A stretch of 63,875 nt of DNA, counting the filler, from Dicyema japonicum (taxonomy: Eukaryota; Animalia; Dicyemida), in the NCBI GenBank assembly GCA_011109175.1. It is 6 parts of 6 records of this genome, joined end to end, with 100 filler letters (N's around TTAATTAATTAA, not from the genome) between each part and the next. Parts side by side here need not be neighbours in the genome. Positions count along the whole stretch, not along the records: positions 48,189 to 58,028 come from RDEW01000080.1; 5 more parts are not named here. The stretch is one strand, 5' to 3'. Below are positions 1 through 63,875 of the stretch, piece after piece. Numbering within the stretch: position 1 is the stretch's first letter; every line of letters begins with the position of its first letter. The notes below the pieces were generated by a model that was given only the letters and a program-made list of their open reading frames with translations, had not been told where the DNA came from and did not search any database. Made by a program: the position numbers and the translations under genes.

Positions 1-545
1 TGATAACCTTGAAGACCTGCTCCGGTCATTCCACCAAGACATGCGTAATTATTTAACTTTAGGGTCTCAGCCTTCTCCGAAGCAGAGCCTGGGTTAGTTG
101 CTATCGTTATAAGGTTGGAAGAGAGGATATCGACACAGGTGGCGTCCCAGGCAAGGTATTTACCACTTTCCCATGAAAAGAGTGATTCCGTCCGGTCTTC
201 GGTTTGCTTGAGCAAGTCCAAGCTGTACTAATTGGACAGGAAATCCAGCAGCCTCAAGTCTCCAAACAATAACGCTATTGATTGCGGTATGTCTAGGACT
301 CCTTCTAGCACTCATCCGGCAGAAAGAGAGTGAAGACCTTTAGCGTCGACCATTCCTCCAAATCTACACCGATGGATAATGCAAACGTCCATTCCGAGGC
401 AGACAAAACCCCCAATCCTCGTCGCGTCGTCATCCAATGGTGTCCCAAGTGAGGTGCATGATAATGCTCTGAGTCAGGCTCCGCTCTTGTTCGTCGATGC
501 AGAAGCCAGAACTGACCTTAAGTTTGGCGCTTGTCCCTGACCGCA
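1..545 (-). mobile_element. CRE-like (RLE-type) non-LTR retrotransposon C-terminal remnant
   Basis: Manual minus-strand translation with frameshifts: SLGTPLDDDA...GLHSL(S)CRMSARRSPRHTAINSVI...RRPDGITLF.WESGKYLAWDATCVD, i.e. Zn-knuckle plus PD..D restriction-like endonuclease. Homologous to ORFs 6990-7580 and 31787-32242. Confidence 0.85.
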
Positions 546-3219
546 ATAGTAAGTCAGTATTAGTTAGACTGTTTTAAACTTCTAAATGTACAGAAAGTGA
601 ATTACAACTTAATAATTTAAACATAACAGATTAAATCGTATCCAAAATGGATATTTATGATCCTAATAAGATTAAAAAAACAAGATGACGAGGTAAAAAA
701 ACAAAAATCAAGTTTTGTCCAAGTACCTACGTAACTAAGAAAAGCTGAAATAGTTTAAATATAAAGATCGAAAACTAGCTCCTAGAAACATTGAAAATGA
801 CAATGATTTAATGCTCATTACCTCAATAAAAAGCTCAATAAGTTTGACAATTGTCGAGAGCGTCGATAATCAAGGTGTCTCCGACTTCTGAATCGTTCAG
901 TGTCGACTTCTTCTGAAAATAATCGAGGTGTCAGGACTTCTGAATAATCTTCTGAATAACGTGGTCAATAGTAATGGAGAAAAAAGAGAAGTCCAATGGG
1001 ATCACATTGTTAAGCAACAGACGAAGGTCGACAATATGATTCCTTCGTTTTTGAGTGATCTCGTTAATGTTTTCTGTAGAATAGTAGGGCATTCCGATAG
1101 GGTCAGGTTAGATTTGACGTTTCCCGAGAAGGCAAGAGACTAGTGAATGGGTTTGAGCGCCCCAGAGAACTGACAAAAGGATCCCGTTGAGGAGAAGATC
1201 GCAAAAATATTGCTTATCTACATGTTTCCAAAATAAAAATGTCTAAATAAAATAATAAGTAAAATTTTAATTAAATATTATATAAAAAATTAATTTAATT
1301 AAAAAAATAATAAAATTCAACGCTGTGTTGGGAGTTTGTTCATTGGTAAATTTTTTTGAGAATAACTATTTTTAGAAAAAAAACTAGACAACAGTATGAT
1401 CCAACATGAATGTGGGTAAATTTTAATATGATAGCGTGAAGCCATTTTACAGCAGTCATATAAGACACATATCTTGCTCACTTAATTATACTGAATGATG
1501 TAACAAAACAATTATTTCTTGAACAAATTTGTTAATTTTATTGTCTAGACAATCGCACTGCAACGTATGATTCTTTTTCTATCGAAAGTGACAATCGTAT
1601 ATTAAAATCTCTTTTTTTTAGAATACTTAGACGATACTCATTTTCCGGATGACTCACAAATGATGAAAAGCAAAACAGACAGCTAAAAGCATGGTGTCTG
1701 GTAAAAATAATATTCATCAAAAAATCGTTTTTTAATAAATTTTTACTTTCAGGCTTGTCATTGGAAATTGATTCGTCACGGGAGCTCAATAACCTGGATG
1801 ATTTAACTGAAAAGATTCATCTTCTTAAATTCTATACAAATCAAAACAATAGTCAGAATTATAACACATCATTTTAGAAGAAAAGCCTTGAAAATTTGAC
1901 AAATCCCACAATTTTGGTGAAAATACTAAGGAGTTTCACAAATCTTTGATTAATTGTCGATGAATTCGGAGAAAGTTCACAATTCTGGTGAAAAAAACAT
2001 ACGAAATTGAGAAATCTAAGATTTTTAAAGAGAAGACCAAGGAAATTTTGGAATGTGGAATTTTATAAAACCAGTAAATTCAATGACAAACAAAATAAAT
2101 TAAAAAACTTATTACCGCAGAGCAACCTTATGAACATGGTTGGATGGTAGTAATATTTTAGATTTTCAATCCTTCCTATGTACATAATTGAGCAGTCTGC
2201 TCAGAGACAACTATTTTAGAGCTTATGTGTAATTGTTATATCAGAAATTATATCAGAAGGTTTACCGTTGTTGATCTTACAAGTAAATCCAAAAAAGAAG
2301 CTTACAAAGTGTAAAATGTGTTTTTTACAGTTAATTCATCATATTTTCTAAAACAGTGAAAACGTAAGATACTGTATATCGAAATATTAGCCAAAACAGA
2401 CAGCGCTGCATTTTTTAACGAATTAGGAAGAAAGAGTGACTTTGTTACCCCAAAGATTTGGTGGATTATTTTTAACTGAAAAATTTTGAAAAATACATTA
2501 TTAGCGATGAAAGTAAAATCGAAGTTGGTTTCCAAGTTTTTTTATTTGTTCCACTCGAGGTTGAGACGCCTGTTCCCTTGAGCATGCGAAACGGGAATTC
2601 GTCTAAGGAATATATTAATAAACTCGAATGTGGAGTGAAAGATCCAACAAAGGTTGAGACTCGATTAAGTTGATTGCTGAAAATGCCGAATTATGAGATC
2701 CCCATTACAAGGAAAAAATTCTCAAGAAAATACAACTTTTTAGTGAGTTTGATTTTAATTGTAATTTAGTCTTAAAAATTATTCAATTTTTAATATTAAA
2801 TATAACATCAGTGCCGAATATAACGTGAAAGTGAATTTCGACATAAGTGACCATGTTAGTTATTTTAGGTTTACTGTGATTTTTATAAACTAAGAGAAAC
2901 TTTCTCCAATCGAATTTTTTCTCAGATTTGCGCCGGACCAGATGAATTTTTTGATTTCATCCATATTGAATCAATGTACGGATATTTTATATTTTGATTT
3001 GTAATAGTTTTCTAGCTTCTTCGATATTCTTGATGAATGTTTGGACTCCTATATAAATGGGATAGGGATATGTTACGTTGTATTGTTTATACTGCCAAAC
3101 ATCCTACGGAGTTTCATTGACCATCTTTAAAAGGTTTGAGATACTGTCACCTAAAAATACCTTTTTTATTTTTTCAATTTCGTTATTCGTTTAATTTTTA
3201 AACATGAACTAAGATTGGC

Positions 3220-4500
3220 GCTTACTGATCACACCTAGTTGCAAGGTGATCGACGTTCTTTTTTGCTGAGTTACAATGTTCACACTTACTTTCTCCGTTA
3301 TCAAAAAAATGTTACGATCCTTAAGTAGACACAACGTTCCCTCGGTTATAGGGGAATGATTTCCAACCACAAGCCATCCAGAGGATTCAGCAATGCACTT
3401 TATTAATCAAATTGATGATCAATGTCGCTTTCATTAATCTCTTTGGGACTATCCAATGAGTAATTTATGTTAATAGAGTCATCAAGTCCAATTGGAGTTA
3501 CCTTAATATTTGACATTATTACTTAAAATTGTGTTGTCACCGATTCAAACTCATTATTTTCTGATATACTATTAATTAAAGTTGAGTACTAATATTGAAA
3601 GATGACTAAATAAAATCACCTTTCTGTTTCGGTAATTGAGATATTTATATATAGATTTTTTATCGCCAGTGCTTAACTGAAGTAGTCTTTTGTATAAGCA
3701 ACATTGATTACTTTGCATTTAGACGAATTTGGGGCAAAACAAGTTTTGTCAAAGCAGAAAGGTGGCCGGACCTCTCCCACTACAGTTTCTAGTTTAGCCA
3801 TTTTTATGTTGTTTTATAAATTGATTATCAAAAATCTTTTCGGAAAACCCGACGTTTTTTTAAAGTGAGTTAGCGATGACTTAGAATCGCCGCCAGTACA
3901 CGTGTTAAGTTCCTTTCGGCAAAAATCCCAGACATCGCATATTTTCCAAGAGAATATGCGTCCGACTAAAACAAGAATACTATAAAACGATGACTTACTG
4001 AAGTGAGTAAGAAGGGGAAAATCTCTTTAAAAGGAAAAAAACCCGAGAAGTCTTTTAAGCAACATGTTGAGATATGAGTTATTGTAGGCCAAAAAAGTGT
4101 TCCTCATCGAGCGGCGAATATTATTTGTCCAGAGGCGATTTTTTATTTGTGATTTTTAAAACCCAAGACCACCAAGAAAGATAGTATATTTACTAACTAA
4201 TTAAGTGATCCCGACATCAAACATCTTTCGAATTCTTTCGAATTCTTCACTAGCAATCCAACCGAATCCTGAAGTGTCTTCTATGTCTGTAGAGAAATTC
4301 ACTTGAGTTTTTATTGCCGATCTGAATTTCTCGTCATGAGACGCCTTATTAGGGTAGGGGTTTCTTAGCTATTTAACTAAATAATATCTGATATTTCTAC
4401 TGGAAATGAAAAATAGAGATGTCTTTTTAAGAAAGTTTAAGATGATCGGAGAGTTCCAGTGAATGCATAGCTTTTGAAAAGTCCACATTTCCCATTTGAT
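3220..4500 (-). mobile_element. Heavily decayed R4/Dong-like RLE non-LTR retrotransposon
   Basis: Minus strand about 3225-3400 reads IAESSGWLVVGNHSPITEGTLCLLKDRNIF...KCEHCNSAKKNVDHLATRCDQ, the CCHC region typical of this clade. Weaker RT-like remnants lie at about 4300-4480. Confidence 0.5.
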
Positions 4501-5479
4501 TAAGTTTTTTTGGTCTCAGATTTATAATAAGCTAACTTAAATAGCATTCGATACTCTAGGTAACTTTTTAAGCCAAAGAGTCAATTTTTGTTTTTTGCAA
4601 TTAAAAATTTTTTTTAATTAATGAAACATCAAAAAATATTTAATCTAGTCTAATAAATGAGATAAATGACCCTGATTTCTTACCCGAATAGTGTTATATC
4701 TAAGTCGTAAATTGTTGTTATAATTAAAGCAAGATTCCTAAATTTGCATCAATAATTTGATTCGGCACATTGCAAGACATTTTATTAGTTCTATTCGCAT
4801 TTGTTTTTGTGGACTAAGGTGTATTTTTAATTTGATTTAAAATCTCTGTTTTATTCGTAAAATTTTGGAATAGTTGTTGTGACAATTTTAGAAAACAGGA
4901 TTTGATGTCACCAATAATTGAATGCTGAACTTCAAAGCTTGTTTTCGTGAATCGCCAATTAGACATTTTCTGTAAAATCATTATGCTTTGAATTAATTGT
5001 CTCTCCAGATTTTTATTTTGTTTTGGTAGAATGTTTCGTGGCAAATTAGCATATTTATAGACATAATTGGAGAGCAACAAACAAAATTTATGATTAAGCG
5101 AGTAAGATTTTTAAAATTTAAATATGAAAAGATATTTATAATTAAATAAAAAAAACAATTTAATATAAAATTGAATCTAAATAAAATATAAAAAATATAA
5201 AAATATACATAAAACATTTTGGAGAGAAGACTATTTTGAAACTGTGTTTTTATTATAGATGTAAGTATTCATTTGCGATAATCGAAATAGCCACACAAAA
5301 AACATTTCAACCAAAACATGATTTACCTTAAGAACATTCTGGATGAGACCTGAATTCTAATTATTGACTATGTTTAAATAACATATTGCGTAAATTTATA
5401 AATTCTTACTTTTTACGACAAAAGTACACTAAAATCTAACAACCAGATAGAGTTGTGAGTTCTTTAAAAATCTGATGTT

Positions 5480-7700
5480 CATTATAGGAGGAGAAGAAGG
5501 ACGACATCAATGTCGAGTTGCTGGTAAGAGTCTGCACGTCGTTTCTTCCATTCGGAATCAGTTGCTGGCGGGCACCCTTCTATGGCGCAACAGTCAAAAA
5601 GTTACTAGTAATTGAACTAATTAGGTGATAACGTTAAATATTAAAATCAGTCTCTGCTGGACACCCTCTATCCCGATTCGCACAAGAGCAGAAAGATGGT
5701 CGTTTCATTGACACACCTGCCGGAATCAGTTGAATTTTTTACGACAAAAGTACACTCCCAAATCTAATAAATGTGATGAATGTATGGGTTTGCTTCAAGT
5801 GGATGGCACTTAACACGCGTATATTCCTACTACTGAAATAAGGGAAACTCTTTAGGATATGGCTGTAGGGAAATGTTGTCTGAACAATGATTTTTTGATT
5901 AAATTGAAGTTTGTAATTCTACACAAGATCTCCTCAGACCGGTTGAGAATTGTCAGATGATGGTTGCTGCAGAAGAGCTCTCGAATTTCCATGTCAAGTT
6001 AAGATCATTCCCGTGGTTTTTACTTGGATGGAGTTGTTCCAAAATGTTATTGTTTGTGATATATAGGAGAGTGGATGAAAATTGCAGTTTTATTTTTGGT
6101 GATTGAGATTTTTGGGAGGAGGTTTGTCTGGTTGAAGCGGTTGCCACCACAGTTTCCCAGCTCTATCCAATTTTGACATAGTCAGATACCACAAATTGAT
6201 CAAAGCTTTGAAAGATGCAGATATAAAGTACATATAAATGCGATGAGGTTGTGAGATCAATTGATGCTCAGCTAAATCTCTGGTACCTCAATGATGCCAC
6301 AATTGGAGGATCGTTCAAGGAAACATACAATTCATTACGTAAAGCGTTACCCGCTTTAAAACATTTGGGCTTGGACATCAATGTTAACATATCAGAGCTA
6401 ATAAATGTCTCATATTCATACACCGACTTCCTCTCTATCAAGGAGTCTTTTAACGAACTGCTTCCTGGGATCCCGACTAAGCCAGTTGATAAATTATATT
6501 TCCTCGGATGCCCACTCAGCGAAGAAAACTCAAGAACCATCTACGTTCCAAAAATGAAGAATTAACATGCCTTGCGAAAAGATTGTCATGTCTCGACTCA
6601 CACACATCTTTCTTCCTGATGAGAAACAGCATCGGACTACCCAAGCTTTTAAATCTACTCCGATGTTCACCCTGCTACGAACAATACGACACTCTACTTT
6701 CAATAGACAATTCTCTCAAGCAAACTGTTGAGTCACTAATTAACGTCCGCTTCGACGAACTTGGTTGGAAACAATGTAAGCTTCCCTCTGGATTTGGGGG
6801 TGTCGGTCTAAGATCGGCGCTGGAGGCATATCTATCGTCTCTCAAGCTGCAGCCATTTGACACGGCAAGTCCTTTATAACACTATTGGACTTCGTTGGAA
6901 TGAGTCATTTGACGAAGCTTGTCGGAAATGGAACAGGTCCGGACTCAAAATCCTTATAGACACAACAAAGCAAAGTAATTGGGATAATAGTGTCTGCTCC
7001 AAAATTTTGGAAGACCTTAAAAAAAAGCAAATCAACATCCTCTGGCTTGTTTGGTGTCAGCTTCAAGTGGAAAGAGTGGAGCATGGCTTGGTGCAATACC
7101 TTGCCAAACCTCGGGACCTTTTTGGACGACGATTCTTTGAGGATTAGAATCGGACAAAGGCTGGGACTAGACGTTTGCCAGTGCGAGGATGTCGATGCGA
7201 AAGGATTCCACCCGATGTCCTGCAGAAGAAGCCCCGGAAGAGGACCACGTCATGCTGCTCTGAACGATGTGATCGTCAGTGCTCTGAAGGCTACAGGCTT
7301 CCCAGCACAGCTTGAACCAGTGGGTCTTGATCGAGGAGATGGGAAGAGACCTGACGGGATGACCCTTTTTACCTTCACGTCTGGAAGATCTTTGGTCTGG
7401 GACGCAACTTGTGTAGACATGTTCTCAAGCACGAATATTTTCAAATCGGTTCAGACACCTGGAGAATCTGCTTCGACTGCGGAGAACTTAAAAACAAGAA
7501 ATAATCTTGCCTCTGAGATCGCTACCGATTTACTTCTGTTGCGACCGAATCATCGGGAGCCGTTGGTCAATGACGGCTAAATCCTTGCGAGAACTTGGAG
7601 GATTGCTTCCATAAAGAAAGGGATCAACGAGAACAGTTGTGGCTAAGACAAAAGATTGGAATAGCCATACTCCGATGGAACTTGTTGGATCTTGGTCGCA
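5480..7700 (+). mobile_element. CRE-like non-LTR retrotransposon, frameshifted (RT + Zn knuckle + RLE)
   Basis: ORFs 6251-6565 (NLWYLNDATIGG, degenerate YLDD), 6508-6879 (GLPKLLNLLRCSPC...QCKLPSGFGGVGLR) and 6990-7580 (HPMSCRRSPGRGPRHAALND...DGKRPDGMTLFTFTSGRSLVWDATCVD). PFYGAT remnant near 5580. Confidence 0.85.
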
Positions 7701-7829
7701 CTATTAGTGAATAACTGATATTTTAATTCTTTAATTCTTTCTATTGTCAGATAATGATTAAATCATTGTATCATTAATATTATCGAAATATTACGTAACT
7801 TCTTGATTATGGATTCACAAACCAGGGAC

Positions 7830-8104
7830 ATACGATAATGGTTAATGTACATGTGATCGGTGCTTCATCACAAAATTTTAGAATATATCATAAAATGTGG
7901 CATTGAGGAGGTTGTTCATTCAGGAGATTGTAGAATATGTTTATGAATAGTTTTGAAATATTTATTCGAATATATCTGAAGGAAAATCCTCATATTGATT
8001 GATTCTTGTTTACGTGTGATGTTTAAAAGAATTATTGAAAAAAATTGAGTTAGCGATAAGCGATTTTTCACTGGAAAGTGAGCTTTATGTTGAATGTTGC
8101 GCAA
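7830..8104 (-). mobile_element. Possible 3' remnant of an RNase H-type LINE
   Basis: TRKQESINMRI...HKHIL...PPQCHI weakly resembles the R.EEVIL.RLRIGH..LTH..L....PP.C tail of I/Jockey-group elements. Confidence 0.25.
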
Positions 8105-8419
8105 CTTTTACATAAAATTTCATAATGAAACCGCCAATAACTCATTTAGATTTACTGGAGGAGGTAAGCACGTGACTGTGGCTAGAGGTTTATTAAGATT
8201 ATTGAAGAGGGACAAGGATTTTTTTCTTATTGAGCCAATTGTTCGAATCAATCGAATGGAACTTGAACAGTCGAGACCCTTGGTATTTCTTCAATTCAAG
8301 TTGTTTTATTTTAAATCAAGTTATTTTAAGTGCCAACACGTGTTAATATTTTATTTTTCATGTTCTCCAAATGCTGATTGTTTACTTTTACTCTTATCCT
8401 TTCTGTGTTCAATACGTTC

Positions 8420-9230
8420 GTGTCTCCAATAAGACTCTAGTCGGCTTAGTAATTTCCTTAGCATGTTGAGGGATGAGAAACACAAGTGTGAGCGAGCAAG
8501 ACCATTTTATCGACATAAAATCATCCAAATGACGGGAAAGTCATATGCTGTTTTAAGTATTGAATTTGTACTCTATCTTCATATTAACAGCAGGAAATCT
8601 AACCTTTCAGTTAACAAATTAGACGCTGATTAAGTGAGATATTAAAAAATATTCACCCCCAGTCTTCCCCCTAGCCCCTCGATGAGGAAACAGTGCTAAC
8701 AAGAACATCACTGCCAAGAACGACGCTCCCAAATATTTGTCAGGTGTATTTGATGCTGTGCAGAACTCAGACGAGGAGAGGACGATTGTCCGATTTTTTT
8801 CAGATAGGAAAATAAATCCGAGTGGTGACATCTATTGTTCAGGTACGTCAAAGGCATGGTCAAGAAGAAACCTTGTGATAAACAGGAGATATGATATTGT
8901 ATGCAGTCTCTACGAGAACCAAAAAAATGTCAGTAATTCCAAATGATTAAAAGCAATATTCCTCGCATTTGGCATATGAGTAACAGGATTTGTGTATCCA
9001 AAATACTATAAATGATCAATGTCCTTGGAAGGAGAACAAAGATCTTACCGAATGGAAGACTTTTCTTGGAAAAAACATCTACAAGAATATCAATAAGTCT
9101 GGAAATAGAAAATCTTCCCAGAAAATATGTTTTCCAGTGGGACGCTTTATAGAAGGCCAAGAATAGGGTTCGAATCATTGGTTTCTAATGTTTCCTGAGT
9201 CGGTCACCACAGCAATGATCACGAGAAAAA
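8420..9230 (+). pseudogene. Putative endogenous Mononegavirales/Jingchuvirales-like L (RdRp) fragment
   Basis: Frame-hopping translation ETVL...LSGVFDAVQNSDEERTIVRFFSDRKINP..GDIY...FGI*VTGFVYP follows the order of the L-protein block IV-V motifs (LF...EE..L..FL...PR..I; WG...G.T.P). Manual recognition only. Confidence 0.4.
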
Positions 9231-9429
9231 TAAGTCAATGGTTTTAGCCAAAATGAAGTTAACTGGACAGTTAGGACAATAGAGGTGCCTGACCACCTAA
9301 ACCTTCAATCAACTAACCACGTGTGTAAACAGATTTAGATGTTTTCCTATAACCACAATAAATTAATTAAAATTATCATAATTTTTTAATTTAACCTTTA
9401 GTTTCAATCGATATAATTCTAACATAGAG

Positions 9430-12110
9430 ACATGCCACGTGTCATATGGTTGATTGGAACTTTAAAAGCTCATTTAACAATAATTTAGAGATTTGTAATC
9501 GTAACTTTTGGTGAGTGGTGACGTGCCTCTCTAGCTATGTCTCAAACATTTTTATTCGATCAACTTTTATTGTCGCTTCATTTAATGTTAGAGGACTATC
9601 AGCGAGCTCAAAACGGAACATCCTGTGCGAGGACCTAGACGTTACGGAGTTGACGTATGCTGTCTTAAAGAGACAAAAGTTCTAGGAGGACACGATGAAG
9701 TTCACGGAAAATACCACCTAATGTTACTATTATCTGAATGCCGACACTATGGACTGGGATGCCGTCTGAGTTTGTTGAGAAATCGAGAGTTAAAGTGTGG
9801 AGCATCAATGACCGTATTGCGATTCTTCAAATCAAACTAAAACCTACAGGGAATAATCTGTTAACTATTATCAAACGTATAGGCACCCATACCGCAGAGT
9901 ATTGGTTACCTCTGATGAGTTGGACGAATTTTATGAAAACCTTTCGAAAATATGCACCGAACTGGACAAAACAGCAATCATGTTTCTGTCAGAGACTGAA
10001 TGCCAAAGCAGGAATTAAGAAAGACCACGATATGTTTGGAAGGCACGGAAGAGGGCATCGAAACTCTTCCGGAGAATCCCTACTTGGGTTCTGCGTGGAA
10101 TTTGGTCTCCATCTCTGCAATACGACATTTCAACATCCAGCCAGGCATAAGACGACATGGACTGGCCACAGAAAAGGCCGAGACGGCCGAGAGATTACAA
10201 TATACAATCAAGCAGATTATACATTATATCAGAATGCACATAAAAACCTGCTCGTGGAATCACGCTCATATGGAGGAACTGTAGCAAATAGTGATCATAA
10301 GATAACGAAAACTATTTGGTAACATTGCCCAGAACAATCTAGCTAACGTTAAACATTCGAATACTAGCTACAAGGAACTGATAAACAAAACCGTGAAACG
10401 GAGAAAATTTCAGGCAACATCGAGCAACACACACAACAAAAAATGTGGAAGAAAGCCGGATTCTCCTGGAAAAGTTACCAAGGCCGTTAAACAGGCCGCG
10501 ACGGACACTATCGGCTACAGAATCATCCGCTTGAACACAACTGCGCATATTATGATTCAAACTAAAGGAAATGTCAGAGCGCCAAAGAAACATCCTCCTG
10601 AGAATTGAAAATTGCGGTCTGACACCAAAAGAGAAAAAGGAATCAACGAAACAGACTCCTTCATGAAATAAGAGTCCAGGCACGTCTATTATGGACGAAA
10701 TTCTGAATGAGAAGGTTACAGAAATTGAAAGGCTTTCATCTGAAAGTCAACTGTTCCTGGCTGTGCGGTTGCTTAATCGTGGTTCCCAAAATTCCAAAAT
10801 AGCGATATGAGATGGATCGGAACCTAATATTGGATGATGGCGACAAAGCCTCACGAATTGCTGACACTTTCAGAAACAATTCCAAAGAGATGATACTTAT
10901 ACACCCACATTTATTGGGCATCCGCGAGCTTGTCAACGAAATACACATTCGGAGGTCCTAGAAGCATTGCACCATATGACAACAACAGACTGCAGGATGC
11001 GATGAGTCTCAGGGAATTAGTCAAATACGCTCCCGATAGTCTGGCGAGGTTCTTCGCACAAATACTGAACAAGCTTTTGCATTGCACTGTCCGCTTCCAA
11101 TCGGGATCGGAATATTAATATCAGTTCATAAACCGAGCAAAAGACGGGGACCCTTCGGAAGCTTAAGAACTATTGTGCTAGTAACAACTCTAAGGAAAAC
11201 TCTATCGACTATTGTTCGAGGCCGCATATCAATGTCGGTCGATCTATATCTCTCTTGCGGTCAAAGTGGATTCAGGCCTGTAAGATCCACGGCTGATCTC
11301 TAGACAGCCACTTCATGGAAATCATTTACGCAAATGACGTTGATTTTGCCGCTGAAGATAGGAATTTATATAATTTATTATGGAGAAAGCGAAAACAACT
11401 TTAAGTAAATGGTCCCTCAAAATCAATGAAGACAAAACTAAAATAACTATTGAAAGAACGCCAACCCGCGTTGAGAGAAGTGAAGGAACCCGAAAACTCG
11501 GTACTTGGTGATTCAGAAGACATCAAACGACGAAAGATATTGGCCACAATGACATTCAAAAAATTACAATCCATTTTGATGAGAAAGAATCAAATTCCTA
11601 GTAAGATGAGATTACGCTTATATAATGATTTGTCCGATCAGTCCTCATGTAAAACGCAGGTACTGGGAACATCAAAGAAAGATATGGAACAGTTTGACTT
11701 TTTCACAAGGCTAACTGGGAAAACCTCTTGGATACTTTGGCCAAAGAAAATCTCAAACAATAAACTATAAAAACTGCTGATTGCGACCAATAAGTCTAAA
11801 CGTACTTGAAGCACGCTGGCGCTTTTTAGATATAATCAACGGATCAAAAGACATCATGCAATGCCGCCATGGAAGAATTTTTCGGCCATACTGTATCTCC
11901 TGCATTCAGAGGACGTCCAAGAAGTTGTCTTCCAAGGACACTCGCGGAGGATTACGCAGGATCGGGGGCAGACTGATGGATGCGACGATCTGGAGGAAAT
12001 CAGGAAACGAGCACGTCAAAGAAAAGGATGGAATAGACAAACGGAAAGGATAATCGAAAAACATGGCACAAGCGAAACATTAACAGTGTTTACTGGCAAC
12101 GCGAATGTGC
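9430..12110 (+). mobile_element. RTE-clade LINE, near full length but decayed (APE + RT)
   Basis: FNVRGL and CCLKETK APE start; ORF 9738-10322 (RHGRGHRN...CNTTFQHPARHKTTW...SDHK); ORF 11082-11303 (GSLRTIVLVTTLRKTLS...QSGFRPVRSTADL); RT C-terminal remnants 11450-12127. Confidence 0.85.
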
Positions 12111-12559
12111 TTCAACTAAATAACTAATCTTGATTTTTTTGATATAAGAATTTCAAAAAACTTAATGTCAAGCATCCACTTAATATATGTTGTGGACATT
12201 TCCTTGCCATCTTACTGCCTTTATTATCATGAAACAAGCTTCTGTGTCTTTCCAGATTACTAAAAATTGGGTCTGGATAAGAAAATTGCTGCAGGATTGA
12301 GTTAGTCAGCGTCATGTGAAGAAACCTCTTCTGATCCTCACGAATTGAACAACTAGACCAACAGAAATTACGAAATCCGAATGGTCACTCTTCTTATATT
12401 TAAATATAATCATTAATTATTAATTAGTTGATTATCTCTGGAAGTTACAGAATTTTTGTTCTGATTTTCCCCGCGTGTCTCCATTTGGTGCTACGTGGCT
12501 AATTGATTGAGATTTTCTATTTGTATCGTCTGTTCTTCCTCTTCCCCTTCTACTAGAGT

Positions 12560-12622
12560 GGCGTCATATGATCCACCTGTCTCAGTTGGCGCCCAGTTCT
12601 AGGCTGGCACGAAAAGGGATCA
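12560..12622 (+). ncRNA. Candidate HDV-like self-cleaving ribozyme in an RTE-associated leader repeat
   Basis: P1 GGCGTCA(12560-66)/TGGCGCC(12587-93); P2 TGATCC(12569-74)/GGATCA(12617-22); P3 AC/GT; P4 hairpin; J4/2 CGAA. Second copy at 63189-63252. L3 is non-canonical. Confidence 0.5.
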
Positions 12623-12666
12623 TTTGCTCTTTCACCTCCACTGGAGGGGTTTCCACAACTGCAAGG

Positions 12667-12766
12667 NNNNNNNNNNNNNNNNNNNNNNNNNNNNNNNNNN
12701 NNNNNNNNNNTTAATTAATTAANNNNNNNNNNNNNNNNNNNNNNNNNNNNNNNNNNNNNNNNNNNN
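12667..12766. other. Assembly spacer: 44 N + TTAATTAATTAA + 44 N (also 23558-23657, 48089-48188, 58029-58128, 62633-62732)
   Basis: Identical 100-bp construct at five places; the 12-mer gives stops in all six frames. Confidence 0.97.
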
Positions 12767-12788
12767 TACATAAATTTTTTTAAATTTT

Positions 12789-12910
12789 CCTACGCCGAAT
12801 AGTCCTACGCCGAATCGTCCCTACGCCGAATCGTCCTACGCCGAATAGTCATTCTCAAAATTTTCTACGCCGAATAGTCTTACGCCGAATAGTCCTACGC
12901 CGAATAGTCC
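12789..12910. repeat. 15-bp tandem repeat CCTACGCCGAAT(A/C)GT, about 7 copies in two blocks
   Basis: Directly visible; the blocks are separated by ATTCTCAAAATTTT. Confidence 0.9.
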
Positions 12911-13004
12911 TGCACTCGTTGGTGTCAAGCCCATCAGATTCCGTGCGAGGGTGAAGTGTTTGTATACCGTGGTTATGGTTCTTGTCTGGTGAGTGTACTC
13001 TAGC

Positions 13005-14450
13005 TCAGGGCCCCTCAGGATGTTTTTTGCTGCCCCGGGAGAGTAACTAACTTTTTTGTTGATTTTTTATAATGTTAAAATTTAATCATTTACTCCTACA
13101 TCAAACTTTAAGTTTAAAATACCTTAATTAGCGTGGCATTTTTTATTTATTTTATTTTTGGTTGTATTAAGCCAAATCGAAATATCACTCAAGAAAATCG
13201 TGTATTTTAAAAAGACTGGGAAGAAAAATTTTTGTAGTTGAATTTAAGGGAAAAACACAGTGCCTTATACACTAAACATATTAAAGACGTATACCATCGA
13301 ACGACATTAAAAAAGTTGTTAATATCGTAAACTGGATACGCTCAAAAGCACTCAATCATCGATATTTTAAATTTTTTTTGTAACAAGTTGATGCTGAGTA
13401 TGGAGATGTTATTCCTCATACTGAAGTTAGGTGGTTAAGTCGTTCTAAATGCCTTTATAGGTACAGTATATAACTTTATTACGTAAAGATTCTTTAAATT
13501 ACTTCCAGAAAGACAAAGTTAAGGAATTTTCTAAAGGCAAAGTAATTTTCGAGGAACTTGAAGATAAAAATTGGATTGCCGATTTGGTTTTTTACGTTGA
13601 TTTAACCACGCATTTATCCGACCTTAATGTTGAATTACAAGGAAAAGGAAAACTCTGTTATTATTTATATGGATATATTTCCTCGTTTATCGAAAAATTA
13701 TATTTATGGATGACTTCACTTAAAGACGGAGATACATCTCATTTTTATTCACTATCTGAAAACAGTGAAAACGCTACTTATGAAAAATACATATCTATAA
13801 TTGCTGATTTAATTTGGGGTACATTTATTTAAATTTAATTTTTAGAATTTTAAAGAATTCCTTCCTTTAATGAAAATATTTGCAACTCCATTCAGCGTGG
13901 AAATTAAGGATGTGCCTGCAAAGTTTCAGGTAGAACTCATTAATTTACAACATGATATAGAATCGGCGGCGTTATTCAAAAATTCTCTAATCCTTAATTT
14001 TTACGAATTACTTCCTCAAGAAAAGTTCCAAAATATAACATACAATGCATATATGAATATATCAATGTTTGTATCTACATATGTATGCAAATCAATATTT
14101 AGGATTCGAATAAAAAATAAATATCGTAACAAACTCACAGATAATCACTTGAGTCAGCTGCCATAAACATCTTCAACTTTAATTATTCCGGATTTCAATA
14201 ACTTAATAAACAAATAATGATTTTCTTTTAAGTTACAACACCTTTTGTTTTTTAACAAAAAGTTCAATTTAAAGGAAATAAAAGTGTAATACCATGATCT
14301 GCAAACAGGCTGCGAACTCCTTAGCGATCCTAAAGAGAGGGACAATGCTGGGCGCCGCCCAAATTATTGTTAAAAAATATTGCGGCCCCGGTAAGCAAAT
14401 TTAAATATTGATTTGTCCCTCACAACCAAAATGTTGAGATCCGCTGCTGT
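13005..14450 (+). mobile_element. hAT (Buster/Charlie/SPIN-like) transposase remnant with micro-introns
   Basis: YGDVIPHTEVRWLSRSKCLY|RFFKLLPE across intron 13461-13488; WIADLVFYVDLTTHLSDLNVELQGK; FATPFSVEI...QVELINLQ; STYVCKSIF...KNKYRNKLTDNHL. Terminal repeats are not clearly resolved. Confidence 0.8.
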
Positions 14451-15474
14451 AGCTGTCCAATGCACTCTTGAGTCACTACGGGGTGACTGACGATGACCCC
14501 CTGACTAAAATCACCTTACACCACCAAGAAATTGAAGACGAACCATTGAAATTTCTATTAGATTAATTTTGCTTTTTATTAAAATATGCTTCTTCTATTC
14601 ACTAGAATTCTCTAATAATACATATTGATAGCCCAAATGGGCTGAAGCGCGTGAAAACCTAGAAATAACAAACTCTCGATATTTTAAGTCTAAGAAAATC
14701 AAATGTGACTAGAAAAACAGACTAAAACAAACTGAATTTGGCTTTTGTGTGAATGGACCGAATTGTTTACCTTCCGGAATAGTTCTATTAGTGATTAATG
14801 TATTGCAATAGAAATTATTTTCCACAACAACGACAAATCACGCGGGTTTCTCTTTCGGGGAACTAGTTTCAAGCTAAAGTCATTAATGAAAGCCGAGATG
14901 AGTTTTATGCGACTCCACTACGATTAAAATAAAGGCATATTGATCCTGATTACTTTGTATATTCATGACTTGAGTATTTTGGCTGCGTTCGACAAGGACT
15001 CTACCGACGAGATGATTTTCAAAAAGAGAACATGTACGTGAATCAATCATCATATCATTTCCCTTCATAAAAAGTGAATATTGTCGTCTTAACTGACTTT
15101 TGTCAAGATGTCTGAGCATGTAATATCCGAGTTTAATTTCTCAGTTCAAATGTCAACACAATAGATGTTTCTGACACCTCTGAGTTAAATTTTTCTTCAC
15201 GGATTCATTAAAACAAAATCTGTAGTTCGAAAAATCAGTTTCAGGAACTGAAGGAGAAGATACGAATAATGATATTTATAAATATTTTTTCAGAAATATA
15301 AGTTATGTTATTTTAAGTAAAAATAAAATTTTCATTTGATCTCATTTTAAATTCAAATAATTATTCTATTTTTATTTGCTTCCGGCATAACGATAGACGT
15401 AGATTTATAAATTAAAATCTTTCCTAATTTTTTGTTAACGTTTCTTTTAGATATCTTCATTTATTTTCGAGAAA

Positions 15475-18400
15475 ATGCAAAAGACTTATAAACATTCACA
15501 ATCTGCTGAATCAGAACTATCATTAGGCGACATTCCGTCAAGAGAAATTGTGAACGAAAAATTCCAACAAATTAATTGTATTTTTATAATAGCCAAACTC
15601 ATGTTTCATATAGAATAGTATCAGTTTAGATGAAGATATTTTCGAAGAAACTAAACAATACGATACTCTCAAAAAATGGAATTTTTCAAAATATATGTTA
15701 TATTTTTATTTTATTCTTCATTAGAATTGTCCTACATTGCTCACAGAATCTGACGATTTTACTGGCACACCTAAAGAAATTCTTATCAAGAAAGTATAAT
15801 ATGCTTTTAAATATATTATTTAACTATAATCATATAATTCATTCAATTGATTTTTTTTTATATAGCATAAAAAATTTTCAAAAAGTCTCTGAATAATAAT
15901 TAAAATCAATAATTCAATTAGAAATCAGCCTATCATGTACAAAATTAGATAATTTTAGTTCTTGTAAATTATTTCTATCCGATGATAATCAAGGATTGGA
16001 AATTTTTAAAAAAGATTATCCATGATTTTACAAAAATGTAACCTTGTTTATAAAATATTCATTTTACAATAGTTATCAACACAAGTTTCAAAAATATGAA
16101 AATTCAAAAGGAAACAAACGAAATATTCGTTCAAATGAACTAAATGATATCAAAGAATGCATTTATTTTGCTATCATATGTATAAAGGATCTAATGAACA
16201 CAAAAGTACTTAACAAAATGTTAACTTAACTAGACTGGGTTTGAGCGGGGAATAAAAAATGAAGGATTGTTGGAGACCATTTTGTGTGGAATCCGGATAA
16301 AAAACGATAGGTTTTTATACTATTTATGATCCCCAGGATTACATTGCTCGTCTTAACCTTACTAACAAGTATTTATCTAATCAAAGGCGATGATATTGTG
16401 ATTTCTGAAATGATAAAGTTCAATCAAGTTATAGTCAAATAATTTTAATTTAGAAGATAAGACAACCAAGTCAATTTGAAGAAATCACATATCCGCTCAC
16501 AAACACAAAAGACACCGTAACCAAAGTAAAAAAAACAATAAATTTAAATTTTCAAGGCAAGAATGATTGACTTTATTGACACTATTATCAACGGGGACAG
16601 TGATATAGAAAGAAGAGTGGTCAATCAGTATTTTTTGTCTAATGTTATATTTAATCAAGATATTGAGGCAAGTTCTCATATATTATGTTTTAGAGCAATG
16701 AAAACGGCCAGGATTCGATTATTTCTCATGTCATTAAAAAATATAAAGACAATATAATCGATTTTAATTATATGTGCGAAACAATTAAAAAACACGAAGA
16801 ATTAAATATAGAACTTGGTGAATTGTTAAGTGCTTTAAAAGTATTAATATAATTATTCATTTCAGCCTCATATGGGACCCGAGGAGCTGATTAAATATGA
16901 AATGGGTCAATATTTTATTAAATTGATCTCGTAGATGACTTTGAGAAAACTCAAATTCGGACATGTTCTAAAACACTGAAGGATTCAAGTCACAAAGTTT
17001 CGCCGCCATCTACAGATATAAGCTCCAACGTTGTTCCTAGTCAAACAATTGAGAATATAACTCCAGAGCTGCCCATAATACAGAAACAAGATTCCTGCGA
17101 ATTACTTCCAACAATTGCTGAAGATGAAAAACTTGAGCATTTTTCGTCATCTCCAATACCAGAAACTGAAACTTCAGTGCCTCCCCAAATTACTGCCCCC
17201 GCTCCACCCCCACGCCTCTTCCTGGAAAAATAAGTGCACAAAAAATCAACAAAATATTCCCAAACCACCCAAAAGTATGAAACCAGTCAATTGGCAACCA
17301 ATTGGGGCCAAAACAGATCGATAAAACATTATTTAAACAAATTAGTTATGAGCATGTCTATCAAGTATATTATGAAGATAAGTTTTAGAAAATTGAACTA
17401 ATAAAAATCGACAACGAATTTTCCGCTATTAGCACTAAAGTCAAGTCTTCATTAAGAAGGAAGAAATTAATGCTCCAATTTCCTTAATTGATGGAAACAA
17501 ATTCAGGTCCGTAGGTTAAATTAAAATGATTTTAATTTTAAAAGCAATTGTTAAAAGGAAAATCGGCGAATCGCTTAGTAATACATTAGAAGCAATTTCT
17601 AAGTAAAAAATCATAATTTTAAAACACTTTAGACTTGAATGGCACGTCAATTATATCAATGAACTGGAATTGCTATTGCCAATTTCTCCGAAAAACGAAG
17701 AGGTTTATTTCTGTATTTTGAATATTAAAATAGAGAGCTCTGTATTCGAAATACGTCGAAAACCGGGAATGATTAATATGTCACATGGGCAGCCTGTTAC
17801 GCATGGGCAGCCTGTTACATTTTTTGACCTTGAAGATGGCTTTTGATTATCCGACATTTTTAAAATTTTGTTTATCTAACATTTAATTTTGTATATCCGA
17901 TTTTGATCGTGATCCCATTAGATTAGTTGTTTATTTATAAATGTCATGATTATAAAGATTTTATTTTTTATAGCGGCAAACCTTAATTTCTAGCGTGATA
18001 TTTAGCATGAAAAATTATTTTGTTGCAATGGCTTCTTACAAGGGTTTTATAAAAGACTGCGTTGAATATCAAATTTTAAAAGATGCTTTATATGATAAAT
18101 TTCCCGAAAATCTTCCGAGGCACCGAAAATATAGACTTATAAAGAAGATGGAGAATTTCACCATTATCAATGACAGGTATTGTAAATTTGTAATAAATTT
18201 ACAGACTTTATCTTAAATCAAGTGATCCCAAGTTAGTCATATCCACGGAAGGCCAAATAATCCTCGGCTCAGGGAATTGTAGAAAGATTTAATCAAACGA
18301 TAACCAGGAAGTTGTCAAAAATGATGGAAAACAGTGAAAAAAGTGGGTCGATAAATTAGAAAATGCTGTGTACAGTTATAACATATCTGTCCATTCATCT

Positions 18401-20195
18401 TCGAACGAAAGTCCTTTCGAAAGATATCGAGGAATAAAGGGAATAAATTCAATAATCCATGGTTATACATATATCACATTATGTCTTAGATAATTTAAGT
18501 GATGAGTGTGTGAATTCGGAAACAAATGGAGGATTTTGTTAATTGTTCGAGTCCAGAATCTATTGAAAATTCATGTAATTCGATTTAAAATCTATATCTA
18601 GATTATTCCCAGTCAGACAATTTGTTTCCAACTGCGAAGAGATTCAATTTCGAAATCAACCCAATAGATGAAAATTCAAGTTATTACAAAGCTATGAACA
18701 GAGAATGAATGTTCATAATAGTAAGTATACTTTTAGCGTGGGAGATAAAGTACGAATTAGAAACATTAATAAATAAGTTCGGGTTAAAAAGGACTTTGGA
18801 ACGAATCCTTCATTGCGACTGGATAAGTTTGAGTCTCCGTATGATTCCGCTGCAGAAATAATTAATATTTTACCGAATAATTCAGCTGAGGTAGTTTTAA
18901 ATATGTTAATTTAATAGATAAAAAATTCGGAAGGAGAAATATCGACTGTACTAATTACTGGACTAAAAAAATAGTTATCTAAATTTTATTTTTTGTGGTT
19001 TTAATGAAATTAATTGAAGTTAATCTTAGTTCAAGGTTAATGTAACAGGCTGCCCATAGGTATCGCGCAGCCCATGTGACATAATAAACTTACAATCGAA
19101 GACCAATTTTTTATGAATGTAAAAAAACTTAATTTTAATGTTTAGTTTATTGAAATTGAAAATTTTGAAATTGGTGTACAAATAGTCTTGTTTATGAACA
19201 ACTTGCAACAAATTTATAAAGCAACTGAATAAGTATTTTTACAAAATACGTTTTAGCCGCTCGAAAAACTGTTAAAATTAATCAAAGGCATTCAAGATTC
19301 TAAAAAATTTAAGGAAATCATTAAAGTATATCAATTATGATTCACCAATTCAAGCTTGTCTTAGCTTTGGGGAATTTTTTTAATTCAAAAAAATCCAGCT
19401 CGTATGGCTTTGATTTCAAATCTTTGAATAAAGTATATTTACTTTCATATTTAAATCTCTAGTTGGCAACAATCAAAACAAACGACGGAAAAGAAAATTT
19501 GCTTGAATATTTAGTTCGCCTTATCAAAGAGAAATTTGATCACTTGGAAAATTTTGATGAAGATTTTGTATTTTTGGATGTTGTTTCATCTGAGAGTATA
19601 AATATTTGATTATTAAACAAGATCTGACTGAAACAATCGACGCCAACTTTGCTTCACTCAAGTCTGGGTATGACATGGTAACAACGGAATTCATAAAACT
19701 CAAAACGGAAAAATTTATGGAAGCGAAAAAAAATGTTGAAGATTTTTTGACTCAACAAAAGCCTCGATTTGAAATGCTAGAAAAGTCATTCATTCTATCA
19801 AAAGTATCTATTATTAATATTTCAGTCACTTATTGAAAATTTAATGAAATATTTTGGAGAAAACCCCAAGAAAATCTCAATTAATGATTTTCTAATTGAT
19901 CTGAAAAATTTTGTCCAAAAATTTGTGGTATCTCAATATACTTTAAATTTCAAAGTTTTATCGTGATAGAATGAACAAAAATTCAAAAGTTAATTTATCC
20001 AAGGTAAAAAATGTTAAGCCGCACTTCAAATTTTAGTTAAAGAGTTTCAAAACAAATAAAGTTCAATTTTCTGAGAATGTCAACGATGAGTCACTTGGAG
20101 ATTTAATGAGCAGTAATAAATTCATTTTTTTAATTCATAGAATTAAAAAAGAAATATGTCGAATAAAAAAGTACATATTAATTTATCTAAGTAAA
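15475..20195 (+). pseudogene. Formin (Diaphanous/DAAM-like GBD/FH3-FH1-FH2), many micro-introns, disrupted by a transposon and apparent frameshifts
   Basis: IPSREIVNEKF (GBD); IICIKDLMNTK and MIDFIDTIING..IERR (FH3); Pro-rich 17170-17225 (FH1); PPKSMKPVNWQPI, LVLALGNFFN..SSYGFDFKSLNK|LATIKTNDGKENLLEYLV (FH2). Introns 19326-19354 (29 nt), 19433-19462 (30), 19596-19621 (26), 19804-19825 (22). Confidence 0.85.
17779..19081 (+). mobile_element. Ginger-like (Gypsy-integrase-related) DNA transposon, internally deleted, TGT...ACA TIRs, 5-bp TSD TAATA
   Basis: Left TGTCACATGGG..ATGGGCAGCCTGTTACATT mirrors right AATGTAACAGGCTGCCCAT..CCCATGTGACA. TAATA at 17774-17778 and 19082-19086. HIHGRPNNP..QGIVERFNQTI...YSYNISVHSS integrase C-half. 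Confidence 0.85.
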
Positions 20196-20399
20196 GTTCT
20201 TTTCAATTTATTTATAATTAATTTTTATTAAATCCAGAAAAACCTGCTCAAGTGAAATGAATAAAGTAAAAAATGAAGTTAATAAAAAAAACGATAGAAT
20301 ACACAAAATGGTTGTTTAAAAAAATGCAACCACCGCATAGCGGAGGCACCTAAGTGCCCAAACTGCGCACGTGCGAGCCACACAGTTTTTCACAAGACA

Positions 20400-20665
20400 A
20401 GAGAACAAGTTAATTATGCTAATTAAGCCGAATTGAGAGGTAGGAATGTGGTCTCTTGTCTTGGAGTCTTTGTTTTTATTGGAGTGTGGCTTTTGCAGAC
20501 TAGGAAGCTCGACAACTCATCCGGAGATCCGCTTCATCCGGAGTCCGTATATGATGAGAAGTCCATGACGGCGTCACTTGTCAAACCCAATCGGAGCTTC
20601 CAACACAAGCAGCCTTCGGGAATCGAACCCTGGACCACTGGGAAACAACGGGTTTCCCCCAAAAA
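20400..20665 (-). repeat. tRNA-derived SINE-like remnant
   Basis: B-box GGTTCGATTCCC on the minus strand near 20620. The TGACGGCGTCACT.GTCAAACC motif recurs at about 35351. Confidence 0.35.
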
Positions 20666-20945
20666 TATTACAAAATTAAGGAGTCTTTAAAGTCTTTGTA
20701 TCTCAATATTTTCTGCACAGATATAAAGTACACATTCCGTAGGAAAACAATAGTCATCATCACACATCTATAAATGGGTCGATAATAAAAAGCTCACGCT
20801 GTTTAACTATTTTTGTAATTACTAGTACTATACAGTGCTCATTTAATCGTCCTACATTAGTTTTAGGCATATATATACAATAAGCAAATATTTCAGGAGC
20901 TTCGGGTCTTATAAATAAAGGTAGTTAATTTTAAAAACAAATTTA

Positions 20946-22096
20946 CAGTAGACTATTATTAAACAAATTTACATTTAACGAAAATGAAATTTGAGCATTC
21001 GTTAAATAAATTAACGAAAAAAATTTTTTTAATTAAAAATGTGTCATGTAATCGGTAATTTTAGGTTCCTTCTTTTTAATTTTCGCCAATATATTTCTCA
21101 AATTTGTAATCAGGGGAATATGTTCACCAGATTACTTGCAAAAAATATTTTTCAATATTTTCCAAATATTTAAGTGCATCTGCATAACCAATGGGATTGT
21201 CATTTGTGCTATCTATTTCTTCATGCTCATTTTCTTCTTCACATTGTATTGTATCAAGATATGCGTTTTCTTCGCAGATGACAGGTGCACAGACAGGAAA
21301 CTCAATCATAATTTCACTTTTATTATCTTTAATTGTAAGGGGATATAAATTTAAAACCCTTTTCGTCAGTGGATTTTTCGAATATTTTTTCATCTATCTT
21401 CCCCCAATTGTTCGAGATTTTTCGATCCATATTTTTTAACATGGCTGCAAAGCGTCCATATGAATCTATAAGCAAAACGGATCCACTAATTGTTCTTCTC
21501 CAGAAATCGTGAGTGTTTTTATTTTATACTCTTCCTTAAAACGTGAAATCCATGGGTAAGATGCTTTGAAATTTTCAATAAAATCGTTGAGCAATTTTGA
21601 GTGCCATTTCGCGTACATTTCATTAGTTATGGTGTGATTACAGAAACGTTTGTTCTGAATCCATGCATATAGTGGTTCATATATTTTATCAGTACAACTT
21701 TTAAATGTATATTCTTTTTTTGTTTGTGACGCCTTGATCCATACATTTGCATTTTCTTCAACGTTGAATTGATCACTCCAATAGGCATATTGAACCGCTG
21801 AGCCAAATTTTCCTGAGTAACATCAGGATTATTTTTTGAAATCAATAATCTTCGAGTTTTTGTTGAATTTGATAAGTTTTTCTTTTTTTCTCATATTGTT
21901 CACCCTTGCACACATGGTTACTACAAACAAATAGCGAGGAAAAATTATTTTAAAATTTTATCAAAAATTTTAATTTCGTTATTTAAATATTCGTTAAATA
22001 TATTTAAATATTCACTAATACAAAAAAATTTATTTTGAATTTATCTAAGGAAAACAAAATATATTTTAATTTTTGTAAATGATGGATAGTCTACTG
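20946..22096 (-). mobile_element. Tigger/pogo-like Tc1-mariner element, internally deleted
   Basis: TIR CAGTAGACTAT at 20946 and ATAGTCTACTG ending 22096, both flanked by TA. CENP-B-like HTH (NPDVTQENLAQRFNMPIGVINSTLK); C-terminal IGYADALKYLENIEKYF. Confidence 0.8.
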
Positions 22097-22098
22097 TA

Positions 22099-23557
22099 TG
22101 AATAATCGCGTTGAGGTATTTAAATATGTTAATTTAATAGATAAAAAATTCGAAAGGAAAAATATCGTCTGTACCACTGACTAGACTAAAAAAATTGTTT
22201 CTAAATTTTATTCTTTGTGGTTTTAATGAAATTAATTGAAGTTAATCTTAGTTCAAGGTTAATGTAACAGGCTGCCCATAGGTATCGCGCTGCCCATGTG
22301 ACATAATAAACTTACAATCGAAGACCAATTTTTTATGAATGTAAAAAAACTTAATTTAATGTTCGCTTATTGAAATTGAAAATTTTGAAATTCGTGTAAA
22401 AATGGTTTATTTATGAACAGCTTCCAAACAAAATTATAGAACGACTGCAGAAGTATTTTTTACAAAACACATTTTAGCCACTCGAAAAACTGTTAAAATC
22501 AATTAAAAGCATTCAAGATTCCAAGAAATTCAAGGAAATCATTAAAGTATATCAATTATGATTCACCAATCAAGCTTGTCTTAGCTTTGGGGAATTTTTT
22601 TAATTCAAAAAAATCCAGCTCGTATGGCTTTGATTTCAAATCTTTGAATAAAGTATATTTACTTTCATATTTAAATCTCTAGTTGGCAACAATCAAACAA
22701 ACGACGGAAAAAAATTTGCTTGAATATTTAGTTCGCCTTATCAAAGAGAAATTTGATCACTTGGAAAATTTTGATGAAGATTTTGTATTTTTGGATGTTG
22801 TTTCATCTGAGAGTATAAATATTTGATTATAAACAAGATCTGACTGAAACAATCGACGCAACTTTTGGCTTCACTCAAGTCTGGGTATGACATGGTAACA
22901 ACGGAATTCATAAAACTCAAAACGGAAAAATTTATGGAAGCGAAAAAAATGTTGAAGATTTTTGACTCAACAAAAGCCTCGATTGAAATGCTAGAAAAGT
23001 CATTCATTCTATCAAAAGTATCTATTATTAATATTTCAGTCACTTATTGAAAATTTAATGAAATATTTTGGAGAAAACCCAAGAAAATCTCAATTAATGA
23101 TTTTCTAATTGATCTGAAAAATTTTGCCAAAAATTTGTGGTATCTCAATATACTTTAAATTTCAAAGTTTTATCGTGATAGAATGAACAAAAATTCAAAA
23201 GTTAATTTATCCAAGGTAAAAAATGTTAAGCCGCACTTCAAATTTTAGTTTAAGAGTTCAAAACAAATAAAGTTCAATTTTCTGAGAATGTCAACGATGA
23301 GTCACTTGGAGATTTAATGAGCAGTAATAAATTCATTTTTTAATTCATAGAATTAAAAAAGAAATATGTCGAATAAAAAAGTACATATTAATTTATCTAA
23401 AAAGTTCTTTCAATTTATTTATAATTAATTTTTATTAAATCCAGAAAACCTGCTCAAGTGAAATGAATAAAGTAAAAAATGAAGTTAATAAAAGAAACGA
23501 TAGAATACACAAAATGTTGTTTAAAAAAAATGCAACCACCGCACAGCGGAGGCACGT
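22099..23557 (+). repeat. Direct duplicate of about 18880-20350 (Ginger right end + formin FH2 3' exons)
   Basis: Colinear near-identical sequence, including the right TIR CCCATGTGACA plus TAATA and the same micro-introns. Confidence 0.9.
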
Positions 23558-23989
23558 NNNNNNNNNNNNNNNNNNNNNNNNNNNNNNNNNNNNNNNNNNN
23601 NTTAATTAATTAANNNNNNNNNNNNNNNNNNNNNNNNNNNNNNNNNNNNNNNNNNNNCTAAGCAAGAGATGGATTTAATGTCAAAAAATGATTAATTTGA
23701 AGTTATCTTTGTTACCACTAGACATGATACTGACCTCCTCAATCGATTCCTCAATTCGGTAATCTGCCTATTTTAGTTTCCGACACTGGATACGACGTCG
23801 AATATCCCTTATCCGATACCACTTGGCGGGTTCCAAGATAGTCCAACAGGCGTTGGCGTCCCATAAATGATGCCACTAACGTACATTATCTTGGAGTGTG
23901 TCACTCGAATGAAAGAAAAGATACTTTATTGGAGACATAACTGTTATGAGACATAACTGTTATGAACTTTAGACACTAACCCAATAACC

Positions 23990-25560
23990 CTTANAAAAGT
24001 GTAAATTATTAATCAGAATTTATTAATTAAATCATTTAGCATTTTCGATCACTTTAATTCGTGACCTGAGAATTTATTCATCCTCATTGTTATTGAAAAA
24101 ACAATTGTCTCCCTTAATTTTTGGTACTTCATAGAATGTACAGTCAAGCTCATCGTACAGACCATTTTACGATTAGCTTGATTTTCGCGATGATTTTTTC
24201 TTTAAGGATTTTGTTACCAACTTTTAAAGTTTCTTTACCTTCTTTTTTCAATTATCTTTTAAGCTGTTTCTTGTGTATATATTCATTCCTCTTTTTTTCC
24301 TTACCCATTTCATAAGACAGAAAATTCGACAAATTTTCCGTAATTGCCTTCTGTGGAAACTTACAACCCATAAATATGAAGAATGGCATTTGTTTCGTTG
24401 TCTTGTGTANTAACTCGTGACCTGAGAATTTTTTCATCCTCATTGTTATTGAAAAAACAATTGTCTCCCTCAATTTTTGATACTTCATAGAATGTACAGT
24501 CAAGCTCATCGTACAGACCATTTTACGATTAGATTGATTTTCGCGATGATTTTCTCTTTTTAGTATTTTGTTACAAACTTTTAAAATTTATTTAGCTTCT
24601 TTTCTCAATTATCTTTTAAGCTGTTACTTGTGTATATATTCATTCCTCTTTCTTTCCTTATCCATTTCATAATACAGAAAATTCGACAAATTTTTCGGAA
24701 TTGCCTTCTGTGGAAACTTACATCCAATAAATATGAAGAATGGCATTTTTTCGTTGTCTTGTGTATCCAATTGTTGTAATCAAAAACAATTTTTATTAAA
24801 TGTATAACATAACTCCAAAACTTTCCACTGGAAGCGGATGTGGAGGAATTCCATTTTTTTAATTGATTGGTTTAATATAAATTTATATTTTCTCTTTTTT
24901 ACCTCTCTACTTGACCTTGCATACATAGAGCACGTGATTTACCATAGACATATTTGACCCGAAGTTCCTCTTCCGTCGGCACATGTCGGGCATCGATTTA
25001 TTTTAAAATTCGTTTATGTTATCCGTGTGTAATAATAACAGGGAGATACATGTATAAATTTTTTTCAAAAGTTTCAGCTAGTTCCCTTGAATTTTTGGAT
25101 TATAGAGTTTCGACCATACCAAATTTGCTGAAACAATCAACAACTGTCAGAAGCTACAGAATATTAATGAGAAAAAATACCCATGAATAACCCAATTTTT
25201 TGTCAGAATAACGTCGCAAATCGATCAGATCGGTTATATATCTGAGGCGTGGGTATTTGCAACAGTTAGTGTCATCGGAGGTTTTGTTTCCAAAATCCTC
25301 TTTGACACACAAAATGGACACCGCTTTACAATATCTCCAACATCGTTCTTTGTCATAATGTAGTACAGCTTTTTCAAAATACTAAAAAGTCTGTTTTGGC
25401 CCATGTAAAATTTGTTGTGTTCAGACTAAAAACTTAAAGATTGTATATACCTTAATAGTTAATCGATTTAGCTCTAGTTCGTCTTTTTCAAAAAATCGTA
25501 ATTTATAATTTATTTCCTACAAATGAGCAATTATAAATATACGTAGATATATGGCACATC
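23990..25560 (-). mobile_element. Ginger-like rve integrase remnant
   Basis: Minus strand: GQNRLF...DIVKRCPFC (H2C2); LTVVDCFSKF; KYVYGKSRALCMQGQVER; NWIHKTTKKMPFFIF. Stops and frameshifts present. Confidence 0.75.
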
Positions 25561-25989
25561 GTTTTCAAACGTAAAACTACTGACAAGTCCCTTATCGGAT
25601 AATGTCAAATCTGAAAGGAACAAGTCAATTTCTTTAAATTCCTTAATTATTTTCCGATCGTGAAGAAACAATCGAACAACAAAAACCATCAGTCGCTTGC
25701 TAATAAAGCGTGCTAAATAATTTTTAAATAATTTAAATTAATTATTTTTATGAAACAATTAATATATTAAAAACTAAGTACTTTGATACAAAATCACGTG
25801 TTGTTGTGGTGTTTATACATTCTCTGAAACTTATTTTAATATTAGAGCTGTTGATGGGGAAAGGCAACCTACCCTGTATTGAAATGCCAAGAAAATCTTA
25901 TGAGCAAACTCTCACGATCAATTGAAAGCACCGTTACTGCAAACATTAAATCTCGAGTCTTCGTCACACAGAATTTCACAAATTCGCAA

Positions 25990-27245
25990 CATCGAACTTA
26001 AGATTTTTAAACGAAGAGAAACTAGGAGTCGTAAAATGAGAAATGAGAAGGCTTGATATTGACTAGCTTTGAGTAACCAAACTTCATTGGAATGGCAGTG
26101 GTTTTTTTCGTTATGATGATTTCGTCGTATATTATTCTGGTAACATTAGTGCGAAAAGAAACGGAGTGGCCTTCATTGCTTCAAAGAAAATTGCACCTGC
26201 TATTGAAAGTCATAGAATATTTAATGATGGATAATACTAATCCACGTCCGTGGACGATGTTGAATATTAAGGTCATGCTAGTGTCTGCCCCAACATCTAT
26301 TGCCAAGGATTACAAAATTGACCAATTTTATTATGAATTTTAAAAGGCATTAATACCCAAAAAGGAGATAATCTACATAATGAAAGATTTAATTCAAAAA
26401 TTTGGTGTATGCCACATACGGATATTGTGTGAAATTTTGGTTTGGGAAATAGAAATGATGCTGGGATAGACTGGTTCAATTCTGTCAGGAAAATGTATTT
26501 CAGACAACTAACATATCTTTCAAACTTCACGAACGACGATTATTAACTTGGACGTAGCCAAAAAATGTCTAGGAAGCAGATTGGTTGTATTTTGTTCGCA
26601 AAACGTTCGGAAAACTCTATAACAGCTGTCAAAACATATCCAGGAGCAGACTGTGAAACAGACCATCACCTACTTGTTGCAAAAAACAGGACGAAATTCA
26701 GTAACACTTGGAATACCAAACGAGTAAAGAAATTCGATGTCTCAAGCATACCACCACAGTACGCAATGGAAGTTAAGCACAATATTGGATCACTGGATTA
26801 GAACAGAAGGATGCCTGATGAATTGTGGAATGATATGCAGTTGGCTATCATGTACGCTGCAATAAAACATGTCAAAGAAAAAACGTCGGCGAACTGCTCT
26901 TGGTGGCTTTCTGCCAACACCCTAAACATTGCTTATGCTTGTAAAGCTGCTATAGTCTCTGGGATAAGAAAACTTTACTCTGAATTCAAAAAGGCAGCTA
27001 GGAAGGATAAAGAAGACTACTGGAGGTTACACTGCTAAAAAAATGAAAAATAACTATAAAAGAGGACACACTACGAATGCGTATTTACAACTAAAAAAAT
27101 TACGAACCCACTTTACGAAAATGATGGCCAAAATCAAGGACAAAGATGGCGTTGAATTGCTAGGCCAACAGAAAAATTGAAATCGTTGTAGAGAATATAC
27201 GGAACGGCTATATTCAGAAACTGTGCCCGTACATATTCTCCACGT
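25990..27245 (+). mobile_element. RTE-clade LINE APE region and linker, decayed
   Basis: NGVAFIASKKIA-like segment; FGLGNRNDAG; AVKTYPGADCETDHHLLVAK; KAARKDKEDYW. Confidence 0.8.
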
Positions 27246-30200
27246 CAGCAAAATACTTCTAAAGAAAACGTTAGATCACATGATGTCATTCTAATTGGAA
27301 AAGAGAGTAGGAACAAACAAACAAGAAAAAAAACTTAAAAAATATGTTTGTGTTATTATTTAGGGATAATTCTAACACAAAATGTTGGAATAATTGTTAT
27401 TAATCAAACAGAAAAAAAATTTTTCGTAATTTCTCATTTAGTACGTAAATTGTGGTAATACAGATACGATGCTGATAACTTTCCCATTATTTACCCATTC
27501 TACACATCTGAAATTTAATCCACCAGTTAGGGGAGACCAGGAGATATAGTAGACATTTCTACAAGAATAGAGTATCAGGGACGTGTATTAGTTGGGAAAT
27601 AATAGGATGGCATTCTGATGTGAAAAATTTATAAGGAATTTGTCAACATTATATTATCCGACTATGAATGTCTTATAAATACCCCCTAATTATTTTGAAG
27701 TCGTTTTTCTGATTTCTTTATATAATTTGTGCACTCAAACAAAAATTAAAAGAAATTGTTTTGTGGTTTGTTAAATGCCACCTAACTCACCAAACAGGAT
27801 ACAAACAAACAGTCAGTTAAGTTTCCTTGTGCTAATCAACCACCTGTATTGTCTTCTAAGGTCTTCTCTTTGTAGCAAGTTTTTTTTATTCATCGAAATC
27901 GTAAGCCTTTTTAGTTTTCTGTGATTACTATTTGACATATCATTGAACATGGAAGGTAAGTTACATAATTGTATAACATCATTGCAATCTTCAGAGTATC
28001 AAACAAAACCGTTGTCAAATTGCGAATTTACTCACCTCTGAAAAGAACCATCGAATCGGTAATAGAAAGATTCTAAGATAAATGCTTATAAAAAATATTC
28101 AGTGTGGCATTCAAGAAGCAATCAAGCAATATATTGATTCTGTTTAAGCTTGGATATCAACAATATCGCTGATATCATATATGCTGTGCAGTAAACTTAT
28201 GAGCTTTTACCAAGAAGCAAAACATTAATCATAGTTGGGAAGAATCAATTAAAAGCAAAATCATTAAACTTATACAACTACTAGAGCAAATTCAAATGAC
28301 TGGTGAAAAAAACGTGAAGAATCAATTTGACAAATAAATACACAATACGTTATGCTCATCTGTTGAAAAATCTAAGAAAAGGAATTCTAATGGTTTCTTT
28401 TAATGTTCTTTATAAAATTAAGATGAGTAAAAAAGGTTGCGAGTTTACGAATCGAGAAAAGGTTTATAAGTGCCTACAGGTGCTTCGAATTGAAAAAAAG
28501 CGATATTAAAGAAATATAAATAGAGACAATAAGAAGGCGGTAATCAAATTTAATATGGAAAAATGTCTTCCATTTTGGACATTATTTAAATTTAAAAAAA
28601 TAGACGAAAACAATTTATTTATTAGTAAAAGAGTTCTCTGATCTATTAGCAAAAGAGTTACTGGATNNNNNNNNNNNNNNNNNNNNNNNNNNNNNNNNNN
28701 NNNNNNNNNNNNNNNNNNNNNNNNNNNNNNNNNNNNNNNNNNNNNNNNGAAGATTCTAAGATAAATGCTTAGAAAGGATATTCTGCGTAGAATTAATGAA
28801 GCAATCAAGTAATGTATTGATTCTTTTTCTAGCGCGGAGTTCAACGATATCGCTGATATCATATATGCTGGGCAGTCCTCTTATGATGCTCTTACCAAGA
28901 AGCAAAACACTAAAATAATAATTTCTTTATGAGTAAGAGAGTTTTCCGATCCATTAGCGAAAGAGTTACTGGATCAGAGAACTTTCTTGCTGATTTCAGT
29001 GAGGAAAAAATCACCAGTGACCAGCAATCATCATAATCCATCCAAATCTATGTTTTGTTGGAATTATTCTCACATGGTCAAAAAATACATGAATCAACNT
29101 GATGCTCTTACCAAAAAGCAAAACACTTAAATAATAATTTCTTTATTAGTAAGAGAGTTTTCCGATCCATTAGCGAAAGAGTTACTGGATCAGAGAACTT
29201 TCTTGCTGATTTCAGTGAGAAAAAAATCACCAGTGAACAGCAATCATCATAATCCATCTAAATCTATGTTTTGTTGGAATTATTCTCACATGGTCAAAAA
29301 ATCCATGAATCAACATTTGTTTTTCGCCAGGTTTGTATGTCCCTGAGACAACAACCTGATAACCAAATGTTATAAAACAACTTTGGAGACACTTACCCAA
29401 ATGAAGAGTAATGAGCTTTCAATAACTACCAGAATGACAACCTGTTGTATTCTTCTGCAAAGGTAACTAGAAATTTCCAGATAAATCTTCCATTCTTAGA
29501 AAGACAGTTGTCACACAGACGATCGTTAAAGATTCCAAATAAAGTCTTGCCTGAAACAATCGATGGCAATAATAAGTCATAAAATATCTTTCATAGTCAG
29601 TCCATGGTATATCATTTCATATAAACTTTTGAATATTTCCAGAATTCCCTACAATAACAGAATAGTTAAACTTCTATATTTTGTTCTGAAGTGTTCAGAG
29701 AAAACGATTCATAGAGGCATTCATACCAAACGTCTTCCCAAGTCAATCCAATCCTAATCAGCTCATCAGTCATCTTTGTAGTTACTATAATTAACAATAT
29801 AATGTCAGACTTTAGTTTTGGATTTGATAGGTGGACCGAACGAATTACTTTCATTGCCATTTCAACTTTGACATCAACGGCTGAATTAAGAAGCATTATA
29901 GGGTGGTAAAATACTTATAAATAAAGTAAATAAACAACCGAANTCAGTCATCTTTGTAGTTACTATAATTAACAATATAATGTCAGACTTCAGTTTTGGA
30001 TTTGATAGGGGACCGAATGAATCGCTATCAATGTCATTTCAACTTTGACATCAACGGCTGAATTGAGAGGCATTATATGGCGGTAAAATACAACCTGAGA
30101 ATGAGCCAGATTAATCAGAATTAGAAGATCGCGTATTGTATTTGCATTCGTAACAACATCACTGTCAATCATCGAAATGAGTTGAGGGAAACGAGTAACC

Positions 30201-31786
30201 AACTATCAATATGTATCATTTGTAATTCATGCTTCATATATGTGCGAACAGCATATTTAATCCACATTATAAATCTGTCAACATGTGCATAACACAATAG
30301 CTGAAAAAATGTTGAAGAGTCATAACACTCATCAAGCATGAGATATAGTCTCGTAAAATTCATTTAACGCATTAGCACACAATAGCTGAAAAAATGTTGA
30401 AGAGTAATAACACCCATCAAGCATGAGAAATAGTCTCGTAAAATCCATTTAACGCATTAACACAGAACATCAAAACTTGATCTACTAATAAATAAAGTAA
30501 ATAAACAAACGAACATGGAGAATTTGTGACATGCATTGCCTCAAAGTTATAACGAGCATAATTGTGCCATAACTACAAATTAAAATCATATATACCTTAT
30601 AAATGTCACTAGAATAACATTTATTTGAATTAATTTTATTCATAAAAATCATCAAGGAGGTTGAGCAGAGGCTTTATAGAAGTATTATTTATTCCGTAAA
30701 ATCGTTCATGAAGGATTATAAAGGAATTTATAAGTCTAGAAGAGTAGGATTTCTCTAAAAATCATAGAGAATATTAGGCTTTTTTTAGAGTAAGTTTTAT
30801 TTATTTGTGATAAAATGTTATGATGATTTTTACTTATTCTATAAGTCATCAACTAAACTTATGACAAAGCGATTTTTTCAGAGAGACGTTACATTAAGTC
30901 TGTCTCGCTTATCTGTTACCCGAACTACTTCCCTACGTTCAGTGGACGATTGTGCCACGAAAAAACCCTGGTGGTAAAACTAACATAAACTTTTTTTTAA
31001 GTGGGATATCAAATCAAAGGAATAAGACTTTAGTTTATTAGATAAATGTTCATCATGGAGATCAATAATCTAAAATAGTATAATGGAGTGCATGAAGTGC
31101 AGATTCATAATCATTCTTAGCAATTGATCCCACTGATAAATAGAACGCTTTCTAGGGAGTGTTAAAGGGTAGTTTTTCATTATAATTATCGAATATTCTC
31201 CACTTTCCGAACTCCCATAATGTAAGTGATCCAATGGCTGACAATTTATTATCACTTGATATGATATTAAGGTAATATTCAATCTCAGTCTCCAATTGTT
31301 CAATACAAATGATAATAATGAAACTAGTAACCAAGATTTAATTGATATCTTAAATAACCAACGGTGGATTCTTCACAATTGTCCTTTTTGTTCTCCTCCA
31401 ATGCTGACTCCCAATCTACTATCGGTTCATACCATTGTCCAGTAAGTCTCTGTTGTTACTTAGATCAGATAAATCTAACAATATTCCACTCACTCAGCCG
31501 GAAGAGCAAGTAAATTATGTAAACTAATAGTCACCAAAAAATTACTTGCTTAAAATTTCCATCTATCTTCAGTAGAGAACGTCATCTCACTGTAATATAA
31601 AGCCTTTGTAAAGTCCAGACGATCTAGTCTACTTTGTACAACAGTGGTAAAAGAATAAAGCATTTATTCTGCCAAATAATATGTAAAATAACATAAAATA
31701 AAGCATTTATTATGCCAAATAATATGTAAAATAAAATAAAAATAGAGTTCAAAAAAGACATATTTATTTATAACAATAAAATCGTT

Positions 31787-32242
31787 CTAAAGTCCAGCGG
31801 ATATGATCGAGTGGCTGTTACCTCTGACTACTGCCAGGGATATCCTTTGGAAAAGCCACTCGGTTTCCCGACGCTCCCTCGAGGCTTTGGTCAATAGACA
31901 CCCAAGTGCTCTAAGGAAAGAGACCGTCTTGGAGCCAAAGACTCCGCTCGTCTCGACGACCACTGGTTGTACATGGAAACGGTTTAGGAGGCTGCTGTAT
32001 TTCTTTATTTTTGAGTTTTCATATAAACGGGCGGCCTCTCCCGCTTTCATTGCCGACCTCAAAAGTTTCGACTGGGAAAAGCTGTCAGTACAGGCAGCAT
32101 CCCAAATTAAGCATTTGCCCCGAGAGAAGGGGAAGACAGTAATTCCATCGGGTCGCTTCCCATCATCCCTACTCAAGCCCGTTGGCTCTAGAATGGATGG
32201 GTATTCCGCCAACTCGAGTTCAACATATTCAAAAAGATCCAA
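31787..32242 (-). mobile_element. CRE-like element 3' end (RLE domain, open frame)
   Basis: LEPTGLSRDDGKRPDGITVFPFSRGKCLIWDAACTD...K..KY...PVVVETSGVFG...WLFQRISLAVVRGNSHSI. Confidence 0.9.
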
Positions 32243-32249
32243 AATTTAA

Positions 32250-32640
32250 AAGTGAACATTATTGACAAGGGAACGTTTTAAGAATTTTTTCAACAAGAAC
32301 ATCATTTATCTCAATAGCAACATTAGTCGGTACAAATGGAAACAAATTCACAGAAAAACAGATCAATGTTGATTATTAGCAATTTAACTATGAATTAATG
32401 ATTTGCAGTCGAACATGTCCATAACATTTATTAATGAAAACAGAATTACATGACAGTTGTACTGATAAAACATTTCATCCAAGAAATCATACTATTATTT
32501 ATGTAGATCGAGGATTGGTGATTTAAGCTAAAATTAGAGTACCAAAAACACTGAAGGGCAGAGAATCAAAGTTTTGACGATTTGTGGGTTTCCTGAACAT
32601 TTCACATAAATTAGAAAAGTCACCCTATGGTAAAGTGAAC
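32250..32640 (-). mobile_element. Possible Penelope-like RT remnant
   Basis: Weak: ETHKS...F(SV)FGT..LA and FVP..TNVAIEI resemble the PK.HK..RPI.S..GT / SLFTNVP..AI motifs. Confidence 0.25.
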
Positions 32641-33189
32641 AGCACACATTGAATAGATAAAATATTAGCATTACTGACTTCAAAGCTATTAGAAGGTTTA
32701 TTTTCAAATTTCCATTTGATTTTCACTCATTGTTGATACGGAAATTATGTACAAGTCGTTTCTACTCTAATCTCTCAGCAGAGAATGCATGTAATATTTA
32801 ATTTTGATTAACAGATCATCCACGTTAAAGTCAAACTAAAGCAAATTCACTATAATGTTATAATAAAACAAAACAGAAAGCAATAATGTAGAAGGCAGTT
32901 GTATTTGCATCCGTCAACATTCTATTGATATATATGTAAATTACTTTTATTATACGTTTAATTTTTTATCGGAACATCCGCATGCAAACAACTCGGGACT
33001 TCTAATAGATGTATATCCGCTTTCACCTAAAAATTGATATCATTTTAGGCAAATTCATTTTAAATCGTTACAAGCAATACTTTATATACATCTCATATTT
33101 TACGTTATAAAAGTCACTGCCAGATGTAAATTAACTAAAGATAGTTATTTATTTAAGTATTTATTTATTTAAATCATTTAATTAATATA

Positions 33190-34165
33190 TTTTTTATAAT
33201 ATTTAAAAAGTTACGACGGACCTGAGATCCGATGGCTTCTCCAGTTGATCTTTGTTGCATTCGTGTATATGCCCATACATCTCCAAAATTCACACAGATC
33301 GACTACTCGAGTGGTTTAATAAAAATCGGATATCAATTAATGCCAAAAATTCTGTTACAACTCACTATACCTCGGACGAAAGATTGTCGAACAGAACAAT
33401 AGAAGTTACTGCGAAGTGAAAAGAATTGCCGTTCAGCAAATGCAAAAAATATTGGGTCTGACTTTCGATACGCACATGAACTGTCCGAGACATGTCACTA
33501 ACGTGCTGAACAAATATGAGAAGAAAATCTATATTCTAAAATGCCTACAAGTCTATAGAAAATTGGACATCACTCAATACTTAAAACGATCTACTCACTG
33601 TACATCGAACAGAGTATTTCATATGCGTGTACTTCATGGGAACCACTGGCCGCTATACGACTTCCAGAAAATTTCCTCAACCTAGAAAATGGACTTCAAG
33701 CTAACGGAGAGATGGTTTACAAATGAAAACATTAAATCACTGACGCCAATAAAGATTCTAATCGAAAAAAGCAACAATAGACACCAATGCCAAAAGAAAG
33801 TGCTAGTCTGCAATGTACTTGTGTAGGCTCAAGGGATCAGCTCAGAGAAAAGATGAGAGCCTTGATCCAATTNGTACATCGAACCGTGTATTTCATATGC
33901 GTGTACTTCATGGGGACCACTGGCCGCTATACGACTTCCAGAAAATTTCCTCAACCCAGAAAAGGGACTTCAAGCTAACGGAGAGATGGTTTACAAAGGA
34001 AAACATTAAATCACCGACGCCAATAAAGAATCTAATCGAAAAAAGCAACAATATACACCAATGCCAAAAAGAAAGTGCTAGTCTGCAAAGAACTTGTGTA
34101 GGCTCAAGGGATCACCTCCGAGAAAAGTTTAGAGCCTTGATCCAATTCATCTGGATCAATTAGTT
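33190..34165 (+). mobile_element. I/Jockey-like LINE, RT thumb and 3' region
   Basis: ILGLTFDTHMN..HVTNVLNK..KKIYILKCL, preceded by an L.W...NRISINA-like segment. Internal duplication around the single n at 33872. Confidence 0.6.
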
Positions 34166-36773
34166 TAGTTTTTTTAGAATTAACAGTGGTTCTTGGAATT
34201 TAATTTAATGTGCTTTTAAAATTGAGTATTAATGTTAAAATAACATTTGCGTTTGAAGTCACAAAACATTCAGTATCTCTAGTAAAGTATTCATTGATGA
34301 CGGCGGTAATTGCGAACCCAATGCTTCGAACCTTCAGTGAGACTGACTGCAGTGAGATTCAAATCTGGAACCATCAGGATTTTGTCCGGCACTTATGTCG
34401 ATCGTTACTCTGAATATTTATATGACTACGATGATTTATCAGAAGGTCAGCTTGTATTATATTAATGTAGAATCTATCTTTTTTATTGGATAATTTGTCC
34501 AGATCGCCGTCAATTTTGTCGCTGTCCACTTTTTTGCATCAATTATGGAGTTACTTTCTTGGAGGGAGAATTACTGATATAAAAAACGAATAACTCTTTT
34601 AAAAACAACATCTTTCCAATAATCCTTTTATTTGCATATGATATTATTATTTGAAGTTTATCGACGATNAAGGTCAGCCTGTATTATATTTATGTAGAAT
34701 CTATTTTTTTTATTGGATAGTTTGTCCAGATCGCCGTCAATTATGTCGCTGCCCAGTTTTTTGCTTCAATTATGGAGTTAATTTTTTGGAGGGAGAATTA
34801 CTGATATAAAAAACGAAAAACTTTTTTAAAAACGACATCTTTCCAATAATCCTTTTATTTGCATACGATATTATTATTTGAAGTTTATCGAAGATTATGA
34901 AGGAGGAATAGGAATGAACCTAAAAAAAACAGTATTTTGATGGTGAATAAGATATTACAAAAAAGAAATCGTAGAGTTCTTTAATAATTCAAATCATTGT
35001 AAATGATCATAAGTATCAAGAAATATTCGCCTATTTGAGATGTAATGACTTGAAATAAATATAATTCCGTTAACTGGTAGAAATGAGGCTTATCCTTTTT
35101 TTAAATGATCATAAGTATCAAGAAATATTCGCCTATTTGAGATGTAATGACTTTAAATAAATATTATTCCGTTAACTGGTAGAAATGAGGCTTATCCTTT
35201 TCCAAAATAACGTCTTTTTCAAGTATCCGTAATTTCAAGTAAGTCACTCAGTAAGTTACCAGATAGAGGAAAATCCTTTTTATAGTTATTTGGATTTTCG
35301 TGTGTGTGAGTCCTTTCTAGACAATCTAGTTCCGTAGTGAGTATCTTCTGATGACGGCGTCACTCGTCAAACCGACAACAGTAATTTGTTATTTAAATTA
35401 ATAATCAATTATAACCATCATCAGTAAATACGATTTGTTTTTGAATAATTTGTTTATCAAAATCATACTTGATCCATATGCGAAAAAATATCAAGACATT
35501 TAGAGGTAAATATAAATTTATTTTTATGATGTTAACAATTTTAATAAATCGATTTTTTTAAATCAAACAATGTGGTATTAGCAGATCTGACAATAGGTAT
35601 AATGAGTGAGGTGGAATCTCAATTTTTAAGAATCTTTTAAATAATTTGCTAATTTAAGATATATCGTTTTTAATTAAATTTTCAAAAAAACCCAAGAATT
35701 TTAAAATCATTCTGGACTTAAAGAATAAAAAAATTAATAAATTCAAACATTATAGAATATCTATTTTAACTATTTTTAAAATATTGAAAGTAAAATTTTG
35801 ATCATAAATTGAGAAATTTTTCTAAAATTCTTTTTGACTNNNNNNNNNNNNNNNNNNNNNNNNNNNNNNNNNNNNNNNNNNNNNNNNNNNNNNNNNNNNN
35901 NNNNNNNNNNNNNNNNNNNNNNNNNNNNNNNNNNNNNNNNNNNNNNNNNNNNNNNNNNNNNNNNNNNNNNNNNNNNNNNNNNNNNNNNNNNNNNNNNNNN
36001 NNNNNNNNNNNNNNNNNNNNNNNNNNNNNNNNNNNNNNNNNNNNNNNNNNNNNNNNNNNNNNNNNNNNNNNNNNNNNNNNNNNNNNNNNNNNNNNNNNNN
36101 NNNNNNNNNNNNNNNNNNNNNNNNNNNNNNNNNNNNNNNNNNNNNNNNNNNNNNNNNNNNNNNNNNNNNNNNNNNNNNNNNNNNNNNNNNNNNNNNNNNN
36201 NNNNNNNNNNNNNNNNNNNNNNNNNNNNNNNNNNNNNNNNNNNNNNNNNNNNNNNNNNNNNNNNNNNNNNNNNNNNNNNNNNNNNNNNNNNNNNNNNNNN
36301 NNNNNNNNNNNNNNNNNNNNNNNNNNNNNNNNNNNNNNNNNNNNNNNNNNNNNNNNNNNNNNNNNNNNNNNNNNNNNNNNNNNNNNNNNNNNNNNNNNNN
36401 NNNNNNNNNNNNNNNNNNNNNNNNNNNNNNNNNNNNNNNNNNNNNNNNNNNNNNNNNNNNNNNNNNNNNNNNNNNNNNNNNNNNNNNNNNNNNNNNNNNN
36501 NNNNNNNNNNNNNNNNNNNNNNNNNNNNNNNNNNNNNNNNNNNNNNNNNNNNNNNNNNNNNNNNNNNNNNNNNNNNNNNNNNNNNNNNNNNNNNNNNNNN
36601 NNNNNNNNNNNNNNNNNNNNNNNNNNNNNNNNNNNNNNNNNNNNNNNNNNNNNNNNNNNNNNNNNNNNNNNNNNNNNNNNNNNNNNNNNNNNNNNNNNNN
36701 NNNNNNNNNNNNNNNNNNNNNNNNNNNNNNNNNNNNNNNNNNNNNNNNNNNNNNNNNNNNNNNNNNNNNNNNN

Positions 36774-37122
36774 TATTTTCAGAAGATGTTATTTTTGCTA
36801 ATTTGATATTTATTAAATTTGGAAGTATTCGGCACAAATTTGCTAAGTTTTTAATATCAATTTGATTTTTGGATAAATCGAGGCAATAAACGTTATAACA
36901 GACTTCATGACATTTATTGAATTTCGAGAAATCATCAAAAATTGATGATATCATTTGTGAATTAAAATCATCAAAATATTTTATCTCATAATGTATTCTT
37001 TTAGAAATCATCATCTTTGACTTTGAATTTAATTTAATATATTTATTCAAATCAAATTTTTTTCGAAAATCATTTATACATATTGAATATAAAGAGAAAA
37101 TCTGCATTTCGTTACTAAACAT
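36774..37122 (-). CDS. Fragment of an LRR-like host protein (runs into gap)
   Basis: 115 stop-free codons ending CLDLSKNQIDIKNLANLCRILPNLINIKL (LxLxxNxI pattern). Confidence 0.35.
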
Positions 37123-37231
37123 ATGAATTAATTAGATTTTAAATAACTTTATTATTAATATTATTATTATTAATAATAAATTAAAAATTGTAATTATTTA
37201 ATTACGATTTCAATAGTAAACTAATAAACAA

Positions 37232-37590
37232 ATGGACCTGACGGCATTCCGGGAATTTTGTTAAAACACCTTGGTAATGCTGCAATCAATTCGATTACGT
37301 CAATTTTTAATTTGTCTTCTAACATGAACGTCATCCATGCAAATGGAAGAACTCACATATAATACCTATCCTTAAACCAGGAAAACCGAAAACCTCAACT
37401 TCTTCCTACCGTCCAATTTCATTAACGTGCGCATTATCGCGCCTAATGGAGAAACTCGTACTCTGGAAAATTAAACCCCATTTGCCCGACTGCCACTTTC
37501 AACATGGTTTCAAATGTGAGCGTTCAACTACGACACATTTGACTTCACTGTCTCAATTTATATCAGAGGGGCTCAACGTACCGAAACGGA
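37232..37590 (+). mobile_element. I/Jockey-like RT N-terminal fragment
   Basis: GPDGIPGILLKHLG...IIPILKPGKP..SSYRPISLTCALSRLMEKLV...FQHGF. Near-identical to 58129-58310. Confidence 0.85.
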
Positions 37591-38439
37591 TAGGGTAAGT
37601 CTAGTTCTTTTAAACATCATGTGATGCACAACACCACCATATAGGTGAACCACGCGGAATTTTGTTAATTAATTTTTCAACTCCTGTTAATCATCTACAA
37701 TGGGAGTCAAAGATCCTTATATTTGGAGACCATCTGGAAATGAGAGCTCTTAAGTTCCTCTCCCAAGCCTACAGCCTAGAACATCCCTGCCACTCCCTAT
37801 GCAAGCCGCAAAACAAAAGGAAAATTATTATAACAACCAGTGACCTGTCTAGAATATAATCATCATTCCTTCAATCCCCAATGACAGGAGTCATCTGAAA
37901 CAGATACAAGATTTTGTTTCTAAGAGAAGCATCCGAATCTCGGAAACAGTAAAATATTACAGCGACCTCCTACTCCAATGACCAATCAGAATCCTCTATT
38001 TGAAGGGACGTGCGAGTAAAATTTGTTGTACAAACAATTCAATGAGCCATCTGTCAGCTATGCCTGTACGTCAAGGAGAATCAATCTGTCCTGGACGAAC
38101 AAACAAAGAATCCAAAACATTCAGGTCTTATTTGTAATCTTGGGAAAAAAAAAACTAATTCTCTAATCACGTAACACCTGAAGAACTAATCGGACAAAAT
38201 GGAAAGGGATTTGCTAATTTGTGCAAGCATTGCAACTCTCAACAATACACAACCACGACGTATCTTATGAGAAGGGTATACATCACCCTCTCATATTCCT
38301 ATTACCGGAACCACCCCGCCCACAGAGAAGTTGTGTTGGATCCCAGAAAGCGCACGAGGAGAAAATGAAAATTATGATTGAGGTCTTCGAGATCACTCAA
38401 TTAATTTAGTAATTAAATTAACTATTAGTGGTCTAATGT

Positions 38440-38541
38440 CATCTAACCAACATCGCCGAGCTTGTTTGCTAACCGAGAGATGTGCCTGGGGATGCGGAGA
38501 CCAGATCGACTGTTTTAGCCTACACCCTCTCTCCTGCAGGA
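38440..38541 (+). mobile_element. CRE-like Zn-knuckle fragment at gap edge
   Basis: CAWGCGDQIDCFSLHPLSCR matches the LHPxSC(R/K) motif in the other copies. Confidence 0.5.
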
Positions 38542-39990
38542 NNNNNNNNNNNNNNNNNNNNNNNNNNNNNNNNNNNNNNNNNNNNNNNNNNNNNNNNNNN
38601 NNNNNNNNNNNNNNNNNNNNNNNNNNNNNNNNNNNNNNNNNNNNNNNNNNNNNNNNNNNNNNNNNNNNNNNNNNNNNNNNNNNNNNNNNNNNNNNNNNNN
38701 NNNNNNNNNNNNNNNNNNNNNNNNNNNNNNNNNNNNNNNNNNNNNNNNNNNNNNNNNNNNNNNNNNNNNNNNNNNNNNNNNNNNNNNNNNNNNNNNNNNN
38801 NNNNNNNNNNNNNNNNNNNNNNNNNNNNNNNNNNNNNNNNNNNNNNNNNNNNNNNNNNNNNNNNNNNNNNNNNNNNNNNNNNNNNNNNNNNNNNNNNNNN
38901 NNNNNNNNNNNNNNNNNNNNNNNNNNNNNNNNNNNNNNNNNNNNNNNNNNNNNNNNNNNNNNNNNNNNNNNNNNNNNNNNNNNNNNNNNNNNNNNNNNNN
39001 NNNNNNNNNNNNNNNNNNNNNNNNNNNNNNNNNNNNNNNNAATAAGAATGGGATGTAAGCTAATAATTCTGTAGGAAATGGAGTCTTGCTGGAGACTAAC
39101 CTGGCTTATCCTGAAGATGAAAATGATATCCCTGCAAAACACAGTTACAGTGTCTACAATGTTAATCAAGAAAAACGTTTCCATGGACCCCCCGTTCTTA
39201 CTGATAAAATGACGTCACTTCTAAATACTAACTTTTTAGAAAAAATACCTACCCCTTGAATCTCGCCTACTAATACCTATCCAGAACCTAGTTGCATAGT
39301 GGAAAACCTACATCCATAATATTGTTTAATACTATCGTTGAATCATTCTGCCTATAAAAAATATTGAGCGAAAATAGCTTCCTAGTTATGGTGTGGCTCT
39401 CTAGCTTTACCTAGTAAATATCAAAATCGTCATCTGAATACTAGTTGGAAATTGTCTAGATAAAATGATTATTGACACAAAAACCTCTCCCCCAGATAGA
39501 AAGAAGTTAAACCTAATTAAGTGTCTCCAGTTTCACTGTCATTGAAACAGACTCTTTCCAATGTCATACAAGTCCGTTCAGAACAGCATTAAAGGTAAAG
39601 AAGATTCCCAATTAATGTGTATACGAGTTCGAAAAGATAATGTACAAACACAGAGATTAATGGAGATAACTTCACGGAGTACCATAGAGAAGCTTGAGTT
39701 CTTTTGCCAATAATCTATAAATTTTTCTACTTCAGTTTTAACAATTCTTGAAAGTAATTAAAATCTTAATATTTGAATATTTTTCGNATGTGTATACGAG
39801 TTCGAAAAGATGATGTACAAACACAGAGATTAATGGAGATAACTTCACCGGAGTACCATAGAGAAGCTTGAGTTCTTTGAAATAATCTATAAAAGTTTTT
39901 TATTTCAGTGTGTTTTAACAATTCTTGAAAGTAATTAAAATCTTAATATTTGAATTTTTTTAGGTATTAAGAATTTTGAAGTTAACTAAA

Positions 39991-40050
39991 GCCTTCCTCG
40001 CGCAACGGTTAGCGCGTGCGTCTGTTAACCGCAAAATTGCTGGTTCGATT
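39991..40050 (+). pseudogene. tRNA-Asn(GTT)-like pseudogene, 3' truncated
   Basis: GCGCAACGGTTAGCGCG D-arm, CTGTTAA anticodon loop, GGTTCGA T-loop. The 3' T-stem and acceptor strands are absent. Confidence 0.55.
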
Positions 40051-41299
40051 TGTTACTGGTTAATTTTTGCAAATCTATTTTAACAGATTTTATTAAATCA
40101 AATTAAAAAAAGAACCCACAAGATTTTCACTCATCGTCCTCTAATGGATTTCTTTGTAATAAAATAGTAGGGATGATTCTTTCATTTATTTCATTGGCAC
40201 TTTCATCTTCATAATGGACGCATTTACTTCTTTTTTTTGACTNTCAAGAATAACGTTTCCATGGACCCCCCGTTCTTACTGATAAAATGACAAATTAAAA
40301 AAAGAACCCGCAAGATTTTCACTCACCATCCTCTAATGGATTTCTTTGTGGTCAAATAGTGAGGATGATTCTTTCATTTATTTCATTGGCACTTTAATCT
40401 TCATAATGGACGCATTTACTTCTTTTTTTTGACTTATAGCATTCCAAAATAATAATCCCGTCATTGCCGCGAAGCCTCTAAGTGTTTGGCTGTTCTTCAT
40501 AAACAGGCAATAGCTCTATGTTCGAGATGCATATTAGGACATGTGTGGTTGATGACTGTTTGAAACATCTTCATAAAATTATCATTTGCTTAAACTTGAA
40601 GGGCTAGTAAGGACAATTGAAATATAGAATATCGGATATAAAACAAATTTAATAATGAAGGATGTTTGAGGAACATTGTTCGGTAACAAACGAGATGTTG
40701 ATACCATACTCTTCGGCGTCGCACGGAAAGGAAATTGAACAGTCCCAGATTTACATTCGGATTAAGTCGGATGTCTTTAAAAATTTCACGACAAATCCAA
40801 AATTTGTCATAGTTAAGCGATCTGGTCTGAAGTCTTATTGGAAGGAAGATGATGGAAAATGTGAGAAATTAATCTATAGAAAAAGTTTTCTAACACTTTT
40901 TCATTGTGCATGTAAAGAAGAGTAATCCGGGAATTACAAGTAATAAGATTTATTTTTTTTATGATTTAAAAATATTTTAATTTATATTTAATCGATTTTA
41001 AATATAAATAAATAAACGTGTCTATTTGTATTGTGTCTTTTGGCACTGCACTAAGATCTCCATTTAATTAATTAAAATGGTCGAAAAAGTGCAATATTAT
41101 CTTACACTTCACGTTGCTACTATCTTAGTAGTTAGTATAGTTTACTACATTCATTTTTTACACGTTACTTTGCCGATGATACTCGATGTCTATCGGATCC
41201 CCTNGATCTCCATCTAATTAATTAAAATGGTCGAAAAAGTGCAATATTATCGTACACTTCACGTTGCTACTATCTTAGTAGTTAGTATAGCTTACTACA

Positions 41300-43430
41300 T
41301 TGAATTTTTAAACGTTATTTTGCCGATGATACTCGATATCCAGAGGAACCCCTTTAATCCACCATTTGTGATTTCTTCACTGAAAATTCTCACATATGCC
41401 CAAGAATATTGATACTCACCATTATTATTCAACTTTTCTCTGGTTGTTTTTAAGCTGCTTCATTAGTTAGATTTGGCTCTTCCAAATTTTGTACCACATG
41501 AGATACGAACCCAGAGATTATTATATTCCGTCCATTCACGTGAGAGAGTCGATTTCCTATGTTACAACCAGATACACTTCCGGGCGAGGTTAGGTCCTTT
41601 GATGAACATAGAATAGAAATATCTGGGGGGGATAAGGGGAACCGGGATAGGATATCTAGAACGGCTACTATTACCTTCTTTCTATTTGTTTAAAAAAGGT
41701 ATATCCAAATGAAATAAAAAGATGTTACATTTTCTACCACGAGAACACCTTGACACATTGCCAATATTAGAGGTATAAATTGCAAGTGCTATGTTCCTGT
41801 AGAAAATCTTGTTCATCACTAAGTAACAAGATGTGAGGCAATTTTTACAAAAATTTTGAACTTAGCAATTAAGGTTTCCGAGCAAGGAAATATTTAAATT
41901 TCTTTAAAATCGTGCTTTATTCAAAAATCCAAAAAATTTAGCGGTTAATTTGTATGAGAATTTACGAAGTTACCTCTTACAAAAATTTTCAAACTTGATG
42001 AACCTTATTGTTTTTTGTTTCTCGTGGCTTCTGAGTATATCTAGACACAAAACGCTCTTAATGATGGACAAAGGCTTATTACTTATAATTTCAGATGTCT
42101 CAACAATACTTGTAGAAAAACCTTATTCTTCTTCTACATAGTACCTTCACCATCGTTTAATGATGTTCTTATTGAACAGTGTGACACAATTTCAGTATTG
42201 TCTTAATTGTCATTTATAAAGTTCAATCAATATTGACGATACTACATTTGCCTTTAATCCATAATTTCAAACTTCACGAGTTGTCAGAGTCTACTTTCAT
42301 TTGATCATATCAGACAATGTTGTTAGAGACGTCACTGTCAAGCTCCTGATCGTATCAGACACAAGATTATAAGATCTTGTTTGAGAAAAAGTCTTCGTTC
42401 CAAATTCAATTAGAAGTCTTTGAATATTCCTAATGACGATGAAGTCAACATTTCAGTAGACGTAACCGAGGGACTAAAAAGTTAAAGATATCCGTGTCTA
42501 GCGCAAGAGGATTGATTTGAAAGTACATTGAATGTCTCCATATGTTAAAATCATCTCTATACGGGATTAGGTTTTTTTTTTAAAAAAAAGACAACTTATC
42601 TAACCACTGCAATGTTAAAGCGAGTTACATTTCCCATCCATCATGAATAATATCAATTTGAGTTATCATTAACCCAAAAGACATCAATTACCCGTTAACC
42701 ACCCAAGTATAAATTTCTAAGCGCACCAGAAAAAACAGCCATTTTAATCAAAATTTCTGGAAATTAGTCTTTGTCTCACCTATCGTCCTTAGAATGAGGA
42801 TAGTATTCTATGTATTATTCTAATTGGAATAGAAATGGTTTTAGTTTTATGAAATCGACAATAGGGACCAACAAGACTAGTCATAATTAGAGAAAGACAA
42901 AATTCAATGGTAAGTCTACGAAACTGCACAATTTCTTTTCGATATTTAATTCTAAGCTTATCTCTATGTGAATGGACGAGATGATGGAATGGAAACATTA
43001 TATACAAAATTTTTGCAGCATGGAAGAGTCGATTGCCACTCTCTCGCTTTATACATATAGCAAATTGGAGATGATACTGTCGAGATTCTTGAAATGGACT
43101 CCCAAATCGATCGTATGGAAGACGGAAAGTGTCACACCAATCATTAATTTCTTAACGTAACTCTAAAGATACGTTTTAAAATGGCCATGTCTCCTGAAGA
43201 TCCATTTATTCGGAAAGTAAGATTATATCTATAAGCCAGTCCATGATAAGAGAAGTATCCTGTGGAGGTTTATCCAAGATTCCAAGACCAATCGCACGAA
43301 GAAACTTTGTATGGGCACCTGGATCAATAAATTTATACGATAACTCATAATCTTTTCTGTGGTTCCTCGGTTAAAAAATTAAACTTAGAATTAACGGAAT
43401 CTATCGATTTGCTAAGATGAACCCATTCGG
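41300..43430 (-). pseudogene. Putative endogenous Mononegavirales-like L gene, C-terminal half
   Basis: In order on the minus strand: SPFQESR (cf. LFQNSRT), VGPY..KTK (GxxT region), YTWVVNG, TFKSILL (cf. MFQ..LL), YPIP..PP, TNGGLKGFL (MTase-like). Spacing is compatible with rhabdovirus L. Many stops. Confidence 0.45.
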
Positions 43431-43984
43431 TATATATATTCTATAATTTAGAAAATACATACAATATACTAAATGTCCTCAGTAAGGATGGTTAAGGTGG
43501 GGATTATTCATTGAAAAACTACTCAGTAAGTGTCACTTAATTGCTAGTGAAATAGAAACAATTTCAATACTAGTCAAGACTTTCCCCAACGATGAACCCG
43601 ATATAGTTTAGTTTCTTTTGAAAACTATGTGCTATGAATATAAATGCCAATTTCAAGAAACACAAGAATCGATAATGAGAGGGAGAAAAGGAAGGTTTTT
43701 TGACATTATGAGTCAGAAACACGAGAACGACAGAGAAAGCTCTTCCTATGGTCCTCGAAGTGGACCTCTAAATGACCGGGAGACGTCTTAGAGATAGAAG
43801 AATCTGGATAGATAACGGGAGCTTCCATGTTAAAGAATACAATTGGAGTATGATGTATTACAAAAAACAACTTATAATCATACAAGAAGCGTTGCAAGGG
43901 GTATCTCCCATAGAAATATCTAACTTGTTGCAAGTTAATTGTAATAATGAATACAACTATTACAAAATAGGACAAAGCTTATAA

Positions 43985-45620
43985 ACTAGGTGGAGATCGT
44001 AGTTTAGTATTATCGAAGGGAATAAACATAACAAAATGCATAAAGGAAACTGGTCTGTAAGGGCCGGGATCGTTCTTCGGTCTTCCCAATTTCAAAATTG
44101 GACGAATTTTTGATAGTTTCCATAAAGTCGGTATGGTATTTATGTTCAGCGATGTGTTGTAGATGATTGTCAATGCATTTATTGCCCATGTTTTTGTATT
44201 TTTTCTGATTTGATATTTCTTTGGATACATCTTTAGGAAGAAAATAAATCTGCGGGGCTATTTTGGATGGCTTTCTCTATTTTCGGTTGTGTGTTAATAT
44301 TTTTATAAGGAATGTGACTGATTCGGATACAATGTTTCATAAATTTATTCAGATTGAGCTGGCATTGTTCTTTGTTATCTTTGTATTCTGGGTTCTTCAG
44401 ACGCCTCAACATCTTCCACATGTTGGAAATTGATTTTTCATGGGAACAGAGATTTGCATGAGTTTCTTTTTTTGGGTGTTGTTAGTGCTTTTCGTAATAA
44501 GAATGTTTAGTGACTGATTCGATTAATGACCTCTCGTGAACGATGTATCATTCTCTTAAGTTGTTTCTTTCCATAATTATTTTCTTTGTTTTTGAGTCGT
44601 ATTTGAATTTTTAGTTTTTTATATATACATTTCTAATAAAAATACAACTTTGTCTATGGAAGAGAAATTTTCAGGGTAGAAATGTTGCAGTTTTGAATCA
44701 ACGAAATTTGTAAAACCAGTCCACTTTGCATTTTTGTAATTATAGAAATGAATAGACTTCGGTACAAAATGTGGCTCGGAGTTTAGCTACATTATCAATG
44801 AATGGTGGTCACTCCGGAGGTCATAACGGACCGTCCAATTAATGAACGGGGAAAGACGAGGCGAGCAGACGGATAAGTCAGGAGATGTCACCATATCCTT
44901 CGTGTTGTATGGTGTCCTAGTGTTCTTTTTCGGGTTGTTGGTGATTATTAAGTTTTGCATTTGGGATTATAGCTGGTTTTCTCTGTTATCAGCGGACTGG
45001 TAGCGGAACCAAGAAGTATTTCGCATTCTGGTCTCCACATAAAAGCAAGTTCTCCAGTTTGTTCAAGGTAGATAGGTAAAAGGCGAAATTTTTCTGCAGG
45101 AGCCAGGAGGAGGAACATAAACATTCGGAATTTCAATTTTTCCAATGGAAGTTATAACAGAGATTCAAATTATCTCCGTGTTCGAGTCTTCTAATAAGCT
45201 TTTGTAAGGAGAAAGGTTCTTGAGGTATTTTATTCCTTTTCTCACAAGAGTCAGTAGACCCTCTCCTTGGTCAGATGGGCGGTCGGATCTTACTGTGTTG
45301 TATCCGTTAAAAAGAGGAGTAGGAATGTTATTTGAAAACTTCATTGCCTGGAGAAGGCAGATGTCCACTCTGTTCCTCTCCAAGAATAAGGAAAGTTCGG
45401 CAATCTTTCCTCTGATCCCATTTATGTTATAGCTTTGGATTGTTAACTTCTTTGGGCGTGGATTTTGTTCCACGTCTCCTGAGGTCAACAGTCTCAATCG
45501 ATAGTATGTACAACAGTAAGAGAATGCCGTCCAGTGGGAAGTTCTCTGGTTGGTAGAGAGCAAATGGTTCTTATTAGATATCCGACGCCACCATTACGGT
45601 GAACCACAGCCGCACACTAA
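43985..45620 (-). mobile_element. I-group/Ingi-like LINE: 2A-like peptide + APE + RT N-terminus
   Basis: ORF 45165-45563 LRLLTSGDVEQNPRP then SYNINGIRGK...DICLLQ (APE). ORF 43979-44230 IYNTSLNINTIPTLWKLSKIRPILKLGRP..DPGPYRPVS (RT). Confidence 0.8.
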
Positions 45621-46639
45621 TAATAATAAAATAAAATAGTAAATTAATGTTTTTATATGTTCGCCATATTGTAAAACAATTTTTAAAATTATGAATGTAT
45701 TAAATTAATTTAAATTAGTCTCAATTTGACTTCAAATAATCATCATACACTTATTTTTGTTAGTTGAGAGTTTGACACCTTTATAATATTTTCTCTGTTT
45801 TTATCGAATTCTAAGTCTTTCTATTCTACCCTGTGGACGAGCCGATGAACTGTTAAGGAGTGCAAGTAGGAAATTTAAATAGAGAAAACTGGTAGAACGG
45901 ATTATGAAGAGTATGACACAAGCTGAATCCCAAGTATTCATATAATTATGGGATTTTTTCCTTTCATAATCGCGAGCCAAATCCTCTTAAATGTCATCGC
46001 ATCATTCTACGTCACCCTTCCGTTTCTCTATAAGCCGGTCGATTCACCTTGATAAGCTCAGACGTCCTGGGGCCTAATAACGATAAACGTCTCAGCAGTG
46101 ATCGGTTGGAAAAAGAACCAGTATACGCCGTCGTTTCACTTATATTTATTTTCGATGATAAGATTAAAGGAAATAAATATACTAATTTAATTGTAATTAA
46201 TATTTGTGTTTTCATGTATAATAATAATCTTCCTTTTTCTGCATCAATAGTTTCATCGTCGAAATCTTCAAAATAATGACGATTTCGTTCTCTTCTTCAT
46301 TTCTGTTTTAGTTATCTCTTATCATTATCAAGTTCTTCCAGTTTTTTCGGAACTAATTAAAAACAGGATCTTGGATGATATCTTCATTATCAAATTAATC
46401 AATACATTTAATTACCTTTGCACCATATTAATGGCATTCCGTAAATTCCCAAAAAATCGTTTTCCAAATAAAATCAAAAATAAACTGGAATCTCGTCACC
46501 TAAAGATCTGGCTTGCTTCTGTGTATCTATTTTCTTTGGGTTCCAGCTGAATGCTGATCAGGCTGATTCTCCAAATCCAAACAGAATCATCTGAAATCAC
46601 AGATATAGAGCATCTGAAATGGATGATGACTTGGCAGAA

Positions 46640-46815
46640 ACACCGTTACAGGACTATTTGCGAGGATAAATATGAGAGGCATCTGAATTACACAAATAAA
46701 TACAGACGTGCCTGTCTAGACACTGGAAGATGCGAATCGAGTGGTGCTTTGATCAATGCACTCCCCGTTAATAGTGTCGGGACCCAGCTTGAAGACGATA
46801 AAAGTCAATTCCACT
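46640..46815 (+). mobile_element. CRE-like fragment
   Basis: RRACL..GRCESSGALINALPVNSVGTQLEDD, homologous to SGAWLDAFPCSSLGTLLDDD at 54750-54800. Confidence 0.6.
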
Positions 46816-48299
46816 GAAATCAAATCAATTAAATAATTTTCTTAGTTAAGATGACTACTTTTTGGTCACATCTTACAAATGGATAGACTCGATTTTCTAG
46901 ATAGAACAGTATTTCGTTATATCCGGGTTTATCAAGAGAATATCCTATAATTAGTCAATTGATCGTAAGTAACAAAATCTTGTATACCATATCTTTTGTG
47001 AGGAAATTTTGGACATGAATTCTCATCTTCAATAAAGATTGTCAACTTAATTATAATGGTTAATAGACTTATACTTAAATTAATTATTAACTCAAAACTA
47101 AATACCAGAAAATGCGAATTTGAAAACTATTATGTAATTTCATATATTTAAAGTAATTTGAACCATCTCAATTCCTTCTAACAAATACACGATACATGAG
47201 ATTAATCCCGCCAAATCGGCAATCAAAATTATGGCTCCTGAAATCTTTAATTAATTTCTATCCAAATATTTTTGTATCAATATAGAATTTAAAAGTGGTA
47301 CATCACAAAAAAATCTAAACACGAAAAATAACTGGATTATAAAATTATACGAAAAACGCCAAACGAAATTTTTAATTTTGTCTAAAAACATGTTCGACAA
47401 AGTATGGAACTAAAATGGGAGACATTGACATCGGTCCCCGATTTTCGGAGTCAAAACGAAATTTTTAAACTTTTCTATAAACTTTTTCGTCGTAGTATGG
47501 TACAACACAATTATCATTTGTTTTAAACTCCCACAATTAATTATTATAAGGAAAAACGCTTATGTTTAATAATAGATGAAGAGAAAACTAGGCCGACTAC
47601 ATATTTATGTCGAACCCAACCACAAGGAAATTCCGATACGGATACTCTCGTTGTCCTACGCACGGAAGTCGATAAAAGCTTAGCCAAAAACGTTGTCATC
47701 TTTGCACACTGCCCTGTGATAGACGAGGCAGTGTCAATTAAAAAAAAAATTTAAGTTCCAGAAAGGAAAATTTCAAGAAACCCCATCCCCTCAATTTTTG
47801 ACATATATTGCTTGCGAGAACTCTGAGTCAAACTATTCAAAAAATCTGAGTTTCGGAAAAGGCCTCGTTGAATGACCAATTAATCTTATTAGATTCTATT
47901 CCTTATATTATAATTGGAAAGTTAGTTTTAAATCACAACCGTGTTATTCACAAGTTTAAGAATACTTTGAGTTGACTTTTGCTGTGAAATGGTTGTCTGC
48001 CATAGTAGTAAATTTCTATGGCTGACTTACCAGCCATAAAGGTTCATTGGCTCTGATATCCCAACCAATGATCACGTCGTTGGACATANNNNNNNNNNNN
48101 NNNNNNNNNNNNNNNNNNNNNNNNNNNNNNNNTTAATTAATTAANNNNNNNNNNNNNNNNNNNNNNNNNNNNNNNNNNNNNNNNNNNNGTCCCTTGTTCC
48201 CTCAAAAAACAAAAAATTTTATTTTGAGTCAATAAAGCGATTAAGCGAGAAAAGGGTCGAAAATAGAAAAGGTCGAAGCTCGAATATAAACACTATTCT

Positions 48300-48689
48300 G
48301 ATGGATTTAATGAAAATCAAAAGCGGAGATTACGCAGATGTCAGAAATTAAAACTGTTGAATGGATAATTATTTTTTGGATTGAATGGAAATCTTCGTAC
48401 CGTTATTTGTTCATTTCAAGAAGCTAGAATTAACTCAATTTTAGCTAAGGAACATTCTATTGGACATCCTGGTGTTTCCAAGATGTGCAATTAATTTGCG
48501 AAAAGTACATTGGCATCAATCAAAAAATTATTCGCCATTTTGTATCTACTTGTGATTCCTGCAACCATTTCAACAGTCTAAAGACTTGTGAAGATATTCA
48601 AATGATTACCGTTTCACATAAATTCGAAAGATTCATGGCTGATTGTATAGATCTTCGTAAATATTCTTCCTATAATAAAGAATATAAAT
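48300..48689 (+). mobile_element. Ginger-like integrase N-terminal part (H2C2 + first Asp), truncated by a LINE
   Basis: EHSIGHPGVSK...FVSTCDSCNHF...FERFMADCIDLRKYS..N.EYK. Confidence 0.75.
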
Positions 48690-49190
48690 TGGGAGGCAAG
48701 GGTCTCAAGGTAGCGTTGGAGATCGCCTTTCCACCATATGTGTCATCGCTCTTAAGCGGAACCCTTTTGGTCCAAGATATCCTACGTTTTCCAGCCTGAC
48801 TTTCTCGGGAAAAACCATCAACGAAGCTCGTCGCGAATGATGTGAAACTGGTTTGGATATGCCAAACGATCCTTCGAAGCAACGTGATTGGGATGAAATC
48901 TACTCCAAGAATATCTTCGACGTGCTAAAGTCTGAGGCCAACCAGTATCGTCTTGCATGCATCGTGTCCACCGCCAACTATGGGAATGGAGCATGGCTGG
49001 ATATACTCCTTTGTTACTCCCTGGTTACCCTTTTGGACAATGACTGTATTCGGATTGGGATCGCACAGCGCCTGAGATTTGATGTATACGTCAAACACCA
49101 ATGTCGTTGTGGAGGGATCGTCGATGCCGAAAGGCTTCATCCGCATTCGTGCAAAAAAAGTGCGGGCAGAGCACCCCGCCACGCTGCTAT
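48690..49190 (+). mobile_element. CRE-like internal fragment
   Basis: Colinear and highly similar to about 54455-54950; LHPHSCKKSAGRAPRHAAMN. Confidence 0.9.
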
Positions 49191-50039
49191 GAACATTTTA
49201 AATAAAAAAACGAATTAATAAAAAAACTAACCATTTATTGAGATTGGAACATCAAAGTCATAGGAGGCGATCTAAGACTAACAAACTCATTAACCTCCGA
49301 TGGTGGAATACTGTGGACAACTCATTAACCTCAGATAGTGGAATACTTTCGTCAGACTGACTAAAGACAGTATATTGTCGGCTTTGTCCAGTCTCAGCTC
49401 TACAAAGTAAAATATAACCAATAACGTTTTTCATTCTGAAGACTTGTCACTAAACTAAATCTCTGTAGTTCGACACATGAAACTCTACTTTTGTTTCATT
49501 TTGTGACTGAGATAATATCCCCTAATACCTTACTATCAATAGTTCATGGAAGAGCGAGTGAAGAGCCCATGTAAACTTTATCAAATTTCAACATATCCTA
49601 AAGTCCATTGATGAGAATATACTGGTTTGATTTTGAGAAAGGTCTGACAGGAGGTTTCACTTGTTCGAACTTCAATGTTGGGGGATGATTGGAGTGGTAT
49701 CACTAGTTCAGTCAAATTAGTGTATAGTTCCTGAATTAAACTGAGATACATAGCTATGTTATCTCGTTGGGTTTGATCATCCCACTTGTTGGAGTAACAA
49801 TCATATCAAATATTGGGGAGGGCCACTACTCTGGAAAATCCCATCTGCAATGTTCCCCAAACAAGAAACCTTTGCCTCGTATTTGAATTTAATGCTCTAT
49901 CCCTTAAATATAAGAAGAAATGTTACCTCGTTGTACACAAAATACGTTCTGAAGAGTATATTCCAATATTTGGGGTTATCGTATGAAATCAGGGGACAAC
50001 TCCAGTTGGTGAGTGATAATCTCTCTAATCAACCGTAAA

Positions 50040-52700
50040 TGGTCATTTATGCATTATTCGATTGATCTGGTATGATTACAGACTATGCTGCATGAGAATC
50101 CTCGGAGTCGTAAAGTGGAGATCAATCGAGAAGAAGGTCTTCGACTTTGCTTGAGGAAGGAAATCATTATTTTGTATTTCGTGGTGGTCGTTCTGATTAT
50201 TTACCGATAATACCTTGAGCAGCATGAACTGCACATTTTACTCCTCCTTGGGTTCTAATTGTGGTAATCAAGGATAACCAATATTATCAGTCCCCACGTC
50301 CTCCCAGGAAAGATGAGGTGGTCTCTTCAATGTCAATATTATTTTCAATTTTACTAAATTCCCTGCATTTATTCGAAATCAAGACTTTTCATGTTGTTTT
50401 TCGATAATGTCTTGATCCCATAGATAAGCTCGGTGTACTTATTATCATGCTCTTCAGAGGCCTACTTCAGTGCATCAACTTCAGGAGAATTTACCTATTC
50501 AATTTCAAAAGGAGGCTAATCGGCCGCCTTATATGATGCACTCAAAAGATGGCTTACAAAGATTTTTGATAAGTCATCTGAAACCACATTATTTGGCATA
50601 GTAGAACACCCTGGAGGGGTGGAACTATGGCGGTATCTCCACCGTGATTCAATAGAATCCTGTGATGTGCTTGGCGAACAGCGTCCTTCCATATCAAATT
50701 ATTCCCCTAAGAGCTGAAATTGTTTCCGAATTAGGGAACAAGACAAGAGTTGTCACAGTTTCACCCTCTTGAGTAAATGTATTGCAATCGCCTTTGACAC
50801 ATTTGCTATAGTTTGCAATCAAGTAGCACCCGTCTGTGTTCTCGTCATTTCATAGGCAAGATCAAACTTGGAAAGCCTTGAAACAACTCTGTCGAGTTGA
50901 AGACGTGAACTTTGATGACTACTATATGTTGTCATCAGATCTGACCTCAGGATTTCTGGCTGACGCATGAACTCATATTCGAGGTTCATGGAAGGCTTCG
51001 AACAATCAAATTATACAAGGTATTTCTCAAGATGTTGAGACCACGTCTCATCAATTTACCTGATTGTGTTGACACGTTTGAATCCAAACGTGGGATTATG
51101 ATAGGTGAGGCCATAACCAAATCTTCATTAACATTACTAAATTTAATAATAGAAGAGTTGGCGTACCTCACTTACATGAATAGAGTAGATTTACTCTGTA
51201 CAGGCAAATCTGCCCTAAAGGTCCCATGGAGATTTCTCCATATTGGCGGAGATGATCATCTCGCCAAAGGACCACTAAAATATCTTAATTTGATAACAGA
51301 AATTCACAGATTTGTTGGTTCTCAAATATCAGAAGATAAACACGGTTGGTCTAATGTAGCAGTCCGTTATTGTGAGAGATTGGTCTTTCTTGGAAACTAT
51401 GAATTCAGTTCACCAAATGGGAAAGACTACTCCCAATATTTGATCGTGGATTCAGTCAAGGTTAGGTTATTAGCTAAAGGTGAATACACCTGCTAAAGAA
51501 AAACAACTGTAACTCGGCCATGAGAAAGCGTGGCCAAATGATTAGTTGTCTCAAATGGTTACCAAAGGACGAAAGATCTTTTGCCTCTGTCAAAATAGAG
51601 TCGATACAGATCTCTTATCAAGAAAATGCATCCACTCTTACCATCTAAAATCCTAAATCCGCGATGTCTCGCGCACGTCCCGTTACCACAGGAGATTGGT
51701 GGCTTTGGTCTAGGCTTCAAATCTGAAGTCTATCTAGCTTACCTTGATAGTCCAGAACCAACTAAATGGTTACTGAATAAGGCTTTCAATGGTGAGCTAA
51801 TAACCGGTGAATTACCGGTTTTTGGACGTTTGAATTCAAACGTCTCACGGAGGGGAATCAAAAGCTTAAAATCCCTCGAGGACAGCGTCTACAATCAACT
51901 ATCCGAGAATCCTGGGATTGTTGATTGGATTACCAGGAAGGAGCTCTGTGAATTCACAGGCAGCAAATCTGGTAATGCTAGACTGACTCTTGCTCTCGCT
52001 AGAGAGAAAGGCTATATGAGTTTCCGTGATTTTGCTGAATTCAGCACACTCGGAAGTCTCTTTCAAAGGATACTCACCTCAAATGAAGAGCTTGAGAACT
52101 TGAACACCATGCCCAACGTACAATCGTACAAACACATCTGGTCTGAAATGGATCTCTTCTGGAGTTGATGTTTAATTAGCAGATATTTAGTTCTGCGAGG
52201 GAAGGAGGCGATGTTTTTGTTCAAATCGTTAGGGACCGCTACTTTTTGCCTCACATAGATCGCTATAATCAATTTACCTCTCTTTTGTCTTGCTTGCATT
52301 AAAGGATTTGTAGGATAAATTTAAAGGATCTGTTTTTAAATTAGTTGTCTTGGCATGTCGGATTACAGTTGATCCCTACCTCGGTTGTAATGAGAAGAGT
52401 TATTCTTCTCAAATAATGACAAAATGGACCAGGTTTGAATCTCTGCTTGTTTTTAGGTAGTTTAAGTTCGCAACTTCCAAGTAAGTGGAATTTGAAGCAA
52501 TCGATGACTTCCTTCAGAGAAAAGGGGTTTCTCCTTAACAAACAAAGGCCAGCACTTTCAATTGTTGATATAACGAAAATATTCCTGTTTGGAGGAAATA
52601 TAACATTCACGGAAATCTTTTTTTGTGGTTTAATGACACCATCATTCGGCGATATAAAGTTTTTGTTCTCTTCAAATCGACTCATAATTTGAGGAATTTG
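50040..52700 (+). pseudogene. Endogenous narnavirus-like (Lenarviricota) RdRp, near genome length, decayed
   Basis: TSGEFTYSISKGG*SAAL; TLFG..EHPGGVELWR; RAEIVSELGNKTRVVT; HPSVFSSFHRQDQTWKAL; motif A LSSDLTS; motif B KRGIMIGEAITK..LTL; motif C HIGGDDHLAKG; RYCE; VDSVKVRLL; LPQEIGGFGLG. Confidence 0.92.
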
Positions 52701-52849
52701 TATATTCTTTAACTAATTCCCAGCTTTTCGAAACTACCTCACGTAGCATTTTCAATTTGGATGAATTTGAATGAATTTGAATAATGACATTACAAAAAAA
52801 TTTTGAATTTATAAAATTTTTATTTAATAATGAAAATTAGGCAATAATT

Positions 52850-53950
52850 TTTGGTTGAGGTGGTGACGTCCCTCTATAGCACATATGTCTTTCTCACGTC
52901 TAATATCTAACTGCTTTTTTTCTGTAGGTACCCTGAATGTAAGAGGACTCAATCCAACATACAAGAAGCTTTAGCTGTCACGTGATTTGGATCACTATAA
53001 GGTATCAGTATGCTGCCTACAGGAAACAAAAATAACTGACAACACATGCATGCGGGTGGGAAATTATCATTTGATTACCCTTCCAACAACGTGTCGTCAC
53101 TATGGACTTGGATTTGCTATTCATCACACATTGTATAGTCGTATATCTCGGATGTGGGTCGTTACATACAGGATTGCGGTACTGCAAATCCGGTAGGGAA
53201 GCAAACCAAACTTTACAGTGACAATCATCAACATATACGCCCCGACTTGAATCAGGGCATCTGCCAATCCAGAAGAACTAGACGAATTCTACTCTGCCAT
53301 CATAAGGGTTTACCACACTCTCAGTTCTTCATATTTTTGCTTAATTGCCGGAGACTGGAATGCCACAGCAGGAAAAGCCAGATCTGGAGAAACTTGTATC
53401 GGATCTCATGGAAGAAATCGGCGAAACACGCCCGGAATGGCATTAAACCACTTTTTCACTTCCTTGGATCTGTTTTTGTGCAATGCAATACGGCATTCCG
53501 TCACCCAGCGAGACACAAGACGACGTGGACTGGAACTAGGAAAAATTTACAAGGAAATTACATAAAAATATATAATCAAATTGACTACATACTATGCAGA
53601 CGAGGTCACAAACATCTCCTCGTAGACTCCAGGTCATATGGAGGATTAGAGACACATAGTGATCATAAAATTGTGGTTACCCGCATTGGACTATACAAAG
53701 TCCATAACCAAATGAAAACACCTTCCAATAAAAAGCAGGAGCAATATGATATCCAATTATTACATGACAAGTCAACTCAACAGAAATATGCGTATCAACT
53801 AAATCTTGAACTCAATGATATCGACGAAACTAAACCTGTTCATGTTATTTGGGACAAAGTCACAAAGTCGATAAAAGGTACAGCATGTGATGTGTTGGGA
53901 ACTATTACAAAACCCCGTAAATTTTACAATCATGATATTTGCGTCCTATA
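52850..53950 (+). mobile_element. RTE-clade LINE 5' end and APE domain
   Basis: GTLNVRGLN; CCLQETKIT; CNTAFRHPARHKTTWTG...NQIDYILCR...SRSYGGLETHSDHKIV. Leader motif GGTGGTGACGT.CCTCT.TAGC shared with about 9515. Confidence 0.88.
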
Positions 53951-54169
53951 AGAAAGGGCTTTTCTGTGCGAGTGAGACTGATTCTGATGTCGAACTGCTT
54001 CTTGAGCAGATGCGATAACGTTGCTTACGTGTTTGCTGAAGATATTGAGATAAAAATACAAAACAATAATATTTTAAGAATATTAAATAAATAATAAAAC
54101 ATTGTTCTTTTTAATTAATATTGCTAATTTAATTTTATCTGGAAAATTAAGTAATTTTAAAATGACTCT

Positions 54170-55365
54170 TGCTGACGTGTAACTAAAGGAGCCATCCATC
54201 TACTAACAAAAGAGGATGAACTCTCCAGAGTCACGGAGAAACTCTCCTTACTCGATGGTTATACAGCGTTCTTCCTTTTGAAGAATTGCATCGGCTTGCC
54301 CAAACTCCTATATGCTCTCCGATGTTCTCCCTGCTTCAAACATCGTGACATCCTTCTGTCACTGGATAGGACATTGAGAAAATCATCCGAATTGTTTCTA
54401 AACATCCACTTTGACGTGCCGAGTTGGAATCAATGCAAGCTTCCTACACACCTCGGAGGCAATGGTCTCAAGTCAGCGTTGGAGATCGCCTTTCCAGCAT
54501 ATGTGTCATCGCTCTTAAGCGGAACCCTTTTGGTCCAAGATATCCTACGTTTCCCAACCTGACTTTCTTGGGAAAAACCATCGACGAAGCTCGTCGCGAA
54601 TGATGTGAAACTGGTTTGGATATGCCGAACGATCCTTCAAGGCAACGTGATTGGATCTACTCCAAGAATATCTTCGACGTGCTAAAGCCTGAGGCCAACC
54701 AGCATCGTCTTGCATGCCTCGTGTCCGCCGCCAACCATGGGAGTGGAGCGTGGCTAGATGCATTTCCGTGTTCCTCCCTGGGGACCCTTTTGGACGATGA
54801 CTGTATTCGGATTGGGATCGTACAACGCCTGGGAGTTGATGTTTGCGTCGAACACCAATGTCGCTGTGGAGGGATTGTCGATGCCAAAAGGCTTCACACG
54901 CTTTCGTGCAAAAGAAGTGCGGGCAGAGCACCCGGCCATGCATTGTCATGCGAGCTCTTGAAGCGGCAAGCTTCCCGGCAGTACTGGAGCCTGTGGGATT
55001 GGACCACGGAGATGGGAAAAGACCGGATGCGTTAACTATCTTTTTGTTCACTGAGGGAAAATCGCTCGTATGGGACTTCACTGTTGTGGATTCTTTTTCG
55101 AACTCGATGATACTCAGCTCGGCGCAGTCTGCTGGATCGGCAGCCGATCTGGCCGAGAAAATCAAGATTAAAAAATATGGCGAAATTGGAGACCGCTAGT
55201 GACGTCTGGTGCGGCGGAAGTATTACAGCCTTTTTCCTAAAGGAAATCGAGGGGAAATTGGCTCACCGCAAGAAAGACGTACGTCTGGCTGACGCAACGA
55301 ATTGGTATCGCAGTTGTCCGCGGAAACGCTTACTCCGTGATGTCAGCAGCCGCTCTCCCCCATAG
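54170..55365 (+). mobile_element. CRE-like LINE 3' half
   Basis: IGLPKLLYALRCSPC; QCKLPTHLGGNGL; LHTLSCKRSAGRAPGH; EPVGLDHGDGKRPDALTIFLFTEGKSLVWDFTVVD; LVSQLSAET-like terminus. Confidence 0.9.
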
Positions 55366-55849
55366 TTAATAAATAATATTATATTGTTAATAAATTTTTT
55401 ATAAAAAAAGTTAAAATCGTTAATATTTTAAAATCATAACGTAGCAAAAATCCGGGGTTATTTAAAAAAATCCACTCAAATGAATTGAGTGGCATTTTAA
55501 TGATATTTTATTATTTTTAATCAACAAAAAACTTTATTAATATTTAAAATTAAAAATTTTATTTTATTTCTGCAAATGGTTTTAAGCTTCACGTTGAGCA
55601 TAGATGAGTTGCGCCAGATATTCGAGTATCTCGATGGGTCGCTTTCCAAAAAATGTAAACAGCGTATTTGGAGGCTTGACACTTTGCTAGTTTTCGAGGA
55701 TGATGAAGTCAATTTCAGAGTAATTCGATTATAATAGGATTAAGGAATAATCTATTTCAGCAATTTTTTGTGATGAAATAGCAGAGCCGAAACAACGATT
55801 TTTGTAGTATTTTTGTCTATAATTAGTAGAATCAACATAATTTTGCTCA

Positions 55850-56720
55850 TATGGGGAGGATCATTTATTCAGTTATTTAAGAATAAAGATCTACAATTTA
55901 ACTCTTTTCGGAGTTGCAAATGTTGTGAAAAAATGTGTCTTGTCAGACCAAATGGCTGACTAAGACGAGGCCTCCAATTACGGCAATTATTGCAGAATAT
56001 TCGCGTGATAGATATATAGCTGATCTGGTGGATGTGAGAAGATGAACTTTTTTTCACGCATGGACTACTTATTATGCTAGAAACAGACAATTGTCTGAAG
56101 TTCTGAAACTCATTTCTCAGAGAAATTTTGTTACAGGCTAAATATTTTTTTATATCTAACTCAATTTATTAACAATCATAGGGAAGAGCGGCTGCTGACA
56201 TTAAGGATTAAGCGTTTCCGCGGTCAACTGCAATCCAAATTTGTTGCCTCAGTCAGACCGTTTCCCGCATATTGAATATATTTTTGGAAGACTGCGAACA
56301 CCGTGTGTTCAAGGCCAGGTTGAGAGGTATCACTTATATAATACGTATAGGTTAAATCAGTTTCAGATATTGAAAGAACTCTTATACGTCACAATTTTCG
56401 GATGAAGGCTTGAATAATTTACTGCAGTATTGAGATAAAGGATTATCGATGAAAGGGATTCTACCAGAAGACATACGTTGCTAGCTGCAGAAAAAAGCGT
56501 AAAAAAGAAGCTGGAAAATGATGAAGAATCATTGAATGTTGGGGATAAAGTTATTCTACGGATGGACAATGATTTCAATCCATCGACGAAAAGGTGGTTT
56601 ATATGAGCACCTGCACACTAAAATTTATCAAGTAGTGGATATACAAGAACACATGGTGCACATAGATGGTGGTAACTCATAAACAACGATAGACTACCAA
56701 AGCAGAATAAAAGATTGTTT
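55850..56720 (+). mobile_element. Ginger-like integrase remnant
   Basis: VVKKC.LCQTKWLTKTRPPITAIIAEYSRDRYIADLVDVR; FGRLRTPCVQGQVER; LNVGDKVILR. Confidence 0.7.
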
Positions 56721-56789
56721 TAAATGACTGTCCATTCTAGAAAGAATTTTTATCTTTTTGACTTGATGTGGAGTTAGATTTAGCTGTTG

Positions 56790-57070
56790 ACTAGGAATAA
56801 GGTTTAGAGTTTATATTATTAATGATTATGGTTAATGTTAGATATTGATTAGGGTAGAGATTACAATTAGATATTCTAAGGAAAGGCATTAGTTTTGATA
56901 TGGATAAGGGATAGGGTTCAAGATGTGGTTTAGGTCGAGTGATAATATTCAGGGTTTAATAATAAGGGTTAGGGCTTAGAGTAAGTCTTAAGGTTCAATT
57001 TTTATGTTTGAGATTAGCTTATAAAAAGGTTAGGGATCGGATTATACTTAGGAATGGGTAGGGTTAAGAA
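56790..57070 (+). repeat. Degenerate TTAGGG-like array
   Basis: Strand-biased G/T-rich stretch with TTAGGG, TAGGGTT, AAGGGTTAGGG, GGTTAGGG and TTTAGG variants at roughly 6-nt rhythm. Confidence 0.5.
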
Positions 57071-57559
57071 TAGAATTATTGTTTATATTAAAAGTTAATT
57101 TTCTCTTTAGTTTTTTTTAATTTTTTAATAGATTATAGGATATTAATTATAATAAGTTTGTTCTTGTTTGGATTTTATCACATTTTTCATGATTAATTGT
57201 GATCAGACATCAAATGCAATTTAAAAAATTGATAAATTTGAATAAAGTCAGGAAAAATGTTATAAAAATGCGAAAAAATTAGATGGAATTCCACGTACGG
57301 ACGATGACAATAAATATTTAAATTTTAAAAATAAAAATTTTATTTTTAAATAATATTTTATTGTTAATAAAATTTTGGAAAAAATAAAAAAAATAAAAAG
57401 TTAATAAAGTCAAAAAAGTCAAAATTTTGGGTAATAATAAAAAGGTCAAAATTTAATTTTTAGGTCAATAAAGTCATTTTTATCGATTTTTATTTTTTAT
57501 TTTTCGAGTTTTTAAATAAAATACTAGTTAGGGATCAAATATTATCATTCACTATGTTG

Positions 57560-58028
57560 CCGCGTTCAATCAAAATGACATTGAAAAGATCAACTCTTTT
57601 AGAAAATATCCTGATGAATTTTCTATCAACTCTCAAGGAAATCTTTTTTGGAATTTATGTGGGACATTTGTAACTATGGATTAACTTGACTCTTTTCACA
57701 GAGGCCAACTAAGAAAACTCCTTTGATGCCTTTGGAGAAGGAAATCTCAAACAATAAACTGACTAATAAGTCTAAACGTACTTGAAGCACTCTTGCGCCT
57801 TTTTGGACATATTCTACTGATGAATGAACAGACACCATGCAATGCTGCCATGGAAGAATTTTTCGGCCATACTGTATTTCCTGCATTTAGAGGACGTCCA
57901 AGAAGTTGTCTTTCAAAAATACTCGCAGACGATAACGCAATGATCGAAGGCCAACTGATGGATGCGGACAATCTGGACGAAATCAGAAAACGAGCTCGAC
58001 AACGGAAAGGATAATCGAAAACATGACA
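57560..58028 (+). mobile_element. RTE LINE 3' remnant
   Basis: Colinear with about 11680-12065 (ATAAGTCTAAACGTACTTGAAGCAC...); RLFGHILLMNEQTPCNAAMEEFF. Confidence 0.75.
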
Positions 58029-58128
58029 NNNNNNNNNNNNNNNNNNNNNNNNNNNNNNNNNNNNNNNNNNNNTTAATTAATTAANNNNNNNNNNNNNNNN
58101 NNNNNNNNNNNNNNNNNNNNNNNNNNNN

Positions 58129-59020
58129 AATTTCATTAACGTGCGCATTATCGCGCTCAATGGAGAAACTCGTACTCTGGAAAATTAAACCCCATTTGCC
58201 CGACTGCCACTTTCAACGTGGTTTCAAATGTGAGCGTTCAACTACGACACATTTGACTTCACTGTCTCAATTTATATCAGAAGGCTTCAACGAACCGAAA
58301 CTCCATCTACGGACAATAGTGGTCTCCCTGGATATCCAGAAGGAGTTCGATTCTGTTTCGAGAACATTATTCACGAAAAAGGTTTTTGACACAACCATTC
58401 AGCCGGATTTGAAAAGATGGATAGCCAATTTTCTTTCCGGAGGAAGAGAACGTGTCTGTATAGGCCAAGAAGGATCGAAGTCCCGTCTCCTACCAAATGG
58501 CGTCCCTCAAGGATTGCTTCTCTCTCCGGCGTTATTCAACTTATTCCTCAACGATTTACCCTGCCCTGGAGGACCAGATTCAATGCTTCTCACTTATGCT
58601 GACGACCTAATCATCGCTAGCAGGAACAAATACGTGGGTACAGCAAAATCAGAGCTTCAGTCACATATTGACGACCTGGGAGCCTGGTTGAAGTTGAATC
58701 GTCTCTCCATATCCAGGGAGAAATCAACGTATACAATCTTCACCACGGACAGAAAAGAAAAACATACACTGGATTTGAACATTTATGGAGATTCCTTATC
58801 ATTACAGATTAGTCCTACTATCCTGGGAGTGACATTTGACCTTTTGATGACATTTTCTCAACATGTGAAGAACGTTATGACAAAGGGTCTCAGGAAACTA
58901 AATATAATCAAACCGCTCTTAAAGTCTAGGCCGTCACAGGAATGCGCTGTCGTCTTGTTCAATCACCTCCTAAAACCGACGATTGAGTATGCTTGAGCCT
59001 CATGGGCCTATAGAGTTTCG
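58129..59020 (+). mobile_element. I/Jockey-like reverse transcriptase, 278-aa open frame
   Basis: SLDIQKEFDSV, NGVPQGLLLSPALFNLFLNDLP, TYADDL, ILGVTFD. Confidence 0.92.
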
Positions 59021-59539
59021 ATATCAAATTCATTTCCTAATTGGAAAACTGGCACGTCTAACGAATCTACCCCCGATCTTTTCACCCCAATGCTTGACCA
59101 CGACGCAATTATAAATAATGGCTCCGGCTTCATCGGTCTGTGTGGCCAAGAAACAAGTCGCTTTTTCCATTCAATGCTAGAGGCCTCAAATACACGAAAT
59201 TTAAGGGAAAATATTCATTATTCGTGAGTTATACAAGAAAGTAATCCATATTTAAGGGACTAAATATGATTGTGGTGATGTCCTTCTAACACATTTCATG
59301 TCTTTATCGCTTTGTTAAAAATTTTCATCTTTAAATCTTGGTTTATTCAGCAAGATGTAGACTTTTCTTGAATGTGGTGTACCCGTCTGCTCCCTGAAGA
59401 GACCAAATGGATCATGAATATTAGTAAGTAAAACTTAATGCTCATCAAATCGATCATTCTTAACGTGGACTTAGTTTTGCATACTCAANCCCCCTTTACG
59501 GAGAAAAAAAGAATTTTTCAATTTTGTCATAAAATTTTT

Positions 59540-60240
59540 TTTTGTGTTGCAATGAGGGTTTGATTTACTTGCATTGTACATGTCCTTGAGAACTATGAAT
59601 AGAATTTCTGGGACTTCTTAAAATATCCTGGCTTTGATGAAATCACTGCCCGGACCTTTATTCTTGATGGCTCTTATTGCCATCTTCAGCTCATCTACAG
59701 AGGTCTCTACAAATGCCGTTTTCCCCGACACTGGTCATAATAAAGATTCTCTGAGATGACATCATCGCCCACATCAAAAATCTTTTTAAGTTGTGTCTCA
59801 AAAACTAGAAGTATTTCTTCAGCATAGTACAAGCTTTCCGGTTTCTTTTTTTAAATTTAAAGCCAATTTATTAAGAAAAAAGTGAGCAAATTGTCATATA
59901 GCGGTCGCCTTGACTGCTTGGCTCACGGCAAGTGGAACGAACAAAAAATCGTTGGGTAGGACCTTGTACTTTGACTGTTCCTGTTTCTTGACCACAATCT
60001 CGCTTACGATTGACTCTGGGCTCCTCACTATTTATTATACCTTCTAGAAAGAAGGATTGTGGTTGTTTAGCTTCATTAGTTTAGAGTTCCACTTATTCTC
60101 ATTTCAAATTCTGAACCGTTTCGCGATTTTGTGAGACAAGGCTAATCGGTCTTATGGATCTACACATCTCCTCAGTTTAGTCCTTAGACTATTTCTTTTT
60201 AACATAATCTTCTTGTTGTGCCAGAAAATAGAGACAGTAT
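59540..60240 (-). mobile_element. RTE-like linker/RT N-terminal remnant
   Basis: Minus strand SVDELKMAIRAIKNKGPGSDFI (cf. E...AI..LKN.KAPG.D.I). Confidence 0.6.
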
Positions 60241-61279
60241 CATCGTTTNTCAATGCTAATTTCAAAAACTTTCCACTTTAATCATTTCTAGTCACTAATA
60301 CAAGATCCCAGAGATGGGGGACAATGGGAGACACCAGGTAAAACAATCAAATCTTGATTTTTCAAACTGCTTATTCAAAAACTCTTTTTACAATTGCAAT
60401 AATAAAATATTTATTTCAAGTCTCCTAAGCACATGCGGGATAAAGAATCAGCAGAACACCACAACAGTCGGTTAACCGAAATAAGGACACGTGCACAACA
60501 AATGCGGGCTGACGAATCAGCAGATCAGTCGGTTAACCAAATTTAGAACACATGCCCATCAATTCCGGGCTGTGGAGGTCCCAGAAAAAACTAACGTCGA
60601 AACTCGCGACAAGCCCTCCGCAGGAGCTAGACCATGTGCACGTGGACTTAATCATTTTTTATTCATTTCATGAATTGACTGATTACACAAATTGACTGCA
60701 TTATATACTTTGCCTGATATGATTATCCGCAGCAAGAGTGGCAGGACTAGATATAGCCTCTGTCTCACAGATGACCGAATCGTCGAGGAACAGAGAAAGA
60801 TCATAAGGGTAGCCAAAAGCCCAGACACATCTCTCCATGAAGCACTCTCAAGATACATCGCAAAGCATCGAAAACCGTGACCAATGAGGCGGGCTACAGT
60901 AGACAACCATATTACTTCGAAATTCACATTTGTTAGATCACCAACTCAATAATCTTTGATTTATCTATAAGGTTCACAGATATTCATTTTAAGAAATCCT
61001 TCGTTGAGCTTTGGCAAAATTTAAGGGACAACTCCCAAGCTCTATGCTAAAATCAAATTTATGAATTCAAAGCTTGTCCCATGAAAATTTTCCCAAATTT
61101 TGTGGGTTCTTAGGAAAAAAGGCTGGGAAACGCTGTGCTAAATAATTTTTTAGTTTCGAGCTAAGAATGACGATTTCGAAGTGAGATGTGTTTATTTCAT
61201 CAGAGATCTCAGATGGAAAGGAGATTGGAAGTTTAAGAGTTTGCTAGGAGAAATAAAATAAACTAAAGAATTCGAAAAA

Positions 61280-61680
61280 CATGCCTTGCCTTGAAGATGA
61301 GATAGCTGTTATTAAGAGATGATGTTATCCTCTTCTACAGTCTCACGTCCCTTATCAAATGCAACTTGCCTGACGTCCCTAACAAAACTCATTTCTGATG
61401 GCCTACAATGTAAACACAATGATTCTGACATTCTTGGGTGACATAATCCTTGCATCTAGAGGCCAATGTGTCCAGAAAGTCATCATCTGTTAGACCTGTT
61501 CGATCACCTGAACAGATAGTTAGAGTCAAACTCATCATCTACAAGCGCGGAGAAATCTTGCATGCAATGTTAACCTCAAATAGAAGGCTAACCACTCACG
61601 CAATCTCTGATTCTCAATGACAACCAAATCCCATGTAGGGAGTTACTTCGGAATATGCAAATACACTCGACCCTCACAAA
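61280..61680 (+). mobile_element. Possible old CRE-like remnant
   Basis: CPESHHLLDLFD.L resembles the SPC...L..FD..L segment of other copies; weak. Confidence 0.25.
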
Positions 61681-61779
61681 TTGACCACATTTTAAAAATT
61701 TTTTTAGAAAAAATCCTATTCTCCTTATTTTTAAAAATAAAAATTTAATTAACACATGTCTTATAATTTCTCTCGTGGA

Positions 61780-62632
61780 CGCTATACTCGGATACTTTTA
61801 ATGAAAAAACTCAAATTGTTAATTATAAAGAAGAAAATGATGATATTTCGTGCCAGCGATTAGCTGATAGATTCTCAAGCAGTTCCGAAAGGATAATATC
61901 TAAAAAAACAATAAATAATCTTTTACTGAAGAAGGACACTATTTTGAAAGATTCAAAAAATTATCAACCGACTGAGTTACAACTCAGTAATTTCAAAAAT
62001 TCTAATTGATTCTTGGATAAATTCAAAGAGACACGGATTCAGAATGCGCAAGTTATACGGGAAAATGCAAAAAGATGAATCTGTCGACGTTAAATCCTTT
62101 CTTGAAGAATTTAAAAAAATTTCAAAAGCATATAAACCCGACCAAATCTATAATCTGGTTGAAACTGGGTTTTGCTATAAGCTCATTCCATCGAAAAGCA
62201 TCTGCAAAAACCGATTTCAAGGTTACAAAAATTTTAAAGACCATTTCAATTATGCCATGTTCAAACGCATAAATTGAAACCAGTGATGACTTTAAGACCA
62301 AACTGCCTCGATGTTTTCGCAATTATGCCTACAGATGCTCCTGCCATAGTTCACAAAGAGCTTGGATGACTGGATCCATATTTATGGATTGGCTGATTAT
62401 TTTTTGTATTCAGCTCAAGAATGAAAAAAACGATTTTTTCTATTGATTTAAAACTGCCCTGCGCATTGTATCCCCCCGAACTTGGAATATATAAAAATAT
62501 TGTTTCTTCCTAAAAATACTACGGGTTTGCTTCAACACACGGATATTGGTATTATAAAGTCTTTCAAGAGTAATTTTACCAGACGCAAGTTAATCTATTT
62601 TTTAATAACTCCAATAACGAAATTCTTGAAAT
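61780..62632 (+). mobile_element. Tigger/pogo (DDE_1) transposase remnant
   Basis: YKPDQIYNLVETGFCYKLIPSKS (cf. IYN.DETGL); ILFLPKNTTGLLQHTDIGIIKSFK (cf. FLP.NTT..LQP.DQG.I..FK). Confidence 0.85.
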
Positions 62633-62879
62633 NNNNNNNNNNNNNNNNNNNNNNNNNNNNNNNNNNNNNNNNNNNNTTAATTAATTAANNNNNNNNNNNN
62701 NNNNNNNNNNNNNNNNNNNNNNNNNNNNNNNNGAGGATAATTTGGTATTCTACGTTAAATGTTAACTTCTTTACAAATTTTAATGTTTTTGAAAATATTC
62801 CGATCCTTTGAGTGGATGAATTCTCATTAAAATATTCAATTGTTTTCATTTAATTTTTAGGGACAGATGATATGCTTTT

Positions 62880-63345
62880 TAAAACAAAAAAGCAAATGCC
62901 TTGGCTTTTGGCTTCAAGTACGTTCAGACTTATTTGTCCACAATCAGTCTGTATAATCTATTGTTTGAGTTTTTCTTTGACCAAGAATTTCCAAGGAGTT
63001 TTCATAGTTGGCCTTTTGAAATTTAATTAATTAACCCCGGATACATTGTGAAAGAAGTTAAAGTAAACAACAAATTAAGTGTATCCAGTTTCCACTTCTA
63101 CAGAGACAGAGTCCATCCGGAATCAGCATAAAGGGTAAAAGACGTCCATTACATGCAGTTGTGGAAACCTTTATAATGGAATAGCAAATGATCCTTTTTA
63201 GTGCCGGCCTGCCACTGGGCGTCAACTAGACAGGTGGATCACAAATGACGCCATTTTAATAGGAAGAGAGAGGGGGAACATACGATCAAACAGATACTTC
63301 AATCAATTAACCACGCAGCACCACATGGCGCCACGTGGCTAATTT
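62880..63345 (-). mobile_element. Internally deleted RTE-related element: leader + short RT 3' remnant
   Basis: 63150-63345 is an inverted homolog of about 12475-12666. About 62910-62940 on the minus strand matches the RTE segment ATAAGTCT.AACGTACTTGAAGC. Confidence 0.55.
63189..63252 (-). ncRNA. Second copy of the candidate HDV-like ribozyme
   Basis: Minus strand GGCGTCA-TTTG-TGATCC-AC-CTGTCTA-GT-TGACGCC-CA...CACTAAAAA-GGATCA; P1 fully Watson-Crick. Confidence 0.5.
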
Positions 63346-63875
63346 AATTGTTCCTTATCTTTCTTTGATGTTCTCCAAGTATTAACTAAATTTTTAATTT
63401 AAAATTATTATTTTTTTAAATTAGTTAAATGATGAGTTAGAGTTGAAATATCTTTACTCAAATAACAAACTAAATTTCTGATTATCACACATTATGTAGT
63501 CTTTTTAGATATTAATATCTAATTTACTAATTTTCGTTAATTTGGTGGCAGTAGAAACACACCATTGGATGAGCAAATTATTAGCTCTTGACATTGAGGA
63601 TTTTTTCTTAATTTCAATAAAAGTAAGTGCATTATGTAGCAGTCCTTACAAGTTGGAAACAAAATCAACATTTTCCCTAAAAGGATGCAATCTTCTGATT
63701 CTTATCAAAGGGTGGAATCTCATTTCGGGAATTATGTGGTGTAATGGTATCAAGTGGTTTACAAAAAATTTAGAAAGTAAGTAGTTAATTCCTGACGAGT
63801 TTATTGATGAGGTGTTTCCCCTCATGATCGCTAGGGAATTTTACTGAATGATACATTTTTGTGGTTATCATGTCT

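Follow-up and report, generated by a model that had tools for sequence, protein, structure and literature searches.

A decayed RdRp gene fragment of the PiRV-4/Matryoshka narna-like clade in apparently nuclear, transposon-rich DNA

Does the window (the whole stretch of DNA analysed here, 63,875 nucleotides long) hold an RNA virus genome fixed in a chromosome, and, if so, how much of it is left, from which virus did it come, and whose ancestors were infected? An initial annotation had read here a near-complete narnavirus-like genome of about 2.7 kb, endogenised in nuclear DNA. We have built a profile of the viral RNA polymerase (RdRp) from 43 relatives of at least 850 aa, out of 70 matched proteins, and searched it against the six frames of the window. 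RdRp homology was found on the plus strand at 50454-52153 (1.7 kb), between profile positions 271 and 875 of 959, in four domains whose E-values are far beyond chance (Table 1); the best match elsewhere in the six frames had an E-value of 0.21. As the annotation had stated, the narna-type motifs follow in order, all on the plus strand: ELGNK (50728), SSDL (50932), RGIMIGEAITK (51089), GGDDHL (51245), and RYCE (51365).

Table 1. Features of the RdRp fossil and its surroundings (positions along the window).
Feature	Start	End	Strand	Evidence
CRE-like retroelement fragment	48692	49195	+	89.7% over 493 nt to 54455-54941; loose contig ends at 49195; high-copy; family label presumed
Low-copy 5' flank	49440	50453		No narna N terminus or Pfam family; in both read versions
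RdRp block 1	50454	50654	+	Profile 271-338, E 4.5e-15; one in-frame stop
RdRp block 2	50698	50949	+	Profile 381-465, motif F region to motif A (SSDL 50932), E 6.2e-36; three in-frame stops
RdRp block 3	51005	51487	+	Motifs B, C (GGDDH 51245), and E; stop-free; part of the E 1.6e-118 domain
RdRp block 4	51490	51609	+	Profile 654-693, E 2e-7; other frame, between two frame changes
RdRp block 5	51602	52153	+	Up to profile 875; frame closes at 52166
Probable host gene remnant	52341	52770	-	123-codon stop-free frame 52344-52712; three weak Ig-like matches
RTE-like element, 5' part	52845	54000	+	5' motif and endonuclease; Exo_endo_phos E 0.0043; no reverse transcriptase domain in this copy; label presumed

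The matched part amounts to 537 of the 959 profile positions (56%), the first 270 and the last 84 being absent. The frame of block 5 ends about 84 profile positions before the C terminus of the relatives, 37 of which project the viral stop near 52418. Similarity ends sharply at both edges of a core that is 40-60% identical. On the flanks, the sub-profiles of the N and C termini gave -2.2 and -2.3 bits, whereas the best of 100 shuffles each reached 2.0 and 3.9, and wider profiles from 43 and 145 relatives were equally blank there (150 shuffles each). Pairwise searches with 210 proteins gave nothing consistent or above chance in 49200-50450 or 52170-52900, and among the alignments listed a single one, to PiRV-4, extends back to 50295 (32% over 120 columns). 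The metagenome contigs of five relatives (five of six loci) measure 2.2-3.0 kb, and a profile of their five ends did not find the 3'-end sequence of the relatives in the window (best match, elsewhere, E 0.87). Since the flank profiles, the pairwise searches, and the 3'-end search were all blank, the annotation's near-complete genome of 2.7 kb with narnavirus-type blocks at both termini has to be reduced to a 1.7-kb internal piece without recognisable terminal sequence, about half of a viral genome. Some further candidates around the fossil were discarded: the sixth locus, L006, a 32% match, had no profile match and is spurious; a second, inverted RdRp at 49420-49800 (minus strand), suggested by three pairwise matches near motif E (E 0.02-0.08), did not exceed shuffles when tested with two profiles; and a scan of viral versus host 4-mers was uninformative for the flanks.

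The fossil carries four internal in-frame stops (50517, 50770, 50809, and 50824) and four frame changes, in agreement with the several stops and frameshifts annotated before. The deletion reported after motif A is also real: 26 profile codons are represented there by 55 nt, a net loss of about 23 nt. A larger deletion had been overlooked ahead of motif F, where 43 nt stand for 42 profile codons and about 83 nt are thus missing. Inherited stops, frame changes, and deletions are features of an endogenous element, and the fossil most likely has no protein function today. No alternative genetic code rescues the frame. A mitovirus, or a NERVE in mitochondrial code, was rejected, as the two long open blocks have six TGG and no TGA, the stops are of three kinds, and no mitovirus is among the named matches; an ambigrammatic reverse ORF was also rejected, with 48 reverse-frame stops in 537 codons. 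The clade is not represented by any Pfam family, as neither the frames of the endogenous viral element (EVE) nor five of five full-length relatives gave a relevant match, and a PDB sequence search with the EVE gave none. The AlphaFold models made in this analysis were poor (pLDDT 50.4 and 39.8); the named top Foldseek matches of the weak fossil model are narna-like RdRps.

The fossil is an RdRp pseudogene of the PiRV-4/Matryoshka/Wilkie narna-like clade. Its stop-free frame 50945-51493 matches 70 of 727 candidate proteins with 42-59% identity over the palm. The named ones are narna-like RdRps, among them those of PiRV-4 (55%), Wilkie narna-like virus 1 (53%), Phakopsora narnavirus C (52%), and Reticulitermes grassei narna-like virus 1 (51%), and most of the 70 are unnamed environmental contigs. 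Among 1.84 billion representatives searched, 180 matched at E ≤ 0.001, none above 56%, and thus no close relative is on record in that set; in a near-length search for sister EVEs, 2 of 39 candidates matched (47-49%, both JGI).

For the phylogeny that the initial annotation had proposed as a check, the alignment began at motif B, and gaps were put in place of the stops and of the stretch that is out of frame. In an LG+G4 quick tree of 131 rows (96 near and 35 more distant matches, one further row having been dropped as too gappy), the fossil falls on a long branch (0.9) within a 62-row clade (SH-aLRT 96) that contains Wilkie narna-like virus 1, Reticulitermes narna-like virus 1, Matryoshka RNA viruses 1 and 4, Siminarna virus, and Phakopsora narnavirus C. 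This clade is nested in one of 78 rows (SH-aLRT 97) together with PiRV-4 and Bremia narnavirus 1. A 52-row mixture-model quick tree gave the same neighbourhood, but there the fossil joins P0026/P0038 (96), which are placed elsewhere in the 131-row tree, and thus its exact sister group varies with the model. The fossil therefore lies inside the PiRV-4/Matryoshka clade in quick trees whose rows are all matches of the query, with no named alphanarnavirus or mitovirus as outgroup.

The fossil shares with PiRV-4 the palm identity given above, a supported clade, and the lack of a long reverse ORF; it differs in being a DNA pseudogene without both ends, and it is not sister to PiRV-4. In both trees, the named rows closest to the fossil are Matryoshka RNA viruses 1 and 4, Wilkie narna-like virus 1, Reticulitermes grassei narna-like virus 1, and Siminarna virus (45-53% palm identity), which are exogenous RNA viruses whereas the element described here is a DNA fossil. 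In the available part of PMC7010960 the PiRV-4 clade is called Betanarnavirus, with oomycete, trypanosomatid, algal, myxozoan, and arthropod sources, the myxozoan sequences placed in it being from transcriptomes. Matryoshka viruses carry a second segment, according to the accessible text of 10.1101/2023.09.17.558162, and nothing recognisable as that segment was found in the window. Among the environmental narna-like contigs, the last 70 bases of L002, L003, and L004 form a conserved common 3'-terminal sequence, likely a replication signal of the clade. In L001 and L004 the RdRp frame closes sooner than in relatives, with 928 and 756 nt of contig left, through either assembly error or natural frameshift.

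Is the fossil really in the genome? The reads come from four runs of one sample in one study, with a library type that is not on record, and they are possibly the source of the assembly. The runs contain 0.36-0.39 of the words of 49300-53400, against 0.02 in a run of a second study, and contigs of the four runs were placed at 85% likeness; they cover 30 of 30 bins of the region in all four runs. Depth is low and even over 49420-52835 and ten to several hundred times higher over the flanking transposons, as it would be in genomic DNA; in run X1 the summed depth is 48,000-103,000 over the RTE-like element versus 1,000-3,600 over the EVE. Among the 32 pieces listed, of about 31,000, two versions of the EVE were found, about 99% and 90-96% alike to the window, with 4/321, 2/271, and 2/272 differences in the near-identical pieces listed and 20/205, 27/439, 31/359, 43/586, 12/208, and 8/227 in the divergent ones. 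The divergent pieces span 50540-51125 and 51504-51711 without a gap, and thus the two deletions, like three of the four frame changes, arose before the versions diverged, these three frame changes being old and not assembly errors. The two versions may be alleles, paralogues, or a pooled second species, all of which are compatible with the contigs. Every contig differs from the window at several sites (e.g., 49890, 51655, and 52459), so the sample does not match the assembled haplotype exactly, but is still a possible source. One contig in each of the four runs has a joint that skips 129 nt at 51545-51675 (short side, 30 letters), possibly a third version with a further deletion.

At the junctions, which the annotation had wished to see confirmed in reads, the two edges differ. 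The 5' edge is bridged in both versions and in all four runs by 6 of the 32 pieces listed (of about 31,000); the 3' edge is bridged by none of those 32, none of which reaches the flanking transposons, and depth is continuous. Reads from one sample are good support for integration, not independent proof. Endogenisation itself is supported, as a decayed RdRp in apparently nuclear, transposon-rich DNA whose lesions are shared by contigs of four runs.

On the left, the 5' flank is about 1 kb long with 37% G+C, and may be a host pseudogene or another, second segment of a virus; at the left edge of the low-copy block (49284-49353) a 35-nt unit occurs twice in tandem, the copies being 86% alike. On the right, an antisense frame, of a length reached in 2 of 1,000 shuffles, has sub-cutoff Pfam matches to three related Ig-like families (Ig_CFAP65_4th, E 4e-4; Motile_Sperm, 0.014; Cep192_D4, 0.03), and by eye a 25-nt GT..AG stretch (52737-52713) would join it in frame to an upstream ATG. 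No PDB fold match was found for it. As equally strong matches arise by chance among 150 other frames and the fold is uninformative, we go no further than to call it probably a host gene remnant. A CFAP65- or Hydin-like identity, if borne out, would suggest that the host is ciliated. The non-LTR retrotransposon that follows, presumably RTE-like, is 83% alike over 46 nt to 9502-9542, with 29-65% aa identity to the element at 9.5-10.3 kb. The EVE-RTE block is flanked by pieces of another retroelement family, which we take to be CRE-like, at 48692-49184 and 54455-54941 in the same orientation; further such pieces lie at 6493-7580 and 31787-32245, and many contigs join 49195 to 54941, as intact members of this family would. 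Both families recur on other contigs of the window.

An RNA virus that has no DNA stage can be integrated only with the help of a reverse transcriptase of its host. Because of this, and because the reverse transcriptases in the window are non-LTR-like (RVT_1, E 5e-27, at 58130-58993), a LINE enzyme is the likeliest agent and a LINE origin of the fossil is plausible. A narna-like viral RNA would have infected an ancestor of the lineage, a reverse transcriptase of a host retroelement would have copied it into a chromosome, the copy would then have decayed through stops, frame changes, and deletions, and the dead copy would later have split into two versions sharing most lesions. No target-site duplication was found at the fossil (the longest common word is 7 nt, the shuffle mode), which may have been lost, since the true edges are uncertain and the insert is old. 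A poly(A) tract was not found either, the only run of at least six A in 52150-52860 being A7 at 52794, nor was a direct junction of the fossil with a LINE. The initial annotation had probably a LINE copy, and an RTE 5' end in the same orientation about 150 bp downstream. The enzyme remains the likeliest one and the element is present about 150 nt past the annotated end, but it begins some 690 nt (~52845) after the last viral homology, and no target-site duplication, poly(A), or junction ties the fossil to it.

We consider it quite probable that 50454-52153 is a broken internal piece of a PiRV-4/Matryoshka-clade RdRp gene, likely copied by a retroelement reverse transcriptase into an ancestor's chromosome and since decayed. 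It is unlikely, by comparison, that about 49600-52500 is all viral, a near-complete copy with ends that have decayed or are too divergent to align. The ends of relatives do project to ~49600-49780 (four contigs) and 52499-52580 (five contigs), within a low-copy block that is large enough (49420-52835), and the PiRV-4 alignment back to 50295 and the long branch would agree with it; yet the terminal profiles do not exceed shuffles, 210 proteins give no consistent flank match, the 3' end of the relatives is missing, identity is high right up to both edges, and the antisense host-like frame fills 52344-52712. A template switch, in which the reverse transcriptase of the downstream RTE-like element copied its own RNA up to the 5' end and then continued on the viral RNA, leaving virus and then RTE in one orientation, seems quite unlikely. 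In known RNA/LINE chimeras the other RNA precedes the LINE in the same orientation, which is the arrangement at this locus, and the RTE-like family is high-copy. Here, however, about 690 nt with the probable host gene remnant and an 84% A+T stretch intervene, the longest common word again speaks for no target-site duplication, and with retroelement pieces every few kb in the window the adjacency of fossil and RTE is to be expected.

Two readings would deny the infection or the locus. A contig of a co-sequenced organism, or RNA or DNA from prey, a symbiont, or a hyperparasite, would mean that this lineage was not infected; the samples that gave the named relatives were oomycete, rust-fungus, haemosporidian, and insect ones, and the contig with the EVE (48189-58028) is separated by gaps from the TOR-like gene described below. 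This is very unlikely, as the RTE-like and CRE-like families beside the fossil are also present on other contigs of the window, with very high depth for both in these runs, and the common lesions of two diverged versions point to long inheritance in one lineage. That contaminating viral RNA or cDNA was joined into the scaffold, with errors mimicking stops, is hardly credible: the draft does have N runs and sequence duplicated beside single Ns, but contigs 6-7% divergent have identical deletions and frame changes with no gaps, and the 5' edge is bridged in four of four runs. Inheritance of a decayed copy is thus the reading that we retain, and the fossil likely records a past infection of the ancestors of this eukaryote. 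The direct evidence of hosting claimed before is likely but weaker than was stated, as all runs are of one sample with no library type on record and the 3' edge is unbridged in the listed pieces.

Which eukaryote this is can be approached through the rest of the window, a draft scaffold with 24 N runs, about 33% G+C, and many transposon pieces. A very divergent TOR-like kinase gene lies at ~29300-31500 on the minus strand (Pfam FRB, E 6.6e-4; TOR2/mTOR, E 0.04-0.1), with apparent stops and with duplicated stretches beside single N bases that resemble assembly overlaps. By eye, candidate GT..AG introns of 23, 23, and 25 nt occur in this gene and in the antisense frame 52341-52770. The exons flanking the candidate 23-nt introns presumably match mTOR, a match that searches did not confirm (three read-through frames, no PDB matches; downstream exon, no matches), and none of 22 candidate proteins matched the TOR-like fragment. 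As far as the available text of PMC13644364 goes, such introns are confined, within a set of 51 animal genomes, to myxobolids and Dicyema japonicum, and are also found in ciliates and microsporidia, which are not animals; the candidate introns would fit dicyemids or myxobolids.

Other observations in the window are five further mobile-element pieces at 58130-58993 (+), 37323-37595 (+), 45168-45593 (-), 21469-21822 (-), and 61767-62006 (+), comprising reverse transcriptases, an endonuclease, and Tc5- and Tc3-type transposase domains; coding-looking fragments in shifting frames at 42100-43500 (-); and, by eye, a tRNA-like stretch at 39990-40060. Sub-cutoff Pfam matches among 150 frames, namely Gad1 (E 1e-4, 19594-19833 +), Tox-MPTase2 (0.0014, 4817-5110 -), and CPV_RdRP_N (0.0085, 55524-55739 -), are probably chance in A+T-rich DNA.

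EVEs are spuriously reverse-transcribed virus fragments, and nine narnavirus EVE matches of the alphanarnavirus type are given for insect assemblies in the available text of PMC7010960; one narna-like RdRp is described in a Symbiodiniaceae (dinoflagellate) genome in the accessible part of 10.1101/2022.04.12.488082. As far as these texts go, both are, like the present fossil, RdRp-derived non-retroviral EVEs used as evidence of the true host, but the insect ones belong to the reverse-ORF alphanarnavirus clade, in contrast to the PiRV-4/Matryoshka clade here, and probably to a different host kingdom or phylum. Tombus-like EVEs adjoin TATE elements in trypanosomatids (PMC11108086, available text) and plant mitovirus NERVEs pass through the mitochondrial genome (PMC4393810, available text). 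In what these sources provide, they resemble the fossil as degraded RdRp fragments near a retroelement, with capture by it only proposed; they differ in virus group, and the fossil gives no sign of mitochondrial passage. No EVE of the PiRV-4/Matryoshka clade was found in the open-access literature searched, supplements aside, and no narna-like EVE in a dicyemid or myxozoan, the supplements of PMC7010960 being a place that may bear on the myxozoan link; the available texts of PMC12282059, 10.1101/2020.12.18.423567, 10.1101/2023.11.03.565523, PMC7876018, and 10.1101/2024.09.25.614983 contain no relevant EVE.

As a genome feature, this is an ordinary dead EVE, real but partial, and its value hinges on the host. 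The hosts of most narna-like viruses are guesses, since the viruses come from mixed samples, whereas a heritable fossil links the PiRV-4/Matryoshka clade with a single lineage of eukaryotes and sets a minimum age. We suggest tentatively, as one possibility, that the host is an animal parasite with ultra-short introns, a dicyemid or a myxobolid myxozoan; the fossil would then be the first genome-level proof that this clade, otherwise tied to oomycetes, fungi, and apicomplexans, infected an animal germ line, long enough ago for versions 4-10% apart. If the host is indeed a dicyemid or a myxozoan, the fossil would back the single mention of myxozoan sequences in this clade in the available text of PMC7010960, and it would show where a live virus should be sought.
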